The position numbers and the translations under genes were made by a program. A DNA stretch of 64,000 bases from an uncultured Chlorobiota bacterium (GTDB lineage: Bacteria; Bacteroidota; Bacteroidia; Bacteroidales; JAADGE01), in assembly GCA_947311445.1 (NCBI GenBank), contig CAMZKV010000004.1, forward strand, positions 5,364 through 69,363. Reading direction: 5' to 3'. The notes beneath the pieces are model-generated. The model made no database searches and was not told the DNA's origin. It saw only the letters and a list, made by a program, of their open reading frames with translations. Shown one piece after another: positions 1 through 64,000 of this stretch (within the stretch, counting starts at the first letter, position 1; the number at the start of each line of letters is the position of its first letter).

Positions 1-314
1 TTATTACTGTTAATTTTATATACAGCATAACTAAATCCCCCATAAATTATTGGTATTTTCCAATATTGCTCATTGTACGCTTGCCCTGCTCCGGGTAATA
101 GAGAAAATAAAACAGCTTTCTTCGGGTTTTTTCTTTTAGAATTGTTTTTTATTTTTGAAACAATAACAGTTTCTGTCGATAAAAATACAGAATCAGACAA
201 AACTGCAATTGTATCAGCAGTCATAATAACATTAGAACTATCAACTTGAGCTTTTGTTTGATGATAAGAAACAGCAAATATTATAAAAAAAAACAACAAT
301 TTAATATTATTCAT
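1..314 (-). CDS. DUF5683 domain-containing protein (N-terminal 104 codons; continues beyond window start)
   Basis: Open-ended minus-strand frame absent from the ORF track. ATG at 314-312, 1 nt after the parB stop. Translation MNNIKLLFFFIIFAVSYHQTKAQ (signal peptide) ... LLPGAGQAYNEQYWKIPIIYGGF, the conserved core of DUF5683 proteins that typically follow parB in Bacteroidota. Confidence 0.7.
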   Translation of the reverse strand, partial: MNNIKLLFFFIIFAVSYHQTKAQVDSSNVIMTADTIAVLSDSVFLSTETVIVSKIKNNSKRKNPKKAVLFSLLPGAGQAYNEQYWKIPIIYGGFSYAVYKINSN

Positions 315-315
315 T

Positions 316-1209
316 TTACATTTTTAAAAGAATTTCTTTAATTTTCTTAAAATCTTCATCAGAAGTAAAGGGTATTGTTAAGCTCCCTTTTCCTGCATTA
401 TTTCTTTTAATTGTAACATTACTTTTCAGGATATCAGACAGTTTGTTCTTAAAATCAATATGTTTTTCTGTTAAGTTTGTTTTACTATTTGATTTTGTTT
501 TATAAGTAGATTTTTTTGCAGGAAAGTTTATCTCTCTAATTATTTTTTCTGCTTCTCTAACAGATAATTTATTTGAAACTATTCTTTCAAAAATATTATT
601 TTGTTCTTTTTCGTTTTCAACTGTAACTAAGGCTCTTGCATGGCCCATAGAAATTAATTTTTGTTGCAATCCAGACTGAATAACAGACGGAAGTTTTAAT
701 AGTCTTAAATAATTAGAGATTGTTGTTCTTTTCTTGCCCACTCTGTCTCCCAAAGTGTCTTGTGTTAAATTACATTCATCAATTAGCCTTTGATATGAAA
801 CTGCAACTTCAATGGCATTTAAGTCTTCTCTTTGAATATTCTCAATTAATGCCATTTCAAGCATCTCTTGGTCATTTGCTTTTCTTATAAATGCAACAAT
901 CTTCTTAAATCCTGCTTCTTTTGATGCTCTTAACCTTCTTTCTCCTGAAATTAATTGAAATTTATTCTGAGATAGCTTACGAACAGTAATTGGTTGAATT
1001 ATACCATGTTTTTTAATTGATATTGCTAATTCTTTTAAAGATTCTTTATCAAATTCAACGCGTGGTTGAAAAGGATTAATTTCAATTTTGTCGATATCAA
1101 TTTCTGCAACTGCACCAGTTGAAACTGCTTCATTAACACTTTTTTTTTCAAATTTTGAATTGTCAATTAGTGCTCCTAAGCCTTTTCCTAGAGGACTTTT
1201 CTTTGCCAT
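316..1209 (-). CDS. parB: Chromosome partitioning protein ParB/Spo0J
   Basis: 297 aa; ParB box GERRLRASKEAG; HTH region TQDTLGDRVGKKRTTISNYLRLLKLP; directly downstream of parA. Confidence 0.95.
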   Translation of the reverse strand: MAKKSPLGKGLGALIDNSKFEKKSVNEAVSTGAVAEIDIDKIEINPFQPRVEFDKESLKELAISIKKHGIIQPITVRKLSQNKFQLISGERRLRASKEAGFKKIVAFIRKANDQEMLEMALIENIQREDLNAIEVAVSYQRLIDECNLTQDTLGDRVGKKRTTISNYLRLLKLPSVIQSGLQQKLISMGHARALVTVENEKEQNNIFERIVSNKLSVREAEKIIREINFPAKKSTYKTKSNSKTNLTEKHIDFKNKLSDILKSNVTIKRNNAGKGSLTIPFTSDEDFKKIKEILLKM

Positions 1210-1302
1210 ATTTTTTATTTAAGAAAAACTAAAAAAATACATTGTTTTTTAGTTCAGATTTTTAATTTTTGTTTTTAAAACTAATACTTTTACAGAAAAT
1301 GA

Positions 1303-2070
1303 TTAATCATTATTCCTCTCAAGTAATTCTCTTGCAAGATTCAAATAGTTTATTGCTCCTTTTGAATTTGCGTCATATTGTACTGCGGGCATACCATAGC
1401 TTGGAGCCTCGCTAAGTTTAATGTTTCTTTGTATTATTGTATCAAATACCATTGTTTCAAAGTGGCTTCTAACTTCTGTTGCAACATGGTTTGCTAAACG
1501 AAGTCTTGCATCATACATTGTTAATAAAAATCCTTCAATAGACAGTTCAGTATTTATATTTTTCTGAATCATCTGAATGGTATTTAATAACTTTCCAAGA
1601 CCCTCTAATGCAAAATATTCACATTGAACAGGAATAATTACGGAGTCTGATGCTACAAGAGCATTTAGAGTTAGAAGACCTAATGAAGGAGAACAATCTA
1701 CTAAAATATAATCATAATCTTCTTTAATTTCATTCATAATTTTTTTAAGAATATACTCTCTATCTTCAATTTCTAACATTTCTATCTCAGCACCTACCAA
1801 ATCAATATGTGATGGTAATAAATACAGATTTTCAATTTCTGTTTTTAATATTGCATCTTTTGGATTTGCACCACCTATAAAGCATTCGTATATACTTATT
1901 TCTAACTTTTTAAGGTCAAAACCAATTCCTGATGTTGCATTTGCTTGCGGGTCAACATCTACAATTAAAACCTTTTTCTCTAAAACTGCAAGGCTTGCCG
2001 CCAAGTTTATTGTAGTTGTAGTTTTTCCTACTCCACCTTTTTGATTTGCTAATGCTATAATTTTTGACAT
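1303..2070 (-). CDS. parA: Chromosome partitioning ATPase ParA/Soj
   Basis: 255 aa; deviant Walker A KGGVGKTTT; Walker B-like YILVDCSPSLG. Confidence 0.95.
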   Translation of the reverse strand: MSKIIALANQKGGVGKTTTTINLAASLAVLEKKVLIVDVDPQANATSGIGFDLKKLEISIYECFIGGANPKDAILKTEIENLYLLPSHIDLVGAEIEMLEIEDREYILKKIMNEIKEDYDYILVDCSPSLGLLTLNALVASDSVIIPVQCEYFALEGLGKLLNTIQMIQKNINTELSIEGFLLTMYDARLRLANHVATEVRSHFETMVFDTIIQRNIKLSEAPSYGMPAVQYDANSKGAINYLNLARELLERNND

Positions 2071-2106
2071 ATACTATGTTTTGAAATCCAAATATTAATA
2101 ATTATG

Positions 2107-2114
2107 CAAAAATA
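2107..2114 (-). promoter_or_regulatory. Bacteroidota sigma-A -7 box (TAnnTTTG) for parA-parB
   Basis: TATTTTTG on the minus strand, 36 nt before the parA ATG. Confidence 0.45.
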
Positions 2115-2252
2115 TAATTTTTATTAAACTTAAGTTGAATTTGATTATTTCTTTTATTAACGATTAATAAACAAGAAAATGATTTTTTTGTTAATAAAAT
2201 TATAAAATTAACAACTAAAGAGAGCAGTACAAAAAGTGATTTTTGTGTTTTC

Positions 2253-2334
2253 AGACCCTGCGGGTTTGTGATAATCAACTAAATATAAGGTGTTTAAGAT
2301 TTTATGTCTTTGCAAACTTAAACCCTCAGGGTCT
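2253..2334. repeat. GC-rich imperfect inverted repeat in parA upstream region
   Basis: AGACCCTGCGGGTTTG (2253-2268) against CAAACTTAAACCCTCAGGGTCT (2313-2334). Each arm also contains its own ACCC-N3-GGGT mini-palindrome. Confidence 0.6.
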
Positions 2335-2413
2335 TTCTATACTGAACTCACTAAAATTTCATAAAACTATTAGATTCGTTTATTGAAGGGTAGATTAAGT
2401 TTTTTAATTTTCC

Positions 2414-3082
2414 TTATTCATCAGGAATATCTTCTTGCGAGTCTTCCGAAAAAGTTCTGGCACTTTGGATGTATGAATTTTGCCAATTTCTATCTCTTAC
2501 AGCTTTCAGAAAGAGAAAAACTTTATCTTCAATAATAAAATCACTTAATTCATCAATCCCAAAGGCTCTTAAAATTTGCATTTGGCTATCTGATGGCAAC
2601 CATGTTATTTGAGGGTCTGGATGCTTTGCCCATCCTTTTTCATTCTTTTTTGAAAGAGAAAAATATGGATATTCCGAATATCTTACTCTCCATAAATTAT
2701 TAAATATTGCTTCAGTTTTTTTAATAGTGTACATTACAACTTCACTGTCTTCAATTTTTTTTGCTTTTTCCGGAACTTTAAAAACATTGTATTTAGCCAA
2801 AAGATTTTCTCCGGTAGGATTTGCTTTTGAAGTTTCATAACCTGCCGCTTGTCTTATCCAACTGTTTAAAGACAGATTTATGATGTCATAGGGAGCTGAA
2901 ACTCCTTTTTTTAAAATAGCACATTGATACAATCCTCCATTAAGACTTGGCATTAGCCTAATTGCAAAAAAGTATTCTTTATTCAATTCACTTTTGTCAC
3001 CAAATTTTTTATTAATTTGTGAGAAAGAAAAGTTAAAACTAAATACAAATAATATAAGAAGAATTTTATTCTTCATTTTCAT
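2414..3082 (-). CDS. Hypothetical secreted protein
   Basis: 222 aa ORF with signal peptide MKMKNKILLILFVFSFNFSFSQ; no motif I recognise. Confidence 0.5.
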   Translation of the reverse strand: MKMKNKILLILFVFSFNFSFSQINKKFGDKSELNKEYFFAIRLMPSLNGGLYQCAILKKGVSAPYDIINLSLNSWIRQAAGYETSKANPTGENLLAKYNVFKVPEKAKKIEDSEVVMYTIKKTEAIFNNLWRVRYSEYPYFSLSKKNEKGWAKHPDPQITWLPSDSQMQILRAFGIDELSDFIIEDKVFLFLKAVRDRNWQNSYIQSARTFSEDSQEDIPDE

Positions 3083-3215
3083 TTTTTTAATTATAATATT
3101 TGCAAAATACGTGCAAAAGTTTTTAAAATTCGAAAATTCAAAATTATAATTTGCTTTTTTTCTTACATATTTACTATTTTTTATACTTTTACATTCTTAA
3201 TTATCAAATATAGAA

Positions 3216-4634
3216 ATGAAAATAAATATAATAAAAAAAGAAAAAATAAAACCAAAAGATACCCTTGTTTTTATTGACAAAAATATTGATTATAAGTTTC
3301 ATTTAATCAACGAAAAACAACAGAAATTTATTATTAATGAATTTAAAGCTGATAAAAATATAGTTGAAATTAATAATTATGACAATTTTTTTTGGTTTTT
3401 TAATTTTAAAAATGAAACTATTGAAAAAATTAGAACTTTCGGGAGTAAACTAAGTTCACTTATAAATAAAAAAAAGCTAAAATCAATTACAATAATTGAT
3501 ACAGGAAAAAGCAGAGAAGAACTTATTGCATTTATTGAAGGAATTATTTTAAGCAACTATCAATTTCTAAAATATTTTAGAGACCAAAAAGATAAAGTTT
3601 CGCAACTTAATGAAATTAATGTTATTTCTAAAAACGTAAGTTCTAAACAAATTTCTGACATACAGGCAGTTACAGAAGGCGTATATAATGCTCGTGATTT
3701 AGGGAATGAACCTTTTTCCGGATTAAATTCTGTTCAGCTTTCAGAACAAATTGAAAAATTAGGTAAAAAAGCAGGCTTTAAGGTTGAAGTATTATATAAA
3801 AAAGAAATTGAGAAACATAAAATGGGCGGATTGCTTGCTGTTAATAAAGGCAGTAAAATTTCACCAACTTTTTCAATACTAAAATGGGAACCTAAAAATG
3901 CAATAAACAACAAACCATATGTTCTTGTTGGCAAAGGTTTAGTTTATGATTCGGGAGGTTATAGTTTAAAACCTACAAAAAATTCAATGGATTTAATGAA
4001 ATTGGATATGGCAGGTGCAGCCTCTGTTATTGGAGTGATGTATGCAATTGCAAAAAATAAACTTCCTGTAAAACTTATTGCTTTAATTCCTTCAACTGAT
4101 AATCTTGTTAATGAAAATGCTTATGTTCCCGGAGATGTTATCAAAATGCACAATGGACTATTTGTTGAAGTTTTGAATACAGATGCAGAAGGAAGATTGA
4201 TACTTGCAGATGCACTAAGCTATGCGCAAAGCCTTAATCCTGAGCTTGTTATAGACTTGGCAACTCTTACCGGTTCTGCTGTTGCAGCAATCGGAACACA
4301 AGCCGCTGTAGTTATGGGAACTGCAAAAGACAAAGATTTTAATAAACTAATTTCGAGTGGAAACAATGTTTATGAAAGAGTGGTAAGATTTCCGTTTTGG
4401 GACGAGTATAAAGATATGCTAAAGTCAAGCATTGCCGACATAAAAAATATAGGAGGAAAAGAAGCTGGTGCAATTACAGCCGGTAAATTTTTAGAATATT
4501 TTACAGATTATCCTTGGATTCATATTGATATTGCAGGACCTTCAATTTTGAGCAAAAAAAACTCGTACAGAACTGAAGGTGGAAGTGGATATGGAGTAAG
4601 ATTATTATATGACTTTTTTAAGAATATTAAATAA
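3216..4634 (+). CDS. pepA: Leucyl aminopeptidase (M17 family)
   Basis: 472 aa; M17 signature NTDAEGRLILADAL; metal-site block VGKGLVYDSGGYSLKP. Confidence 0.9.
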   Translation: MKINIIKKEKIKPKDTLVFIDKNIDYKFHLINEKQQKFIINEFKADKNIVEINNYDNFFWFFNFKNETIEKIRTFGSKLSSLINKKKLKSITIIDTGKSREELIAFIEGIILSNYQFLKYFRDQKDKVSQLNEINVISKNVSSKQISDIQAVTEGVYNARDLGNEPFSGLNSVQLSEQIEKLGKKAGFKVEVLYKKEIEKHKMGGLLAVNKGSKISPTFSILKWEPKNAINNKPYVLVGKGLVYDSGGYSLKPTKNSMDLMKLDMAGAASVIGVMYAIAKNKLPVKLIALIPSTDNLVNENAYVPGDVIKMHNGLFVEVLNTDAEGRLILADALSYAQSLNPELVIDLATLTGSAVAAIGTQAAVVMGTAKDKDFNKLISSGNNVYERVVRFPFWDEYKDMLKSSIADIKNIGGKEAGAITAGKFLEYFTDYPWIHIDIAGPSILSKKNSYRTEGGSGYGVRLLYDFFKNIK

Positions 4635-4690
4635 AAATTAAGAAATATCTTTTTTCATGCTGATGTTTTTTTTAAAAATTTTAAAATACA

Positions 4691-5725
4691 ATGGAAGTAA
4701 ACGAAAATAAAATAAAAGTAGGTATTACACACGGCGATATAAATGGAATAGGTTACGAAATCATTATAAAGACATTGCTAGACAAAAGAATTAATGATTT
4801 ATGCACTCCTATTGTTTATGGCTCTCCTAAACTTGCCGCATATCACAGAAAAGCTATAAATGTTGAAAATTTTAGTCTTAACATTATAAAAACTCCGGAA
4901 GAAGCAAATCCTAAAAGACCTAATGTTATAAATTGTGTTAATGAAGACACTCGTATTGAATTAGGAAAATCTACACCGGAATCCGGTGAAGCTGCATATT
5001 TTTCTTTGGAGAAGGCCACAAAGGATTTAATTGATGGAAAAATTGATGTAATTCTTACTGCTCCAATTAATAAAAAGAGTATTAATTCAGATAAATTTAC
5101 TTTTCCCGGACACACAGAATATTTTCAGTCTAAAACTAAAACAGATGAAGTTTTAATGTTAATGCTTGGAGAACAAATGAGAATAGGTGTTGTAACAGGG
5201 CACGTTCCTTTGAAAGATGTTCCTTCATTAGTAACCGAAGAAAATATTTTAACTAAATTACGAATTCTTAATAAGTCTTTACTTGAAGATTTTGGAATAA
5301 GAAAAGGAAAAATTGCTGTTTTTGGTTTAAATCCCCATGCAGGAGACAAGGGAATAATAGGAAAAGAAGAAATTGACATTATTATTCCGGCAATTAACAA
5401 AGCCAGAGATGAAGGTATTATGGCTGTTGGACCCTATGCTGCTGATGGTTTCTTTGGTGCTGCAACATATAAAAAATATGATGCTGTTTTAGCAATGTAT
5501 CACGATCAAGGACTTAGCTCTTTTAAAGTTGTTGAGTTTGATGCAGGAATAAACTTCACAGCAGGTTTACCCATTATAAGAACATCACCTGTTCATGGCA
5601 CTGCATTTGAAATTGCAGGACAAGGAATTGCATCTCCGGATTCATTTAGAGCGGCATTATATACTGCAATTGATATTTTTAGGAACAGAGAAAGGTACAA
5701 AGAAATGAAAAAAAATAAATTATAG
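4691..5725 (+). CDS. pdxA: 4-hydroxythreonine-4-phosphate dehydrogenase PdxA
   Basis: 344 aa; motifs FTFPGHTEY, AMYHDQGL, IRTSPVHGTAFEIAG. Confidence 0.9.
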   Translation: MEVNENKIKVGITHGDINGIGYEIIIKTLLDKRINDLCTPIVYGSPKLAAYHRKAINVENFSLNIIKTPEEANPKRPNVINCVNEDTRIELGKSTPESGEAAYFSLEKATKDLIDGKIDVILTAPINKKSINSDKFTFPGHTEYFQSKTKTDEVLMLMLGEQMRIGVVTGHVPLKDVPSLVTEENILTKLRILNKSLLEDFGIRKGKIAVFGLNPHAGDKGIIGKEEIDIIIPAINKARDEGIMAVGPYAADGFFGAATYKKYDAVLAMYHDQGLSSFKVVEFDAGINFTAGLPIIRTSPVHGTAFEIAGQGIASPDSFRAALYTAIDIFRNRERYKEMKKNKL

Positions 5726-5888
5726 TTACTCCTTCAACTTGTAAGTTGAGATGCAGCGATGTTAATAAACAGAGAGTTTGTATTAGCTATCTTTCAGTTA
5801 TTTAGTAACATTGCACACCAACTACCTGCCTGTTTTTCAATTAATAAGGATTTAATCGGAGGTTTTAAGGGTTTTAAATTAAGCTGAA

Positions 5889-6992
5889 ATGCCAATAATT
5901 ATAACATATACACTTTGGATTTCATTTGCTATCCAAATTTTCTTTTTTGTTTACTTTTATATTCGTGTACTTTTTAAAAATAAAAAAAATCAATCCTTAT
6001 CTTTAAACAAACCGGTTTCAGTTATTGTTAGTGCAAAAAACGAAGAAACTAATTTAAAAGATTTTCTTCCAAAAGTTCTGAACCAAAATTATCCTCTTTT
6101 TGAACTTGTTGTTGTAAACGATATGTCTAATGATGGAACTGATGATGTTTTAAATTCATTTTATCAGAAAAATAAAAATATTACTATAGTAAAAATTGAT
6201 AAAAAATTAAAAGAGAAAGGAAAAAAAAATGCCCTTACTGCCGGAATAAATGCTTCAAAATATGAATACTTATTATTTACAGATGCTGATTGTTATCCTG
6301 TTTCAAAAAATTGGATTAAATCTGTTATGTCTTCCTACAAAGAAAAAACTGAAATTATACTTGCTTATGGTGCATATGAAAAATCATTAGGTTTATTAAA
6401 CAAATTAATTAGGTACGATACTTTAACCATTGCCTTAAAATATATGTCTTTTGCATACGCAGGTTTGCCATACATGGGAGTTGGAAGAAATTTATCTTAT
6501 AAAAAATCTGTTTTTTTAAAAAATAAAGGTTTTCAATCGCATAAGCATATAAAATCCGGTGATGACGATTTATTTGTTAATGAAGTTGCAACAAAAACGA
6601 ACACAGAAATTGTTATAGATTACGAAAGTGTTACCGTTTCTGTTCCCAAAAAAACGTGGAAAGAATTTATTAAGCAAAAACAAAGACATCTTACAACAGG
6701 TTTTTTCTACAAAAATGTTCATAAATTATTATTTGGATTTGAAAGTGCATCGTTTTTCTTTTTTTATTTTTCAATACTTTACTTTCTTTTTTTGAAAAGT
6801 TCAATGTTTTTGATTGTTTTATTATATCTTATAAGGCTTGGTTTTCAGGTGATTACAAACATTCTTTTTTCTAACAAATTAAAAGAAAAGAAAAATTTAA
6901 TTTTTATTCCTATATTTGATGTTTTAATACCGATTGTAAATCTATATGCCATAATTAGTTATAAATTCACTAAAGAAACAGAATGGAAATAA
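5889..6992 (+). CDS. Membrane-anchored family 2 glycosyltransferase
   Basis: 367 aa; N-terminal TM helix; GT-A motifs VSVIVSAKNEE and TDADC (DxD); C-terminal TM helices. Confidence 0.75.
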   Translation: MPIIITYTLWISFAIQIFFFVYFYIRVLFKNKKNQSLSLNKPVSVIVSAKNEETNLKDFLPKVLNQNYPLFELVVVNDMSNDGTDDVLNSFYQKNKNITIVKIDKKLKEKGKKNALTAGINASKYEYLLFTDADCYPVSKNWIKSVMSSYKEKTEIILAYGAYEKSLGLLNKLIRYDTLTIALKYMSFAYAGLPYMGVGRNLSYKKSVFLKNKGFQSHKHIKSGDDDLFVNEVATKTNTEIVIDYESVTVSVPKKTWKEFIKQKQRHLTTGFFYKNVHKLLFGFESASFFFFYFSILYFLFLKSSMFLIVLLYLIRLGFQVITNILFSNKLKEKKNLIFIPIFDVLIPIVNLYAIISYKFTKETEWK

Positions 6993-7597
6993 GTCCAAAA
7001 TTTTCGGATAAGGCAAAAAGAGACTATCTTTTGATTGAAAAAGCAAAAGACGGAAATCAGTCTGCTTTTTCCAAATTGTTGGGTTATTATAGGGAATCTT
7101 TATATATAATGTTGCTTAGATTGGTAGGGTCAAAAGAAGATGCAGAAGACTTAACCATTGAAACTTTTGAAAAAGCATTTAGGAAAATTGATAATTACAA
7201 ACCTGTTTACGCATTTAGTACATGGCTTTTTAGAATAGGTACAAATCATGGAATTGATTTTATGCGTTCTAATAAAAAACGAATTAATGAAGTTTATATT
7301 GAGAAAGAATATGAAGCTGACACACAAAAAAAATATATAATTAAAGAAAAAGGGCTTAATCCGGAAGAAGAAATTGTAAGTCTGCAACAAAAAGAAATTA
7401 TTAAAATCATTGTACATAAACTTCCAATTAATTACAGAAAAATAATTGTTTTAAGGTATTTTGATGAGTTTTCTTATTCTGAAATTTCAGAAGAACTTGA
7501 ACTTCCTGTTGGAACTGTTAAAGCAAGGTTGCATAGATCAAGAGAATTGCTGCTGAGTACTTTGAAAAAACATAATATTCATGATATTAAGTTCTGA
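6983..7597 (+). CDS. RNA polymerase sigma-70 family (ECF-type) sigma factor
   Basis: 204 aa; region 2 (EDAEDLTIETFEKAF ... WLFRIGTNHGIDFMR) and region 4 (IIVLRYFDEFSYSEISEELELPVGTVKARLHRSRELL). Start overlaps the glycosyltransferase gene by 10 nt. Confidence 0.8.
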   Translation: MEISPKFSDKAKRDYLLIEKAKDGNQSAFSKLLGYYRESLYIMLLRLVGSKEDAEDLTIETFEKAFRKIDNYKPVYAFSTWLFRIGTNHGIDFMRSNKKRINEVYIEKEYEADTQKKYIIKEKGLNPEEEIVSLQQKEIIKIIVHKLPINYRKIIVLRYFDEFSYSEISEELELPVGTVKARLHRSRELLLSTLKKHNIHDIKF

Positions 7598-8207
7598 AAT
7601 AAAAATACTTAAAGAGTTATTCCCCGAAATATCTTCTTTGCAAGAAAACCAGTATAAACAGTTAACAGGTTTATATAAAAATTGGAACAAGAAGATTAAT
7701 GTAATTTCAAGAAAAGATATTGACAATCTTTTTGTAAGGCATATCCTTCATTCTCTTTCAATTGCAAAAATAAAACAATTTAAATCCGGAGATAGGATTT
7801 TAGATGTAGGTACAGGAGGTGGTTTCCCCGGCATTCCTTTGGCAATTATGTTCCCTGAAGCAAAATTTACTTTAATTGATTCTATTGCAAAAAAAGTAAA
7901 AGTAACTCTTGAGATTGCTGATGAACTAAAACTAAAAAATGTTTTTACAAAACAAATAAAAAGCACACAATTAGAAGGAAACTATGATTATATAACGGGA
8001 AGAGCAGTAACATCATTTCCTAAATTTTACAATTCTGTAAAACACCTTTTAAAAAAAAATATAGGGGAAAAGGCAATTATATATCTTAAAGGGGGAGATT
8101 TTGAAGATGAAATTAAAAGTTTTAAATCAATTAAGGTTTTTGAGATTTCTAATTATTTTAATTTTGATTTTTTTGAAACAAAGAAGATTGTTTTTTTAAA
8201 AATTTAG
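7581..8207 (+). CDS. rsmG: 16S rRNA (guanine527-N7)-methyltransferase RsmG
   Basis: 208 aa; SAM-binding ILDVGTGGGFPGIPLAI; GidB-type N-terminus; overlaps the sigma gene by 17 nt. Confidence 0.85.
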   Translation: MILSSEIKILKELFPEISSLQENQYKQLTGLYKNWNKKINVISRKDIDNLFVRHILHSLSIAKIKQFKSGDRILDVGTGGGFPGIPLAIMFPEAKFTLIDSIAKKVKVTLEIADELKLKNVFTKQIKSTQLEGNYDYITGRAVTSFPKFYNSVKHLLKKNIGEKAIIYLKGGDFEDEIKSFKSIKVFEISNYFNFDFFETKKIVFLKI

Positions 8208-9098
8208 TATCCTAAAATCATTTTCATAAAGTTGCCTTATAATTCCATCAGCTAAGCCTGTTTTTGGTATAAGTATTTTTTTATTTTTAGTAGCTTCTAA
8301 AATCTGTAAATAAATTTTCAGAGCAGGAATAATTACATCAGCTCTATCAACTTTAAATGTATATTCCTTCATTCTTTCTTCTACTGTTAAATTTTGAAGA
8401 TCATTATATAGTACTTCTAAATCTGAGTAGGACACATTTTTAGATTTGTATAACTTACTGACTTGGTTTATATTACCACCGGTTCCTAAAATAAAAATAT
8501 CCTCGTGCATTTTTTTTATTTCAATTAGTTTTGTAATAAATTTTTCAATTTCTTTTTTCTTAACCTTATTATTTAGCATTCTAACAGTACCAATTTTGTA
8601 AGAATATGTCCAAAGAAGTTTATTGTTTTTAAAAATTGTTAGTTGTAAACTCCCCCCCCCCAAATCCGCAGAAAGGTAAGTTTTACTGTTTGGAAGCATA
8701 TACTTATTAGTTTCAAAAATTAGTTCGGCTTCTTCCTTGCCATTTATAATGTCAATATTAATTCCTGTTTTTCTTTTAATTTTTTCAACAATTTTTAATC
8801 CATTTTCTGCTCCTCTCAAAGCCGAAGTAGCACAAGCTCTATATTTTTCAACTTTATAAAAATCTAACAAATTACTATATATTTTCATTGCCTTTATAAA
8901 CTCTTTTTCCTTTTCTTTTTTAACTTTATTATAAAGGAAAACATCTCCTCCTAACCTTAAAGGTAATCTTACATACACACGCTTATTTAATACAGCATCA
9001 TTATAATTGTCGCCAGGTAAAACATCTTTTATAATCAGTCTAACTGCATTTGACCCAATATCAATTCCTCCGTATCTTCTAAGTTTTGTTTTTATCAC
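8196..9098 (-). CDS. Ppx/GppA family phosphatase
   Basis: 300 aa; ASKHA phosphate-1 GGIDIGSNAVRL and phosphate-2 DLGGGSLQL. Confidence 0.8.
   Translation of the reverse strand: MIKTKLRRYGGIDIGSNAVRLIIKDVLPGDNYNDAVLNKRVYVRLPLRLGGDVFLYNKVKKEKEKEFIKAMKIYSNLLDFYKVEKYRACATSALRGAENGLKIVEKIKRKTGINIDIINGKEEAELIFETNKYMLPNSKTYLSADLGGGSLQLTIFKNNKLLWTYSYKIGTVRMLNNKVKKKEIEKFITKLIEIKKMHEDIFILGTGGNINQVSKLYKSKNVSYSDLEVLYNDLQNLTVEERMKEYTFKVDRADVIIPALKIYLQILEATKNKKILIPKTGLADGIIRQLYENDFRILNF
8652..8661 (-). repeat. G10 (C10 on plus strand) homopolymer inside the Ppx/GppA gene
   Basis: Ten consecutive C on the plus strand, encoding GGG GGG GGG of the DLGGGS phosphate-2 motif. Confidence 0.9.
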
Positions 9099-9231
9099 AA
9101 TCTTGTTTTTTTGCAGATTTACAAACTTAAAATTTTATGTGAAAATATTTAAATTTTTTAATCTATTTTTAAGAAATTAAAACAAAGATGAAAATAATTA
9201 TAAAATACTCTTTCAAAAAAGAAATTATATT

Positions 9232-9239
9232 TAGTTTTG
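9232..9239 (+). promoter_or_regulatory. -7 box for tRNA-Arg
   Basis: TAGTTTTG, 11 nt before the first tRNA base. Confidence 0.55.
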
Positions 9240-9250
9240 CAATCTGTTAT

Positions 9251-9324
9251 GGACCCGTAGCATAACTGGATAATGCACTTGACTACGAATCAAGCGATTA
9301 CAGGTTCGAATCCTGTCGGGTTCA
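9251..9324 (+). tRNA. tRNA-Arg (anticodon ACG)
   Basis: 74-nt cloverleaf folded by hand. Acceptor GGACCCG/CGGGTTC plus discriminator A. D stem GCAT/ATGC. Anticodon stem CTTGA/TCAAG with loop CTACGAA (ACG at 9285-9287). Variable loop CGATT. T arm ACAGG-TTCGAAT-CCTGT. CCA is not encoded. Confidence 0.93.
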
Positions 9325-9339
9325 CTTAAAAAATGAAAG

Positions 9340-9377
9340 CACCTTAAAAAGTCCCAATGATTTTAAGGTGTTTTTTT
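9340..9377 (+). terminator. Rho-independent terminator after tRNA-Arg
   Basis: CACCTTAAAA (9340-9349) pairs with TTTTAAGGTG (9361-9370), followed by T7. Confidence 0.75.
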
Positions 9378-9491
9378 ATTCTACTACAAATTTAATTGAC
9401 TTTCAGGAAATAGAATATATTTAATTTTATGTTCGTCATTTATTATTCAATATTTAATACTAATATTTTTATATTTTACATTAAAATAATG

Positions 9492-10145
9492 TTAGAATAT
9501 ATTTTTTGAAAAAATAAACTTTTTTATTTCTTCCAACTTATTAAAAACTTCAACGCCGCAGGTTTGCAACCTTTTTTTTGTATGGTGTCCATGAGAAATT
9601 AAAATGCAATTTATTCCCATAGCTTTCGCAACTTCTGCATCATGTTTAGTATCTCCAATCATTAATACTTTCTCTTTTTTTAAATTAATCTTTTTAATAA
9701 GTTTTAAACCAATATTAATTTTACCACCGGCATAGTGGTCGTTTAGGCCAATAATTTCTTCAAAATAATTAAAAATCTTAAAATATTTTAGTTCGTTTAA
9801 AAGCTGCTCTTCTTTTCTTGCTGACAAAACAGACTGTTTTACACCGGAATTATGTATGTCTTGCAAAATTTTATTTACTCCTTCATGAAGTGATGAGGTT
9901 TTAAGACGTTCATCGTATATTTTAATAAATTCAGTACCTACAATTTCAAATGATTCTTTTTTAAAATCAAAACCGGTTTTTTCATAATAATCTTTTACAG
10001 GAAAATCAAACATTTCTCTATATTTTTCAAGAGTCATTAAAGGTAATCTTCTTTTTGAAAGCATTCCGTTAATTACTTCAACACAAAGGTTTGCGTCGTT
10101 TAATAAGGTTCCATTATAATCCCAAATTATATGTTTATATTGCAT
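9492..10145 (-). CDS. HAD family hydrolase (phosphoglycolate phosphatase-like)
   Basis: 217 aa; HAD motif I IIWDYNGTL (DxN variant); motif IV MIGDTKHDAEVA. Confidence 0.75.
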   Translation of the reverse strand: MQYKHIIWDYNGTLLNDANLCVEVINGMLSKRRLPLMTLEKYREMFDFPVKDYYEKTGFDFKKESFEIVGTEFIKIYDERLKTSSLHEGVNKILQDIHNSGVKQSVLSARKEEQLLNELKYFKIFNYFEEIIGLNDHYAGGKINIGLKLIKKINLKKEKVLMIGDTKHDAEVAKAMGINCILISHGHHTKKRLQTCGVEVFNKLEEIKKFIFSKNIF

Positions 10146-10164
10146 AAATTGTTATTTTAAAAGT

Positions 10165-10172
10165 TATTTTTG
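10165..10172 (+). promoter_or_regulatory. -7 box for TonB-dependent receptor gene
   Basis: TATTTTTG, 27 nt before ATG 10200; overlaps the ORF-track TTG start. Confidence 0.5.
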
Positions 10173-10199
10173 TCAACTAAAATTTCAAAAATAAATAAA

Positions 10200-12287
10200 A
10201 TGAACAGAAAAGTTCTCATTATAAAAGAAATAATAACATTTAAAAAATGGTCTTCAAAATCTTGGAGTGTTTTTAGTTCTATAGGCAAACAAATAAAAAT
10301 TGCATTATTACCTCTTTCTTATTTTCTTAGTTCTTTTTTAACATTATCTGCTCAAACAGATACAATTTCCATTGAAGATATTCAAATTATTTCAGCAAGA
10401 GTGCCTACTCTGCAATCTGAATCGGCAAGAGTAATTTATACTATTGAAAAAAATGAAATTGAAGCTATGCCTGTTCACAGTTTACAAGATTTAATTGAAT
10501 ATGTTAGCAATGTAGATGTTAGGCAAAGAGGAACAGAAGGCATTCAAGCAGACATTAGTATTAGGGGAGGAAATTTTGAGCAAATTTTAATACTTCTTAA
10601 TGGATTTAAAATGAATGATGCTCAAACCGGACATCACAACATGAACCTTCCTATTGATATTGAGAGTATCGAAAAAATTGAAATTCTTCAAGGGCCAGGA
10701 AACAGAATTTTTGGAATTAATGCGTACAGCGGGGCGATAAACTTCATTACAAACACAGAAGCTGCAAAGAAACTTAAACTTTCCTTTTTTGCAGGTCAAA
10801 ACAATTACTTCGGAGGAAACATTGGCTTATTTTTTAATCAGAAAACTTGGAAAAACCATCTTTCTGTATCCCAAAAAACTAGTGATGGATATCTTTCAAA
10901 AGATTCTATAAACAATACAGATTTTAAAACATTAAATATTTTCTACGAAACTAAATATAAATATAAGAATATTAATTTTATTATTCAAACAGGGTTTTCT
11001 AATAAATCTTTTGGGGCAAATAGTTTTTACACACCAAAATATCCTTGGCAATACGAAAATACGAAAACATTTTTTGCAGGATACAAAACCATAAAAAAAG
11101 GGAAAAAATATAATTTTGTTAAAAGTTTTTTTTGGAGGAGGCATCAAGACAGATTTGAACTTTTTAGAGAAGACAAATATATACGAAAAGGAAATTATTT
11201 TATAAATAATAAAGATACAGCAGGTTTTGGCAGTGGTTACTTTTATAAAAGTCATAACTATCATAAAACTAACCTGATTTCTAGTATTTTGAAATATGAC
11301 ATTAAAACAATTGCCGGAAAAACAGGAATAGGGGCAGAATATAGGCACGTTTTTATAAAAAGTAATGTTCTTGGAAATGAAATGGAACACACAATTGATG
11401 TTCCTTTTGAGAAATTTGGAAAATACACAAAAGACGCAGACCGGTATAATGTAAATTTATATGCCGAACACGTTTTTAAATATAAAAGTTTTTTGATTGC
11501 AGGTGGTTTTTCTTCAAACTATAATAGCGACTTCAATTGGCACACAGCAGGAGGAATTGATGCAAGTTATAATTTTACAAATAATTTAAAAATATTTACT
11601 TCATTAAATCAAGCTTTAAGACTTCCCACCTTTACTGATCTTTATTATGACGGTCCTATAAACAAAGGAAATCCTGATTTAATGCCCGAAACAGCAATAA
11701 CTTATGAACTTGGATTAAAGTATAGAAAAAAAAGGTTAAGAATAGGTATAACAAGTTTTAAAAGAAATGGTAAAAACACAATAGATTGGGTAAGGCTTTC
11801 TGATACAGTTGATTGGCAAGCTCAAAACATTACAGAACTATCAACTTTTGGAGCTGAAATATCGGTATCATATATTCCTATAAAGAGTAAACTATTAAAA
11901 AAACTTTCCTTTTCATATTCATACATTAATATTTCAAAACAAAGTGGAAATTATATCTCAAAATATGCTTTGGATTATTTAAAACATAAAGCAATTTTTT
12001 CTTCACATCTTAAACTTTATAAAAGAATATATACAAGTTTTAATATTAGGTATGAAGACAGAGAAGGTTCTTTTGCAGTTTATAATTTATCCGAAGGAAA
12101 GTATATTGGAGAACAAAAATACAAAGCATTTATTATAGCAGATTTAAAAGTTTATTGGAAGAACAAGAACTGGGAAATATATTCCGTAATAAACAATATT
12201 TCAGATTCTAAATATTATGAGTTTGGTAATATATTAATGCCGGGCAGACAATTTAAGTTAGGAGTAAGATTTAATTTTAATCTTTAA
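10200..12287 (+). CDS. TonB-dependent receptor
   Basis: Plug motifs NVDVRQRGTEGIQADISIRGG and ILLNGFKMND; long beta-barrel; C-terminal FKLGVRFNFNL. Start moved from the ORF-track TTG at 10170 to the in-frame ATG at 10200, because 10165-10172 is a TAnnTTTG promoter box. Confidence 0.85.
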   Translation: MNRKVLIIKEIITFKKWSSKSWSVFSSIGKQIKIALLPLSYFLSSFLTLSAQTDTISIEDIQIISARVPTLQSESARVIYTIEKNEIEAMPVHSLQDLIEYVSNVDVRQRGTEGIQADISIRGGNFEQILILLNGFKMNDAQTGHHNMNLPIDIESIEKIEILQGPGNRIFGINAYSGAINFITNTEAAKKLKLSFFAGQNNYFGGNIGLFFNQKTWKNHLSVSQKTSDGYLSKDSINNTDFKTLNIFYETKYKYKNINFIIQTGFSNKSFGANSFYTPKYPWQYENTKTFFAGYKTIKKGKKYNFVKSFFWRRHQDRFELFREDKYIRKGNYFINNKDTAGFGSGYFYKSHNYHKTNLISSILKYDIKTIAGKTGIGAEYRHVFIKSNVLGNEMEHTIDVPFEKFGKYTKDADRYNVNLYAEHVFKYKSFLIAGGFSSNYNSDFNWHTAGGIDASYNFTNNLKIFTSLNQALRLPTFTDLYYDGPINKGNPDLMPETAITYELGLKYRKKRLRIGITSFKRNGKNTIDWVRLSDTVDWQAQNITELSTFGAEISVSYIPIKSKLLKKLSFSYSYINISKQSGNYISKYALDYLKHKAIFSSHLKLYKRIYTSFNIRYEDREGSFAVYNLSEGKYIGEQKYKAFIIADLKVYWKNKNWEIYSVINNISDSKYYEFGNILMPGRQFKLGVRFNFNL

Positions 12288-12293
12288 AATAAT

Positions 12294-12327
12294 AAATCGT
12301 TTCTTATTTTAAGAAACGATTTTAATT
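12294..12327. terminator. Bidirectional terminator between convergent OM genes
   Basis: AAATCGTTTCTT / AAGAAACGATTT perfect 12-bp stem with loop ATTTT; A/T runs on both sides. Confidence 0.75.
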
Positions 12328-12346
12328 TTATAATAATCTATAAGTT

Positions 12347-12946
12347 TTAGAATCTAAAATTAAGACCTGCAACTAAATAATAGGGTGAGCCAATTGAAAA
12401 TTCTGCATGAGCTCCAATATTATTAGTAAAATATCCTCTTATTCCAAAAGCAACTAATTGTGCAGCAAACCTTTTTCCAAGATAATCTTTTTCTAAGGTT
12501 CTTAATGTGGGTTTTAATGTTGGATCAGTTGTTTTAACATCAGTTCCCCATATTGTATATCCTAATCTCACTCCGGAATACATATCAATTCTATCAGAAC
12601 TTCCATAATGAAATAAACCTCTTATAGCAAAATTAGATCTTTTTATTTCTGCTGCAACAGAACCATCTGGAATACTAAACTTATATTCCTGATGAGAACC
12701 TGCCATTCCAACACTAATATTTTTTGTAAGCATATAGCCATAAGTCAATTGAAGAACAGGAGTTGATGAATACTTGTAATCGCTGGCTGTTTTCCCTTCT
12801 GAATAAGCAATTGCCCTAATTGCAACACCAACTATACTTATTCCGGCATCAATTCCAACTGTTGATTTGTAGTCTTGAGCAAAAATGCTGTTATTTGATA
12901 AATTTAAAACAGCTATTGCAATTGTAAAAATTAATGTCTTTTTCAT
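12347..12946 (-). CDS. Small outer-membrane beta-barrel protein
   Basis: 199 aa; signal peptide; alternating beta-strand pattern; aromatic C-terminus GLNFRF. Confidence 0.6.
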   Translation of the reverse strand: MKKTLIFTIAIAVLNLSNNSIFAQDYKSTVGIDAGISIVGVAIRAIAYSEGKTASDYKYSSTPVLQLTYGYMLTKNISVGMAGSHQEYKFSIPDGSVAAEIKRSNFAIRGLFHYGSSDRIDMYSGVRLGYTIWGTDVKTTDPTLKPTLRTLEKDYLGKRFAAQLVAFGIRGYFTNNIGAHAEFSIGSPYYLVAGLNFRF

Positions 12947-13186
12947 AATATTTTATAGTTAATATTGTGCTAATGTATTAAAATAAATATTAAAAAAGAA
13001 AGACTCACTTTTCAAAAAACAAAAAACTATAACAATTTTTGATTAAATATTAACGAATATAAAACATTTACGTACGAATATAAAATAAACACAGGCGAAA
13101 ATGTAAATAGTTAAATTGTAAAATAAAAAACACTTTTTTTTACAAATAATTAAAATCCTTAAATATTAATTTAAAAACCAAAAATT

Positions 13187-13972
13187 ATGAAGAAAAATTT
13201 TTTAAAACTTACTGCATTATTCTTTATTGCAGCAATTTTCACATTAACATCTTGCAAAAAAGGAGATGCTGATACTCAGTCTGCAGAAGACTCAGCAAGG
13301 GGTAGTTTTATTATGGCTGATGCATTTGCTCTTGGAAGCGATGGAAGAGGTGGTGGTAAAGCCTTAAAAAACAGATTTGATAAATGCACATTTACTTTTC
13401 ATCAGTTAGATAATGGCTTTGAATTAACATTTGATAATTGCACTGATGATGATGGGATAACAAGAAATGGAACAATTAGATTTACTGGAGATGAAAATAT
13501 TTATGATATGGAAGAAAGTGCTTCTTTTTTAATAGAATTTATAAACTTTACTATTGAAGATGAAGTTGTTGACGGAAAACTTTCTCTTAGTGTAGGAGCT
13601 GGAACTTTAGGAGCATTTTTAAAACTTGCAGCTACAAACTTAAAAATTACATACTCAAATGGAGAATATGTAAAATACAATACTGCTACTCTAAATTATG
13701 TTATCAACTATTTGAATGGTTTTAACATAGAGATTTCAGGAGCATCAGAAGGTATAAATAGAAATGGAGAAACCTTCTCAACAGAAACTGAGGGACTGAA
13801 AATCAATTTCTTTAGTACTTCCGGTGTATGTACATTCCCAACTGAAGGAACGATGACAATAAATGTTGAAGGAGAGAAAAATCCGGTAATTCTTGACTAT
13901 GGAGCAGGAGGATGCGGAGAAATCAAAGTTTCGCAAAAAAGGCACAAAGACGCTACAATTACAATTTTCTAA
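13187..13972 (+). CDS. Hypothetical lipoprotein
   Basis: 261 aa; signal peptide with lipobox LTSC; no recognisable catalytic motif. Confidence 0.55.
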   Translation: MKKNFLKLTALFFIAAIFTLTSCKKGDADTQSAEDSARGSFIMADAFALGSDGRGGGKALKNRFDKCTFTFHQLDNGFELTFDNCTDDDGITRNGTIRFTGDENIYDMEESASFLIEFINFTIEDEVVDGKLSLSVGAGTLGAFLKLAATNLKITYSNGEYVKYNTATLNYVINYLNGFNIEISGASEGINRNGETFSTETEGLKINFFSTSGVCTFPTEGTMTINVEGEKNPVILDYGAGGCGEIKVSQKRHKDATITIF

Positions 13973-14246
13973 TAAAATAAAAATGTTAATAAGATAAGTT
14001 CGATATAAGATTTACTCCTCATAGTTTTAGGCACTAACATAAATTTTATATTGAACTTGTTTTGTTATGAAGCTAGTATAAGTTTCTAAAAATCAAGCAC
14101 TTCATTTTTTTTGCTAAGATATGAATATAAAACAGGAGCAAATATAGAAGCATGCAGAAAATATCCTGAGAGTTTAATAGCTTATAATTTTATTTCTGAA
14201 AATAAAGAATAGAGAGCTGTTGCTAATTATGAATTTCTAATAAAAT

Positions 14247-15416
14247 TTATTTATTTTTTCTCCTTTTTATCTCAGTAGAAATTAAAAAGAGTTCTCTGCT
14301 TGTTTGTCCTTCAACAGATGTGTTTTCTTCTGCTCTTCTGAATAAATAAGGTAAAACATGCTTAACCGGACCATATGGTAAATATTTAGCCACATTGTAT
14401 TTATCTTTTGCCATATTAAAACTTATATTGTCACTCATTCCGTATAGTTGTGAGAACCAAAACCTGTTATCGTCAGAACTTATATTATTCTCCTCCATTA
14501 ATTCTGCTAAAAGCAAACTGCTTTTTTCATTATGAGTTCCGTTAAAAATTGATACAATTTCTCTTTTTTTAAATGCAAATTTTAGTGCATTGTTATATGA
14601 CATATCTGTTTCAGCTTTGTCTTTACAAATTGGAGACTCGTAGCCTTTTTCTATTGCTCTTGCTCTTTCTTTTTCCATGTATGCACCTCTCACAAACTTT
14701 GCTCCTAGATAATAATTCCCTTTTACAGCTTTATCGTAAGCCATTTTTAAATGTCCTAACCTGTCGTTTCTATACATTTGCCATGTATTAAAAACAATTG
14801 CTTTTTCTTTATTATATAACTGCATCATTTCTTCGGTAGTTTCATCAATAAAATTCTGATACCAAGAATCTTCTGCATCAATCAAAATAGGAATATCTGC
14901 TTCAAATGCAGCTTTGCAAAGAGTATTTACCCTGTTTTTAAAATTTTGAGCCTCTTTTTTTTCTTCCTCAGACATTTTCTCTCGGGCACTTGCTTTTGTT
15001 AAAACATTAGAAGTTGTAAATGCGGTAGGTTTAAAAACTGCAAAAGGAATATTTGAATTTTGTCCTGCATTTTTAATAGAATTTAATGTTTCTTCAAGAG
15101 CTTTATTTATGTCTTCAATTGATTCTTTCCCTTCAACCGAATAATCAAGAATTGCTTTTACATTAAATTTTGAAAGTAGTTTTACAGTTGGAGAACATTC
15201 AGTAATTGTTTCTCCTCCAACAAACAATTTATAGATAGTTGGTTTAACAAACCATTTAACAGGAAACCTTATAGACATAGCAAATTGAGTTAACACTTTT
15301 GAAATTTTAGTTATTAACTTACTTGCCATAACCCTATATAAAAACCTTGCTTTTATTAAATCAGTATTTGATTTTGAAACAAATGCAATTTCTGTATTTT
15401 TAAAATCAATATTCAT
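14247..15416 (-). CDS. Proline dehydrogenase (monofunctional PRODH)
   Basis: 389 aa; PRODH barrel motifs VRGAYMEKER and FSQLYGMSD. Confidence 0.8.
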   Translation of the reverse strand: MNIDFKNTEIAFVSKSNTDLIKARFLYRVMASKLITKISKVLTQFAMSIRFPVKWFVKPTIYKLFVGGETITECSPTVKLLSKFNVKAILDYSVEGKESIEDINKALEETLNSIKNAGQNSNIPFAVFKPTAFTTSNVLTKASAREKMSEEEKKEAQNFKNRVNTLCKAAFEADIPILIDAEDSWYQNFIDETTEEMMQLYNKEKAIVFNTWQMYRNDRLGHLKMAYDKAVKGNYYLGAKFVRGAYMEKERARAIEKGYESPICKDKAETDMSYNNALKFAFKKREIVSIFNGTHNEKSSLLLAELMEENNISSDDNRFWFSQLYGMSDNISFNMAKDKYNVAKYLPYGPVKHVLPYLFRRAEENTSVEGQTSRELFLISTEIKRRKNK

Positions 15417-15436
15417 AACGTGTTTTTAAATTCTTA

Positions 15437-15444
15437 CAAAATTA
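15437..15444 (-). promoter_or_regulatory. -7 box for proline dehydrogenase gene
   Basis: TAATTTTG on the minus strand, 20 nt before the ATG. Confidence 0.5.
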
Positions 15445-15539
15445 ATAATTTATAGTCTTTCTCTAGCAAAACTTTAAATATTATAAAACATCATTTTGAA
15501 AAAAAAAGTTAATTTCGCATAATCTTTTATGCAAAAATA

Positions 15540-16604
15540 ATGATTGAAAACTATAGATACCATGATATTATTCATACAATAAATATTGCTTTTGATTTAA
15601 AGAAAATTATTAAAAATTATTCTTCAATATATCTTTTAACAGACACAAATTGTTTTGAAAAATGTTTTCCTAAAATTAAAGATGCAATTTCTGAGCAAAC
15701 ACATATATATATTATTGAAGCAGGAGAAAAAAATAAATCTTTTGAAACATTACAATTAATTTGGAGTTTTTTAATAGAAGAACATGCTAATAGGAGCTCG
15801 TTGTTAATAAACCTTGGAGGAGGTGTTGTTTCTGATATAGGAGGATTTGCGGCATCTACATTTAAAAGAGGAATAGATTTTATAAATATACCAACAACAC
15901 TTTTATCACAAGTTGATGCTTCGGCAGGAGGAAAAAACGGGATAAATTTTAATGGATTAAAAAATGAAATAGGAATAATAAATCAAGCCAATAAGGTTAT
16001 AATATCTCCAATTTTTCTAGAAACTTTGGAAAATGATGAATTTTTATCCGGTTTTGCTGAAATGCTAAAGCATTCTTTAATTTATGACAGAGAATATTTT
16101 GAAGAGTTAAAATCTTTTTTTTATTCTGATTTTAAAAAGAAAGATTTTAGCAAAATTTCAGAATTAATTAAAAGTTCTGTTCTAATAAAAGAGCATTTTG
16201 TAAAAAATGATATTAATGATAAAGGAATTAGACAAACACTAAACTTTGGGCATACTTTTGGCCATGCTTTTGAAAGTCTAATAAATAAAAGTGATAAACC
16301 TAATATAAAACACGGCGAAGCAGTTGCATACGGAATTGTTTATGAGTTGCACCTTTCTGTAAAAAAAGTAAATTTTCCCGAAATAGACTTAATTGAGATT
16401 TCTAAGTTCATTTTTGACATTTTTGGAGAATTTTCTATTGAAAAAGAGCAAAACAAAGATATTTATGATTTTATCTTGCACGATAAAAAAAATACACATA
16501 AAGAAATTAATTGTATTCTTTTAAAAAATATTGGGTCACCCCTAATCAGTAATAAAATTAGTAAAAATGAAATATTTGAGACTCTTAAAACTGTTAGTAT
16601 TTAA
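15540..16604 (+). CDS. aroB: 3-dehydroquinate synthase
   Basis: 354 aa; GGGVVSDIGGFAASTFKRGIDFINIPTTLLSQVDAS nucleotide-binding block; metal ligands in LNFGHTFGHAFE. Confidence 0.9.
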   Translation: MIENYRYHDIIHTINIAFDLKKIIKNYSSIYLLTDTNCFEKCFPKIKDAISEQTHIYIIEAGEKNKSFETLQLIWSFLIEEHANRSSLLINLGGGVVSDIGGFAASTFKRGIDFINIPTTLLSQVDASAGGKNGINFNGLKNEIGIINQANKVIISPIFLETLENDEFLSGFAEMLKHSLIYDREYFEELKSFFYSDFKKKDFSKISELIKSSVLIKEHFVKNDINDKGIRQTLNFGHTFGHAFESLINKSDKPNIKHGEAVAYGIVYELHLSVKKVNFPEIDLIEISKFIFDIFGEFSIEKEQNKDIYDFILHDKKNTHKEINCILLKNIGSPLISNKISKNEIFETLKTVSI

Positions 16605-16700
16605 ATGTTAGTTTGAATTAATTTAATTTTTGGTATCTATTTTGCTAAAACTATTTATAAAAAAAAATAAAATATTATTTTAATATCCAACGTTAATATT

Positions 16701-16708
16701 TATATTTG
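16701..16708 (+). promoter_or_regulatory. -7 box for porP/sprF-family gene
   Basis: TATATTTG, 23 nt before TTG start 16732. Confidence 0.5.
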
Positions 16709-16731
16709 TACTTATCTTAAAAACAGGTAAA

Positions 16732-17766
16732 TTGAAAAAAATAGTCGGATTTTTATTGATTTTGCTATTATCATTGCAAATTGGAACTTCTCAGATAGCT
16801 CATTATTCTCAGTTTTATTCCACCCCAATGACAATTGCACCATCTTTTGCAGGTTTAACTGAAGCAAGTAGATTGTCTGTAAATTACAGAGATCAATGGC
16901 CTGCTGTACCTGGTGTTTTCAGAACTATGTCCGTGGGTGTTGACCATTATTTTTCTCGTGCAAAAAGTGGAGTTGGTATTTTAATTTTTAGAGATGTTGC
17001 TGGTGTTGGTAATTTAGGATTAACCGAAGCCGGTTTGCAATACTCTTACAAATTAAAAGTTGGACAAAAAAGAGGAAATAGAAATTCTGAATGGTTTTTA
17101 AGACCAGGAATTCAATTCAAATATTCTCAACGTTCTATTGATTTTGAAAAACTAACTTTTGGAGACCAATTGTTGGGGCAATCATCTACATCACATGCAC
17201 CTCCTCTTTCAAATAAATCATATATTGATTTTACAGCATCTTTAATGGGTTATACTGATTTGTATTGGGGCGGTTTCTCTGTTGATCATCTTTTAAAACC
17301 AAGCCAGTCATTATACGGAGACCAATCATACAGAATGAAAATGAAATTTAATGTTTTTGGTGGTGCAAAAGTAATGCTGAAAAGACAAAAAAATAGAAGA
17401 GTCAGATACGGAAGAGAAAATGAAAATGTAACTTTTGCGATAAATTATCAATACTGGGATAAATTTGACCAATTAGATATAGGAGCATACTGGACTAGAG
17501 ACCCATTAATTTTAGGTGCTTGGTTTAGGGGTATTCCAATTGTTGACAAAAAATATCAGTCTTTTAATAATATTGACGCTATTATTGTATTGGTTGGATT
17601 TAAACTTTCTCCAAATTTAAAAATTGGATATAGCTACGATATGACAATTATAAGAAATTTATTTAGTCATACAGGTGGAGCACATGAAATATCTCTTGTT
17701 TGGGAATTTAATAAAGGACTTGATAAACGCTACAAACACACTATTATTCCTTGTCCGAGTTTCTAA
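16732..17766 (+). CDS. PorP/SprF family type IX secretion system membrane protein
   Basis: 344 aa; TTG start; signal peptide; N-terminal AHYSQFYSTPMTIAPSFAG motif typical of PorP/SprF; beta-barrel pattern. Confidence 0.8.
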   Translation: MKKIVGFLLILLLSLQIGTSQIAHYSQFYSTPMTIAPSFAGLTEASRLSVNYRDQWPAVPGVFRTMSVGVDHYFSRAKSGVGILIFRDVAGVGNLGLTEAGLQYSYKLKVGQKRGNRNSEWFLRPGIQFKYSQRSIDFEKLTFGDQLLGQSSTSHAPPLSNKSYIDFTASLMGYTDLYWGGFSVDHLLKPSQSLYGDQSYRMKMKFNVFGGAKVMLKRQKNRRVRYGRENENVTFAINYQYWDKFDQLDIGAYWTRDPLILGAWFRGIPIVDKKYQSFNNIDAIIVLVGFKLSPNLKIGYSYDMTIIRNLFSHTGGAHEISLVWEFNKGLDKRYKHTIIPCPSF

Positions 17767-17782
17767 AAACATTATAAGATAA

Positions 17783-17816
17783 AAAAATGCGATTCAATAA
17801 GAATCGCATTTTTTAT
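17783..17816. terminator. Bidirectional terminator between porP/sprF and hsp20
   Basis: AAAAATGCGATTC-AATAA-GAATCGCATTTTT hairpin with flanking A and T runs. Confidence 0.8.
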
Positions 17817-17831
17817 TTGTTTTGAGAAATA

Positions 17832-18263
17832 TTATTTAATCTCAATTTTTCTTGGAGGCTTAATGATTTCCTCTTCTTTTTTATTGATTGTAATTTTTAA
17901 AATACCATCAATGGATTTTGCCTCAATTTTTTCAACATCTGCCGATTCAGGTAATGTAAATGCTCTTGAAAAACTATTAAATTGATACTCTCTTTTAGTG
18001 CAATTTTCTCCTTCATCTACATTTTCAATTTCTTTTTCTGCCGAAATTGTAAGAACATCATTTTCTAGGTTTATTTTGATGTCTTCTTTGCTTAATCCGG
18101 GAGCTGCAAGTTCAATTCTGAAATCTTTTTCTGTCTCAAAAACATTCACCATTGGAATTGTTGAAATTCTTGATTTTGTTAACGGATTAATTTCTCCTGA
18201 AAAAAAATCTTCCATCCAATCAGGAAAAAATGGTGAGCTAATGTCTCTTCTTACTAATGTCAT
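17832..18263 (-). CDS. Hsp20/alpha-crystallin family small heat-shock protein
   Basis: 143 aa; alpha-crystallin domain FRIELAAPGLSKEDIKINLENDVLTISAEK ... DGILKITI. Confidence 0.9.
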   Translation of the reverse strand: MTLVRRDISSPFFPDWMEDFFSGEINPLTKSRISTIPMVNVFETEKDFRIELAAPGLSKEDIKINLENDVLTISAEKEIENVDEGENCTKREYQFNSFSRAFTLPESADVEKIEAKSIDGILKITINKKEEEIIKPPRKIEIK

Positions 18264-18506
18264 AATTTCTATATTTTTAGTTAATAATTTGTTTAATGTT
18301 TCACAAAAAACATATCAATTCTAATACCGAATAAAAAAAATGACAAAAAGCAAGTAAAAAACAATTGTTTAATGACATTATGTCGCTAATATGAAGGTGT
18401 GGTGCGACATTTTGGCGTTTTATATAAGAATAAATTCAAAATAATTAATAAGAATTTGTTGGTAGAGTAGGGGTAAGGTGTCAGAATTTATTGAATTCTA
18501 GTAGTA

Positions 18507-19685
18507 TTAATGTTTTTTGAAAATAAGAAAGGATCTTAAAGTTAATATCATAACAACAGGAATTGTGGAATAATCATATAAATGCATCAAAAATATATCG
18601 CTAATTATACTTAAAAACATTATAATTGACATTATAAGAAAGAATATTTTAAGGTAGTTTTTATTTCTATTTTCTTTTAATTTGAATGATGCAATTAAAA
18701 ACAGAGGCATTGCCCAAACTAAATTCCAATTTTTAATTGTAGTACTGTGTTCAGTTCCAAACCATAATAGCAAAAGTATAACACCAACTATTCCGGAAAT
18801 AAAGAATATTGCTTTGTCTAACAATACATAATATTTACTATTTTTATACTCTAAAAAACTAAAAATTAAAAAGAATAAAAATAAAAATGAAAGAACAAAA
18901 ACTGGTCTAAGTATAGAATTATTAGTTCTTTTATTAATGTTTTTTGGTTCAAATATCATCAAGGTCTTTTTTACAAGTGGTTTTTGAGCTCCATTAATAT
19001 TCAAAACTGCATTTTCAAACATAAAATTAAGATAATCGGGCAAGAATGTTGCTTCTTCGGCACTAACAACCTTGTCGGTTGGTTGTCCGAGTGCTAGATT
19101 AATTCCATAGCGTTCCCAATTTTTTCCTATTAAGTATTTATGAATTAAGTGTCTAAAAGTTTCATTTTCTTCCGTTATATTTTTAGGAAGCTTTAAATCA
19201 TCTTTTAGAACATCTTTTATAACATCCTTTACTCTTGTTGCACAATTATCATAAAAAAAGTCATATCTATAATATTTATTCTCTGGCAATAAATTATTTT
19301 CAAGAAATAAGAAAACATCATCTTTTTGAGATTGAGACAAATCTAAAACTTGCTCTTTTATCCATCTGTTCTCATTTATATACGGAATTATAAAGTATTT
19401 ATATCGACTTGCACTCAGCATATAATCCAATTGACCTCTTACAAATTTGAGATAAAAGTTAGGAGTTTCAAAATTAAAGGTTCCATAATTATATACTTTA
19501 TCTATTCTTAATGCCGGATCTTTTATTCTAATTGCTGAATGTCCAAAGGTGGAGTATAAATCATCTCCAGGGGCACAGGTTAAAACGCTAATTTCTGCAT
19601 AATTAGATAAACTTTGAGATTTAAGATTATAATCATTAAGAAATAAGAATATTATTAATACTAAATAAAATGCCTTTTTAACCAT
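18507..19685 (-). CDS. DUF4105 (Lnb N-terminal domain) membrane protein
   Basis: 392 aa; signal peptide; SVLTCAPGDDLYSTFGHSAIRI motif typical of DUF4105; four to five C-terminal TM helices. Confidence 0.75.
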   Translation of the reverse strand: MVKKAFYLVLIIFLFLNDYNLKSQSLSNYAEISVLTCAPGDDLYSTFGHSAIRIKDPALRIDKVYNYGTFNFETPNFYLKFVRGQLDYMLSASRYKYFIIPYINENRWIKEQVLDLSQSQKDDVFLFLENNLLPENKYYRYDFFYDNCATRVKDVIKDVLKDDLKLPKNITEENETFRHLIHKYLIGKNWERYGINLALGQPTDKVVSAEEATFLPDYLNFMFENAVLNINGAQKPLVKKTLMIFEPKNINKRTNNSILRPVFVLSFLFLFFLIFSFLEYKNSKYYVLLDKAIFFISGIVGVILLLLWFGTEHSTTIKNWNLVWAMPLFLIASFKLKENRNKNYLKIFFLIMSIIMFLSIISDIFLMHLYDYSTIPVVMILTLRSFLIFKKH

Positions 19686-19708
19686 GAAAGAAATATTAAT
19701 TTATTGAG

Positions 19709-21070
19709 TTATAAAATTGTAAATATCAAAACTCCAATTGCAAGGTAAATAAATAATCCAATTATATCATTTACTGTGGTAATAAAAGGACCAGTTGCAA
19801 GTGCAGGGTCAATTTTAAAACGATGCAAAGCTAAGGGAACAAAAGTTCCAAAAACTGATGCAAATATTATTACAATAAACAAAGAAATGCTTACTGTTAC
19901 TGTTAAGGCAAAAGATGAAGAAAAGAAATAATTATAAATAAAAATTACACTTGCAAGAACTGTTGCGTTTATAAAGGAAACAGAAAGTTCTTTTATAATT
20001 TTTTTTAAAGTGCTATCAAAACCGGGGTTTCCACTTGCCAGTCCCTGAACAACAATGGAAGAAGATTGAACTCCAACATTTCCCCCCATTGCTGCAATAA
20101 GCGGAATAAAAAATGCCATTGAAGCATGAGATGCAAGGTGACCTTCGTATGATCCAAGAATAATTGCTCCTAATATACCCCCAAAAAGACCAATGAAAAG
20201 CCAAGGAAGTCTTGCTCTTGTTAGTTGCCAAACTTTATCACTGTGCTCAACATCTTCTGTTAAACCAGACATCATTTGATAGTCCTTGTCTGCTTCTTCA
20301 CGCATAACATCAACTAAATCATCAAATGTTATTCTGCCAAGTAATCTTCCAATATTATCAATAACAGGTAAAGCTACCAAATCATATTTGTCAGACAAAT
20401 TTGCAACTTCCTCTGCTTTCATATCTGCTTTAACAGAAATAACATTTGGCTCATAAATATCTTTAACTTTTGTACCTTTTGATGCTAGAAGTAGTTTTGC
20501 AAGAGAGAGTGCTCCTTTTAGAATTTCGTCATTATCAACAACATATACATAGTATATTTCGTCAACTTCTTCAACGCTTTTTCTAATTACTGAAATTGCA
20601 TCTTCAACTCCAGCGTCAATATTAACAGTTATAACTTCCTTTCCCATTAAACCACCGGCAGTATCTTCATCATAAGATAATAAATCTACAATATCACCTG
20701 CTTGGTCAATATCTTTTATTTTTTGAAGAACTTCTTCTTGTCTTTCTTCCGGTAAGTCTGCAATAACGTCGGCTGCGTCATCCGAGTCCATATGGTCAAT
20801 AAATCTAGATGCAATAACATCATCAGGAAGGATTTTTAGAAATCTTGTTCTGTCATCATCGTCTAATTCTGCCAAAACATCGGCTGCTTTTTCTCCATCT
20901 TCTATAAGTAAAAAAAGATATTTTGCTTGCTCTATATTTAATTCGTTATAAACTTCAGCAATATCAACAGCATGTAGTTCATCCATCAGCTTTACAGCAG
21001 CTTTATTATCTTTTTTTTCTATAATGTTAATCAGATTATGAAGATAATCTTTTGTTAATTCAAAGTGCAT
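19709..21070 (-). CDS. mgtE: Magnesium transporter MgtE
   Basis: 453 aa; acidic MgtE_N region, tandem CBS region, and a C-terminal 5-TM domain with AAMGGNVGVQSS. Confidence 0.9.
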   Translation of the reverse strand: MHFELTKDYLHNLINIIEKKDNKAAVKLMDELHAVDIAEVYNELNIEQAKYLFLLIEDGEKAADVLAELDDDDRTRFLKILPDDVIASRFIDHMDSDDAADVIADLPEERQEEVLQKIKDIDQAGDIVDLLSYDEDTAGGLMGKEVITVNIDAGVEDAISVIRKSVEEVDEIYYVYVVDNDEILKGALSLAKLLLASKGTKVKDIYEPNVISVKADMKAEEVANLSDKYDLVALPVIDNIGRLLGRITFDDLVDVMREEADKDYQMMSGLTEDVEHSDKVWQLTRARLPWLFIGLFGGILGAIILGSYEGHLASHASMAFFIPLIAAMGGNVGVQSSSIVVQGLASGNPGFDSTLKKIIKELSVSFINATVLASVIFIYNYFFSSSFALTVTVSISLFIVIIFASVFGTFVPLALHRFKIDPALATGPFITTVNDIIGLFIYLAIGVLIFTIL

Positions 21071-21131
21071 AACAAATTATAATAAGTTAATTGATAAGAT
21101 GGTATAGATAATTCTTTTAATATGTGTAATA

Positions 21132-21139
21132 CAAAGTTA
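21132..21139 (-). promoter_or_regulatory. -7 box for mgtE
   Basis: TAACTTTG on the minus strand, 61 nt before the ATG. Confidence 0.4.
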
Positions 21140-21145
21140 AAATTT

Positions 21146-22174
21146 TTATCGTCTTAGTAAAATCATGGTTGCTCCATATCCATATTCTTTAAAAGAAGCA
21201 TCCTGAAACTGATATTGTTTATATTTATGTTGAAGTTCGCTTCTTATTTTAAGTTTCAAACTTCCACTTCCTACACCATGTATAAAAACTATTTTTTTAT
21301 ATCTTTCTTTTATTGCAGTTTTTATTTCGTTATGAAAAGTATCTAATTGTAATTGAAGTTTATCGTGGTCAGACATGCCAGTTTCATCATCAATAAGTTC
21401 TGTAATATGTAAATCTACTTCTTTTATGTTCTTTGGTTCTTGCTTTTGATATAGTCTGGGTCTGTTTATTCTTTTGTTGTTTGCCTTTTGTTCAATTACT
21501 TTTTGAATTTCTTCTTTTTTTAATTTGTTAAGAGCTTCCTGCATAGCATTTTCTTCAATAACAGGTACAATAATTGCAAATTCATCAAAAAAATCATTTT
21601 CTTTAAAGGCATTTTTTTTAAAAAACTTTGTTGCTCTTATTTTTATTTCAGAATTTAAAGGTTCTTTTAAAGAATATTTTTCTTTAGAAAAAAATAATAT
21701 TTGTACAGTCGTAATTACATTGTCCGGAATTGAATTTATTTCTACAGTACTAATTTTTTCTTTAACATTAGGTTCTATTTTTCCTGTTATACTTTCATAC
21801 TGTGTGCCATTTTTTTCAGCAAAATTATAATAGATAAAAAAATTGCTATCGTTTATCAGATAAACATCACAGTCAGAATCCCCAATTCTTTTTTGATTTT
21901 CAGGAACATATGCCAAATAAATATTAACATCAGTATTGTCTGTATATAACGGTTCTTCTTCATATACATTTTTAATTTCCGGAGGAATATTTACTTTTTG
22001 TTTCTCAGAATATTCTTCTACACTTATATCGGGCATAAGTTCTTCAATTAAAACGGGAATTTCAAAACCTGTATCGTTTAGAACTAAAGCAGTTTCCTTG
22101 TCTAATATTTTTGTAACTTTACCTCCTCCAATATCATTTAAAAATTTAATTGTATCTCCAACTTTTACTTTCAT
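21146..22174 (-). CDS. Smr/MutS2 C-terminal domain protein
   Basis: 342 aa; C-terminal Smr block EVDLHITEL ... KIVFIHGVGSGSLKLKIRSEL ... YGATMILL. Confidence 0.75.
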   Translation of the reverse strand: MKVKVGDTIKFLNDIGGGKVTKILDKETALVLNDTGFEIPVLIEELMPDISVEEYSEKQKVNIPPEIKNVYEEEPLYTDNTDVNIYLAYVPENQKRIGDSDCDVYLINDSNFFIYYNFAEKNGTQYESITGKIEPNVKEKISTVEINSIPDNVITTVQILFFSKEKYSLKEPLNSEIKIRATKFFKKNAFKENDFFDEFAIIVPVIEENAMQEALNKLKKEEIQKVIEQKANNKRINRPRLYQKQEPKNIKEVDLHITELIDDETGMSDHDKLQLQLDTFHNEIKTAIKERYKKIVFIHGVGSGSLKLKIRSELQHKYKQYQFQDASFKEYGYGATMILLRR

Positions 22175-22187
22175 TTTTTTTTTTTTG

Positions 22188-22195
22188 CAAAAGTA
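22188..22195 (-). promoter_or_regulatory. -7 box for Smr-domain gene
   Basis: TACTTTTG on the minus strand, followed by C, A12 and the ATG. Confidence 0.45.
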
Positions 22196-22223
22196 GTTTA
22201 TTTATTCTTAAAGTCAAAAAGGA

Positions 22224-22255
22224 AAAAGAGTAAGCAAAAGCCTACTCTTTTTTTT
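22224..22255 (-). terminator. Terminator downstream of T9SS protease gene
   Basis: AGAGTAAGC-AAAA-GCCTACTCT stem (8/9), T-rich on both strands, 20 nt after the stop. Confidence 0.6.
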
Positions 22256-22275
22256 AAAATATAAATATTTGAATA

Positions 22276-25200
22276 TTATTGAATAATTATTTTTGAAACT
22301 AAATTAATATTGTCATAACTAATTTGCAAGAAGTAAACCCCTTTATTTTTATTAAAATCAAGAGTATGCTGTTTAATTTCTTCAAAATATTTATCGTAGA
22401 TTAATTTTCCTGTTATATCAATAATTGAAATCTTTACGTTTTTAGTTTCTTTTGGGAAACTAATATTGAAAATTCCATTATTTGGGTTTGGATATACTTT
22501 GATTCCTGTTTCCTCTATATTTTCAATATTAGAAGCAACAAATAAAACAGCAATATCACTAGTTTCAATGCCACAATCTCCAGATACAACAACATCGTAA
22601 CTCCCTCCATCTGAGGTCTGAACATTATTAAGTGTTAAAGTATTTAAATTTGTTCCTACATTTGAACCATCTTTTCTCCATTGATAAGATAAATTATCTC
22701 CTGTTGCAACAACAGTAAAATTAACATTTTCACCAATGGCAGCATTTATATTATCTGGTTGGTCTGTAATTACAGTTGTGTTTCCTAAGGTTATGATGAC
22801 TTCATCTGAATTAACACAAACACCATTTGTAATTGTCCAAGAAAGTGTTAGAGGAGATGTTGTTATATTTATATCAGAATTGTATAAATTAACATCTGAA
22901 ATGTTTGCATTTCCGGAAACAACTGCCCAAACCCCTGTTCCGGGAGAAGGGTTATTACCTGAAAGTGTATAATTTGCATCACATGTATTTTCATCATTTC
23001 CTGCATTTGCTATTATTAAGTTATCAACACTAATTTCAATTGTTTCGCAAGAAGAGTTTGCACATGAATTTTCCCATCGTCCATAATAAGTAGTTGTTGT
23101 TAATGGGCTAACAGACAAATAATTACCGTTCCCAACAAGAGTTCCTCCGCAAGATGTTTCGTACCATCCAAAAGTATTTCCTGAACCTCCCGTGTATGAT
23201 AAAATTGTAGATGTTCCTGAACAAACTGTTGTTTCGGTAGCCGAAACTAAACTTGGTGGGACTGAATTTGATAAATCATTAGTTAATGTTGCAGAAGCAG
23301 ATAAACTTGACATAAAACCGTTTTTTTCAACTTGTCCTTTATAAATTCCATCGTTTAATCCTGTAAAATCATGAGAATTTGCATCTCCTGTCCAATCTAA
23401 AATAGGATTTCCTGCATCGTCTCTTAAATAAAATGTTTGGGTGCCACTTCTTGAAGAATTAACAGTTATAGTCCCTGTTCCTGTACCGCAGCCAGGCAAT
23501 GCACTAATAGTGGCAACAGGTGTAATTGAAGTTCCGGTTAAGACAAAATTATCAATATTCCATCCACAGAAAAACCAGCTTCCATCTGTTACTCCAATTG
23601 AATATCTTATTTGGACACTTGCCTGTTCATCGGCATATGCAGAGATGTTAATTGTTTGGTTGCTCCATGCGTTTTCCTCAATGGCACTTGCATTTGTCCA
23701 AAGTTCTGTCCAAGATGATCCGTCAGTAGATATGTCGATATATGCATGATCATAACTTGGTTGTTCTATTCCCAGCCATCTTTGAAAATTTAATTCAATA
23801 TTCTCAAAGTTTGAACAATCAATTACGGGACTTATTGCGTATTCTGCATGACTTGCTAAATTTGCTTCATAATCGCCAGAATTTGAACCTTGTCCGGTTA
23901 AATCAAGTCCTAAAACATTTGTTCCCTCAAAAGCTGTTGTAGGATCAGCGTTTCCATGTGCCCCTCCTAGTCCTTGCGGTGCATCTCTTTCCCATTCTCC
24001 GTTCATAGTCCAACCTTTATCTGTTTCAAAATCATCATTAAAAATTGTTTCTACAACATTAAATACTTTAGTTAATGTATCATTTGAAGTGTTTAAATCT
24101 GTGCCTCCGTTTGGTGATGTTACCAGTGCTTCAAAAGTATGACTTCCGAATGTTATTCCTATACTTGGAAAAACGATTTCAACTGTTTCTCCTGATACGA
24201 TATTTCCTGTCCAATTATTTTCAACATATTGTTGAGCATCAATTTTATATTTTGCAGTAAAAGAAGTTATATCATTAATTCCTTTATTTTTTATTGTAAT
24301 TGTTGGGGTAATGTTTTCTTCTGCAAAATATGTATCGGCAGGTGTGCTTATTTGAAGAAGTTGTGCGTCTAATGTTACAGTAGGAACATTAGGGTCGAAG
24401 CCATTAAGAACAGAAACACCTGAATTTGTAGGATCTAACCAATCTTTAAGTTGATTTGTTGGACTACCACCTCTGTCCCACGACATTGAAAATTTTCCGT
24501 AAAAATCTTGTGTTAAACTTGAGCAAGAAGCCCATCCTCCGTGAAGTTGTCCGATTATTCTGTGATTTTCATCGTATAAAGGAGAGCCAGAAGAACCTGG
24601 TTCTGTTGTAGTACCTCTGTTCCATTGCGTAATTTCCCAGTGAGAATCGGCTAAATAAGGAGAGGGGTCGTAATCTGATGAAACAGCAGGATTGTCATCA
24701 AAAGAAATCTTTTTAATATCTCCACTTGGATGATGTATTCCTACTTGAGCTGTCGGTTGATTGTCGGAATTATCCCAACCGGAATAATATACTTCATATT
24801 CGGCGGGAGGAGTATTGTTTAAAAGTACTAGGCAGAAATCAGAATCAGAATTTCTAGCAACTAGAGTAGAACCGGAAATTGCATCATGAGAAGGTGAAGT
24901 TCCTGGGTTTGCACAGGTTTCACTTTCCCAGTTAAACCAAAAAACCCAATCTGAAGGGTCGTTATAACAGTGATTTGCAGTTAAAAAATATGGAGTACCG
25001 TCTTCTGATGTGTTATTTATTAAAGCTCCTGAGCACCAATCGCTTCCACCACTTATTATTCTTGCAGATGCTCTTATATCATCAACCCATGGAGCTCCGT
25101 CAGGACAAGCAACATTCATATTACATGAACCAGAACCTCCAAAACCTTTGTTAAATTCGTTTGATCCTCTGTAACCATGAGTAACTCGTGTAATAATTGG

Positions 25201-25725
25201 GCTATATGGACTGTTAATTTCTTTTGGCTCATAGTATTCGATGATAATTTTATCTCCGCTTACTAATGTTGTGGCAAAAACTCCATTTTCTTGATTATTT
25301 TGATAATTAAAACCTCCAATTATATCAGATTTGTCTTCATTATAAACATAGAGCAAAGCTCCTTGAGATAAATTATAATTTTCAAATCTTAAATTTATAG
25401 TTAGAGCATTTGTAGATTCAATACCTAATCTCCAAATTTTGCTCCCGTCAGATAAGATATCATAGCTTCCCTTTTCTTTTATATTAATATGAACAAAAAT
25501 GTTTTGTCCAAATCTAAAAGGTTTATTTTTTCTTAAATCATTTACTTTGTCTTCTTCTTTTAGTTTTTGAATATTTACAAATGGCATTTTTTCAAACTCA
25601 ATTTTTGTTTTTATGTCTTTTTCTAAAAAACTTTTAGGCAAACCACCTACATTAATTTGAGCGTAGTTTGTAGTTATAGAAATGAGCATAGTGGCAATAA
25701 GACTTAAATAATAAATTTTTTTCAT
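22276..25725 (-). CDS. Secreted trypsin-fold serine endopeptidase with Ig-like domains and T9SS C-terminal sorting domain
   Basis: 1149 aa; signal peptide; catalytic triad contexts LTANHC, SDFCLVLL, EPGSSGSPL; Ig-like block NLSYQWRKDGSNVG ... DGGSYDVVVSGDCG; C-terminal KVYPNPNNGIFNISF ... GVYFLQISYD ... SKIIIQ typical of the Por secretion tail. Confidence 0.8.
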   Translation of the reverse strand: MKKIYYLSLIATMLISITTNYAQINVGGLPKSFLEKDIKTKIEFEKMPFVNIQKLKEEDKVNDLRKNKPFRFGQNIFVHINIKEKGSYDILSDGSKIWRLGIESTNALTINLRFENYNLSQGALLYVYNEDKSDIIGGFNYQNNQENGVFATTLVSGDKIIIEYYEPKEINSPYSPIITRVTHGYRGSNEFNKGFGGSGSCNMNVACPDGAPWVDDIRASARIISGGSDWCSGALINNTSEDGTPYFLTANHCYNDPSDWVFWFNWESETCANPGTSPSHDAISGSTLVARNSDSDFCLVLLNNTPPAEYEVYYSGWDNSDNQPTAQVGIHHPSGDIKKISFDDNPAVSSDYDPSPYLADSHWEITQWNRGTTTEPGSSGSPLYDENHRIIGQLHGGWASCSSLTQDFYGKFSMSWDRGGSPTNQLKDWLDPTNSGVSVLNGFDPNVPTVTLDAQLLQISTPADTYFAEENITPTITIKNKGINDITSFTAKYKIDAQQYVENNWTGNIVSGETVEIVFPSIGITFGSHTFEALVTSPNGGTDLNTSNDTLTKVFNVVETIFNDDFETDKGWTMNGEWERDAPQGLGGAHGNADPTTAFEGTNVLGLDLTGQGSNSGDYEANLASHAEYAISPVIDCSNFENIELNFQRWLGIEQPSYDHAYIDISTDGSSWTELWTNASAIEENAWSNQTINISAYADEQASVQIRYSIGVTDGSWFFCGWNIDNFVLTGTSITPVATISALPGCGTGTGTITVNSSRSGTQTFYLRDDAGNPILDWTGDANSHDFTGLNDGIYKGQVEKNGFMSSLSASATLTNDLSNSVPPSLVSATETTVCSGTSTILSYTGGSGNTFGWYETSCGGTLVGNGNYLSVSPLTTTTYYGRWENSCANSSCETIEISVDNLIIANAGNDENTCDANYTLSGNNPSPGTGVWAVVSGNANISDVNLYNSDINITTSPLTLSWTITNGVCVNSDEVIITLGNTTVITDQPDNINAAIGENVNFTVVATGDNLSYQWRKDGSNVGTNLNTLTLNNVQTSDGGSYDVVVSGDCGIETSDIAVLFVASNIENIEETGIKVYPNPNNGIFNISFPKETKNVKISIIDITGKLIYDKYFEEIKQHTLDFNKNKGVYFLQISYDNINLVSKIIIQ

Positions 25726-25923
25726 AGTTGTATTTTTTAATTTAAGATGTAAACATACAAAAAAAGATGTTATAAAACATAAATAATTGTATTTATTTTA
25801 TTTGTTTTTATTCATAAACTTGGGATGTGAATTTATTGTAGTTTGAGCACTCGTAACAAAACCTAATGTATAAAATCGGTTAATTAGAAATTTATGATAT
25901 TTTTTTATTTTGTTCTCATGTAT

Positions 25924-25931
25924 TAACTTTG
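25924..25931 (+). promoter_or_regulatory. -7 box for queA
   Basis: TAACTTTG, 12 nt before the ATG. Confidence 0.5.
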
Positions 25932-25943
25932 CAAAAAAATTAA

Positions 25944-27152
25944 ATGCAGATAAAAGACATAAATATTGAAGGTTTTAATTACGAACTTCCAGATAGCAGA
26001 ATTGCAAAATATCCATTAGAAAACAGAAGTAATTCAAAATTATTAATTTATGATAAAGGGAATATAAAACAGAAATTTTTTAAAGACATAAGCAAAGTTT
26101 TAGAAAATGATTTTTTAGTTTACAATAACACAAAGGTTATTCAGGCACGTTTAAATTTCAAAAAAAAAACCGGAGCAAATATTGAGATTTTTTGTCTTGA
26201 GCCTATTGAACCTGCGGATTATTCTTTAATGTTTCAATCAGTTAATTCGTGTAAATGGAAATGTATTATTGGTAATTTAAAAAAATGGAAAATTGAGGAA
26301 GTTTTTTCTACTGTTATAATTTACGGTATAAAAATAACTGTTTCTGCAAAAAAAATAAGGGCATTAGCTAATTCAAACATTATTGAGTTTTCTTGGGATA
26401 ATTCTGAAATAAGTTTTGGAGAAATACTTGAGAATATGGGGCAAACACCCATTCCTCCTTATCTTAAAAGAAAGTCAGAAGAAAGCGATAAAGAAAGGTA
26501 TCAAACTGTTTATTCAAAACATAAAGGCTCAGTTGCTGCACCAACAGCAGGTTTGCATTTTACGGATGAAATTTTAAAAGATTTATTTAATAAAGGAATT
26601 ACTACTGGGCATATAAGTCTTCACGTAGGAGCGGGAACTTTCAAACCTGTAAAAACTAACAAAATTGGCGAACATGAAATGCATGCTGAGCATTTTTCCG
26701 TTTCAAAGAAATTAATTTTACAGCTTATAAAAAATGATGGTAAAATAGTTGCTGTTGGAACAACAACTGTTAGGACTTTGGAAAGTCTTTATGTTTTAGG
26801 TTGTAAATTGAACAACAAGAATAATCTTGAAAGTTTTAACATAAAACAGTGGGAAGTTTATGACATAGAAAAACGATTAAGTTCAAAGGATTCTTTAAAT
26901 AATATTTTAAGTTATATGAATGAAAATAATCTTGAAACAATAAATGCTTCTACTAAAATTATAATTGTTCCGGGGTATAAGTTTAAAATAGTTAATAAAT
27001 TAATTACAAATTTTCATCAACCAAAAAGCACTTTGCTTTTGTTAATTTCTGCGTTTATTGGTGAAGATTGGAAAGATATTTATAAGTATGCTTTTGATAA
27101 TGACTTTAGATTTTTAAGCTATGGAGACAGCTCTTTGCTAATTCCAAAATAA
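25944..27152 (+). CDS. queA: S-adenosylmethionine:tRNA ribosyltransferase-isomerase
   Basis: 402 aa; motifs PIPPYLKR, ERYQTVY, GSVAAPTAGLHFT, LHVGAGTFKPV, AVGTTTVRTLES. Confidence 0.95.
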   Translation: MQIKDINIEGFNYELPDSRIAKYPLENRSNSKLLIYDKGNIKQKFFKDISKVLENDFLVYNNTKVIQARLNFKKKTGANIEIFCLEPIEPADYSLMFQSVNSCKWKCIIGNLKKWKIEEVFSTVIIYGIKITVSAKKIRALANSNIIEFSWDNSEISFGEILENMGQTPIPPYLKRKSEESDKERYQTVYSKHKGSVAAPTAGLHFTDEILKDLFNKGITTGHISLHVGAGTFKPVKTNKIGEHEMHAEHFSVSKKLILQLIKNDGKIVAVGTTTVRTLESLYVLGCKLNNKNNLESFNIKQWEVYDIEKRLSSKDSLNNILSYMNENNLETINASTKIIIVPGYKFKIVNKLITNFHQPKSTLLLLISAFIGEDWKDIYKYAFDNDFRFLSYGDSSLLIPK

Positions 27153-27163
27153 TTTTTTATTAT

Positions 27164-27356
27164 CAGGGCAAACTCACACTTTGTTCAAATCTGTTAGAAG
27201 TATTAATTTGCTTTAAATCGTGTCACGTTTTAAGGTGTCACGATAACAATAATTTTTGATTTATATATTTTATTAGTTTCATTATTTTTAAAACCTTAGT
27301 TTGAATTGTTAAATCAAATAAATTGTGTTGAAAAATAAAAGTATGAGTTTGCCCTG
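27164..27356. mobile_element. 193-bp MITE-like non-autonomous element (CAGGG termini, 10-bp target-site duplication)
   Basis: Terminal inverted repeats CAGGGCAAACTCACACTTTG (27164-27183) and the reverse complement of 27337-27356 (CAGGGCAAACTCATACTTTT). They match 18/20, with the first 13 perfect. The element is flanked on both sides by the identical TTTTTATTAT (27154-27163 and 27357-27366). No ORF inside. Confidence 0.7.
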
Positions 27357-27507
27357 TTTTTATTATGTGAATTTATTTAATATATTTGCCTTCCCTAAAA
27401 CATACATACAAACAAGTTTTATCCAAAGTTTATTTTTTTTAAAAACACTTCAAAAAATACTTGTGCTTTTTTATTTTTAAATATTAGTACCTATTATAAC
27501 AAGGCAT

Positions 27508-28890
27508 TTGAATAATTTTTTAATTAAAATATTAGGTAATCCAAACAAATTTGAGCTAAAGCACAGAGTTTCCAATGCTGTTATACTAATTGGAATTTTT
27601 TTAGGAATACAATCTTCTATATTCAATTATCTTTTAGGCTTACCAGAGATTACAGTTACTGCAACCATTGGGACATCAGCAATCTTAATTTTTGCATATT
27701 ATTTATCGAGAATAAAAGGAATATTTGAGATTTCTGTTTACATTTCGTTATTTGTAAGTTTAGTGATTTATACTCCTGTTATGTGGATTGGAAATGGCGG
27801 TTCTTCCGGCGGATTTCAATATTACATATTTGCTTATTTAACTTTTGCAATTGCTGTTATAAATAAAAAATCTATAATAATTCCAATAGTTTCATTCGTT
27901 GTTTTTTTGTCTGTTTTTCTATTAGTTTATGAATATAAGTTTCCAGAAAGAATATTTGATTATCCCAGTCCGATTGATAGGTTATTTGATGTAACGTTGA
28001 GTTTTGTGAGTGTACTTGTTGGGGTTTCTTCATTGTTTTTTATTTACACAAATTTATATAAAAAAACAAATTCGATACTTGAAAGTACAAATAGAGAGTT
28101 AAATAAGCAAAGGCAAATTCTTGAGAATCAAAATGAATATATAAATGATGGTATTTTATATGCTCAAAAAATACAAAAAGCTGTTCTTCCATCAATAGAT
28201 ATTATTAATAAAAATTGTAAAGAAAACTTTATTTTTTATCTTCCAAAAGATAAAATTAGTGGAGATTTTTTTTATTTTACAAAAAAAGACAATAAAATAA
28301 TAATTGCAATTGCAGATAGTACCGGGCATGGAATTCCTGGTGGTTTTATGTCTATGCTGGGTTTAACAATGCTTAAGGAAGTAATTGATAATTACGAAAA
28401 TGAGAATCCTGCTAAAATTTTAAATATTTTAAGAGAAAAGATAATTGTTTCCCTAGACCCAAAAAACAAAAGACCAATTACAAATGATGGCTTTGATATT
28501 GCTTTAAGTATTATTAATACTAAAACAAAACAACTTAATTTTGCGGGTGCTAATTTACCTTTATTACTTATTAGAAATAATAAGATTACATATTTTAGTT
28601 CCGATAAGATGCCAATAGGAACTTTTATTTCTATGCCAAATTTTAAGAATCAACATTTTGACCTAAAAGAAAATGATACGATTTATATGTTTACTGATGG
28701 AATAATTGATCAATTTGGAGGGAAAGCAAATAAGAAATTTACATTGAACAGGCTTCAAGAATTATTAATTAGATATTCTGAGGAACCTCTTAGTTTTCAA
28801 AAAGAAAAAATTAAGAAGGCTTTAAGAAATTGGAGAGGCAAACAACAAAAAACTGATGATGCCCTTATTATGGGTGTTAAGGTTTTCTGA
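27508..28890 (+). CDS. Multi-pass membrane sensor fused to PP2C/SpoIIE serine phosphatase
   Basis: 460 aa; TTG start; about six N-terminal TM helices; coiled linker; PP2C block IADSTGHGIPGGFMSMLG ... FTDGIIDQFG ... DDALIMGVKV. Confidence 0.8.
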   Translation: MNNFLIKILGNPNKFELKHRVSNAVILIGIFLGIQSSIFNYLLGLPEITVTATIGTSAILIFAYYLSRIKGIFEISVYISLFVSLVIYTPVMWIGNGGSSGGFQYYIFAYLTFAIAVINKKSIIIPIVSFVVFLSVFLLVYEYKFPERIFDYPSPIDRLFDVTLSFVSVLVGVSSLFFIYTNLYKKTNSILESTNRELNKQRQILENQNEYINDGILYAQKIQKAVLPSIDIINKNCKENFIFYLPKDKISGDFFYFTKKDNKIIIAIADSTGHGIPGGFMSMLGLTMLKEVIDNYENENPAKILNILREKIIVSLDPKNKRPITNDGFDIALSIINTKTKQLNFAGANLPLLLIRNNKITYFSSDKMPIGTFISMPNFKNQHFDLKENDTIYMFTDGIIDQFGGKANKKFTLNRLQELLIRYSEEPLSFQKEKIKKALRNWRGKQQKTDDALIMGVKVF

Positions 28891-28931
28891 AAAAACCCAT
28901 AATATTTTGTATTCTGTAATTTGTTTTAAAG

Positions 28932-29429
28932 TTATTCTAATGTAAAATTCCATCTTTTAGAAAATTCAACTTGAATTGCTACAAATTTATTAGAAACAAG
29001 AGTGTATTTATCGTCAATTAACTTTTGCAACTCATTGTATCTATCTTGCTTTTCTGTTGTATATTCTTCTTCTGGTAATTTATATATTTGAAGTTGTTCG
29101 GAGTATTCGTTCTCTAATTGCTCTTTAAATAGCTTATAAAGACTCATAGTTGCATCTTTAAACTCAGTTGTTTCATTAAAACCTCCTAATTCTTCAAGAG
29201 CTTTCATAGATTCTTCAACTTTGTTTTTTGCGACAATAATTGCAGGTTCTATTTTTGCGGGATCATAAGTTGTAAACGCATTATCTACATCATTGATAGC
29301 ATTTATAACGGCAAGTTGGTCTGTAATTAATTTGTCATTATATTCCATTGCCTGTTCAGATGTAGGCCCACATTGCGAGAACATTAAAAATAAAATTAAT
29401 GCACTGCTAATTGTTATAAGTTTTTTCAT
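28932..29429 (-). CDS. Hypothetical helical lipoprotein
   Basis: 165 aa; signal peptide with lipobox FSQC; acidic, helix-rich sequence. Confidence 0.55.
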   Translation of the reverse strand: MKKLITISSALILFLMFSQCGPTSEQAMEYNDKLITDQLAVINAINDVDNAFTTYDPAKIEPAIIVAKNKVEESMKALEELGGFNETTEFKDATMSLYKLFKEQLENEYSEQLQIYKLPEEEYTTEKQDRYNELQKLIDDKYTLVSNKFVAIQVEFSKRWNFTLE

Positions 29430-29534
29430 GTGTCAATTTTTAATTAATTGTAATGTTTAACAATTACAAACTTATAAAAAGATATTAATTATAAAATTAT
29501 TTTGATAAATTAAGGCAAGAAACTTTAAAATACC

Positions 29535-29542
29535 TATTTTTG
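29535..29542 (+). promoter_or_regulatory. -7 box for DUF4301 gene
   Basis: TATTTTTG, 30 nt before the ATG. Confidence 0.5.
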
Positions 29543-29572
29543 TAGAAATAGGTAATTTAAACTTTAAAATAT

Positions 29573-31078
29573 ATGTTTACAGATAAAGATTTAAAACAAT
29601 TTTCTGAAAAAGGAGTAAGTGAAGAAAAAATAAATATTCAAATTGAAAACTTTAAAAAAGGATTTCCTTTTGTAAACATAATTAAAGCTGCAACAGTTAA
29701 TGATGGAATAATTAAAATAAAAAATGAAGATATTGACAGTTTTGTTAAAAAGTATGAAAAAATATTAAAAAAAGAGAAGACTGTAAAATTTGTTCCGGCT
29801 TCGGGTGCTGCAAGCAGGATGTTTAAACAATTATTTGAATTTAAGGACAGTAAAAATCAATTGTTGAAAGAAGAGGATTTTAGTTCAGTATTTAATTTTT
29901 TTAAAGAAATTGAAAGTTTTGCTTTTTTTCCAGACTTAAAATCTGTTTGTAGGAATGATATTAATTTTAAAACCGATTATAAAGAAATTTTAGAGAATTT
30001 ATTAGAACCAATAGGTTTAAATTATGGTAATTTACCAAAAGGCTTGTTAAAATTTCATAAATATAAAAATACATCAAGAACTCCGGCAGAAGAACATTTA
30101 GTTGAAGGTGCCGAATATTCTAATTCTGGCGGGAAAGTAAACATTCATTTTACAGTTTCTCCAGAGCATCAGGTTGGATTTGAAAATCATATTAATGAAA
30201 TTAGGCATATATATGAAGGAAAATATAATGTTGTTTTTAATATTGAGTTTTCAGCACAAAAGCCTGAAACTGATACAATTGCAGTTGATTTAGAAAATGT
30301 CCCTTTTAGAGAATTAAATGGAGATATCCTTTTTAGACCCGGCGGGCATGGTGCATTAATTGAAAACTTAAATGATATTGAAGCTGATATTATTTTTGTA
30401 AAAAATATTGACAATGTTGTTCCGGAGAAGTTAAAAAGAGATACGGTAATTTATAAAAAAGCATTGGCGGGAATTTTAATTAATAAACGAAATCAAGTTT
30501 TTGATTATATAAAAAGACTTCTTAAAAACCCGGAAATTAGTTTGATAAATGAAGTTAAAAGTTTTCTTGAAACTGAGCTTTTTATTACTCTTGATAATAA
30601 ATTTTCATTTAAAAATAATTTAGAAAAAGTAAATTATCTAATTTCAAAGCTAAATCGTCCGATAAGAGTATGTGGAATGGTGAGAAATGAAGGAGAACCT
30701 GGAGGAGGACCTTTTTTTGTAAAAAAGGATAGTGGTTCAGTTTCTTTGCAGATTGTTGAAGGTGCTCAAATTGATATGAATAACAAAAGTAAAGTAAAAA
30801 TTGTTGAAAATGCAACTCATTTTAACCCTGTTGATTTGATCCTAGCAGTTAAGGATTATAAAGGAAATTCTTTTGATTTAACTAGATATATTGATGCTGA
30901 AACAGGTTTTATTTCACAAAAGTCTAAAGACGGAAAAAATATAAAAGCACAAGAACTTCCGGGACTATGGAATGGTGCTATGGCAAAGTGGAATACAGTT
31001 TTTGCAGAAGTTCCTGTTTCAACTTTTAATCCTGTTAAAACCGTTAATGATTTGTTAAGGGAAACGCATAAAGCCTGA
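29573..31078 (+). CDS. DUF4301 family protein
   Basis: 501 aa; blocks FVPASGAASRMFK, FRPGGHGALIENL and RVCGMVRNEGEPGGGPFF that I associate with DUF4301. Confidence 0.6.
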   Translation: MFTDKDLKQFSEKGVSEEKINIQIENFKKGFPFVNIIKAATVNDGIIKIKNEDIDSFVKKYEKILKKEKTVKFVPASGAASRMFKQLFEFKDSKNQLLKEEDFSSVFNFFKEIESFAFFPDLKSVCRNDINFKTDYKEILENLLEPIGLNYGNLPKGLLKFHKYKNTSRTPAEEHLVEGAEYSNSGGKVNIHFTVSPEHQVGFENHINEIRHIYEGKYNVVFNIEFSAQKPETDTIAVDLENVPFRELNGDILFRPGGHGALIENLNDIEADIIFVKNIDNVVPEKLKRDTVIYKKALAGILINKRNQVFDYIKRLLKNPEISLINEVKSFLETELFITLDNKFSFKNNLEKVNYLISKLNRPIRVCGMVRNEGEPGGGPFFVKKDSGSVSLQIVEGAQIDMNNKSKVKIVENATHFNPVDLILAVKDYKGNSFDLTRYIDAETGFISQKSKDGKNIKAQELPGLWNGAMAKWNTVFAEVPVSTFNPVKTVNDLLRETHKA

Positions 31079-31106
31079 AAAAAAATCAATAAAAACTTAC
31101 ATTAAT

Positions 31107-32279
31107 TTATATTACTAACTGCAGAATAAAATAAGAAGTTTTAGTGTTTATGTTTTTAAAAAGGTAATAGATATTATTATTATTTTTTAACTTCATATCT
31201 ATTAAATTTAAATCGGGTTTTTTAGAAACATCAAATGCGTAAAATTGCTCAATATAATTTCGTATTTTTGCTAATCCGTCAGGATTTGTTTTGTTAATGA
31301 TTCTTATTTTACTGCCTAATATTATTGCTTTATCATTTAAAATAAGATTTCCCGCAGTTAAATATATTTTTTTACCTTTTTTACTTAATAAAAACACGCC
31401 TCTACTATTTCTCTTTCTGGGAGTATTCCCATTTTGGTCTTCAAATTTATCTGCGAAATCAATAATATTCCTTAGTGCTTTTACTGTGAAATCAAAAACT
31501 TTCTTTTTTATTTCATTACCTCCAATTGAATGAGATTCAATTATAGGCAAAAGGTGTGTGAGATTTTCAAAGGCAAAAGAACCGTTAAAATTAAGAAGAA
31601 TGTTATCTTCATTTAGTAAATCATGAAATTTTGATATCCTTTTTAGAGAAAATAATTTATCATTTACTACCTCTTTGAAAGTGTCAGAAAAAACTAATCT
31701 TATTTGAAAATAAAAATAAGAATATGAATCATTTATTTTTTTAAAATAAAAATCAAATCTGCCTTTTGTTCTTCTTGCCATTCCAATTATGCCAAGACCT
31801 CCTCCTCCTTTTTCAGAAATAATACCGTCAGTCATTTTTTTATGGTAAGCTTTCTTTAAACTTTCATTATTATGATTCTTTATTTCTGATAAGTATTGTT
31901 CAAGTTCTAATATATTTTTATTTTCAATTACATTTCCGGTACTAATAAATATAGAGTCTTTTGTTTTTTGTATAACAAAAAGGCTTTTATTGTCAACATC
32001 TTCATCTTCAGATTTATCTTGATGTCTTATTACATTTTGAAGAGTTTCAATTAAAATAGAAGATATCTTCTTCCTGCTTCCCGAAACATCTTTATCATTG
32101 ACAAATTTTGCATCTGCTAGTCCTAATATACTTTCTGTTATTTTTTCAGAAAAATTGCCTCTATAGACATATTCAACGTATTCTTCATCAACTGATTCAG
32201 TCATTTTATATGCTAAATCAATTTGAGAAACATTTGTTTCCTTTTCTATAAAAAAATTATTTGAAATAAAATCTTTCAT
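31107..32279 (-). CDS. SiaB-like GHKL serine/threonine kinase fused to a degenerate second SiaB-like domain
   Basis: 390 aa. The N-terminal half has N-box-like ETLQNVIRH and ATP-lid EKGGGGLGIIGMARR (anti-sigma/SiaB kinase type). The C-terminal half aligns block for block but has KALRNIIDF and KKPDLNLIDMKLK instead. Confidence 0.6.
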   Translation of the reverse strand: MKDFISNNFFIEKETNVSQIDLAYKMTESVDEEYVEYVYRGNFSEKITESILGLADAKFVNDKDVSGSRKKISSILIETLQNVIRHQDKSEDEDVDNKSLFVIQKTKDSIFISTGNVIENKNILELEQYLSEIKNHNNESLKKAYHKKMTDGIISEKGGGGLGIIGMARRTKGRFDFYFKKINDSYSYFYFQIRLVFSDTFKEVVNDKLFSLKRISKFHDLLNEDNILLNFNGSFAFENLTHLLPIIESHSIGGNEIKKKVFDFTVKALRNIIDFADKFEDQNGNTPRKRNSRGVFLLSKKGKKIYLTAGNLILNDKAIILGSKIRIINKTNPDGLAKIRNYIEQFYAFDVSKKPDLNLIDMKLKNNNNIYYLFKNINTKTSYFILQLVI

Positions 32280-32391
32280 TTGTCTAATTTTGTCTAATTA
32301 ATTATTGTTCAATAAGTTGATTAAATAATTATACTTACAATAATTGTTTGCTTTGCACATAGAAGCATTTGCTTTTGTCTGCAAGCAATCA

Positions 32392-32428
32392 TTGTGCTTA
32401 AAAATAGTTATTCCCTTGTGCTTAAAAA
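32392..32428. repeat. 13-bp perfect direct repeat TTGTGCTTAAAAA x2, upstream of the SiaB-like gene
   Basis: Copies at 32392-32404 and 32416-32428, with starts 24 bp apart. Confidence 0.7.
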
Positions 32429-32468
32429 CTTTTGTCATGAGTGTTTCAGATATTAACAGTTAATATTT

Positions 32469-33572
32469 TTATTCTGCATTTATTATTTTACCAAGAAGAT
32501 ATTTTTTAAACATTGATTTTTTTCCATTTTCGTTATAAAAAACCCAAATTTCATTTTTTAAATCACCTTTATAATTTCCTTCTGAGGAAACGTGTCCGTT
32601 TTTATAGTAAAATTTCCATTTTCCTTCAGCTAATCCTTTTTTAAATTTTCCAATTTGTTTTAAATTTCCATTTGTAAAATAAACTTTCCAAATTCCTTCA
32701 AATTTTCCATTCAGGTAGTTTCCTTCAGAAAATATTTTTTTATTAGGGTAATATGATTTCCAATGTCCAATTCTCTTATCTTCATTATATTGCCCCTCTT
32801 CTGCAAGTATTCCATTTGCATGATATACTTTGTATTCTCCATTGATATGCCCATTTTTATAATGATAAACTCCGCTTAAAGTTTTGTTTTTATAAAACGC
32901 ATAAAACTTGCTATTTAGTTTTCCGTTTTCATAAAAGCATTTCCTTTGTAAGTTGTTATTTTTATAATAAACATATAGAGTATCAAAATATAAATCACCT
33001 TTTTTTTTTCCTTTATAATTTAACTCTCCTGTATCATAATAGGTTTCAAAATAACCTTCAATTCTATTATTCTTATATGTAAGCAATTCTTCTTTTAATC
33101 CGTCTTCTTTAAATTTTTCAACAGTTCCGTGTAAAATTCCATTTTTGTATTGCCCTATAATTTTAATTTTTCCATTCAAATAATAAGTTGTAAGTTTTCC
33201 TTCGGGTAAGTTATTTTTATACTTGCCCTCTTGTTCTAATTCTCCGGTTTTATAATAGTGATAAAATTTACCATTTTTATTGTTTTCGTGAAAATGAATT
33301 TTTGATTTTATTTCTCCTGTTTTGTAATATAAAATCCAGTCTCCTTCCAAATTATTATTAAAGAAAATACCTTCTTGTAATTTTTTGCCATTTTTAGAAA
33401 AGAATATATATTTTCCATTCTTTATTGTGTCATTTGCTTTTATTTCAGCAAAATATTTTTCTTTTACACGATTATTTGTGTCAGAATAATAACTCACAAA
33501 ACTTTTTTGGGCATAAGTTAAAATTGGCAAAAAGAATATATAAAAAGTAAGGAAAACAATAGGCTTATTCAT
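32469..33572 (-). CDS. Secreted MORN-variant repeat protein (YwqK-like)
   Basis: 367 aa; signal peptide; about 14 consecutive ~23-aa repeats of the G-x-W/Y-x-x-Y-Y-x-N-G-x-L/I type. Confidence 0.75.
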   Translation of the reverse strand: MNKPIVFLTFYIFFLPILTYAQKSFVSYYSDTNNRVKEKYFAEIKANDTIKNGKYIFFSKNGKKLQEGIFFNNNLEGDWILYYKTGEIKSKIHFHENNKNGKFYHYYKTGELEQEGKYKNNLPEGKLTTYYLNGKIKIIGQYKNGILHGTVEKFKEDGLKEELLTYKNNRIEGYFETYYDTGELNYKGKKKGDLYFDTLYVYYKNNNLQRKCFYENGKLNSKFYAFYKNKTLSGVYHYKNGHINGEYKVYHANGILAEEGQYNEDKRIGHWKSYYPNKKIFSEGNYLNGKFEGIWKVYFTNGNLKQIGKFKKGLAEGKWKFYYKNGHVSSEGNYKGDLKNEIWVFYNENGKKSMFKKYLLGKIINAE

Positions 33573-33597
33573 AGTGTAAAACTATAGAGTTTTTATA

Positions 33598-34431
33598 TTA
33601 TTCTTTTTCTTTTTTCTTGTCAATAACTAAGAGTGTTTCTTTCAATCTTACTCCTTTAATTGTGGTAGCTTTGCCATAATCTAAAAGGGCAACTAATTCA
33701 TATTTTCCGGGCATCATTGTCTTAGGCAAAGTAAACTGAACATTTCTTTTGCAATTTGGGTATGAATCTAAATAAATAGGGTCAAACCTTATTTCTTCGG
33801 CAGTAGTCATGTCAGATGCAATAAAAGTAACTTTACATTTTTCTATAAGTTGTCCTTTGTTTTCAATTACAGCTGAAAAAATACGCCCAATTGAGTCTGT
33901 ACTGTTATTTTCTTTCAAATACTTTATTGTTAAGTCCGATTTTGCATCTGAAACTGGTTTTCTAAATACATGGACAGCAATTCTTCCACTTAAATTAATA
34001 CCTGCACCAATAGCCGATTTGTCCACATCAAAACTAACTTGTTCTTTAACTGTTTGAATGTACATTATTGCCCATCTTGAAGTGTTGTCTTCGGCAGGAG
34101 ATTCTAGAGTAACTTTTAAATTAATTTGTTCATTTGGATTTATCTCAAAAAAAGTTTTTTCAATTGTTATCCAGTCTGCACAAGAATTTTTAGAAGAATT
34201 TCTTTTCATAATCTGTTTATTGCCGTTCACATCAACCGTGAAATCCGCAAAAGTAACAGAAAAAGATGTTTTAAAATTTGAGTGGTTTTTTACAGACAAT
34301 AATTTTGTTTGAGACTCTCCCTCATCAACGGTAAATTCCATTATAACAGGAGAAACCTCAAAGTCTTGAGAGTATATATTTTTATTAATATTAAAAAAAA
34401 TTAGTATAAATAATCCAATGTATTTAAGCAT
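33598..34431 (-). CDS. Secreted two-block all-beta (Ig-like) protein, possible periplasmic chaperone-like component
   Basis: The ORF track starts at TTG 34476. I prefer the in-frame ATG at 34431 (MLKYIGLFILIFFNINKNIYSQ signal peptide), because 34474-34481 is a TAnnTTTG box. The mature ~255 aa shows alternating beta patterns in two blocks (FEVSPVIMEFTVDEGESQTKLLSVKNHS ... ; ... KCKVTFIASDM ... PGKYELVALLDYG). The functional call is inference only. Confidence 0.45.
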   Translation of the reverse strand: MLKYIGLFILIFFNINKNIYSQDFEVSPVIMEFTVDEGESQTKLLSVKNHSNFKTSFSVTFADFTVDVNGNKQIMKRNSSKNSCADWITIEKTFFEINPNEQINLKVTLESPAEDNTSRWAIMYIQTVKEQVSFDVDKSAIGAGINLSGRIAVHVFRKPVSDAKSDLTIKYLKENNSTDSIGRIFSAVIENKGQLIEKCKVTFIASDMTTAEEIRFDPIYLDSYPNCKRNVQFTLPKTMMPGKYELVALLDYGKATTIKGVRLKETLLVIDKKKEKE

Positions 34432-34473
34432 TTTTTTGGTGTTTTTTATTAAATTTCTTTTTATTAAAATTTT

Positions 34474-34481
34474 CAAATTTA
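34474..34481 (-). promoter_or_regulatory. -7 box for Ig-like/MORN operon
   Basis: TAAATTTG on the minus strand, 42 nt before ATG 34431. Confidence 0.45.
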
Positions 34482-34632
34482 AAAAAATATATTAATTTTC
34501 CCAACTAAATAAACCAAAAAACCATATATTAATATTAAAACGGCACCATAGAAACACTATATTTTTCCTATTATAATTGAGAAAGCGGTATCGTTTAGAA
34601 TTAATATTTATAGTTTTAATTAAACTGTAAAA

Positions 34633-36537
34633 ATGAAAACAACTAAATTTTATACTGTTTTTTTGATAGTAATTTTAATACTCTCTTTTAATATTCAGTC
34701 CTTTTCTCAATTTTCGGATAAAGATAAAGAAAAATTAAATAAATATTTGGCTTCGGCAAAAGAATATCAAAAAAATGACGAAAATAAAAAAGCTGCAAAC
34801 CAATATTACAAAGCCGGTAGATTTTGTTTAACTAAAGGGGAAAACAAGAAAGCAATACCTTATTTTAAAGAATCATATAAAATTTATGGGCAAATTAAAG
34901 ATTTTCAAAATGTAATGAAAATATACAGTAATTTAGGGTTATTATATGCAAATTTAGACCAAAATGACAAGGCATTATTATATTTTCAAAAAAGTTTAAA
35001 AATAAGAAAAAATTTAGGAGATAAATCTCAGATTTCATCTGGTTTATTAGATTATGCCTATGTTTTGGCAATTAAGGATGATTATAAAAATGCAATAAAA
35101 AATACAATTAGAGCTCTCGATATTGCAAATGAAATTCAAAATCCAAAACTTCTTCTTATTAGCTATAGAATGCTTGCAGAAAATTACCAGAAAATTGGCA
35201 ATGAACAAAAAGCTGCCGAATATCTTGATAAGTTTGCTTCGTACAGACAACACTTTAAGGAAACAAAAACAAAAGAGTTGGTAACAGAAGAAAGGATCAA
35301 ATCAATTGCAGAACTCAGCATTAAAGATGCTGAAGCAAAAGCAAAACAGCTCGAATATGAATTAATGAAAAAAAACAAAGAGTTTATTGAAGATACATTA
35401 AATAGGGCTATTGAAATTCAACGAGCAATGATAAAAGCTAAAAACGATTCAATTGCACGTGTTGAAGCTATTGTAGAGCAAGAAAAAATGAAAAACGAAT
35501 TAGTGAAGGCTGAACTTAACAGAGATAAAGCCCAACAAAGATTAACATTGATAATATTTTCCAGTATAGTAGCTTTTGTTCTATTTATTGCTCTTGTATT
35601 GCTTTTTAACATAAAAAGAAGAAAGAAACATAATAAAATGTTATCAATAACTAACCAAAAAATTGCAGAGCAGAATAAAAAAATTGAAATAAAAAATGAA
35701 GAGCTTACTAGTGCTTTCATGAAAATTGAAAGTCAAAATTATGATATAAATTCAAGTATAAATTATGCTGTTAATATCCAAAGAGCACTACTCCCTCCGC
35801 AAAGGAATTTAAATAAATACATAGACAATTCATTTATTTTTTTTAAACCAAGAGATAAAGTTAGTGGTGATTTTTATTGGTTCAAAAATATTGCAATTGA
35901 GAATGGAGATGAAATAATTGAAAAAACTTTTGTTTCAACAATTGATTGTACGGGGCATGGAATTCCGGGTGCATTTTTATCAATGATGAGTTATAACTTG
36001 CTTGAAAATATAATTGAACAAAAGAAAATTTATGAACCCGCAAAAATTCTTGATGAATTACATGAAGGGGTAAGAAAATCTTTAAGGCAAGACACATCTG
36101 AAAATAGAGATGGGATGGATATGTCTTTGTGTTGTTATGACAAAAAAAGTAACTTATTGGAATTTGCAGGAGCAAAGAACCCACTAATATATATTAAAGA
36201 TAATAAATTAGATAGAATAAAAGGAGATATAAAACCAATTGGCGGGGTTATTTTTGATAAAACTGAAACAAAAAGATTTACTAACTATTCTATTGAAATA
36301 GATGAGCCAACAACGGTATATATATACTCAGATGGATTTGCTGACCAAACAGGAGAAGAAACAGGAAGAAAGTTAATGTCTAAGTTTTTTAGGAATCTAT
36401 TATTTGAAATTCATAAAAAACCCATGGAAAATCAAAGAGATATTTTGAAACTTTTTTTACAAAAATGGCAAGGAAGTATTGAACAAACTGACGATATACT
36501 AGTAATTGGGTTTAAACTATTTCCAAATAATATTTGA
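34633..36537 (+). CDS. Periplasmic TPR sensor / single TM / cytoplasmic PP2C-SpoIIE serine phosphatase
   Basis: 634 aa; signal peptide; TPR-like repeats (residues ~40-200); coiled coil; TM LTLIIFSSIVAFVLFIALVLLF; PP2C block IDCTGHGIPGAFLSMMSY ... YSDGFADQTG ... DDILVIGFKL. Confidence 0.8.
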   Translation: MKTTKFYTVFLIVILILSFNIQSFSQFSDKDKEKLNKYLASAKEYQKNDENKKAANQYYKAGRFCLTKGENKKAIPYFKESYKIYGQIKDFQNVMKIYSNLGLLYANLDQNDKALLYFQKSLKIRKNLGDKSQISSGLLDYAYVLAIKDDYKNAIKNTIRALDIANEIQNPKLLLISYRMLAENYQKIGNEQKAAEYLDKFASYRQHFKETKTKELVTEERIKSIAELSIKDAEAKAKQLEYELMKKNKEFIEDTLNRAIEIQRAMIKAKNDSIARVEAIVEQEKMKNELVKAELNRDKAQQRLTLIIFSSIVAFVLFIALVLLFNIKRRKKHNKMLSITNQKIAEQNKKIEIKNEELTSAFMKIESQNYDINSSINYAVNIQRALLPPQRNLNKYIDNSFIFFKPRDKVSGDFYWFKNIAIENGDEIIEKTFVSTIDCTGHGIPGAFLSMMSYNLLENIIEQKKIYEPAKILDELHEGVRKSLRQDTSENRDGMDMSLCCYDKKSNLLEFAGAKNPLIYIKDNKLDRIKGDIKPIGGVIFDKTETKRFTNYSIEIDEPTTVYIYSDGFADQTGEETGRKLMSKFFRNLLFEIHKKPMENQRDILKLFLQKWQGSIEQTDDILVIGFKLFPNNI

Positions 36538-36606
36538 TATTTCAAAATAAACTAATACATTTACACATTAAAACTTAAATTTTTAAACCATTTAAATTCA
36601 AATAAC

Positions 36607-37200
36607 ATGAAAAAATTTACAATTTCAATTTTAGCAATTATCCTTTCAATAGGAAGTATGCTTTCACAACCAGTATCTGATCAAGGAATTATTCCTGTGG
36701 GGATTACTTTAAATTCAATTTTAAGATTAAATGTAACCGGAGGAGGAAATCTTGAGTATGTTATTAACACTATAGATCAATATACAAATGGTGTTGGACA
36801 ACCAAATGCACTTTATCAAACACATTTTACAGTTGCTTCATCCGTTGATTTTGATGTAACTTTAATGGCAGATGCAACAGATTTTTTTGGAGTTGATGAT
36901 GCTACGCATAATATTCCTTTAAATAATTTAGGTTATGAAGTAACTGAACAAGGTACAGGAACTCATGGTACAAACTGGGATTTACTAGCAGGAGTTCAAC
37001 CTCTTACAAATAGTGCAGCTACAATTATTGCAGGTAATTATTTGGGAGCAGGGGCAGGAGACATTAATCAAAATCTTTTCACTCTTGAATGGAGACTTGG
37101 AACAGGAGAAGGTTCTATGAATGGTTCGTCTTTGTTAGCACAAAGTATTACATCTGATAGATATGTTGTAAATGTTATTCTAGAACTAAGTCAGCATTAA
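36607..37200 (+). CDS. Small secreted all-beta protein A (paralogue of 37252..37773)
   Basis: 197 aa; signal peptide MKKFTISILAIILSIGSMLSQ; no Cys; Gly/Thr/Asn-rich beta pattern; 69 nt after the PP2C gene with no hairpin between. Confidence 0.6.
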   Translation: MKKFTISILAIILSIGSMLSQPVSDQGIIPVGITLNSILRLNVTGGGNLEYVINTIDQYTNGVGQPNALYQTHFTVASSVDFDVTLMADATDFFGVDDATHNIPLNNLGYEVTEQGTGTHGTNWDLLAGVQPLTNSAATIIAGNYLGAGAGDINQNLFTLEWRLGTGEGSMNGSSLLAQSITSDRYVVNVILELSQH

Positions 37201-37251
37201 CAATTTAAAATTAGAAAATTTGTTTTATTTCATAGTGATTTATTGTTCTTG

Positions 37252-37773
37252 ATGAAGTATATAATATTTTTATTTCTGGTTTGTGGTACATTAAGCTTAT
37301 CGGGACAAGTTACTTCAAGGTTAACAATACAGTCTGGCAGTAATATCAATTTTAATTTTCAATTATTAGATCATTATAATAATGGTGTTTCATATAATAA
37401 TTGGACGCATTTGACTGTTTTTTTTGAAGACTTAGGGGATCCCTTACGCGAGTGGAAATTAAGTGTAGAAGCTACTACTCCAGTAATACAAGGAGATGCC
37501 GGAAACAGTTTACCGCTTAGTACTATTGAATTTTCCGTATCAGGAGACGATGCAGCAGCAACATACTTTAATGATGTTTCTCATGCTGTTTTATCTCCTG
37601 TTTCAACTAATTTGGTTGAAGATGGGCAACAAACAACTACTCCTGGTGTTTTAACTAATTTGTTTATTTCATATCATTGCGGGAAAAGCGTTTATGTTGC
37701 TAATAATTCGTTAATAGGAAAAACCCCAGATTATTATTATGCTGAAATTTTATATACTTTAGAACCGGAATAG
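37252..37773 (+). CDS. Small secreted all-beta protein B (paralogue of 36607..37200)
   Basis: The ORF track starts at TTG 37243; ATG 37252 gives MKYIIFLFLVCGTLSLSGQ. Shares ordered motifs with protein A (see findings). Confidence 0.55.
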   Translation: MKYIIFLFLVCGTLSLSGQVTSRLTIQSGSNINFNFQLLDHYNNGVSYNNWTHLTVFFEDLGDPLREWKLSVEATTPVIQGDAGNSLPLSTIEFSVSGDDAAATYFNDVSHAVLSPVSTNLVEDGQQTTTPGVLTNLFISYHCGKSVYVANNSLIGKTPDYYYAEILYTLEPE

Positions 37774-37817
37774 TTTTTATAAAGAGCTTTTCTTTTCAAT
37801 ATTCATAATCTCAATTA

Positions 37818-40800
37818 ATGACACCAAAAGTCAAAATTTTATTGATTTTTATATTTATTTTGTTATTAAATTCTGTTTCTTCTCAAACAGTTAGTAACGG
37901 AGGAGATATTGATATGAGATTTTTAAAAGATAAAATTGAAATTGAATCAGGAGAGTCTATTTTTAATATCTTATTGTTAAATAATAAATCTAATCGTGAG
38001 ATTAGTTTTAATATTAAAATAAACACTCCAAAAGGTTGGTTAATAATTGGTTCTTCATACGAACAAATATCTCTTCCTCCAAATGGAAGTTTGTCGTTTC
38101 CTGTAAGAGTTAGTGTTTCAAAAAATGCAAATGGTGGAGTTGGATACGCAATAGTTGCAGTTCTTACTGACAATAATAAATCAATATACGATTCCGAATA
38201 TTGTTTTGTCAAAATTCCGGTTAAATCTGTAATAAATGTTAAAACTAATAAAAAATCAAGATATTTTAACCACAATACTTTAAAATCCACATTTTTATTG
38301 GAAGTTGAAAATATAGGAAATATTGACGAAATTACTAATGTAAAAATTACGCCAGATAAAAGTATCAAAATTTTAAATGGTACTGATAATATTCTTGTAG
38401 AACAAAGACTTGTTAAAACAGGGGAAAATAAAACTTTCAAATACGAAGTTCAACTTAATAAAGATATAGATTATAAGAAATATCGTGTACACAAAGTAAA
38501 TCTCGAAGTTAGTCTTCATGACTCTGTAATCTCAAAAACAATTTGGTTTAAGTATTTAGATTGGAAATATAAAAATATTTTCTCTGAGCTTAATTATCCT
38601 TTAAATATAGAATTTTCTGCATATGACATTTTTGGAAATAGTACCCCTATATATATTGGGAAAATTTTTGGGAATATTCTTTTTAAGAGAAAGAAAAATG
38701 TTGTATATTCATTTGAAAACTATAATCAAGACCCTTCTACCAATAACCTTTGGATTAATAGTAGAATGAAAATCGATTTTCATACACCAAAAACAAATAT
38801 ATTTCTTGGCGATTATACAGGAAACTTTGAACATAGTATGTACGGAAGAGGAGTATTTATATCTCAATCTATTGGGGAAAATATTAAAATTAAAGGAGTA
38901 GCTACCCGAAGATTACTTCAAAAATCAGAAAATTATGGACTTTCATATTCTCATAGTTTTCCAAGTCTTTTTACTTTTGAACTAGGAGGAGTTTATTCTC
39001 AATTACCGGCGTATAAAACTACCGCAAATTTAGGGTATGGTTTAATTAAAACTAGAATTTTAAAACAAAATTTAATGCTTCTTATTGGAAGTAGCCAAAG
39101 CACAAACAATCAATTAATAAAAAGAAAATCTTCCGGATGGGGATATAGATTAAATTTTGCTGGCAATGTAAAATCCATAAAATTCAGTCTTAGAAGCCAT
39201 TTTGGAACTTCAAATTATTGGGGGTATTCAAAAGGTCGTCAATACACAGAAGCAAACATAAGCCTACCAATTTCTGAAAATAAACATTTTAGAATTCAAT
39301 ACTACAAACAAAAATACCAACCTACATATATTTCAGATAGTGTATTGCATGATGACAAGTTTACTAGTTACCAACAATTAAGACCCCAAATGATATACTG
39401 GGTTAAAAAAAATATAAGCATATATTTAGCTCCAATTTTTGAAGAGCAAACAACAAACACTTATTCAACAAATCCAGATGAAGGATATTTTGCTACTTTT
39501 TCAGGAAAAGCATATCTCGGTGTTAGAGTTTTTAACAAATTTTCAGATAATTCTTTTTCTTTATATGCTAAGTATGGATTTACTAATGTTTACAATTATC
39601 CTTTAGTTTTAAATACTATTTCATACGAAGGAAGAACAGCAGCAGAAACATTCAATGTTTCTGAGTTTGGAGCTAGTTTTATGAAAAAAAACTTTGGAGT
39701 TTATTTAAAATATAATATAGGACCATATAATCTTTCTCAGCAATTCTCGTATTTTTATAGCCATATAGACTCAAAATCTTTAAGTATAATACCGTATTAT
39801 GAAAGAGATTTAATAGATAATAAAGTAAGGTTAATTTTAAGAGGTTCATATATAAATAATCTATCATCAAAAAATAGCAGGATTAATATTAATACCGGAA
39901 TAAAATGGAATATTGGCAAAGGTTGGTCATTCAGATTTACAAATACATCATCAGTACAAAGAGTATCTAATAGTTCCGGATCTGGCTCATACAGTTCTAC
40001 TTATTTTGAAGCAGGAATAAGAAAGTCTTTTAATATTCCTCAACCAAGATTAAAATACCATGATTTAAGAATTGTTTATTATAAAGACTATAACGGTAAC
40101 AGAATACATGATCCAAATGAACCTGGTGTTACTTCTGTTCTTACTGACATTCAAAGAGCAAACCCAATTGAAGACAATAAAGACCCAAATTACAATGGAG
40201 AATTTCTTCCAAATGAACTATTGTCAAATCAAGAAGGACGTGTAGAATACAATAACATAGTTGAGGGAAACTATCTTATAAATTATACACCTCAAATTTC
40301 ACTCGATAATACATACGAAAGTGAAAGCACAACATATAAATTTACAGCATCAAAAGATACTGTACTACAAATTCCTTTTATGGAAAGAAATAAACTTTTT
40401 GGAAGGGTAAATCTAAATAGAAATAAAAATTCTGCATTAGGAGATATTCCCTTAAATAACATAAAAATTATTGTAGAAGGAAATGATAGAACATATTCTG
40501 CTCTAACTGATAAAGAAGGCTATTTTGAGCTTTTTGTTCCAGTTTCAGATTATTATAAAGTGAAGATTAACAACATATTTCATGAACACTTCTCAATAAG
40601 ACAAGCATATTATATTGTTAAATTTAACGGTTACAAAAACTTTGAAGTAAGCTTTGACTTTGATGAAAAAGAAAGAAAAATTTCTTTTGACGAAAGCGAA
40701 TTTCTTATTGACGATGATGAAGTTGCAGATGATGACTTTTCATTTGACGACATTAAAATAATTAAACAAACAAACCTAAGAGGAATTACAAAAGATGCAA

Positions 40801-41393
40801 ATTCATTAATGCCTTTACATGCAATTGTTTCAATTTTTAATTCTAAGACAAACGAACTAATTTCTGAAACTGCTTCAAGTAAAAGAACAGGTGTTTATTT
40901 TACCTCGTTTTTTGCCGGAGACAATTATTATATAAAAGCTAGTGCAAAAGGATATTGGACATATAAAGCAGATTTAAACATCCAACAAGTTACAACATTT
41001 GAAAATCTTAATCATGACATTCTATTAAATAAAATATTTTTAGATGAAGAAATTAAAACAGATAATCTAAATTTTAAGTCTGAAAGTGCAACATTATCTC
41101 CTCTTGCCAAAGCAGAACTAGATAATATTGTAAATATATTATATTTAAACCCTTCAATACATATTGAAGTTTTAGGACACGCAGATAATGTTGAAGCTCT
41201 AATTCTTAATCCAACAACAGGCTTATCTGAGGCAAGGGCAACTGCTGTAGCATCATATCTAATAAAAAGAGGTATTAGAGAACATAGAATTAAAACAAAA
41301 GGTTTGAGTAATTTGTTTCCTAAAACAACTGACGACTCAGAAGATGGACGAGCAAGAAATAGAATAGCAGAAATTATTGTAACTGCATATTAA
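37818..41393 (+). CDS. 1191-aa outer-membrane mosaic protein: Ig-like N-domains, barrel-like core, prealbumin-like domains, OmpA C-terminal domain
   Basis: Signal peptide. Two N-terminal domains with the pattern ISFNIKINTPKGWLIIG ... LPPNGSLSFPVRVSV. About 500 aa of amphipathic beta strands ending YSSTYFEAGIRKSF. SdrD-B/CarboxypepD_reg-like blocks (DYNGNRIHDPNEPGV; TDKEGYFELFVP). OmpA_C block NLNFKSESATLSP ... IEVLGHADN ... SEARATAVASYL ... GRARNRIAEIIV. Confidence 0.75.
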   Translation: MTPKVKILLIFIFILLLNSVSSQTVSNGGDIDMRFLKDKIEIESGESIFNILLLNNKSNREISFNIKINTPKGWLIIGSSYEQISLPPNGSLSFPVRVSVSKNANGGVGYAIVAVLTDNNKSIYDSEYCFVKIPVKSVINVKTNKKSRYFNHNTLKSTFLLEVENIGNIDEITNVKITPDKSIKILNGTDNILVEQRLVKTGENKTFKYEVQLNKDIDYKKYRVHKVNLEVSLHDSVISKTIWFKYLDWKYKNIFSELNYPLNIEFSAYDIFGNSTPIYIGKIFGNILFKRKKNVVYSFENYNQDPSTNNLWINSRMKIDFHTPKTNIFLGDYTGNFEHSMYGRGVFISQSIGENIKIKGVATRRLLQKSENYGLSYSHSFPSLFTFELGGVYSQLPAYKTTANLGYGLIKTRILKQNLMLLIGSSQSTNNQLIKRKSSGWGYRLNFAGNVKSIKFSLRSHFGTSNYWGYSKGRQYTEANISLPISENKHFRIQYYKQKYQPTYISDSVLHDDKFTSYQQLRPQMIYWVKKNISIYLAPIFEEQTTNTYSTNPDEGYFATFSGKAYLGVRVFNKFSDNSFSLYAKYGFTNVYNYPLVLNTISYEGRTAAETFNVSEFGASFMKKNFGVYLKYNIGPYNLSQQFSYFYSHIDSKSLSIIPYYERDLIDNKVRLILRGSYINNLSSKNSRININTGIKWNIGKGWSFRFTNTSSVQRVSNSSGSGSYSSTYFEAGIRKSFNIPQPRLKYHDLRIVYYKDYNGNRIHDPNEPGVTSVLTDIQRANPIEDNKDPNYNGEFLPNELLSNQEGRVEYNNIVEGNYLINYTPQISLDNTYESESTTYKFTASKDTVLQIPFMERNKLFGRVNLNRNKNSALGDIPLNNIKIIVEGNDRTYSALTDKEGYFELFVPVSDYYKVKINNIFHEHFSIRQAYYIVKFNGYKNFEVSFDFDEKERKISFDESEFLIDDDEVADDDFSFDDIKIIKQTNLRGITKDANSLMPLHAIVSIFNSKTNELISETASSKRTGVYFTSFFAGDNYYIKASAKGYWTYKADLNIQQVTTFENLNHDILLNKIFLDEEIKTDNLNFKSESATLSPLAKAELDNIVNILYLNPSIHIEVLGHADNVEALILNPTTGLSEARATAVASYLIKRGIREHRIKTKGLSNLFPKTTDDSEDGRARNRIAEIIVTAY

Positions 41394-44059
41394 ATTCTAT
41401 ACACAAAAGAAAATAATACAAACCTTCTATGAATGTAATAGTCTGATTTGTAATAGAATATGTCGCTGTTATTTATTTTTGTAAGCAATTCTGTATTGAG
41501 AATATTCTCGCCTGAAATTGAAAACTCCCAACTTTTATTTTTTGTTATGTAATATAAACCAACATTCAAAAATGAGTAAAAACTTTTGCCTTTATTTTGA
41601 ATGTTTTTGTTAATATTATAATTGTAATCTGCCGTAAAAATAAATTGTTTTAAAAACGGAATTTCAATATTTGCAAAATAATCTGAATTTATATAATCAC
41701 TTTTTTCATTACTTTGTCTGAAATTTGTAAAGTTTTGATTACTCCCAATTTCAAAATTAGTTGCATTTTTAAAGAAAGTTGAAACACTTAATTTATATTT
41801 GTGAGAAAACAGCTTATTTCTTGCAAACTCATCATTAATTTTATTTTCATAAGTTGAATATGTAAGTATATTATTAAATGAAATTTTGAACTTCTTTATG
41901 CGTTTTTCATAATTAAAATTACTTGAAACTATTTCTTTTGCTTTGCTAAATTGCTCATATTCCGAAATGTAAATATTTTCATTAAATTCAATTGAAATTT
42001 CAGTAGGTTTTATTTGCCTTGAATAATTTATAAACAAACGAGTATTTGAAAATGAAAAATTATTAAAAAACATATAGTTTAATGAAAAGCTATGATACAA
42101 ACTAGATTTTAATTTGCCATTTCCAAAATTAAGGCTGTTGTATGATGAGAAAGTGTATGCTTCTGATAATTTTGAAATCTCAGTAAATTTAGGAGACGCA
42201 TTATAAGTAAAACTTATATCTTTTGTTTTCATAAAACTATATTTCAGAAAAATATCGGGAGATATTATTGTTTGAATATCAGAAAAATTGTTTGCTTTTT
42301 GTTTGTTTGTTGAAATAAAATGATGAAGTTTAATACCTCCCGATGCTGTTAATTTTTTCTTTAAAGTTTTGTATTTAATACCAGAATAATAATATTGTAA
42401 TTCCTTTGTAAGTATATTTGAAAATTTAGATTTTTCAGGTATCAAAGTATCTTTTTTACTTGTAAATTGCTTTGTGTTAAGTATTAATGTGTTTGTTGCA
42501 TAATCACTTCCAAAATTTATTCTTATATTATTTTGCTTGTTTAACAAATATATAAATTCTGTTTTTCCACTAAACTCATTTCCCGAAATATCTTTAATCT
42601 GATAAAAATGTAAGTTGTTTGTTTCTGCAAATTCGTTAAATTTAAAATTGTTATTTTCTGAATAAAACTCTGTGTTTAAATTATTATCAAAATACTTATG
42701 CCTTAAATTTATTGAAAAAATACCATTATCTCCAACAGAATAAAATAAATTAAAATTCTGCTTTAAATCATTTATATTGCTATTTTTTAGTGTATTAGTT
42801 TTTCCTAAATTACTTGAATAAATATTATCTGAAAAATTAGCATCACTATATTTTCCATATAAATTATAATCTAAAAAAACTTTATAGTTAGGCTGATAAT
42901 TAAGTCTTAAATTGTATAAAGAAAATAAACTGTTAATATTTGAAATTGAATTTAAAGTTTCTGAATTTAAGTTCGTAAAATACTCTTTATTGCTGTTTTC
43001 TTGCATTAAAATATCATCAACATTTAAAATAGCAAAACCACTGACTGACAACTTTTTACTAAAATTATGATTTATGTTTAAAGCTCCAAATTTTGGATTT
43101 ATTTTCTTTGCTTTGTTGTTAGGTAAAAACATAAAACCGAGTTCATCCGAGTTTATTGAAAAAGTTCCGTTGCTACTGCTAAGTAAGTTTGAAATACCTC
43201 CTGAAAAGCGTATATAATCCTGAAAAGTAAAGGACTGCTTACCTGTATTATTTATATTCCCTATGAAGTTGACAGAAGTTTTAGGGCTGTAATAAAATAA
43301 TTTAGGATTTAGCAGATATTTATTCTCATATCCTGCACCAGCTTCAATATCGCCAAACCAAAAACGTTTTTTTCCTTTCTTTAATTTTATGTTTATTACG
43401 GGATTATCATCGCTTGCATTTACCCCTTTCATCATACCAATTTCGCTGTAATTGTTCAAAACCTGGATTTTATCAATAACATTTGCAGGAATATTTTGTG
43501 TTGCAAGTTTAGTATCTCCACTAAAAAAATCTTTATTATCAACCATTATTTTACCAACCTTCTTGCCTTTAACTGTAACTTCTCCCGATTTTGAAACTTC
43601 CAAGCCCGGTAATTTCTTTAAAACATCTTCAAGTTTTTTTTCATTGCCTGTTGAAAAAGAGTTTGCATCATAAGTTATCGTATCACCGTTTACTTTTATT
43701 GGTTGGGTGTATGTTATTTCAACCTTTTCAATCGAGTATTCTTTTGAAACAAGAACAATATTTTTCTTAATAATTTTTTTATTTCCAGTTAATATTGGAA
43801 TTTTAACTGTTTCATATCCAAGGTAACTTACACGCAATTCATAAAACTTATTTTTGCCTAATTTCAATTCATAATACCCTGAATTATTGGCAGTTGCATA
43901 AGTTACAATTTTATTATTTATAGTATCAAAAGCAATAATATTTGCTTCAATATATTTGTTGCTTTTATCTTTTACAGTACCTTTTACAACTGTTTGAGAA
44001 AGTATTGTTTCTGCAAAAAGAGAAATAAGCAATAATGTAAAAAGATATTTAACTTTCAT
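41390..44059 (-). CDS. Outer-membrane beta-barrel family protein (CarboxypepD_reg + plug-like + barrel)
   Basis: The ORF track starts at TTG 44098; ATG 44059 gives the signal peptide MKVKYLFTLLLISLFAETILSQ. N-terminal VKGTVKDKSNKYIEANI ... SGYYELKL; plug-like LEDVLKKLPGLEVSKSGEVTVKGKKV; long Asn/Tyr/Phe-rich barrel ending FSFVYRI. Confidence 0.75.
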   Translation of the reverse strand: MKVKYLFTLLLISLFAETILSQTVVKGTVKDKSNKYIEANIIAFDTINNKIVTYATANNSGYYELKLGKNKFYELRVSYLGYETVKIPILTGNKKIIKKNIVLVSKEYSIEKVEITYTQPIKVNGDTITYDANSFSTGNEKKLEDVLKKLPGLEVSKSGEVTVKGKKVGKIMVDNKDFFSGDTKLATQNIPANVIDKIQVLNNYSEIGMMKGVNASDDNPVINIKLKKGKKRFWFGDIEAGAGYENKYLLNPKLFYYSPKTSVNFIGNINNTGKQSFTFQDYIRFSGGISNLLSSSNGTFSINSDELGFMFLPNNKAKKINPKFGALNINHNFSKKLSVSGFAILNVDDILMQENSNKEYFTNLNSETLNSISNINSLFSLYNLRLNYQPNYKVFLDYNLYGKYSDANFSDNIYSSNLGKTNTLKNSNINDLKQNFNLFYSVGDNGIFSINLRHKYFDNNLNTEFYSENNNFKFNEFAETNNLHFYQIKDISGNEFSGKTEFIYLLNKQNNIRINFGSDYATNTLILNTKQFTSKKDTLIPEKSKFSNILTKELQYYYSGIKYKTLKKKLTASGGIKLHHFISTNKQKANNFSDIQTIISPDIFLKYSFMKTKDISFTYNASPKFTEISKLSEAYTFSSYNSLNFGNGKLKSSLYHSFSLNYMFFNNFSFSNTRLFINYSRQIKPTEISIEFNENIYISEYEQFSKAKEIVSSNFNYEKRIKKFKISFNNILTYSTYENKINDEFARNKLFSHKYKLSVSTFFKNATNFEIGSNQNFTNFRQSNEKSDYINSDYFANIEIPFLKQFIFTADYNYNINKNIQNKGKSFYSFLNVGLYYITKNKSWEFSISGENILNTELLTKINNSDIFYYKSDYYIHRRFVLFSFVYRI

Positions 44060-44167
44060 GTTTTTAGTTTTATAATAGAAAAAAGTAATTAAGCTCAAGC
44101 ATATAGATTAAATAATCACAGATTTTATCAGCGAAAATCTGTTAAATCCGTATTATCCCTTTTCTAT

Positions 44168-44959
44168 TTACCCACTAATTTTAATCCGAATAGTATTGCC
44201 ATCGTCATTTTGTCTGCCTCCTTCATACATTTCTTTCATCTTTTTCATGTGTTTTCTATGAATTTCATCAAACTCATCTTGCGAAATTTTCTTGCCCTTC
44301 TTAGGTTTTTCTATTGCAATGTTGTCTGCATTTATCTCAATTTTTCTTGCTTTGATTGAAACTTTGCCTTCATGTACTTCAAGTATTAAACCGGGCAATC
44401 CCCATAGTTTGTCAGGACCTGTATTTATCGGAATATCAGGAGCATACCAAACTTCAACAGTAGTTTTTATAAGGCTATCATTTTCAGCTGTTTCCTCTTT
44501 TTTGTATTTTGCTTTGTAGCACATATAGCCTAAAACTTTTTTTGTGCTATCGATTAGTTGCCAATTTTGTTTAATCAATTTGTCGGAGATTAAAAAACGT
44601 TTGCCAAGGCTTTCATCTATTTTTAAATATTCTTTTTCGGAAGTTGATTTGTAAAGTTTTCCTGCTGTGCCATCAAGTATCAAAATATTAATATTACCGT
44701 TTGTGTTTTCTTGGAGTTCTTTTTTTTGATAATAAATAGATTTACTATCTGAAAATTCAAGAATAAATGTTTTTTGAAATTGTTTTTTTAGCATTTCTGT
44801 AAGTGCTTTTTGTTGTTTAGTTGGCATATTGTTTCCAAGCGAAATTTTTGCATCTCTGTTAAAAAAATAAGTTACTCTCCCTGTTTGTTTTTGAGCAAAT
44901 AAACTTGCGACTAAAATCAGTAATAACCCAATTAAAATTAGTTTTTTCATTATTGTCAT
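44168..44959 (-). CDS. GLPGLI family protein
   Basis: 263 aa (or start at ATG 44950, MKKLILIG...); signal peptide; signature LWGLPGLILEV. Confidence 0.8.
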   Translation of the reverse strand: MTIMKKLILIGLLLILVASLFAQKQTGRVTYFFNRDAKISLGNNMPTKQQKALTEMLKKQFQKTFILEFSDSKSIYYQKKELQENTNGNINILILDGTAGKLYKSTSEKEYLKIDESLGKRFLISDKLIKQNWQLIDSTKKVLGYMCYKAKYKKEETAENDSLIKTTVEVWYAPDIPINTGPDKLWGLPGLILEVHEGKVSIKARKIEINADNIAIEKPKKGKKISQDEFDEIHRKHMKKMKEMYEGGRQNDDGNTIRIKISG

Positions 44960-44981
44960 TTTTTAATTAATAAAATCGAGA

Positions 44982-44989
44982 CAAAAGTA
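44982..44989 (-). promoter_or_regulatory. -7 box for GLPGLI/OM-barrel operon
   Basis: TACTTTTG on the minus strand, 22 nt before ATG 44959. Confidence 0.45.
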
Positions 44990-45010
44990 AAAAGCAAAAA
45001 ACAAAACTAT

Positions 45011-45048
45011 GTTAATGCGAGGTTAATGCAGGTTAAACTTTGTTAATG
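45011..45048. promoter_or_regulatory. Four helically phased GTTAAT(G) direct repeats (candidate OmpR-family response-regulator operator)
   Basis: GTTAATG at 45011, 45022 and 45042, and GTTAAAC at 45032. Spacing is 11, 10 and 10 bp. They lie between the divergent -7 boxes at 44982-44989 and 45064-45071. Confidence 0.5.
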
Positions 45049-45063
45049 AGAATTTTAATTGTT

Positions 45064-45071
45064 TAAATTTG
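45064..45071 (+). promoter_or_regulatory. -7 box for histidine kinase gene
   Basis: TAAATTTG, only 7 nt before ATG 45079. This implies a leaderless or near-leaderless mRNA. Confidence 0.4.
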
Positions 45072-45078
45072 TGCAGTT

Positions 45079-46485
45079 ATGAAGAAAAAAACTTTTATAA
45101 TAATTATTATTCTAATGAGCATTGCTCTTACAGGAATTATTCTTGTGCAAATTATGTGGGTAAAAAATGCAATTGAAATTAAAGAAAAACAATTTGAACA
45201 GAATGTTTTTGCTTCATTTAAAAATATTATTCCAAAACTAGCAACCAAAACTGTACTTATAAAACTAAATGCAGAACTACTTAAATTTGACGAAAGTTTA
45301 GAGACAATCATTAATTTATCTGATGATAATGAAATGAAAAGAGTTACAGTTTTTGCATTAAACACTAATGATAGTGTAAAAACTAATAAAATTACTGATT
45401 TAGATAAAATCTTTGAGAAATTACAAATTGAAATTGAAACAAATAAAAATCCTTTGGAAAGGTTAGATTTGAATTTGTTAGACACAATTATTGAAAATGA
45501 ACTTTTAAATACAGGAATTGATTTAAATTATGAATTTGCAGTTGTACAAAACGATACACTTATTAAATATCAATCAGAAAAATTTAACAAGCAGAATATT
45601 AATTCAAAATTCAAAGCAAACCTGTTTACAAATGATTTATCCTATAAAAACTATTTTTTGCTTTTATACTTTCCGGAAAGTTCAAAATTTTTCTACAAAT
45701 CAGTTATTTATTTGCTGTTTATGTCTGTGCTTTTTACTTCAATTATTCTTACAACTTTTATAATAACCATAAAAGTAATTTTAAAACAAAAACAACTTTC
45801 AGAAATTAAAACAGACTTTATAAACAACATAACTCACGAACTAAAAACACCCATTGCTACCTTAAAAGTTGCAATTTCAATACTTAAACAAGACAAATAT
45901 ATTTCTAAAAATAAAACCATTCAAATTGTTGAAAGACAAGGAAATCGCTTACAAAAAATTACTGAAAGAGTTATTGATAGCAGCTTTAATAATGCTATTG
46001 ATATACAAGCCGTAAAAACAGATGCAAATAAGTTTTTTTCATCTCTAATTAATGATTTTAAGCAATCGATTAATAATGAAACCGTTAATTTTATTTATGA
46101 ATTTCAAACAGAAAATAGTTTTTTTATCAATATTGATCAAACATATTTAACACCAGCAATTATTAATATTCTTGACAATGCAATAAAATATAACGATAAA
46201 ACGGAGAAAATTGTTTCAATTAAAGTTTTTGAAAAAAATAATTACTTACAAATTGAAATTAAAGACAACGGGCAAGGAATTTCCGATAAAGATAAAAAAA
46301 TGATTTTTGATAAATTTTACAGAGGATTGAAAGGAAATATACATAATGTAAAAGGTTTAGGGATAGGTTTGTTTTTTACGAAAAAGATTATTGAGTTACA
46401 TAAAGGAACAATTAGTTTTGAAAGTAGAATTAATTTGGGAACTACATTTGTTATCTGTTTACCTTTTTTTAAGAATAAAATATAA
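45079..46485 (+). CDS. Sensor histidine kinase
   Basis: 468 aa; two TM segments; H box FINNITHELKTPIATL; N box ILDNAIKYN; G boxes IKDNGQGI and VKGLGIGL. Confidence 0.9.
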   Translation: MKKKTFIIIIILMSIALTGIILVQIMWVKNAIEIKEKQFEQNVFASFKNIIPKLATKTVLIKLNAELLKFDESLETIINLSDDNEMKRVTVFALNTNDSVKTNKITDLDKIFEKLQIEIETNKNPLERLDLNLLDTIIENELLNTGIDLNYEFAVVQNDTLIKYQSEKFNKQNINSKFKANLFTNDLSYKNYFLLLYFPESSKFFYKSVIYLLFMSVLFTSIILTTFIITIKVILKQKQLSEIKTDFINNITHELKTPIATLKVAISILKQDKYISKNKTIQIVERQGNRLQKITERVIDSSFNNAIDIQAVKTDANKFFSSLINDFKQSINNETVNFIYEFQTENSFFINIDQTYLTPAIINILDNAIKYNDKTEKIVSIKVFEKNNYLQIEIKDNGQGISDKDKKMIFDKFYRGLKGNIHNVKGLGIGLFFTKKIIELHKGTISFESRINLGTTFVICLPFFKNKI

Positions 46486-46569
46486 ATTGCTACATTGTTG
46501 TATTCTTACATTACTATTTGTTAAACAATGTAATAATGAAGCAATGTAACAATGTAACAATGCAATAAT
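46486..46569. repeat. 8-bp CAATGTAA repeat array with inverted copies in the kinase-regulator intercistronic spacer
   Basis: Direct copies at 46526-46533, 46542-46549, 46550-46557 and 46558-46565 (the last reads CAATGCAA). Inverted copies TACATTG at 46491-46497 and TTACATT at 46506-46512. Confidence 0.7.
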
Positions 46570-47241
46570 ATGATAAAAATACTCCTCGCAGAAGACGACA
46601 AAGATTTCGGATATTTACTAAAAAAATATCTCGAAATGAATAAATTTACTGTTTTTCACAAAGAAAATGGTGAGGAAGCATGGCTTTTTTTTCAAGAAAA
46701 TGAAGTTGATTTTTGCATTTTAGATGTAATGATGCCAAAACTTGATGGTTTTGAACTTGCAAAAAAAATTAAAAATAATGACCCAAAAATGCCCTTTCTA
46801 TTCCTTACTGCAAAAAATTTAAAAGATGACATAATAAAAGGATTAAAAATAGGTGCCGATGATTACATAACAAAACCTTTTGAAGTAGAAGAATTATTGC
46901 TGAGAATAAATAATATTCTGTTACGTTCTAAAATAGTAGATGTAAATGTTTATAATATTGGAAAATACAAGTTTTTTCCTGAAACTTTAGAATTATTATT
47001 TGAAAACGAAACATTAACTTTAACTGTTTTGGAAGCTGACTTGCTAAAAGTCTTGTTAAAAAATAAAAATAAAATAACAGAGAGAGAAATAATTTTAAAA
47101 GAACTTTGGAATGAAGCAGACTACTTTACCAGCAGAAGCATGGACGTATTTATTTCTAGACTTCGTAAATATTTCAAAAAAGATAAATCTATTGAATTTA
47201 AAGCATATAGAGGAAAAGGTATTATGTTGAAATATTTGTAA
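46570..47241 (+). CDS. OmpR/PhoB-family response regulator
   Basis: 223 aa; receiver domain (AEDDKD, ILDVMMPKLDG, LTAK); C-terminal winged helix (SRSMDVFISRLRKYF). Confidence 0.9.
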   Translation: MIKILLAEDDKDFGYLLKKYLEMNKFTVFHKENGEEAWLFFQENEVDFCILDVMMPKLDGFELAKKIKNNDPKMPFLFLTAKNLKDDIIKGLKIGADDYITKPFEVEELLLRINNILLRSKIVDVNVYNIGKYKFFPETLELLFENETLTLTVLEADLLKVLLKNKNKITEREIILKELWNEADYFTSRSMDVFISRLRKYFKKDKSIEFKAYRGKGIMLKYL

Positions 47242-47488
47242 AAAATAATAACTTTGTATTTCTTAAATCCACTTTTTTTTTAAATTTTGTTCTTAATTTT
47301 TAATATTCAATAAAATATAAAGTTTTTATGCAGAAAAAAGATTTTAATATTTGGAAAAAGTAAATTTGTTTTCTATAATATAACTTTGAATTCTATACTA
47401 AAATTAAAAAGATGAGGCTTATACTAACAGTCTGAAAATCAGTTTATATAAACATATTATTGAAAAATTTATATATAAAAAAAACAAA

Positions 47489-48250
47489 ATGATAATAATA
47501 ATTTCCCCAGCAAAAAAGATAAAATCAAGTTTAATAAAAGATGTAAAATCTTCTCAAATAGATTTTTCAAAAGAAAGCAAAGAACTTATGAAATATATTA
47601 AAGAGCTAAGTCCCGGCGATTTATCTAAATTAATGAACATAAGTCCAAAACTAGCCGAATTAAATTTTGAAAGAAACATAAAATGGCAACACCCATTTAA
47701 AAGTAAAGAAAAAGGACATGCTATACTTATGTTTCAAGGACACGCATATCAAGGAATGGATGCAAAAACATTTTCAAAACAAGATTTTGAGTTTGCTCAG
47801 AAACATTTAAGAATGCTTTCAGGTTTATATGGAGTTTTAAAACCTTTTGATATAATTCTTCCCTACAGATTAGAAATGGGGACTAAGTTAAAAACTGAAA
47901 ATTCAAACAATTTATATGAGTTTTGGGATAACAAACTTGCAAATAAAATTGATGAAGAACTTGCCGAGCAAAACAGTAATATTCTTATAAATTTAGCATC
48001 AAACGAGTATTTTAAAGCAGTTAATATCAAATTTTTAAAAGCAAAAATAATAACACCTGTTTTTAAAGAAAACAAAAACGGAACTTATAAAAACATAAGT
48101 GTTTATGCAAAAAAAGCAAGAGGTTTAATGTGCAGATACATTATAAAGAATAAACTTAAAAATTATGAAGATTTAAAAGGTTTTGATTATGAAAACTATA
48201 ATTTCAACCATGAATTATCAACTGAAAATGAATATATTTTTACAAGATAG
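47489..48250 (+). CDS. yaaA: Peroxide stress protein YaaA (DUF328)
   Basis: 253 aa; MIIIISPAKK N-terminus, LSGLYGVLKPFD, YAKKARGLM. Confidence 0.85.
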   Translation: MIIIISPAKKIKSSLIKDVKSSQIDFSKESKELMKYIKELSPGDLSKLMNISPKLAELNFERNIKWQHPFKSKEKGHAILMFQGHAYQGMDAKTFSKQDFEFAQKHLRMLSGLYGVLKPFDIILPYRLEMGTKLKTENSNNLYEFWDNKLANKIDEELAEQNSNILINLASNEYFKAVNIKFLKAKIITPVFKENKNGTYKNISVYAKKARGLMCRYIIKNKLKNYEDLKGFDYENYNFNHELSTENEYIFTR

Positions 48251-48309
48251 CAGAAAACTCAAATATTTTTAGTAATTTTGCATTTTAATATGAACAAAAT
48301 GTCATACCA

Positions 48310-48349
48310 ATCTCAACAGCTATTTTTCTTTAGCTGATGAGATTTTTTA
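48310..48349 (+). terminator. Rho-independent terminator after yaaA
   Basis: ATCTCAACAGCTA ... TAGCTGATGAGAT stem (one mismatch) followed by T6. Confidence 0.7.
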
Positions 48350-48377
48350 TAAAAATACCCTTCAAAAATATATAGAT

Positions 48378-49436
48378 ATGAAGAAATTAACAAAAGAATT
48401 CCTACACAGCTTACCCAAAGCTGAACTTCATTGCCATCTTGACGGCTCAATGCGAGTAGAAACAATTATTGAACTTGCAAAAAAACAAAAAGTAAAACTT
48501 CCGGAAGACGACCCCAAGAAATTAGAACATTATTTAAAAGCCGGAACTTGGTGCGATAGTTTGGTTGATTATTTAAAAGCATTTGATGTAACAACTTCTG
48601 TTATGCAAACGCACGAATCATTGAGAAGAGCAACCTATGAATTGGCAGAAGATAATGCAGCAGAAAATGTAAGATATTTAGAAATAAGATTCTCTCCAAT
48701 ATTGCATACAAATAAAGGATTGACTCTAACAGACGTTATTGACGCTGTTATTGAAGGCAAGGAACAGGCAGAAAAGAAATTTGATATAATTATTGGAATT
48801 ATTGTTTGCGGATTAAGACATTTTTTACCGGCAAAATCATTAACCCTAGCCGAGTTGTCTGTTGCCTATAAAAATTCAGGTGTTGTAGGTTTTGATTTAG
48901 CAGGTGCCGAAGAAAATTTTCCTGCAAAAGATCATAAAGAAGCATTTTATTTAATTGTGAATAATAATATTAACACAACAGCTCATGCAGGAGAAGCATA
49001 TGGACCGGAATCTATTCATCAGGCTCTACATTTTATAAATGCAAACAGGATAGGGCACGGAACTAGGCTAAGAGAAGATGGCGATTTGTTAAACTATATT
49101 AATGATCACAGAATTCCTCTTGAAATGTGTATAACTTCAAATGTACAAACAAAAGCTGTAAAGGATTTGAAAAGCCATCCGGTAAAATTTTATTTCAATT
49201 ATGGCTTGAGAGTAACTTTAAATACAGATAACAGATTAATCTCAGGAACAACATTAACCGATGAATATTGGCTTGCAGTTAAAGAATTTGGTTTTACTGC
49301 ACCTGAAATTAAGTATCTGATAATAAACGGATTTAAATCTGCCTTTTTACCTCACAACAAAAAAGTAGTATTAATTAAAAAAGTAATGAAAGAACTTGAA
49401 GATAAAGGTTTGAAGATTGTTAATGATTATATGTAG
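48378..49436 (+). CDS. add: Adenosine deaminase
   Basis: 352 aa; PKAELHCHLDGS, TAHAGE, IGHG, TLNTDN metal and catalytic motifs. Confidence 0.9.
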   Translation: MKKLTKEFLHSLPKAELHCHLDGSMRVETIIELAKKQKVKLPEDDPKKLEHYLKAGTWCDSLVDYLKAFDVTTSVMQTHESLRRATYELAEDNAAENVRYLEIRFSPILHTNKGLTLTDVIDAVIEGKEQAEKKFDIIIGIIVCGLRHFLPAKSLTLAELSVAYKNSGVVGFDLAGAEENFPAKDHKEAFYLIVNNNINTTAHAGEAYGPESIHQALHFINANRIGHGTRLREDGDLLNYINDHRIPLEMCITSNVQTKAVKDLKSHPVKFYFNYGLRVTLNTDNRLISGTTLTDEYWLAVKEFGFTAPEIKYLIINGFKSAFLPHNKKVVLIKKVMKELEDKGLKIVNDYM

Positions 49437-49464
49437 AATATTGCAATTAGTACAATAAAAATAG

Positions 49465-49496
49465 AAACCTACAATTTAATTTGTAGGTTTTTTTTG
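49465..49496 (+). terminator. Rho-independent terminator after add
   Basis: AACCTACAA-TTTAA-TTTGTAGGTT followed by T8. Confidence 0.8.
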
Positions 49497-49686
49497 TTCG
49501 GTTTCAAAACAAAAGTAATACCAATTGTTGAGCAAAATATCAGATAAATAAATTAGAATATATTTTTCTTTATTGAGGCAAAAATTCTTTGCATAGCCAT
49601 AGTTACGGAAATAATTTTTAACGAAGAAAAAGGAAAATAGAAATGATTTATATCGGGCGTTTTGCATGACAATTGGTATAAAATAT

Positions 49687-49694
49687 TATCTTTG
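49687..49694 (+). promoter_or_regulatory. -7 box for FGGY kinase gene
   Basis: TATCTTTG, 22 nt before the ATG. Confidence 0.5.
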
Positions 49695-49716
49695 TATAAA
49701 AGGTACATAATCTAAT

Positions 49717-51288
49717 ATGCAAAAAAATAAGGCAGATTTAATTCTTTCAATAGATGCAGGAACACAATCCGTTAGAGCAGTGTTATTTAATTTAAAAGGA
49801 AATATTGTTGATATTGTTAAAACAAAAATAAATGCCTTTTTTTCAGATAAACCCGGTTGGGCAGAACAAAATCCTGAATATTTTTGGGAAAAACTTTCTG
49901 AAACAAGCCAAAAACTTCTTTCTAAAAATCCGGAATATAAACAAAGAATAACAGCGGTTACACTAACGACCCAACGAGGCACTGTTATAAATTTAGATAA
50001 ATCCGGTAAGCCACTTCGACCTGCAATAATTTGGTTAGACCAAAGGCAAGCAAAAAAAACAAATAAACTTTCAAGATTAGATATGTTGATACTGCGTATT
50101 TTAAATATGAAAGAATCTGTAATACATGCTGTTAAAAACGCAGAATGCAATTGGATAATGCAAAATCAAAAAGAAATATGGAAAAAAACTGATAAGTATT
50201 TATTTCTTTCTGGATATTTAACATATAAACTTACGGGAAAATTTAAAGATTCTATCGGGAATATTGTCGGATATATGCCTTTTGATTATAAGAAAAAAGA
50301 ATGGACAGCCAAAACACATAGAAATTATAAAATGTTTCCTGTTGAACAATCAATGTTGCCTGAACTTGTAAAACCTTCCGAAATATTGGCACATATTAGT
50401 CCAGAAGCATCCAAAGAAACAGGAATCCCTGTGGGTTTGCCACTTTTTGCAGCAGCTTCTGACAAAGCATCAGAAGTTTTAGGTTCTGGTGTTATTGAAG
50501 ATAATGTTGCCTGTCTCAGTTATGGAACAACTGCAACAGTACAAACAACGATGAAAAAATATAAAGAAATAATAAGGTTTTTTCCGCCGTACCCGAGTGC
50601 AGTACCAAACTATTTTAATACAGAAATAATGATATACAGAGGTTTCTGGATGGTTGATTGGTTTAAAAAACAATGTGGACATCTAGAAACAATTCAAGCA
50701 AAAGAACAAGGAAAAAATCCCGAAGAATTATTCGATAAGCTAATTGATGAAGTTCCGCCAGGTTCAATGGGGCTAACATTACAACCATATTGGTCGCCAG
50801 GTGTAAAAATTCCTGGAACAGAAGCAAAAGGAGCAATTATTGGATTTGGTGATGTGCACACAAGGGCACATATTTATCGCTCTATAATTGAAGGATTAGC
50901 ATATTCTTTGAAAGATGGTTTGCAAAGGACAGAAAAACGAACAAAAGTTAAAATAAGGAAGTTATTAATTTCAGGAGGAGGTTCGCAAAATAGAAATGTA
51001 TTACAACTTACATCTGATATTTTTAATATGCCGGTTGAAAAGCCTCATACTCACGAAACTTCGGCATTGGGTGCAGCAATAAGTGCAGCAGTAGGTATGA
51101 AATATTATCCTGATTATAAAACTGCTGTGAAATTTATGTGTAGAGTATCAGAAACATATATTCCAAACCAAGAAGTAAGTAAGATATATAACAATTTATA
51201 TAATAAAATCTATAAACGTATGTATAAAAAACTTCAACCTTTGTATCATGAAATAAGAAATATTACCGGTTACCCGGAAAAAATATAA
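49717..51288 (+). CDS. FGGY-family carbohydrate kinase
   Basis: 523 aa; N-terminal ILSIDAGTQSVRA (phosphate-1); C-terminal LLISGGGSQN; FGGY_N/C layout. Confidence 0.85.
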   Translation: MQKNKADLILSIDAGTQSVRAVLFNLKGNIVDIVKTKINAFFSDKPGWAEQNPEYFWEKLSETSQKLLSKNPEYKQRITAVTLTTQRGTVINLDKSGKPLRPAIIWLDQRQAKKTNKLSRLDMLILRILNMKESVIHAVKNAECNWIMQNQKEIWKKTDKYLFLSGYLTYKLTGKFKDSIGNIVGYMPFDYKKKEWTAKTHRNYKMFPVEQSMLPELVKPSEILAHISPEASKETGIPVGLPLFAAASDKASEVLGSGVIEDNVACLSYGTTATVQTTMKKYKEIIRFFPPYPSAVPNYFNTEIMIYRGFWMVDWFKKQCGHLETIQAKEQGKNPEELFDKLIDEVPPGSMGLTLQPYWSPGVKIPGTEAKGAIIGFGDVHTRAHIYRSIIEGLAYSLKDGLQRTEKRTKVKIRKLLISGGGSQNRNVLQLTSDIFNMPVEKPHTHETSALGAAISAAVGMKYYPDYKTAVKFMCRVSETYIPNQEVSKIYNNLYNKIYKRMYKKLQPLYHEIRNITGYPEKI

Positions 51289-51308
51289 TGCAAAACAAAA
51301 AATATTCT

Positions 51309-51316
51309 TATTTTTG
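51309..51316 (+). promoter_or_regulatory. -7 box for rpoN
   Basis: TATTTTTG, 26 nt before the ATG. Confidence 0.5.
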
Positions 51317-51342
51317 TATAATAAACATTTTAATTTTTTTTA

Positions 51343-52812
51343 ATGCTCAAACAAAGTCTAAACCAAAAAATGTTGCAGAGATTATCTCCTCAACAAATTC
51401 AACTAATAAAATTGTTGGAACTTCCGACTTTGCAATTAGAACAAAGAATTAAAAAAGAAATTGAAGAAAACCCTACATTAGAAGAAGGTAACCCACAAGA
51501 TGAATATTCTGACGATGAATCTGAAAATGAAAATGAAGAAAAAGAAAATGAATATGATGATGAATTTTCAATTGATGATTATTTGAACGATGATGATATC
51601 CCTGATTACAAACTAAACATTAGCAATTATTCAAAAGATGATAAAATTGTTGATATACCATATTCCGAGGGATTTACTTTGCCGGAACATCTAAACGAAC
51701 AATTAAGACTAAAGAAGATAAGTGCTCAAGAAGAAGTTTTAGCAAAATATTTAATCGGCAGTTTAGATAGTGCCGGGTATTTAAGACGTGATTTAGAAAA
51801 TATTGTTGATGATATAGCATTTACACAGAATATTACAGTTGAAATTGAAGATTTAGAAAATGCACTTAAAATAGTTCAAGATTTAGAACCTGTTGGAGTA
51901 GGAGCAAGAAGTTTACAAGAGACTTTATTGTTACAAATTGAAAAGTCAATAAATCCGGATAAAGAAAATTCAGTAGCATTTTTAAATGCTAAGACTATAG
52001 TTTCTAACTATTTTGATGAGTTCTCAAAAAAACATTATTCTAAAATAACAAAGAAAATGGAAATTTCGGATGATGAATTGAAAGAAGCAATAAATATAAT
52101 TGTTAAATTAAATCCTAAGCCCGGCAGCAACTTTTCTTCATCATTAAATAAAACAGCACAACAAATTACTCCGGATTTCATATTAAAAGTTGTTGATGGA
52201 GAAGCTATGGTCTCTTTAAATGCTCGAAATGTCCCTATGTTACGTGTTAGTAAAACATATAAGGATATGTTGAAAGGAATGAGAGACAGTAAAGAAAAAT
52301 CTACAAAATCTGAAAAACAAGCGAGTAGTTTTGTAAAACAAAAATTAGATTCTGCTAAATGGTTTATTGAAGCAATAAAACAAAGACAAAATACACTTCT
52401 TGTAACAATAAATGCAATAATTGGTTTTCAAAAAGAATATTTTATTGATGGAGATGAAACTAAACTGAGACCAATGATTTTAAAAGATATTGCCGAAATT
52501 ACAAATCTTGATATTTCTACAATCTCAAGAGTTGCTAATAGTAAATATATTCAAACTCATTTTGGAATTTTACCCCTTAAGTTTTTCTTCTCGGAAGGAA
52601 TGGAAACCCAAGATGGCGAAACTGTTTCAACAAGAGAAATTAAAAGAATACTTCAAGAATGTATTGATAATGAAGATAAGAAAAAACCTCTAACAGATGA
52701 GAAACTTGCAAAAATACTTCAAGAAAAAGGTTATAAAATTGCAAGACGTACAGTTGCAAAGTATAGAGAACAGTTGGATGTTCTAGTAGCTCGTTTAAGA
52801 AAAGAATTATAG
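51343..52812 (+). CDS. rpoN: RNA polymerase sigma-54 factor
   Basis: 489 aa; Gln/Leu-rich region I; acidic region II; HTH; RpoN box ARRTVAKYRE. Confidence 0.95.
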   Translation: MLKQSLNQKMLQRLSPQQIQLIKLLELPTLQLEQRIKKEIEENPTLEEGNPQDEYSDDESENENEEKENEYDDEFSIDDYLNDDDIPDYKLNISNYSKDDKIVDIPYSEGFTLPEHLNEQLRLKKISAQEEVLAKYLIGSLDSAGYLRRDLENIVDDIAFTQNITVEIEDLENALKIVQDLEPVGVGARSLQETLLLQIEKSINPDKENSVAFLNAKTIVSNYFDEFSKKHYSKITKKMEISDDELKEAINIIVKLNPKPGSNFSSSLNKTAQQITPDFILKVVDGEAMVSLNARNVPMLRVSKTYKDMLKGMRDSKEKSTKSEKQASSFVKQKLDSAKWFIEAIKQRQNTLLVTINAIIGFQKEYFIDGDETKLRPMILKDIAEITNLDISTISRVANSKYIQTHFGILPLKFFFSEGMETQDGETVSTREIKRILQECIDNEDKKKPLTDEKLAKILQEKGYKIARRTVAKYREQLDVLVARLRKEL

Positions 52813-52823
52813 AATTTTTAATA

Positions 52824-53474
52824 ATGAAAGAGCAAATTGCAAAAATATTCTCATATATTTTTCATCCTTTATTTCTTCCTGTATATGCAGTAATAATCCT
52901 ATTCTATTTGCCATCTTATTTGTCTCATTATCAGTTTGTTTATAAAAAAGGAATTGTACTTGTTGTCTTTATGTCAACATTTGTTTCTCCCTTATTAGTT
53001 ATGCTGATACTTTTAAATTTAAGAGTTATTTCGGATTTGCAACTTTCAAAACGAGAAGAAAGATTTTTACCATTAGCTATTATTGGTGCAATTTATATTG
53101 CATCCTATTTTATTATGCTTAGATTACCTGTGGGAGTCCCAAGTGATATTAGCAACTTTTTATTGGTATCTTCAATTGTAATTTTTATTGTTCTTTTATT
53201 TAATTTTAGAACTAAAATAAGTATTCATTCTGCTGGAACCGGAGGTTTTATTTCTTATTTTTTAATTTTTTTTAATAAAGAGAATATGAGTGAAACACTG
53301 TTTTCTGTAATAATTTTTAATTTTACGGCAATTCATTTTTTTACATTGCTAATTCTTATTATAGGAATAATAATGACTTCAAGATTAATATTAAAATCTC
53401 ATAATCTTAAACAAATAGCAATTGGTTTTCTAGTAGGTTTTTTTGTAGGAATACTTAGTATCTTTATAAATTAA
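52824..53474 (+). CDS. Integral membrane protein (weak PAP2-like features)
   Basis: 216 aa; about six TM helices; 11 nt after rpoN. SKREERFLP and SIHSAG loosely resemble PAP2 motifs. Confidence 0.45.
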   Translation: MKEQIAKIFSYIFHPLFLPVYAVIILFYLPSYLSHYQFVYKKGIVLVVFMSTFVSPLLVMLILLNLRVISDLQLSKREERFLPLAIIGAIYIASYFIMLRLPVGVPSDISNFLLVSSIVIFIVLLFNFRTKISIHSAGTGGFISYFLIFFNKENMSETLFSVIIFNFTAIHFFTLLILIIGIIMTSRLILKSHNLKQIAIGFLVGFFVGILSIFIN

Positions 53475-53493
53475 GGTTCTATAAAAAATGTTT

Positions 53494-53874
53494 TTAAGGA
53501 TTTAAAGGAATTAAAGTAAAAGGAATATTAATTAGTTCTGTTAAATCTTCTCCCATTTCCATAATGTCTTCATCGTCTTCATCGTAATACCAATTTATTT
53601 TAATATCTTTACCATTATCTAAAAGAGAATTTAGTTTAAGAAGAATTTGGAAAATCTTTTTATGGGAAGAGCTGTTAAGTACAGTAAAATAAAATTCACA
53701 AATTAATTCTTTGTCAAGTTTAGGGATTTCACTATCAATCCAATCCAAAATAGGGTTTAAAATTTCAATTACATCCTCAGAAAAAGAAGGTCCTTTTATT
53801 TGAAAAATATTTTCTTCAATGTTTAAATTGACTAGTGGGGTCTTTTTGGTTTTTTTTATGTAAATATTTTCCAT
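53494..53874 (-). CDS. DUF1987 domain protein (SiaC-like partner-switch component)
   Basis: 126 aa; typical DUF1987 layout: KTPLVNLNIEENIFQIKGPSFSED, ILDWI, EFYFTVLNSSSHKKIFQIL, INWYYDEDDEDIMEMGED. Confidence 0.7.
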   Translation of the reverse strand: MENIYIKKTKKTPLVNLNIEENIFQIKGPSFSEDVIEILNPILDWIDSEIPKLDKELICEFYFTVLNSSSHKKIFQILLKLNSLLDNGKDIKINWYYDEDDEDIMEMGEDLTELINIPFTLIPLNP

Positions 53875-53905
53875 GAAAGAAATATATTATATCTAGTTTG
53901 AAGCT

Positions 53906-53913
53906 CAAATATA
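53906..53913 (-). promoter_or_regulatory. -7 box for DUF1987 gene
   Basis: TATATTTG on the minus strand, 31 nt before the ATG. Confidence 0.5.
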
Positions 53914-53988
53914 TGAATTAAAAATTTAATAAAATAAAAATTTCCACTATTTTAATAAAAAAAATACTAATTATAACTATTATTATAT

Positions 53989-54016
53989 AAAAGTCGGATT
54001 TATTAATCCGACTTTT
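53989..54016 (-). terminator. Terminator downstream of htpG
   Basis: AAAAGTCGGATT-TATT-AATCCGACTTTT perfect 12-bp stem, 22 nt after the htpG stop. Confidence 0.8.
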
Positions 54017-54037
54017 ATTTGCTTAAAAATAAACTAT

Positions 54038-56098
54038 TTAAGATTTTATAAGTTCAATACTTCTTTTTACAAATTTGCTTAAAGATTCTCCTTTTAACAT
54101 ATTGTTTGCAAGTAATCCTAAATCAATTAGCTGGTTAACAATCTTTTCTGAATTTCCAAATTTAGATAAAATTTCCTTTTTATCATTTTCCACCTTACTT
54201 AGTTCTTTATTTAGTTCTTCTTTTTTGTCTTTTTCTTCTTGTGGTATTTCTTCTTCTTTTTTGTCTTTCTGTAATTTGCCAAGTGCTTCAATATCTGTTT
54301 TTAAGCTATTAATTTCTTTATCAAATTTCTCTAAATCTGCGCCTATCTTGTCATACATTTTGTCTTTTAGTTCAGAAACCAACTTGTGGTTTGAGTTTAT
54401 TACAAGATTATAACTGTCGGGTAAATTTCCATAGAAACTTGCTTCTCCTCCCATTTTTGACATATCTTTCATTCGTCTCATAAACTCATTTTGAGTTATT
54501 ATTGTTGGGTTTGATGTTTCAGATAAGGCTTCAAAATTTACAAGGAAAGTAGTATCTTTCGGTAATTGGCTTTGAAATACTGAATTTAAGTTTGCTTCAT
54601 CGTCTGAACTTAATTTTGACTCAAAACCATCTTCCTTAGCAATAAGTTTGTCAATAACATCTGCATCAACTCTTGTGAAACGTTTTCCTTGCATTTTGGT
54701 TTCAATATTATTGATAAAATGTGCATCTAACTGTCCATCCATAACAAGAACATCATATCCTTTTTCTTTTGCTTCTTCAATAAAACTATACTGTCCCTCT
54801 TTGTCTGTTGTGTACAAATAAATTATGTTTCCGTCTTTATCTGTCTGGTTTGGTTTTACAAGTTCTTCATATTCGTCAAAAGTAAATTTCTTATCTTCGG
54901 TATTATTTAGCAAAAAGAATTTCATAGCTTTTTCATGGAATTTCTCATCACTAAGCATTCCATATTCTATAAAAACTTTCAAATCTTGCCATTTTTTTTC
55001 AAAATCCTCTCTCTCTTTTGTAAAAATTTCCTTTAATCTGTCAGCAACTTTTTTTGTAATATGGCTGGAAATTTTTTTAACATTTTTGTCGCTTTGCAAA
55101 TAACTTCTTGAAACATTAAGAGGAATATCCGGAGAATCAATAACTCCATGTAATAAAGTCATAAATTCAGGAACAATTCCTTCAACAGAATCTGTTACAA
55201 AAACTTGTCGTTGGTATAGCTGAATTTTATTCTTTTGAATTTCAATGTTGTTTGTAAATTTTGGAAAGTACAAAATTCCGGTTAAATTAAAAGGATAATC
55301 TACGTTAAGATGAATATGAAACAACGGATCATCAAAAGTCATTGGATATAGCTCTTTATAAAAATCCTTGTAGTTTTCATCAGATAAATCACTAGGTTTT
55401 TTTGTCCAGGCAGGGCTTGTGTTATTAACAATCTTATCTTTTTCAATTTTTTTACCATCCTCAGTTTTTTCTTCTTTGCCAAATGCAATTTCAACAGGTA
55501 AAAACTTACAGTACTTATTTAAAAGTTCAGTTATTTTAGAATCTTCTAAAAAATCTTTTGAATCTTCATCAATATGTAAAACTATGTCAGTCCCTCTTTT
55601 TTCTTTTTCAATTTCCTTTAATTTGAAATTTGGGCTACCATCACATTCCCATCTAACAGCTATTGAATCATCTTTGTAAGATTTTGAAATTATTTCAACT
55701 TTTTCCGAAACCATAAAAGAAGAATAAAATCCTAAACCAAAATGTCCAATAATTGCATTTTTCTCATCTTTATATTTGTCAAGAAATTCTTCTGCACCAG
55801 AAAATGCTATTTGGTTTATATATTTGTTAATTTCATCAGCATCCATTCCTATTCCTGCATCAGAAATTGTTATAGTTTTTGCTTTTTTATCTGCTTTTAT
55901 ACGAATTGTTAAATCTCCTAATTCTCCTTTGTAATTACCTTTTGAAGAAAGAATTTTTAATTTTTGAGTCGCATCAACTGCATTCGAGATTAATTCACGC
56001 AGAAAAATTTCGTGATCAGAATAGAGGAATTTTTTTATTATTGGAAATATGTCTTCCCCTGTTACTTTTATTTTTCCTTTTTTTGATTTATTTGCCAT
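54038..56098 (-). CDS. htpG: Molecular chaperone HtpG (Hsp90)
   Basis: 686 aa; GHKL N-domain FLRELISNAVDA and GHFGLGFYS; full-length Hsp90 layout. Confidence 0.95.
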   Translation of the reverse strand: MANKSKKGKIKVTGEDIFPIIKKFLYSDHEIFLRELISNAVDATQKLKILSSKGNYKGELGDLTIRIKADKKAKTITISDAGIGMDADEINKYINQIAFSGAEEFLDKYKDEKNAIIGHFGLGFYSSFMVSEKVEIISKSYKDDSIAVRWECDGSPNFKLKEIEKEKRGTDIVLHIDEDSKDFLEDSKITELLNKYCKFLPVEIAFGKEEKTEDGKKIEKDKIVNNTSPAWTKKPSDLSDENYKDFYKELYPMTFDDPLFHIHLNVDYPFNLTGILYFPKFTNNIEIQKNKIQLYQRQVFVTDSVEGIVPEFMTLLHGVIDSPDIPLNVSRSYLQSDKNVKKISSHITKKVADRLKEIFTKEREDFEKKWQDLKVFIEYGMLSDEKFHEKAMKFFLLNNTEDKKFTFDEYEELVKPNQTDKDGNIIYLYTTDKEGQYSFIEEAKEKGYDVLVMDGQLDAHFINNIETKMQGKRFTRVDADVIDKLIAKEDGFESKLSSDDEANLNSVFQSQLPKDTTFLVNFEALSETSNPTIITQNEFMRRMKDMSKMGGEASFYGNLPDSYNLVINSNHKLVSELKDKMYDKIGADLEKFDKEINSLKTDIEALGKLQKDKKEEEIPQEEKDKKEELNKELSKVENDKKEILSKFGNSEKIVNQLIDLGLLANNMLKGESLSKFVKRSIELIKS

Positions 56099-56134
56099 TT
56101 TTTTTATTTTTAAGTTTTATTTATTTTGCTTTTT

Positions 56135-56142
56135 CAAACTTA
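56135..56142 (-). promoter_or_regulatory. -7 box for htpG
   Basis: TAAGTTTG on the minus strand, 36 nt before the ATG. Confidence 0.5.
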
Positions 56143-56195
56143 ATGCCAGTTGATTTTACCTGACACTTTTTCATAGTATGTTACTTTATGGCATA

Positions 56196-56226
56196 AAAAA
56201 ACTCCCACAAAATGTGAGAGTTTTTA
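56196..56226 (-). terminator. Terminator downstream of TPR lipoprotein gene
   Basis: ACTCCCACA-AAATG-TGAGAGT stem (one mismatch) with an A6/T5 flank. Confidence 0.65.
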
Positions 56227-56243
56227 AAAAATAATATCTAAAA

Positions 56244-58031
56244 TTATTCAACAACACCTCTGAAAGCAGATTTGTCGATAAAGTTCAAGAATTCTGCATC
56301 TTTTTTAGCATAATCTTTTAATTTGCTATCTTTTGAAATAGCTATTCTTAAATATTCAATAAGGTCATCAATTTTATTAGCCTTGGCAGCAGTTACTGCT
56401 TTTAAATAATAAAATAATCCATATTCGCTACTTCCTAAATTGTCTAATGTACTTATTGCACTATCATTGTCTCCTGCAAGAGTTAAAGCTAATGCTTTAT
56501 TAAATGAGTCGGATGAGAATTTATCAACAGCATCACTATATTTTCCTCTTTTGATTAAAATTACACCTTTATTATAAGGTAAACTTGGAGATTTGCAACC
56601 TGCATTTTCTGCTCTTTCAAAATAATCCCAAGCAGCATCAAGATCACCTTCTGCTAAGGCAAGTACTCCTAGATTGTTTAAAGCTGCAGGATTTGTATTG
56701 TTAGAGGAAAGTACTTTTTCAAAGTTTTTTCTTGCTTCTGAATATTTACCTTCTTTTGCTTGTATTGATGCTAAGTTATTCCATCCTTTCCAGTCAGTAG
56801 GGTATTTACTTGTATATGTTTTATATGCGTTTTCTTTATTGTTTCCTTCACTAATTGAAGCTGCATATATTAATTCTTCTTGGTATAATCCACCAGAGTT
56901 TCCTCCTGAAGATGCCATAGTTTTTAATTCATTATCAGATTTTGCTCTTCCTTGAAATTCAAATTTAATTTCAGAACGTCTTAATAATGGAAGTATGTCG
57001 TTTCTTAAGTTGTCATAAACAGCCGCAAGTTTTTTAATTTCTTCTTCTCTTGTGTCTGGGTCTGAATACATACTTAATACTCTTAATACTAAGTCTTTAT
57101 CTTCCATATTAGAAGCTGCAACTGCACTTTTGAATCCTTCCCAGTCTTCTGCTGGTGTAGTTTCGGTAATTACAAAATCATTATTTTGAAATTCAGAAAT
57201 TTCATCTTTTGAGAATTCTTTTTCAAAAGATTTTTTAGAGTTTGTTCCTCTTTCTGATACTAGTTTAGCATTTAAATCTTCTGGTCCGTCAGGAGATGCG
57301 TAACTTGCAATTTTAATAGATTTAATTTCTTTATCCGGATTAGTTGCTGCATTTCTTATTGAATTTTTAAGACTTTCAAGTTCTTCTTTATTAAGTTGGT
57401 TTTTGTTAACTCTAGATTTTTGAAGGTCAAAAAATAACTTTGCAGTTTCTGTTTCTAATCTTACTTTTGGTTTAGTGATAGGAACTTCTACAATTTGACC
57501 TAATGATGTGCCTCTTTTTAAGCCACCATCAATTGTCATTCCTCCGTCAACTAATTCAGGAGTAGTAATAATACCATCTGCAAGTTTAATTTCTGTTCCG
57601 TTTGCAGATTTACCTTTTTGAGTTGAAATTAAAAAGTTCAATTTTAAATCAGATGCTCTAAATTTAGGGTCATAATTAATTGTATCTTTAAAAGTAAAGC
57701 TACCTCCTTCTTTAAAACTAATAGTTTCGTAGTTATCTTCAAATTTCTCCCCTATTATTGTTTGAGTCTTAAACTTTACTTGTTCAGAAGAGCTAAAGTC
57801 TGAAACTAAAGAAGGTGTTATAACTAATTTTACTTTTTTACCAAAGTATTTTGGAGGGAATGTAACCTTTACGTCAATAGGAACTTTGCCTGCGTGCATT
57901 TCTAAAGGCTTAGGAGTAGTTTTATATTCTACGTCTCCTGCATTTTTTACCATTTTTTTCAATGGATTACAAGCTGTAAACAATACAGCTACTATTAAAA
58001 GTGATGAAAGAATAACTATCGATTTCTTCAT
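56244..58031 (-). CDS. Lipoprotein with C-terminal TPR repeats
   Basis: 595 aa; lipobox LFTAC; C-terminal TPR-like repeats (WNNLASIQAKEGKYSEARKNFEKVL, LNNLGVLALAEGDLDAAWDYFERA). Confidence 0.65.
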   Translation of the reverse strand: MKKSIVILSSLLIVAVLFTACNPLKKMVKNAGDVEYKTTPKPLEMHAGKVPIDVKVTFPPKYFGKKVKLVITPSLVSDFSSSEQVKFKTQTIIGEKFEDNYETISFKEGGSFTFKDTINYDPKFRASDLKLNFLISTQKGKSANGTEIKLADGIITTPELVDGGMTIDGGLKRGTSLGQIVEVPITKPKVRLETETAKLFFDLQKSRVNKNQLNKEELESLKNSIRNAATNPDKEIKSIKIASYASPDGPEDLNAKLVSERGTNSKKSFEKEFSKDEISEFQNNDFVITETTPAEDWEGFKSAVAASNMEDKDLVLRVLSMYSDPDTREEEIKKLAAVYDNLRNDILPLLRRSEIKFEFQGRAKSDNELKTMASSGGNSGGLYQEELIYAASISEGNNKENAYKTYTSKYPTDWKGWNNLASIQAKEGKYSEARKNFEKVLSSNNTNPAALNNLGVLALAEGDLDAAWDYFERAENAGCKSPSLPYNKGVILIKRGKYSDAVDKFSSDSFNKALALTLAGDNDSAISTLDNLGSSEYGLFYYLKAVTAAKANKIDDLIEYLRIAISKDSKLKDYAKKDAEFLNFIDKSAFRGVVE

Positions 58032-58072
58032 AATTTTATAAATTAAACAATTAAAATAATACTATTTTTTTA

Positions 58073-58080
58073 CAAAATTA
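58073..58080 (-). promoter_or_regulatory. -7 box for TPR lipoprotein gene
   Basis: TAATTTTG on the minus strand, 41 nt before the ATG. Confidence 0.45.
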
Positions 58081-58196
58081 AAAATGTTTTCAGTTATAAA
58101 AAAATATTTTGCTAATTTATTTATAATTAACACTATCTTTTAAAAAGAAACATAATATACTTGTTCTTTTTCAGCTGTTTTTTACCTATTTATTTA

Positions 58197-58204
58197 TACT
58201 TTTG
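58197..58204 (+). promoter_or_regulatory. -7 box for 58254..59728 two-gene cassette
   Basis: TACTTTTG, 49 nt before ATG 58254. Confidence 0.4.
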
Positions 58205-58253
58205 TATAGTAATTGGTTTTTTTAATATTTTTTTTCAATTTTTAAATTTATAC

Positions 58254-58952
58254 ATGGATATTTTAAAAAGTATTTTTGGTTCAAAAAAAAAGAAAGATAA
58301 TGCCTCTTTGTTTTATGAGAAAGTTTCTATTGCTTTGAACAAATGCAAGATTGAAAAAGATAAAGAAATTGAAAATATTTCTAATGCAAAAAAATGGGCA
58401 AAAGATGTAATTCTTGAAATTTTTGATGTGCCATCTGCTTTTTGGTATGTAGAATTGGATGAATATGAAAATATTAAGTTTCATGATAATAATCTTTCTG
58501 TTAGTTCTAAATTAGTCGAAGAAACTGATAAAGTGATTAAGCAATATAGAGAGCAAATTAAACTCAGTATTTCTAGAATTGATTTTTGTAACACTGTAAT
58601 TGCTGAATATGAAGATATTATAGAAAGGTATAAAAAGGCTCTTAGTCGAATAAATCAATTAAAAGATGATAAACGAAAGATTCATATTTTAAATAAACAT
58701 AAAATGATAATTTCTAAGATGCAATCAAAAACAGGAAACTTCGAAGAAATATTTGATGAAACAGGAACTCTTGATTCTTTAAATGATGATATTCAGAAAA
58801 TTGAAGATGATTTTAAAATTAAACAAGAGGTTACTGAATATATTGCTGATTTAGATAAGGAATTTTCTGCGGATGTTGATAATTTTGATAGTCTTCCAAT
58901 AAGAAAAGAAATTGAAAAAATAACTTCTGATATTAAAAAAATAAAAATTTGA
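58254..58952 (+). CDS. Hypothetical coiled-coil protein
   Basis: The ORF track starts at TTG 58161, but 58197-58204 is a TAnnTTTG box, so I prefer the ATG at 58254 (MDILKSIFG...). Lys/Glu/Asp-rich and helical; no motif recognised. Confidence 0.45.
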   Translation: MDILKSIFGSKKKKDNASLFYEKVSIALNKCKIEKDKEIENISNAKKWAKDVILEIFDVPSAFWYVELDEYENIKFHDNNLSVSSKLVEETDKVIKQYREQIKLSISRIDFCNTVIAEYEDIIERYKKALSRINQLKDDKRKIHILNKHKMIISKMQSKTGNFEEIFDETGTLDSLNDDIQKIEDDFKIKQEVTEYIADLDKEFSADVDNFDSLPIRKEIEKITSDIKKIKI

Positions 58953-59728
58953 GTTCGTCTATTTCATATAAAAAACTTGCAAAACTATTTGGACTTCAAA
59001 AGGATAGGGAAGATTTGATATCAATATATTTTAACGAAAGAGATAATTGGGAGTCTCATTTGCAGAATACAAAATCTTTTATTTTAAGGTCTGCTAAAAA
59101 TAAAAAGAAACGTACAGCTGTTATACTTGGAAGTGGTTGGTGGTTAGATATGCCACATGAAGAGCTTTCTGAAATGTTTAATAAACTTATTTTAGTTGAT
59201 ATTTCACATCCAAACCAAATTAAACATAAAGCTAAAAAATACAATAATATTGAATTAATTACTGCTGACATATCCGGTACACTTAAATCTATTTATGAGA
59301 TTAAAAGAGGAGGAAAAAAATTTTTAGCTCCTGAGGATTTTATAGTTGAGACTAACAATTTTGGATTGAAAAAAAGAATTGAAGCTGATTTTATAGTTTC
59401 TTTGAATATTTTAAATCAGCTTTCTTTTTTTGCTAAAAAATATTTAATAGGAAATGATATATTGTCTAAGAACGAGGCAAATATTATTGCTCAGATGATT
59501 GAGCAAAAACATATTGAAAGCTTAGCTAAAAATAAGTCTTGTTTAATTGTTGATTATTTGCAATTTGAATATGACAGTGATAATAATTTACTAAGTGAAA
59601 GTAATAGGCTTAAAACTGACTTACCAAAAGATAAAATAAAAGAAGAATGGATTTGGGATTTTGATTTGTCGGGAAATTTTATAAAAAACAGAATTGTTAA
59701 ATTTAAAGTCGCTGCTCTACAAGTTTAA
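58949..59728 (+). CDS. Hypothetical protein, Rossmann/methyltransferase-like pattern
   Basis: 259 aa; TTG start overlapping the upstream stop (TTGA). RTAVILGSGWW followed by LILVDISH resembles class I SAM-methyltransferase motifs I and II. This is a weak call. Confidence 0.4.
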   Translation: MSSSISYKKLAKLFGLQKDREDLISIYFNERDNWESHLQNTKSFILRSAKNKKKRTAVILGSGWWLDMPHEELSEMFNKLILVDISHPNQIKHKAKKYNNIELITADISGTLKSIYEIKRGGKKFLAPEDFIVETNNFGLKKRIEADFIVSLNILNQLSFFAKKYLIGNDILSKNEANIIAQMIEQKHIESLAKNKSCLIVDYLQFEYDSDNNLLSESNRLKTDLPKDKIKEEWIWDFDLSGNFIKNRIVKFKVAALQV

Positions 59729-61094
59729 TTCTTTTTTTATATATACGCCATAATAAAATGGCAGAGATGAAAAAAGAAATAACAATTACTGGGATTAAAA
59801 GAATAACATCTGTGCTTCCAAGCTTGTAGCCAACTACTTTTGCAATAGATTTAGAAATGTTTGTAAAACCTAAAATCATTGTAATCCATAAAACAAAACT
59901 CATTAAAACATTTGAAATCCAACCATTAAGGTTCTTTTCTCCAATTATTTCCGGGTCATTTACAACAGAAATTAGAAATACTGCTATTAAAGGTAGTATA
60001 AGTCCGTTAAATGCTTGTGCAATAATTATTGCAGGAATTGGTTTAACTTTCATAAAACCAAAAAATAAACCAACAGCTAAAACACCTGCAATTACAAGTT
60101 TAAAATATAATTTATTTGAAGCCCACTTTTTTTTGTTATTTTTATTTACAAACAAACTTTTTGCAGTGATAGCGGATGCTAACGGGGAAGTAACTGCAGA
60201 AGAAAATCCGGCAGCAAACATTCCAAATCCAAAAATATAAACTGCAAACATTCCAATTTCATTTTTTAAGTGCTTTGTTAGAATAGAGAACCCTTCTTTG
60301 CCAAAGTTGATATTTGATAAGAAATTTGCTTTTTCTGTTTCGCTCATTGCTTCGGTAACTGAATTTCCAACACCCATAATTGACATTGAAATTATTCCGC
60401 CCAATATAATTGCAAAAGCAAGTCCAAAACGCATATCTTTTATTGATTGCTTTTTATTTAATGCTCCTGAACCAAGAAATAAATCGTATGGGATTACTGT
60501 TGTTCCAATTAAAGCCATAACTAAAAATGCGGCACCTGTTCCGTCTGGTATAATTGGGACAACACTGCCATGAATTACTTCTCCCCAGTTTGGTTTCAAA
60601 GAAAGTGAAGTAAAGAAGAATGCTCCTCCCATAAAAAAAACAACTAATCCCATTAATCTGGCAATAGTATGGACAGAATCAAGAAGGAAAATTAAAATTG
60701 CAAGTCCTCCAATTGCAGCAACAAAAACGTAAGAAGGAAAATCAAAAATCATTTTAAGACCTTCAACTGCTCCAAGAATATTGCCTGTTTCATATGCTGC
60801 ACAACCTAATACAATTGCAACAATTACAATAAAAAGTACTAATGTTTTACTAGATTTACCTTCAAATTTTTTTGCTATTGCTTCACCTAGGTTTAACTTG
60901 CTTTGTATTGCTAATCTAGCACTTGCTTCTTGTAGTAATAATGCTGCAAATGTTGAAAAAACTAATGCCCATAATAATTCAAAGTTATAAAAAACACCAG
61001 CTTTTGAGGCAGTTGTTATTGTACCTGGACCAATAAAAGCAGCTGAAACAACTGACCAAAAAAGAATGCTTAGGATTCGCTTTTTTATTGACAT
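59703..61094 (-). CDS. NRAMP-family divalent metal cation transporter
   Basis: 463 aa; 11-12 TM helices; N-terminal AAFIGPGTITTASKAG block. Confidence 0.7.
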   Translation of the reverse strand: MSIKKRILSILFWSVVSAAFIGPGTITTASKAGVFYNFELLWALVFSTFAALLLQEASARLAIQSKLNLGEAIAKKFEGKSSKTLVLFIVIVAIVLGCAAYETGNILGAVEGLKMIFDFPSYVFVAAIGGLAILIFLLDSVHTIARLMGLVVFFMGGAFFFTSLSLKPNWGEVIHGSVVPIIPDGTGAAFLVMALIGTTVIPYDLFLGSGALNKKQSIKDMRFGLAFAIILGGIISMSIMGVGNSVTEAMSETEKANFLSNINFGKEGFSILTKHLKNEIGMFAVYIFGFGMFAAGFSSAVTSPLASAITAKSLFVNKNNKKKWASNKLYFKLVIAGVLAVGLFFGFMKVKPIPAIIIAQAFNGLILPLIAVFLISVVNDPEIIGEKNLNGWISNVLMSFVLWITMILGFTNISKSIAKVVGYKLGSTDVILLIPVIVISFFISAILLWRIYKKRIKLVEQRL

Positions 61095-61114
61095 AAAAAG
61101 ATTTTACAGGTATG

Positions 61115-61122
61115 CAAATATA
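61115..61122 (-). promoter_or_regulatory. -7 box for NRAMP transporter gene
   Basis: TATATTTG on the minus strand, 20 nt before the ATG. Confidence 0.5.
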
Positions 61123-61313
61123 TAACTTTATCTTTAATTTAGAGGTCTTTATGTGTAATTTTGTCTTTGAAATTCAAGAAATAATGAGTTTATATTTGCT
61201 TTATGTGTTAAAACGTTCTAATACGTACTCAAACAATAGTTATAAAATTGTCAGTAATTAAATCCAATTTCTTAGGGTTTATTATTTCTTAGAAACCTTA
61301 TTTTTTTTTAGAG

Positions 61314-61820
61314 CTATTGATTTAAATATAATCGCATATGTTCAATTAAATCTTTACAATTATTTTTTGTATCTTTATCATGTAGATATTTTATGATTTC
61401 ATCAACAGGCTTTTTTCTTTGTATCCAATCTCCGGAGATTATTTTTTGCGGTTCATTTCTTCTTTTATAAATAAAAGCATATTCAACATCTTCTAAACTA
61501 ATTTTTTTATCTTTATCTTCTATCTTCCATATAGGAGTTATGTTCAAATCATATCCTTTCGGAAATTCTCTGGATGTACTTTCCAAATGGTCAATTCTGA
61601 GAAGCCCTTGCAAATCCATAAAATAAACTTCGCCTATTGTAATAGCTTTTTTATCGTTAAAATTTATATATGCACTTCCAAGCTCTGATTTCATTAATTG
61701 ACCTTTTGTGTAATATTTACCTAAATATTTACTGCCTCCCATATAATAATCAAGTCTTCCGCCTTTTCTTAATGTTCCGAAAACAAAGACTTTAATTGGA
61801 AAATTATTATTATTTATCAT
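61314..61820 (-). CDS. Gamma-glutamylcyclotransferase (AIG2/GGACT-like) family protein
   Basis: 168 aa; VFVFGTLRKGG N-terminal motif and IGEVYFMD (catalytic Glu context). Confidence 0.7.
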   Translation of the reverse strand: MINNNNFPIKVFVFGTLRKGGRLDYYMGGSKYLGKYYTKGQLMKSELGSAYINFNDKKAITIGEVYFMDLQGLLRIDHLESTSREFPKGYDLNITPIWKIEDKDKKISLEDVEYAFIYKRRNEPQKIISGDWIQRKKPVDEIIKYLHDKDTKNNCKDLIEHMRLYLNQ

Positions 61821-61827
61821 TAATGTT

Positions 61828-61835
61828 TACTTTTG
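61828..61835 (+). promoter_or_regulatory. -7 box for LOG-family gene
   Basis: TACTTTTG, 33 nt before ATG 61869. Confidence 0.5.
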
Positions 61836-61868
61836 TTGTTTAAAATTGCAAGATATAATATAAAGATA

Positions 61869-62450
61869 ATGAAAAAAAATATTTGTGTATTTTGTTCATC
61901 AAGTGATGTAATTGACAGGGTATGTTTTGAAGCTGCTGAAAAATTGGCATTAAAAATAGCTAAAAACAACAAGACTCTTGTATTTGGAGGAGCAAATGTT
62001 GGGCTCATGAGAAGAATGGCTGAAGTTGTTAGCAAAAATAATGGTTCATCAATTGGAATTATTCCTCAAAGAATTTTAGATAGTAATCTTGCATGTAAAT
62101 TAGTTGATGAATTAATTGTTACCAAAGATATGTACACACGTAAAGCAAAATTAGCAGATTATGCTGATGCTTTTATTGCTCTTCCGGGAGGCTTTGGAAC
62201 TCTTGAAGAACTATCGGAAGTTATTACGCACAAGCAACTTGCATATCATAACAAAGCAATTGTAATTTTAAATATTAATGGATTTTATAATAATTTAATT
62301 AGTTTTTTTGAAACACTTTATACCCAAAAAGTAGCTAAAGCCGATTATAGGAAAATATATTACCTTGCTAATACTGTTGATGATGCTTTTGAGTATATTG
62401 AAAACTATAAACCGAAAAAACAAGTTAGTAAGTGGTTTAAGAAAAAATAG
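61869..62450 (+). CDS. LOG family (TIGR00730) nucleotide phosphoribohydrolase
   Basis: Motifs VFGGANVGLM and LPGGFGTLEEL. Start moved from TTG 61833 to ATG 61869 (MKKNICVFCSSS), because 61828-61835 is a TAnnTTTG box. Confidence 0.85.
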   Translation: MKKNICVFCSSSDVIDRVCFEAAEKLALKIAKNNKTLVFGGANVGLMRRMAEVVSKNNGSSIGIIPQRILDSNLACKLVDELIVTKDMYTRKAKLADYADAFIALPGGFGTLEELSEVITHKQLAYHNKAIVILNINGFYNNLISFFETLYTQKVAKADYRKIYYLANTVDDAFEYIENYKPKKQVSKWFKKK

Positions 62451-62599
62451 GCTATATCACGAATTTAAAGGGAAAATTAAAACTTAATATAAATAATATT
62501 TATAAAATTGTTTTAAATTATATAATTATGGAACAATTTTTAGAATACTGAATAAAATGTTATCCACCAAAGTAAAAATAGAACCAAATAAACAATTTA

Positions 62600-63214
62600 A
62601 TGCAAGATACAAATTATTCATCAAAACTACTAAATAATGCAGTTGCAGAATTTGCAAAACTCCCGGGTATAGGTAGCAAAACTGCTCTTAGGCTTGTGCT
62701 CCATCTACTAAAAAAAACAGAAGAAGATGTTGTGATATTTGGCGAAACAATGATTGAACTAAAAAAAAATATCAAGAAATGTAAAGTTTGTAAAAACGTT
62801 TCTGACCATGATATATGTGAAATTTGTAATAATGATGAAAGAAATAACGAACAGATTTGCATTGTTGAAAACATAAATGATGTAATTGCAATTGAAAAGA
62901 CCAGGCAATATAATGGTCTTTACCATGTTCTTGGAGGGTTAATTTCTCCTATGGATGGTATTGGACCAGACAGTTTGGAAATTGAAACTCTAATTGAACG
63001 AATTGGTAAACAACAAACCGAGGAAATAATATTTGCTCTAAATACGACACCCGAAGGAGATACAACCAATTATTATTTGCATAAAAAAATTTCAAATTTC
63101 AATATAAAAATAACAGCTCTTTCACGTGGAGTTTCAATTGGTAGCGAACTTCAATATACCGATGAAATAACTTTGGGAAGATCAATTGTTAATAGAATAC
63201 TTTTTGAGAACTAA
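62600..63214 (+). CDS. recR: Recombination protein RecR
   Basis: 204 aa; HhH LPGIGSKTALRL; C4 zinc finger CKVCKNVSDHDICEIC; Toprim region. Confidence 0.95.
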   Translation: MQDTNYSSKLLNNAVAEFAKLPGIGSKTALRLVLHLLKKTEEDVVIFGETMIELKKNIKKCKVCKNVSDHDICEICNNDERNNEQICIVENINDVIAIEKTRQYNGLYHVLGGLISPMDGIGPDSLEIETLIERIGKQQTEEIIFALNTTPEGDTTNYYLHKKISNFNIKITALSRGVSIGSELQYTDEITLGRSIVNRILFEN

Positions 63215-63246
63215 TTTTGCAAATAAGATAATTTTAATATTTTAAA

Positions 63247-64000
63247 ATGAATGTATTAAGCCCAGTTTTAAGGGAATCTCCTGTTCAGAAAATAACTTTT
63301 AAAGGAAGGAAGTATTGGCTTAAAAGAGACGATTTAATAAACCATTATTTTAATGGGAATAAAGCAAGGAAGTTTCAATACTTTCTTGAACAAGATTTGT
63401 CACAATATAAGACAGTTGCGTCATACGGTGGCAACCAATCAAATGCTATGTATTCTTTATCAGCTTTTGCAAAAATAAAAGGACTTAAGTTTGATTATTA
63501 TTTGAAGCAAATTCCAAAATGGCTTAAGGAAAACCCTGTAGGGAATTTTAAAGCTGCATTAGATATGGGAATGAATTGCATTGAACTTGAAGATTATGAG
63601 AGTTTTTTTCAGAAAATGTCAATCCCCCAAAAAACATATCATAAACTTGGAAAAGATACTTTGCTTATTAGGCAGGGTGGGGCAGAAGCAGAGGCAGAAT
63701 ATGGTGTAAAAATTCTTGCTGATGAAATTAATGCTTTCGCAGAAAAAAAAGGAATAAAAAAGTTGTCAGTTTTTATTCAGTCGGGTACAGGAACAACAGC
63801 CGTTTTTTTACAAAAACATCTTAACTATAAGGTTTACACTACACCAAATATTGGGGATAGTGAATATTTACGTAAACAATTTTCTCTTTTAGTTGAAAAC
63901 GAAAAACTTCATCCAACAATTATTGAAAGCCCAAAAAAATATCAATTCGGAAAATTATATCCTGAATTTTATAATATTTGGAAAGAAATAAATCAAGAAA
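63247..64000 (+). CDS. ACC deaminase/D-cysteine desulfhydrase family PLP enzyme (C-terminus beyond window end)
   Basis: Open-ended frame from ATG 63247. WLKRDDLINHYFNGNKARKF (PLP-lysine region) and SGTGTT glycine loop. Confidence 0.7.
   Translation, partial: MNVLSPVLRESPVQKITFKGRKYWLKRDDLINHYFNGNKARKFQYFLEQDLSQYKTVASYGGNQSNAMYSLSAFAKIKGLKFDYYLKQIPKWLKENPVGNFKAALDMGMNCIELEDYESFFQKMSIPQKTYHKLGKDTLLIRQGGAEAEAEYGVKILADEINAFAEKKGIKKLSVFIQSGTGTTAVFLQKHLNYKVYTTPNIGDSEYLRKQFSLLVENEKLHPTIIESPKKYQFGKLYPEFYNIWKEINQE

Follow-up and report, generated by a model that had tools for sequence, protein, structure and literature searches.

A tandem SiaB-family protein with one intact ATP site and a degenerate but selectively maintained second half in an uncultured Bacteroidota bacterium

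The window, a 64,000-nucleotide stretch of a contig from an uncultured member of the Bacteroidota, carries a reverse-strand gene whose 390-residue product (plus stop) comprises two SiaB-family domains joined by a short linker (P0001; Table 1). The same window holds a SiaC (DUF1987) gene and two genes for SpoIIE-type PP2C phosphatases. A promoter scan returned 15 promoter-like sites versus 10.8 expected, and a terminator scan placed its sole terminator-like site within the tandem gene, on the other strand.

Table 1. Features of the tandem gene and its neighbourhood, in window coordinates
Feature	Coordinates	Strand	Evidence
Tandem SiaB-family gene (P0001)	31107..32279	-	ORF and translation; two DUF6272 / NF038262 domains
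Half 1 (residues 28-197), predicted catalytically competent SiaB/GHKL kinase domain	31689..32198	-	NF038262, invariant residues, model
Half 1 N-box ETLQNVIRH (E78, N82, H86)	32022..32048	-	Translation checked
Half 1 glycine-rich ATP lid, EKGGGGLGIIGM	31779..31814	-	Alignment and translation
Linker, 14 residues (198-211)	31647..31688	-	Coil in model; translation checked
Half 2 (residues 212-390), predicted pseudokinase copy of SiaB domain	31110..31646	-	DUF6272 57 bits; model versus 6kko_A; dN/dS 0.136
Half 2 degenerate N-box KALRNIIDF	31455..31481	-	Alignment, translation
Half 2 rebuilt lid SKKPDLNLIDM	31194..31226	-	Alignment, translation
Two conserved upstream genes: 292-aa protein and 367-aa MORN_2-repeat protein	32469..34476	-	Pfam MORN_2
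TPR repeats and C-terminal SpoIIE/PP2C phosphatase (TPR-PP2C), probable SiaA counterpart	34633..36537	+	Pfam TPR, SpoIIE
Second SpoIIE/PP2C phosphatase, possible alternative partner	27508..28890	+	Pfam SpoIIE 87.8 bits
SiaC (DUF1987) phosphoprotein, 126 aa (P0234), putative cognate	53494..53874	-	Pfam SiaC 113.5 bits; synteny

P0001 contains two complete SiaB-family (DUF6272) GHKL domains. Pfam DUF6272 (PF19788; cut-off 26.6 bits) matches it twice, at residues 66-189 (109 bits, with half 1 scanned alone) and 255-384 (57 bits). The NCBIfam model SiaB_fam_kinase (NF038262; cut-off 85 bits) gives 112.9 bits for half 1 and 169.1 bits for the whole protein, whereas half 2 alone falls below the threshold at 67.3 bits. 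Aligned with each other by BLASTP, the halves match over their full length (E 3e-10, 23% identity, 177 columns). The first-pass annotation had read the product as an internal duplication whose first half is a SiaB-type GHKL kinase domain, and both readings hold: the aligned blocks are those it listed, and profile searches place half 1 in the SiaB family rather than in another.

An AlphaFold2 model of P0001, built on 61 homologues (mean pLDDT 80.1, pTM 0.80), has helices and strands in identical order in both halves, and mean pLDDT drops to 64 over residues 201-210 of the linker. VIA-align places Pseudomonas aeruginosa SiaB (6kko_A) on residues 208-390, that is, on half 2 (Z 16.4, rmsd 2.7, 164 of 170 residues), and places UsfX, SpoIIAB, and RsbW on residues 31-199 of half 1 (Z 9.3-11.1). 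Foldseek concurs for 6kko_A (E 4.7e-7, target TM 0.78). Both halves are thus predicted, from the model, to be complete SiaB/SpoIIAB-type GHKL domains. Furthermore, a pTM of 0.80 is high for a two-domain chain and suggests that the halves are held in a fixed mutual arrangement.

The ATP site of half 1 is intact. Across 61 aligned tandem homologues, the invariant columns of this half are E78, Q81, N82, N116, G158, G159, G161, G163, and F179; the N-box histidine (H86) is also present, as the first-pass annotation had noted in crediting half 1 with the N-box Glu, Asn, and His and the glycine lid. E78 aligns with the glutamate of YIEMTQN in P. aeruginosa SiaB and would be, by position, the counterpart of E61, which Poh et al. 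predicted to be the catalytic residue of that protein. In the model, the half 1 lid falls to a pLDDT of 52, as expected for a flexible lid.

Half 2 has lost most of this site. Its N-box carries lysine (K267) in place of the glutamate, arginine (R270) in place of the glutamine, and phenylalanine (F275) in place of the histidine, and the GGGGLG lid of half 1 is represented by KKPDLN, which is two residues shorter and retains none of the four lid glycines. In GHKL proteins (Bergerat fold), these glycines hold the phosphates. The claim that half 2 had lost both N-box and lid stands for the glutamate, the histidine, and all four glycines and fails for the asparagine: N271, the Mg-site Asn of the N-box, is retained, together with G310-N311 of the TxGN motif. 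These residues are invariant or nearly so in all tandems (N271 and N311 are the only invariant columns of half 2 among the 61 tandem homologues), and half 2 may therefore still bind some nucleotide. The replacement lid is itself a recognizable motif, KPD(L/I)xLIDM(K/R)LKN, that predominates in the orthogroup with few substitutions, and it is modelled with higher confidence than the half 1 lid (pLDDT 72-78 versus 52).

Half 2 is constrained by purifying selection and is not decaying. Within the 45-member orthogroup, half 2 has a mean pairwise identity of 66.9%, compared with 65.2% in half 1. Nei-Gojobori dN/dS, calculated against L103 and L104, two orthologues that are 94% identical, comes to 0.136 in half 2 and 0.11-0.12 in half 1, from 13-21 synonymous and 7-13 non-synonymous differences. 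The idea that half 2 is a decaying copy is contradicted by its dN/dS, and we rejected it. With its fold kept, its glutamate and lid gone, and its sequence under purifying selection, half 2 is probably a pseudokinase, its inactivity being predicted from the residues lost. The label of kinase-pseudokinase tandem given in the first-pass annotation therefore fits: one half has an intact site, and the other lacks Glu and lid yet is selectively maintained. The strong conservation of half 2 and its rebuilt lid also suggest that it may be more than a scaffold.

The covalent tandem is a common, undescribed Bacteroidota form of SiaB that constitutes a large family. We searched 1.84 billion representatives (50% identity level) exhaustively with HMMER; 2276 relatives passed E <= 0.001, and the top 150 are without exception of tandem length. 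A word-indexed search returned 85 clusters, nearly all of 357-390 aa, plus four proteins of ~500 aa with a fused SiaC domain. Scanning one genome per prokaryote species, we found relatives encoded at 453 loci; each of the best 80 is a tandem, and nearly all of these 80 come from metagenome-assembled genomes labelled Bacteroidota (Bacteroidales, Marinilabiliales, Salinivirgaceae, Draconibacterium, and Flavobacteriales), with a few exceptions labelled "Chlorobiota" or "Chlorobi" and one labelled "uncultured Anaerolinea sp." In an even sample of Bacteroidota genomes, DUF6272 occurs in 22 of 301, and four of those 22, the source genome included, have the tandem. The expectation that a covalent fusion would be unusual is thus overturned by the best-scoring relatives and loci: only the fully degenerate half 2 is a minority state (10 of 146 representatives), and the tandem itself is not. 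We likewise rejected a frameshift or assembly fusion, which is contradicted by the continuous tandem-length frame of 79 homologues and of each of the 80 loci examined. Our literature search found nothing relevant on DUF6272 or on SiaB plus pseudokinase, and on DUF1987 it found only the SiaC-SiaD paper.

The state of the second site varies widely among 146 representatives (Table 2), and this variation is ordered. In a tree of individual domains (34 first halves, 34 second halves, and five single-domain paralogues), the half label changes once per half and the first-half and second-half subtrees are congruent, a pattern that fits one old duplication. Independent duplications in each lineage are contradicted, and were rejected, since the tree groups all first halves together and all second halves together. 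Within the half 2 subtree, the lid is intact or nearly so in the basal group (P0077, P0081, P0085, and the paralogue on contig C23 of the source genome). A 29-row clade (support 100) follows, with (S/T)GLG lids; nested inside it is a 14-row clade (support 99) whose members mostly carry KPDL-type lids and lack the His while keeping the Glu; and nested inside that is a 9-row clade (support 100) in which the Glu is lost. The stem of this last clade has a length of 0.98 in the half 2 subtree versus 0.51 in the half 1 subtree.

Table 2. ATP-site state of the two halves in 146 tandem representatives
Half 1	Half 2	Representatives
Intact	Intact	21/146
Intact	Glu kept, 2-3 of the 4 lid glycines present	84/146
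Intact	Glu kept, lid lost	18/146
Intact	No Glu, no lid (state of the tandem gene in the window)	10/146
Partial lid	Partial lid	6/146
Partial lid	Intact	5/146
Lid lost	Partial lid	1/146
Glu lost	Intact	1/146

The intact state is found in single-domain SiaBs and in all first halves, so the change has run towards loss. Read from the nested clades, half 2 lost lid glycines first, then the rest of the lid together with the His, and finally the Glu, and the tandem gene in the window lies at the far end of this series. Less altered forms are present in the same genome: on contig C23, a tandem with both halves intact is followed by four SiaC genes, and on contig C88, a SiaB-SiaB-SiaC fusion has a half 2 lid that reads ENPGLG.

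Genomic context links the tandem gene to SiaC. In 76 of the best 80 species-genome loci, SiaC is fused to the tandem gene or touches it: 15 are fusions, 52 have SiaC next downstream on the same strand, and nine have it convergent. Eight of the nine convergent loci have a fully degenerate half 2; in this clade, SiaC is not an operon partner but is transcribed convergently. On the orthologous contigs L017 and L018 (59% identity for this pair) and L019 and L020 (35% for this pair), SiaC abuts the tandem gene at its 3' end in this orientation. The window is collinear with L017 on both flanks, and the block from ~31.1 to ~53.5 kb is inverted. An inversion of ~22 kb thus parted the tandem gene from SiaC, leaving them 21 kb apart, and the window SiaC is accordingly the orthologue of the tandem-adjacent SiaC of L017. 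The inverted gene order is common to the two closest genomes. Synteny in this way bears out the first-pass suggestion of the DUF1987 gene as partner, although with 13 SiaC and 24 PP2C domains in the genome, the pairing of kinase and partner is not certain.

The window SiaC aligns without gaps to that of P. aeruginosa, its Ser68 lying opposite the phospho-acceptor T68, and all 13 SiaC paralogues of the genome have Ser or Thr at this position. From the same alignment, the deposited P. aeruginosa chains are seen to carry one extra N-terminal residue. SiaC adjoins HtpG in the window and in L017; we did not adopt a functional link between the two, as the adjacency is absent from L019 and L020.

A candidate phosphatase is also present at a conserved distance. 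TPR-PP2C lies 2.35 kb upstream of the tandem gene on the opposite strand; at the orthologous loci L017, L025, L027, L029, L030, L103, and L104, its counterpart has the same relative orientation and an upstream distance of ~2.1-2.5 kb. The same two genes separate it from the tandem gene in every orthologous locus examined, and the gene order 274/357/SiaB is repeated in L017, L019, L103, and L104. The second PP2C gene, by comparison, is near as a result of the inversion, and this proximity is seen in just the three closest genomes. Genome-wide, there are 24 SpoIIE-type PP2C, 13 SiaC, and 11 DUF6272 domains.

The closest characterized relative is P. aeruginosa SiaB (PA0171, 6KKO), of the SiaABCD system. 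The two proteins share a family (NF038262, DUF6272) and a fold; the N-box Glu and glycine lid of SiaB recur in half 1; and each is associated with a SiaC (DUF1987) substrate and a phosphatase of the PP2C type. However, P. aeruginosa SiaB is a single domain of 181 aa that forms a homodimer, whereas P0001 is two fused domains, one of them predicted to be catalytically dead, and the SiaC acceptor is Thr in P. aeruginosa but Ser in the window. P0001 also scores only 61.9 bits, against a cut-off of 225, with NF038264, the equivalog model for the SiaB of the c-di-GMP-linked SiaABCD system. SiaABCD includes SiaD; in the P0001 genome (93.75% complete), we found neither SiaD nor any GGDEF domain, and the diguanylate cyclase output of Pseudomonas therefore does not apply. 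Among the Bacteroidota, tandems with an intact or partial half 2 (such as the C23 and C88 paralogues) share with P0001 the architecture, the duplication, and an adjacent or fused SiaC. They differ in having a half 2 that retains the ExxQN...H N-box together with a complete or partial GLG lid and in having a SiaC that is co-transcribed or fused rather than convergent.

Likeness to other kinases is more distant. SpoIIAB, RsbW, and UsfX share the fold of half 1 and the same apparent logic, in which a kinase phosphorylates a small antagonist protein and a PP2C phosphatase opposes it. Yet these are single-domain homodimers with a STAS substrate, while P0001 is a tandem whose linked substrate gene is DUF1987, and P0001 has no Pfam match to HATPase_c_2 at E <= 1; it thus falls outside the anti-sigma kinase class (HATPase_c_2 profile plus STAS substrate), and the likeness is structural only. 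A dead copy of a kinase fold kept for protein contacts or regulation is known from ChpT of Caulobacter (a pseudo-CA domain) and from JAK JH2-JH1. ChpT (4fmt_A) matches half 2 at Z 6.6, too low to indicate more than a shared fold and no closer kinship, and JAK JH2-JH1 is an analogy without family relationship to P0001.

Taken together, the most likely reading of P0001 is a SiaC kinase with a single active site, counteracted by TPR-PP2C. Published work on P. aeruginosa describes SiaB as a dimeric kinase that forms a 2:2 complex with SiaC, phosphorylates SiaC at T68, and then releases the product; the PP2C phosphatase SiaA reverses this phosphorylation. By homology, P0001 would be a cytoplasmic, single-chain version of such a partner-switch dimer: half 1 would act as the GHKL Ser/Thr kinase that phosphorylates Ser68 of the window SiaC, and half 2 would stand in for the second protomer found in the SiaB homodimer. 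Such a molecule would thus be obligately asymmetric: where the homodimer has two active sites, it would have one, next to a conserved surface without catalytic function. TPR-PP2C probably removes the phosphate from SiaC, as SiaA does, and unphosphorylated SiaC would act on some target other than a diguanylate cyclase. We consider this combined reading, of SiaC kinase, protomer stand-in, and phosphatase reversal, to be probable.

Alternatively, the two halves may divide the labor, with half 2 serving as a non-catalytic module that holds unphosphorylated SiaC or its downstream target. A single chain would in that case work as a kinase and also as a sequestering "anti-factor", by analogy with SpoIIAB, which binds sigma-F and phosphorylates SpoIIAA. 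We regard this as a tentative, rather unlikely alternative. The predominance of the rebuilt lid motif across the orthogroup, the greater order of that lid in the model, and a conservation of half 2 at least equal to that of half 1 are consistent with it, suggesting a selected surface and not a mere fold; furthermore, SiaC in natural fusions is always found at the C-terminus of half 2. However, the conservation could equally reflect an interface with half 1, and the SiaC fusions belong to the partial-lid clade, not to the clade of P0001.

It is less plausible still, and in our judgment improbable, that half 2 still binds an adenine nucleotide and, sensing ATP/ADP, regulates half 1 allosterically, comparable to some eukaryotic pseudokinase domains. 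The retention of N271 and G310-N311 across the tandems would suit such a role, but the lid is shorter and its four glycines are replaced, and the Glu and His are gone as well. We give almost no credence to the notion that P0001 is wholly non-catalytic, two genes joined artificially by misassembly or a frameshift, or a protein with a decaying half 2: the degenerate motifs of half 2 and nothing further favor it, and it conflicts with the retention in half 1 of every invariant ATP-site residue, with the continuous frame of the homologues and loci, and with the dN/dS of half 2.

The single-site kinase reading, which we prefer, opens no new kind of mechanism. New here are the stepwise series in half 2, the position of the window gene at its far end, and the candidate SiaC partner identified by synteny. 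To our knowledge, Pseudomonas, where the pathway drives a diguanylate cyclase, is the only setting in which partner switching of the SiaABC type has been studied. The Bacteroidota hold a large, unstudied expansion of SiaABC-type parts in which the kinase is often a fused pair. One speculative outcome, which we think possible at best, is that covalent dimerization freed one protomer and that ordered loss then remodelled half 2 into a conserved surface that holds SiaC or an effector. If true, one chain would combine a kinase with a sequestering factor in a Bacteroidota signalling network that is free of c-di-GMP and comprises 24 PP2C sensors with 13 SiaC switches. P0001 itself stands last in a natural series along which the second protomer of a covalent dimer loses catalysis stepwise while remaining under selection, and the series may offer a clean system for examining both the role of the second protomer in a GHKL partner-switch kinase and the origin of pseudoenzymes.

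Partner-switch components were counted over the whole source genome (113 contigs, 2.75 Mb), which encodes 24 SpoIIE/PP2C domains, 13 SiaC domains and 11 DUF6272 (SiaB-family) domains, the last spread over 8 genes. A search of these contigs for GGDEF domains gave no hit. Given the small genome size, this inventory represents a large expansion.

Relatives of the tandem SiaB kinase elsewhere in this genome take several forms. In the paralogous tandem on contig C23, neither half has lost its N-box or glycine lid, and the gene is followed downstream by four consecutive SiaC genes on the same strand. On contig C88, a natural fusion joins two SiaB domains to a C-terminal SiaC through a linker of ~10 residues after half 2, which keeps its N-box and has ENPGLG as its lid. 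This triple architecture was present in 15 of 80 species-genome loci (the best 80 of 453). Contig C37 carries two adjoining single-domain SiaB-like genes with atypical lids (GTGNIG and HSPNIG), next to a SiaC gene; their products branch outside every tandem half in the domain tree and may constitute an unfused kinase/pseudokinase pair.

SiaB- and SiaC-associated features in the window and on other contigs of the source genome (L numbers denote loci)
Feature	Location	Loci	Details
HtpG	window 54038-56098		same strand as SiaC; upstream of SiaC, in block 53494-58031
TPR protein	window 56244-58031		same strand as SiaC and HtpG; after HtpG, upstream of SiaC
SiaB-SiaB-SiaC fusion	C88:8113-9477	L002, L014	515 aa
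Paralogous tandem SiaB	C23:22878-25513	L004, L005, L013, L016	
Two single-domain SiaB-like genes	C37:39641-40992	L007, L011	179 and 205 aa

Within the window, the SiaC partner lies beside genes for HtpG and a TPR protein. Since this trio recurs in the orthologous contig L017 but was not found in L019 and L020, the association of SiaC with the chaperone may reflect only local synteny. Relative to L017, a block of ~22 kb (window positions of about 31100-53490) is inverted, and one of its breakpoints lies precisely at the junction of the tandem SiaB gene with its SiaC partner. The inverted order is common to the two closest genomes (L103 and L104), where a DUF4301 gene is now convergent to the kinase gene.

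A few of the tandem SiaB proteins among the 146 representatives show the opposite polarity of inactivation (P0177, P0179, P0188, P0198, P0205, P0215 and P0231): their first half either carries a degenerate lid or lacks the Glu, and half 2 is intact or better kept. Inactivation has therefore struck either protomer of the tandem SiaB, depending on the lineage.

What the first reader, a model, noticed from the sequence alone, without database searches (positions are those of the whole stretch)
33598..41393. Divergent envelope locus: candidate undescribed surface-structure/assembly system coupled to a PP2C sensor phosphatase
Seen in sequence: two gene strings diverge from one AT-rich intergenic region (34432-34632).

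Leftward genes:
- A signal-peptide protein (33598..34431) of about 255 mature residues. It is built almost entirely of alternating-polarity beta strands in two blocks.
- 25 nt further on, a secreted protein with about 14 MORN repeats.

Rightward genes, separated by gaps of only 44-69 nt with no terminator hairpins:
- A periplasmic-TPR / single-TM / PP2C phosphatase.
- Two small paralogous secreted all-beta proteins.
- A 1191-aa outer-membrane protein with Ig-like N-domains, a barrel-like core of about 500 aa, prealbumin-like domains and an OmpA peptidoglycan-binding tail.

Inference: small secreted beta subunits, an OM pore or anchor, and a two-domain Ig-fold periplasmic protein together match the parts list of a chaperone-usher-type fibre system. 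However, none of the parts looks like a canonical usher or pilin. Bacteroidota are otherwise known for type V (FimA/Mfa) pili, which are lipoprotein-sorted and need no chaperone. Placing a sensor phosphatase first in the operon, with a SiaB-like kinase just beyond the left arm, suggests post-translational control. That combination is not a described system as far as I know.
Basis: partly seen in the sequence, partly recalled or inferred. Interest (0 to 1): 0.8.

Follow-up and report, generated by a model that had tools for sequence, protein, structure and literature searches.

The report
Gene cluster for donor-strand pilus
This conserved Bacteroidota gene cluster probably builds a surface fibre like a chaperone-usher pilus, and its main subunit is related to the orphan TLP-1 fibrils found by cryo-EM in pond water, whose genes and producer were unknown.

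Summary

**Left arm**
- The 277-aa protein folds (AF2, pLDDT 84) as two Ig-like domains. Its best PDB matches are Enterococcus WxLIP, then chaperone-usher chaperones.

**Right arm**
- The 1191-aa protein (pLDDT 82) has an N-terminal module related to that chaperone-like protein, a barrel of about 26 strands, further beta-sandwich domains and an OmpA tail. The best barrel matches are the ushers FimD and PapC.
- The two small proteins are paralogs.
- A profile of the small1 family hits only two PDB sequences, 9IKJ and 9IKK. These are the TLP-1a/b fibrils, which polymerise by donor-strand exchange and whose genes, species and machinery are unreported.
- small1's conserved N-terminal extension aligns to the TLP donor strand. 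small2 lacks it.

**Conservation (84 loci from related genomes and metagenome contigs)**
- small1-small2-barrel is invariant.
- The TPR-PP2C gene lies upstream in 58/68 loci.
- The chaperone-like and MORN pair is linked in 51/61 loci.

**Reading**
This is an undescribed chaperone-usher-like pathway that makes TLP-1-type pili under a TPR-sensor phosphatase. No part is a sequence-level member of the classical chaperone-usher families.

The parts
36607..37200 (+). small1: candidate major fibre subunit (197 aa). It has a signal peptide with Gln21 at +1. The N-terminal donor-strand extension covers residues 21-41 (nt 36667-36729).
   Evidence: - The family has 218 homologs and 320 clusters at 50% identity.
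- The family profile hits only PDB 9IKK and 9IKJ (TLP-1b and TLP-1a) at E 2.4e-4 and 7.8e-4.
- The reciprocal search with a TLP fragment hits only small1-family proteins.
- The extension is the most conserved segment and is 17-18 aa long in 83/83 sequences.
37252..37773 (+). small2: paralog of small1 (173 aa) that lacks the donor-strand extension. It is a candidate tip or initiator subunit.
   Evidence: - hhalign to small1 gives 99.5%, E 2.6e-23, with small2 starting after the extension.
- Only 1-7 residues separate the signal-cleavage Gln from the conserved Arg in the 42 of 77 sequences where both residues align.
- It lies directly downstream of small1 in 77/78 loci.
37818..41393 (+). Outer-membrane usher-like platform (1191 aa).
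- N-terminal WxLIP-like two-Ig module: residues 29-250 (nt 37902-38567).
- Barrel of about 26 strands: residues 262-738 (nt 38601-40031).
- Beta-sandwich or prealbumin-like domains: residues 747-1070 (nt 40056-41027).
- OmpA peptidoglycan-binding domain: residues 1085-1190 (nt 41070-41387).
   Evidence: - AF2 model has pLDDT 82.
- In Foldseek, the best barrel-containing hits are FimD and PapC at E 2e-10 to 6e-10, then LptD at 1e-7 and TonB-dependent receptors at about 1e-6.
- Pfam finds OmpA and CarboxypepD_reg.
- The N-terminal module matches the chaperone-like family by hhalign at 76.6%, E 2e-5, over 184 columns.
- It lies downstream of small2 in 72/72 loci, with a median gap of 9.5 nt.
33598..34431 (-). 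Periplasmic two-Ig-domain protein (277 aa, no C-terminal TM helix). It is a WxLIP/PapD-like candidate chaperone.
   Evidence: - AF2 model has pLDDT 84.
- Foldseek's top hits are E. faecium WxLIP 9I25/9I1Y at E 7e-12, then CsuC, CfaA, Caf1M, EcpB and FimC.
- 28/30 family members hit Pfam WxLIP_PGBD below threshold, along with ASH, Cep192 and MSP.
- hhalign to Gram-positive WxLIP gives 50%, E 1.6e-4, over 206 columns. hhalign to E. coli chaperones gives 0.4%.
32469..33572 (-). Secreted MORN_2-repeat protein (367 aa, about 13 repeats). It is translationally coupled to the chaperone-like gene in relatives. Its role is unknown.
   Evidence: - Pfam MORN_2 scores E 3e-32.
- It is adjacent to the chaperone-like gene in all 53 loci that have both, with a median gap of -4 nt.
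34432..34632 (.). Divergent AT-rich intergenic region (18% GC), presumed to be the promoter region for both arms.
   Evidence: -.
- A Bacteroidetes-type -7 motif, TAAATTTG, lies at 34481 on the minus strand, about 50 nt upstream of the chaperone-like ATG.
- This is weak evidence, because the motif occurs at 2.4 per kb across the window.
34633..36537 (+). Sensor phosphatase (634 aa): signal peptide, periplasmic TPR domain, single TM (about residues 303-324) and cytoplasmic PP2C/SpoIIE domain.
   Evidence: - Pfam finds TPR_12 and SpoIIE. NCBIfam finds a SiaA-like C-terminus (188 bits, below the equivalog cutoff) and a FimS-like TPR region at E 9e-9.
- It lies directly upstream of small1 in 58/68 loci.
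- It is replaced by a TPR-HisKA-HATPase kinase in L018/L019/L023.
31107..32279 (-). SiaB-family kinase-like protein (390 aa, two DUF6272 modules). It is an accessory regulator.
   Evidence: - NCBIfam SiaB_fam_kinase scores 169 bits against a cutoff of 85. Pfam DUF6272 scores E 1e-45.
- It is adjacent to the cluster in about a dozen of the closest relatives only.
53500..53874 (-). SiaC-family phosphoprotein (125 aa). It is the probable substrate of the PP2C and SiaB-like pair and lies 12 kb away.
   Evidence: - tblastn with the SiaC proteins of L002 and L006 finds it.
- Pfam SiaC scores E 6e-33.
- SiaC lies next to the cluster in L002 and L006.

Best explanation
The locus encodes a complete, previously undescribed chaperone-usher-like pathway of Bacteroidales-type Bacteroidota. 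It assembles a donor-strand-exchange pilus of the TLP-1 type.

**Shown here**
- small1 belongs to the same protein family as the TLP-1a/b fibril protomers.
- small1 carries the conserved N-terminal strand that, in the solved fibrils, completes the Ig-like fold of a neighbouring protomer.
- small2 is a paralog without that strand.
- The 277-aa protein has the two-Ig fold of WxLIP and pilus chaperones.
- The 1191-aa protein is a large outer-membrane barrel flanked by periplasmic beta-sandwich domains, as ushers are. It also has an N-terminal copy of the chaperone-like module and an OmpA peptidoglycan anchor.
- The genes are strictly syntenic.

**Inferred**
- All parts are exported by Sec. The signals are SPase-I type with Gln at +1, with no lipoprotein Cys and no T9SS C-terminal domain.
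- In the periplasm the chaperone-like protein caps the open cleft of small1 and small2 by donating a strand.
- small2, which cannot donate a strand, is incorporated first and ends up at the distal tip.
- small1 subunits are then added at the barrel protein. Each inserts its N-terminal strand into the previous subunit, and the chain is threaded outward through the barrel.
- The fused chaperone-like module and the OmpA domain hold the base of the fibre and tie the platform to peptidoglycan.
- The TPR-PP2C sensor, working with a SiaB-like kinase and SiaC, adjusts production in response to an envelope or external signal.
For: **Subunits and TLP-1**
- The small1 profile hits only TLP-1b and TLP-1a in the PDB, at E 2.4e-4 and 7.8e-4.
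- One family member, P0259, has them as its two best PDB hits, at about 38% identity over 60 aa including the donor strand.
- The reciprocal search is specific to small1-family proteins.
- The TLP-1 paper shows donor-strand exchange and states that species, genes and machinery are unknown. Follow-up papers add nothing on this.
- The donor strand is the most conserved part of small1 and is absent from small2.

**Chaperone-like and usher-like folds**
- Chaperone-like fold.
- Usher-like architecture and best barrel matches.
- The barrel protein's N-terminal module is related to the chaperone-like protein.

**Synteny**
- Synteny was measured across 84 loci: 80 from genomes of distinct species (mostly MAGs) plus metagenome contigs and the cultured Salinivirga cyanobacteriivorans; Perlabentimonas gracilis is among the 80.
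- The relative closest to TLP sits in the same cassette.
Against: - Their DSE fold rests on remote sequence homology over about 65-95 residues to models built from density.
- The barrel protein has no sequence similarity to ushers: no Pfam hit and hhalign probability of about 0.
- The Foldseek TM-scores are low (0.27-0.42) and similar to those for BtuB and LptD.
- The barrel has about 26 strands rather than 24, and no inserted plug domain was seen.
- TLP-1 fibrils take the donor strand from protomer n+4, so they consist of four parallel DSE chains. A single-file usher does not obviously build that.
- 10 of 61 loci lack a free chaperone-like gene within 10 kb.
- There is no expression, localisation or EM data.
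Confidence: 0.65

Rival explanations
1. A diderm version of the Gram-positive WxL/WxLIP (Csc) surface complex. The small proteins are WxL-like domains held statically by WxLIP-like modules, one free and one fused to an OM anchor. The result is an adhesive or envelope-bridging complex, not a polymer extruded through the barrel.
For: - WxLIP is the top structural match of the 277-aa protein, and the only family with sequence-level signal.
- The one-WxLIP-plus-two-WxL gene pattern is the commonest Gram-positive layout.
- UniRef labels a Salinivirga homolog of small1 as a WxL domain protein.
- The small proteins show two W/F-x-L motifs about 100-110 residues apart, as small WxL proteins do.
Against: - Pfam WxL hits none of the 89 family members scanned.
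- hhalign to eight Gram-positive small WxL proteins gives only 1-10% once signal peptides are removed.
- small1 is instead detectably related to a solved polymer with donor-strand exchange.
- The chaperone-like protein lacks the WxLIP C-terminal TM helix.
- This rival partly overlaps the best explanation, because WxL/WxLIP binding is itself predicted to involve strand insertion.
Confidence: 0.15
2. small1 fibres form by chaperone-free self-assembly after export by some other route, as with TasA fibres or archaeal cannulae. The barrel protein and the Ig-like protein serve only as a cell-surface anchor or envelope tether.
For: - The n+4 donor geometry of TLP-1 fits lateral self-assembly better than single-file usher extrusion.
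- Chaperone-free DSC polymers exist (title and abstract of PMC12518558).
- There is no sequence homology to ushers.
Against: - No other OM translocon is encoded in the conserved cassette.
- The small proteins have no T9SS C-terminal domain or lipobox.
- The barrel gene follows small2 in 72/72 loci, usually within about 10 nt.
- A subunit with an open cleft needs protection in the periplasm, and a PapD/WxLIP-fold protein is linked in 51/61 loci.
Confidence: 0.12
3. An OmpA-family envelope-integrity module under PP2C control. The small proteins stay in the periplasm and no fibre is made. The similarity to TLP-1 would reflect only a shared Ig-like fold.
For: - The C-terminal CarboxypepD_reg plus OmpA region resembles PorE and CHU_0125 envelope proteins.
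- The E-values to TLP are modest.
Against: - The TLP hits are the only PDB hits. They are reciprocal and specific, and they include the donor strand.
- A barrel of about 26 strands is far larger than an anchor needs.
Confidence: 0.05

Closest known systems
TLP-1a/TLP-1b fibrils (PDB 9IKJ/9IKK; CryoSeek, PNAS 2024, PMC11494351)
   Same: The small1 family is homologous to the protomer. Profile E-values are 2.4e-4 and 7.8e-4, and these are the only PDB hits. Both have a signal peptide followed by an N-terminal beta1 strand and then an Ig-like head. small1's conserved extension aligns to the donor strand.
   Different: The window protein is a distant member: 177 mature residues against about 236, and phmmer E 0.29 on its own. 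For TLP-1, the producing species, gene and assembly machinery were not identified. This locus supplies a candidate for all three. Fibre formation by small1 is not shown.
Chaperone-usher pili (classical FimC/FimD and PapD/PapC; archaic Csu; alternative CFA/I)
   Same: The parts list and probable logic are the same: a periplasmic two-Ig chaperone-like protein, an OM barrel flanked by periplasmic beta-sandwich domains, subunits with an N-terminal donor strand, and a strand-less paralog like a tip subunit. The structural matches are to CsuC, CfaA, Caf1M, FimC, FimD and PapC.
   Different: - There is no Pfam or hhalign similarity to any E. coli chaperone, usher or pilin.
- The barrel has about 26 strands and no recognisable plug.
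- The barrel protein has an extra chaperone-like N-terminal module and an OmpA domain.
- The related fibre uses an n+4 donor rather than n+1.
- A MORN protein and a PP2C sensor are part of the cluster.
Gram-positive WxL/WxLIP (Csc) clusters (PMC9772566, PMC10599100; PDB 9I25, 9I1Y)
   Same: WxLIP is the best structural and the only sequence-level relative of the 277-aa protein. Both clusters pair one WxLIP-type gene with two small secreted beta proteins. The W/F-x-L motif order and spacing resemble those of small WxL proteins.
   Different: - The host here is a diderm.
- There is no C-terminal TM helix, no DUF3324 hit, no LPXTG partner and no large WxL protein.
- The small proteins do not match Pfam WxL.
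- An OM barrel protein is present.
Type V pili of Bacteroidota (FimA/Mfa1)
   Same: Both occur in the same phylum. Both are surface fibres built by strand exchange. The TPR region of the sensor resembles FimS, the kinase that controls P. gingivalis fimbriae.
   Different: Type V pilins are lipoproteins matured by proteolysis and need no chaperone or usher (general knowledge). Here there is no lipobox Cys, and an invariant Gln follows an SPase-I signal.
SiaABCD partner-switch of Pseudomonas aeruginosa
   Same: The window has a PP2C with a SiaA-like catalytic domain, a SiaB-family kinase (above cutoff) and a SiaC-family protein.
   Different: The PP2C has a periplasmic TPR sensor and scores far below the SiaA equivalog cutoff. 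No SiaD-type diguanylate cyclase was looked for or seen near the cluster. The output is unknown.

Membership tests
TLP-1-type DSE fibril protomer | Sequence homology to the 9IKJ/9IKK protomers | tested here: met
   - The profile hits only these two PDB sequences (E 2.4e-4 and 7.8e-4).
- P0259's top two PDB hits are the same two entries.
- The reciprocal search is specific.
- The window protein alone is weak, at E 0.29.
TLP-1-type DSE fibril protomer | N-terminal beta1 donor strand after the signal peptide | tested here: met
   small1 residues 24-41 align to TLP residues 4-20. This is the most conserved segment and has a fixed length in 83/83 sequences.
TLP-1-type DSE fibril protomer | Incomplete Ig-like head that polymerises into an 8-nm tubule | not testable with these tools
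This needs modelling, EM or both.
Chaperone-usher pathway: chaperone (PapD-like) | Two Ig-like domains with a PapD-like fold | tested here: met
   The AF2 model gives Foldseek hits to CsuC, CfaA, Caf1M, EcpB and FimC at E 3e-9 to 1e-6, with target-normalised TM-scores (TMt) of 0.50-0.62.
Chaperone-usher pathway: chaperone (PapD-like) | Sequence membership (Pfam PapD_N/PapD_C, or profile similarity to known chaperones) | tested here: not met
   There is no PapD Pfam hit. hhalign against 8 E. coli chaperones gives probability 0.4%.
Chaperone-usher pathway: usher | Sequence membership (Pfam Usher, or profile similarity) | tested here: not met
   There is no Pfam Usher hit. hhalign against 6 E. 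coli ushers gives probability of about 0.
Chaperone-usher pathway: usher | 24-strand barrel with an internal plug, a periplasmic NTD and C-terminal domains | tested here: inconclusive
   - There are about 26 long strands, flanked by N- and C-terminal beta-sandwich domains.
- FimD and PapC are the best barrel hits, but TM-scores are only 0.27-0.42.
- No plug insertion is evident in the secondary-structure string.
- Model coordinates could not be inspected.
Chaperone-usher pathway: pilin | Sequence membership in the fimbrial subunit families | tested here: not met
   There is no Pfam hit. hhalign against 14 E. coli pilins gives probability 5-12% over short stretches.
WxL/WxLIP cluster: WxLIP | DUF916 (PGBD) + DUF3324 (HBD) + C-terminal TM helix | tested here: inconclusive
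   - It is the top Foldseek hit.
- DUF916 is hit by 28/30 members, but below the cutoff.
- hhalign gives 50% over 206 columns.
- There is no DUF3324 hit and no TM helix.
WxL/WxLIP cluster: WxL domain | Pfam WxL domain with two Trp-x-Leu motifs | tested here: not met
   - No Pfam WxL hit in 48 + 41 members.
- An HMM of 8 Gram-positive WxL proteins finds nothing.
- hhalign gives 1-10%.
- What remains is motif order, motif spacing and a UniRef label.
Type V pili (FimA/Mfa) | Lipoprotein signal with a conserved Cys | tested here: not met
   Gln is invariant at +1 of the signal peptides, and there is no conserved Cys.
T9SS cargo | C-terminal sorting domain | tested here: not met
   No Por_Secre_tail hit in any cluster protein. 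A neighbouring protease at 22276..25725 does have one.
SiaABCD-type partner switch | SiaA phosphatase, SiaB kinase, SiaC substrate, SiaD cyclase | tested here: inconclusive
   - The SiaB family hit is above its cutoff.
- SiaC Pfam scores E 6e-33.
- The PP2C scores only 188 of 700 bits for the SiaA equivalog.
- SiaD was not searched for.

The most novel reading that the evidence does not exclude
This is a distinct, ancient branch of donor-strand pilus biogenesis. It links the Gram-positive WxL/WxLIP clusters to the chaperone-usher paradigm. Its usher-like barrel carries a built-in chaperone-like module and a peptidoglycan anchor, and several barrels cooperate to extrude the four DSE chains of a TLP-1-type tubule. 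It would then be the long-sought source and machinery of the orphan TLP-1 environmental fibrils.
Probability: 0.3. Interest if true: 0.9.

Novelty: new variant of a known kind. Interest (0 to 1): 0.8.

Why it matters
- **It may solve an orphan structure.** TLP-1a/b fibrils were solved at 3.2-3.5 Å from pond water, but their gene, organism and assembly route were explicitly left unknown. This cluster offers all three and names cultured hosts in which to test it: Salinivirga cyanobacteriivorans and Perlabentimonas gracilis.
- **It would extend known Bacteroidota pili.** It would add a chaperone-usher-like pathway to a phylum known for chaperone-free type V pili.
- **It hints at a deeper link.** The Gram-positive WxL/WxLIP surface clusters and Gram-negative chaperone-usher systems may share a strand-complementation ancestry.
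- **It poses a mechanical problem.** It is unclear how a single barrel could build a fibre whose donor strand comes from protomer n+4.

Tried and rejected
- **Direct sequence searches.** Pfam and NCBIfam on small1 and small2 found nothing.
- **PDB sequence searches.**
  - The window's 277-aa protein found nothing.
  - The close-homolog small1 alignment A2 gave only a spurious sulfotransferase hit.
  - The small2 alignment A6 found nothing.
  - Only the more diverse alignment A4 reached TLP-1.
- **WxL hypothesis for the small proteins.**
  - I fetched 8 Gram-positive small WxL proteins from plasmids.
  - HMM and hhalign comparisons were weak.
  - An apparent 49% hhalign match was largely due to signal peptides and fell to about 1% after trimming.
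  - Membership was therefore rejected, and WxL is kept only as a lead.
- **Classical chaperone-usher membership.** I fetched 6 ushers, 8 chaperones and 14 pilins from E. coli K-12. hhalign found nothing.
- **The search for related loci.** A2 worked.
- **Literature.** Searches for WxL combined with usher or Bacteroidota terms, 'usher-like' with Bacteroidetes, and PapD-like with Bacteroidetes terms found no description of this system.
- **Promoter scan.** The sigma-70 scan is uninformative in this 27% GC Bacteroidota sequence: 84 sites found against 71 expected.
- **Other routes considered and rejected.**
  - Type V pili, because there is no lipobox.
  - T9SS cargo, because there is no C-terminal sorting domain.
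  - Chance gene juxtaposition, because of the synteny.

Full report
**1. Observation**

The ORF map matches the finding.
- On the minus strand, a 277-aa protein (33598..34431) is followed 25 nt later by a 367-aa protein (32469..33572).
- On the plus strand there are four genes:
  - a 634-aa protein (34633..36537);
  - a 197-aa protein (36607..37200, here called small1);
  - a 173-aa protein (37252..37773, here called small2);
  - a 1191-aa protein (37818..41393).
- The plus-strand gaps are 69, 51 and 44 nt.
- The shared intergenic region 34432-34632 is 18% GC.
- No terminator-like hairpin lies in the right-arm gaps.

Pfam and NCBIfam give the following.
- MORN_2 (E 3e-32) for the 367-aa protein.
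- TPR_12 plus SpoIIE/PP2C for the 634-aa protein. Its catalytic part is SiaA-like and its TPR part is FimS-like.
- CarboxypepD_reg and OmpA for the 1191-aa protein.
- Nothing for the two small proteins.
- Only sub-threshold Ig-type hits (Cep192_D6, ASH, WxLIP_PGBD, BACON) for the 277-aa protein.
- A SiaB-family kinase (31107..32279) scores above the NCBIfam cutoff.

All exported proteins have an SPase-I type signal followed by an invariant or near-invariant Gln. None has a lipobox Cys or a T9SS C-terminal domain. A neighbouring protease does have a T9SS domain, so the organism is a T9SS-bearing member of the Bacteroidota.

**2. The 277-aa protein is chaperone-like, and nearest to WxLIP**

It was modelled with 30 homologs. 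AF2 gives pLDDT 84 and two beta-sandwich domains.
- The top PDB matches in Foldseek are WxLIP of Enterococcus faecium (9I25_C, 9I1Y; E 7e-12 to 7e-11; TM about 0.5).
- Next come the pilus chaperones CsuC, CfaA, Caf1M, EcpB, YadV and FimC (E 3e-9 to 1e-6).
- 28 of 30 family members hit Pfam WxLIP_PGBD (best E 6e-5), alongside ASH, Cep192 and MSP, which share the PapD-like Ig fold.
- The family profile finds EfmWxLIP1 in the PDB at E 0.054.
- hhalign against seven Gram-positive WxLIPs taken from plasmids gives 50% probability, E 1.6e-4, over 206 columns.
- hhalign against eight E. coli chaperones gives 0.4%.
- Unlike WxLIP, the protein has no C-terminal TM helix, so it should be a soluble periplasmic protein.

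**3. The 1191-aa protein is usher-like in architecture**

AF2 with 34 sequences gives pLDDT 82.
- Residues 31-245 form two Ig-like domains.
- Residues 262-738 form about 26 long strands.
- Residues 747-1070 form several beta-sandwich domains, interrupted by an acidic disordered linker at 953-982.
- Residues 1085-1190 form an OmpA-like domain.

Foldseek results:
- The best barrel-containing matches are FimD and PapC (E 2e-10 to 6e-10), aligned over about 850 columns.
- They rank ahead of LptD (1e-7) and TonB-dependent receptors (about 1e-6).
- TM-scores are low (0.27-0.42) and do not discriminate between these classes.
- Pfam Usher and hhalign against six E. coli ushers find nothing.

So the protein is not a sequence-level usher.

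The OmpA domain must be periplasmic. With an even number of strands, the N-terminal domains are then periplasmic too, as in ushers (inference).

The N-terminal module (residues 29-250) aligns to the 277-aa family over both domains: hhalign 76.6%, E 2e-5, 184 columns. It also shares that family's Foldseek neighbours, Cep192 SPD-2 and RbmA. The barrel protein therefore carries a fused chaperone-like module.

**4. The small proteins are related to TLP-1 fibril protomers**

small1 has 218 homologs in the word-indexed search and 320 clusters at 50% identity in the exhaustive search. All are about 200 aa and unnamed.

small1 and small2 are full-length paralogs: hhalign 99.5%, E 2.6e-23.

A profile of diverse small1 relatives (alignment A4) hits exactly two PDB sequences at E up to 10: 9IKK 'TLP-2' (E 2.4e-4) and 9IKJ 'TLP-1' (E 7.8e-4). 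Each entry contains 16 chains.
- Family member P0259 has these as its two best PDB hits, at about 38% identity over 60 residues.
- A TLP N-terminal fragment, searched against 3072 local sequences, hits only small1-family proteins (best E 8.6e-6).
- P0259 sits in the same PP2C-small1-small2-barrel cassette.

- They are 8-nm helical tubules recovered from pond water.
[quoted passage not shown] This is donor-strand exchange.
- The authors found no matching experimental fold. Mass spectrometry and metagenomics both failed to identify the protein.
- They state that the species is unknown and suggest 'uncharacterized bacterial pili' from benthic bacteria.
- Later CryoSeek papers add nothing on TLP-1's origin.

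In small1, residues 24-41 (IIPVGITLNSILRL) align to the TLP donor strand.
- This extension is the most conserved part of the family: mean top-residue frequency 0.82, against 0.45-0.68 elsewhere.
- It has a fixed length. There are 17-18 residues between the cleavage-site Gln and a conserved Arg in 83/83 sequences.
- small2 has only 1-7 residues there in the 42 of 77 sequences where both residues align, so it lacks the donor strand.

By analogy with chaperone-usher pili, a subunit that can accept a strand but not donate one belongs at the distal tip (inference).

**5. The WxL lead**

UniRef names the Salinivirga homolog of small1 a 'WxL domain-containing protein'.

The small proteins show two W/F-x-L motifs about 100-110 residues apart. 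That matches the roughly 106-residue spacing reported for small WxL proteins.

The supporting tests were weak.
- Pfam WxL hits none of 89 members.
- An HMM built from eight Gram-positive small WxL proteins finds nothing.
- hhalign gives only 1-10% after signal peptides are removed, although the alignment is colinear.

Membership is therefore not established. The link to WxL clusters rests mainly on the WxLIP-like protein.

**6. Conservation**

One scan of species-representative genomes returned 80 loci, mostly Bacteroidales, Marinilabiliales, Salinivirgaceae and Tenuifilaceae MAGs. They include the cultured Perlabentimonas gracilis. Cultured Salinivirga cyanobacteriivorans was found by an exact-protein look-up.

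L007 (97% identical to small1) places the window next to a MAG labelled 'uncultured Chlorobi bacterium RB_MAG_00012'.

HMM-based annotation of 84 loci, these 80 plus metagenome contigs and the Salinivirga locus, gives these counts.

| Feature | Loci with feature / loci with enough sequence |
|---|---|
| small2 directly after small1 | 77/78 |
| Barrel gene downstream | 72/72 (median gap 9.5 nt) |
| TPR-PP2C directly upstream | 58/68 |
| Chaperone-like gene upstream | 50/61 (49 divergent; 51/61 anywhere in the locus) |

- The chaperone-like and MORN genes are always adjacent, with a median gap of -4 nt. This suggests translational coupling.
- Two loci (L004, L064) have the core without the PP2C.
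- In the L018/L019/L023 clade, a TPR-HisKA-HATPase sensor kinase lies downstream instead. The TPR sensor is kept while the output domain is swapped.
- The SiaB-like kinase is adjacent only in about a dozen of the closest relatives.
- A SiaC-family protein is present in the window at 53500..53874, and lies next to the cluster in L002 and L006.

**7. Mechanism**

Best supported, at 0.65 confidence, is a chaperone-usher-like pathway for a TLP-1-type pilus.

Shown:
- family membership of small1;
- presence of the donor strand in small1 and its absence in small2;
- the chaperone-like and usher-like folds;
- the fused chaperone-like module;
- synteny.

Inferred:
- periplasmic strand complementation by the 277-aa protein;
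- small2 as initiator or tip subunit;
- elongation of small1 at the barrel and extrusion through it;
- anchoring by the N-terminal module and the OmpA domain;
- control by the TPR-PP2C sensor with the SiaB-like kinase and SiaC.

Open problems:
- The n+4 donor geometry implies four parallel DSE chains.
- No plug domain was seen in the barrel.
- The role of the MORN protein is unknown.
- Ten loci lack a nearby free chaperone-like gene.

**8. Rivals**

- A static WxL/WxLIP-type complex (0.15).
- Chaperone-free self-assembly, with the barrel acting only as an anchor (0.12).
- An OmpA-type envelope module with no fibre (0.05).
- Chance juxtaposition of genes is excluded by the synteny.

**9. Novelty**

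I found no description of this cluster. The fibre fold has been published, but as an orphan. The logic is that of chaperone-usher systems, yet no component is a sequence-level member of those families, and several features are new. I rate it a new variant of a known kind, with high interest because it makes the origin of TLP-1 directly testable in cultured bacteria.

Noticed in passing
window 53500-53874 (-): A SiaC-family regulatory phosphoprotein (Pfam E 6e-33) lies 12 kb from the cluster. With the SiaB-like kinase (31107..32279) and two PP2Cs, it completes a Sia-type partner-switch set. No SiaD-type cyclase was noted.
   Followed up: partly
window 27508-28890 (+): A second SpoIIE/PP2C phosphatase has a multi-pass membrane N-terminus. 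It is 36% identical to the cluster PP2C in the catalytic part.
   Followed up: partly
L018, L019, L023 (e.g. L019:16331-18046 -): In one clade the triad lacks the upstream PP2C. A TPR-HisKA-HATPase sensor kinase with a related TPR domain lies about 1.6-1.9 kb downstream instead. This suggests the output domain was swapped on a conserved sensor.
   Followed up: partly
window 37902-38567 (residues 29-250 of the 1191-aa protein): The barrel protein's two N-terminal Ig domains are related to the free chaperone-like protein (hhalign 76.6%, E 2e-5). They share conserved motifs, such as ES..N.L.[IV]KN.SN and [EV]N.G.
   Followed up: yes
window 41390-44098 (-) and 44168-44959 (-): A CarboxypepD_reg plus OMP_b-brl_3 outer-membrane protein converges on the barrel gene, with the two 3' ends overlapping by 4 nt. 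A GLPGLI-family protein follows it. This pair is probably unrelated to the cluster.
   Followed up: no
window 22276-25725 (-): A large T9SS cargo protein carries trypsin-like, CARDB, Ig and Por_Secre_tail domains. It shows that the organism has a T9SS, which the cluster proteins do not use.
   Followed up: no
window 29573-31078 (+): A full-length DUF4301 protein (E 9e-217) sits between the second PP2C and the SiaB-like kinase. Its function is unknown.
   Followed up: no
L022 and L083 (contigs of one MAG labelled 'uncultured Acholeplasma sp.'); L007, L010, L013, L014, L016, L029 ('Chlorobi/Chlorobiota'): Several MAGs that carry the cassette have taxonomic labels that fit poorly with its Bacteroidota features (Gln at +1 of the signal peptides and an OmpA-type OM protein), and with the T9SS cargo seen beside it in the window. 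These are probably mis-binned or mis-labelled.
   Followed up: no
window 33598-34431 (-), residues ~119-158: The longest hairpin of domain 1 (strands 119-131 and 144-158) flanks the only low-confidence loop. It ends in the conserved alternating-hydrophobic motif SGRIAVxVYR (R150 and I151 invariant). This is a candidate donated strand, reminiscent of the F1-G1 hairpin of PapD-like chaperones.
   Followed up: no
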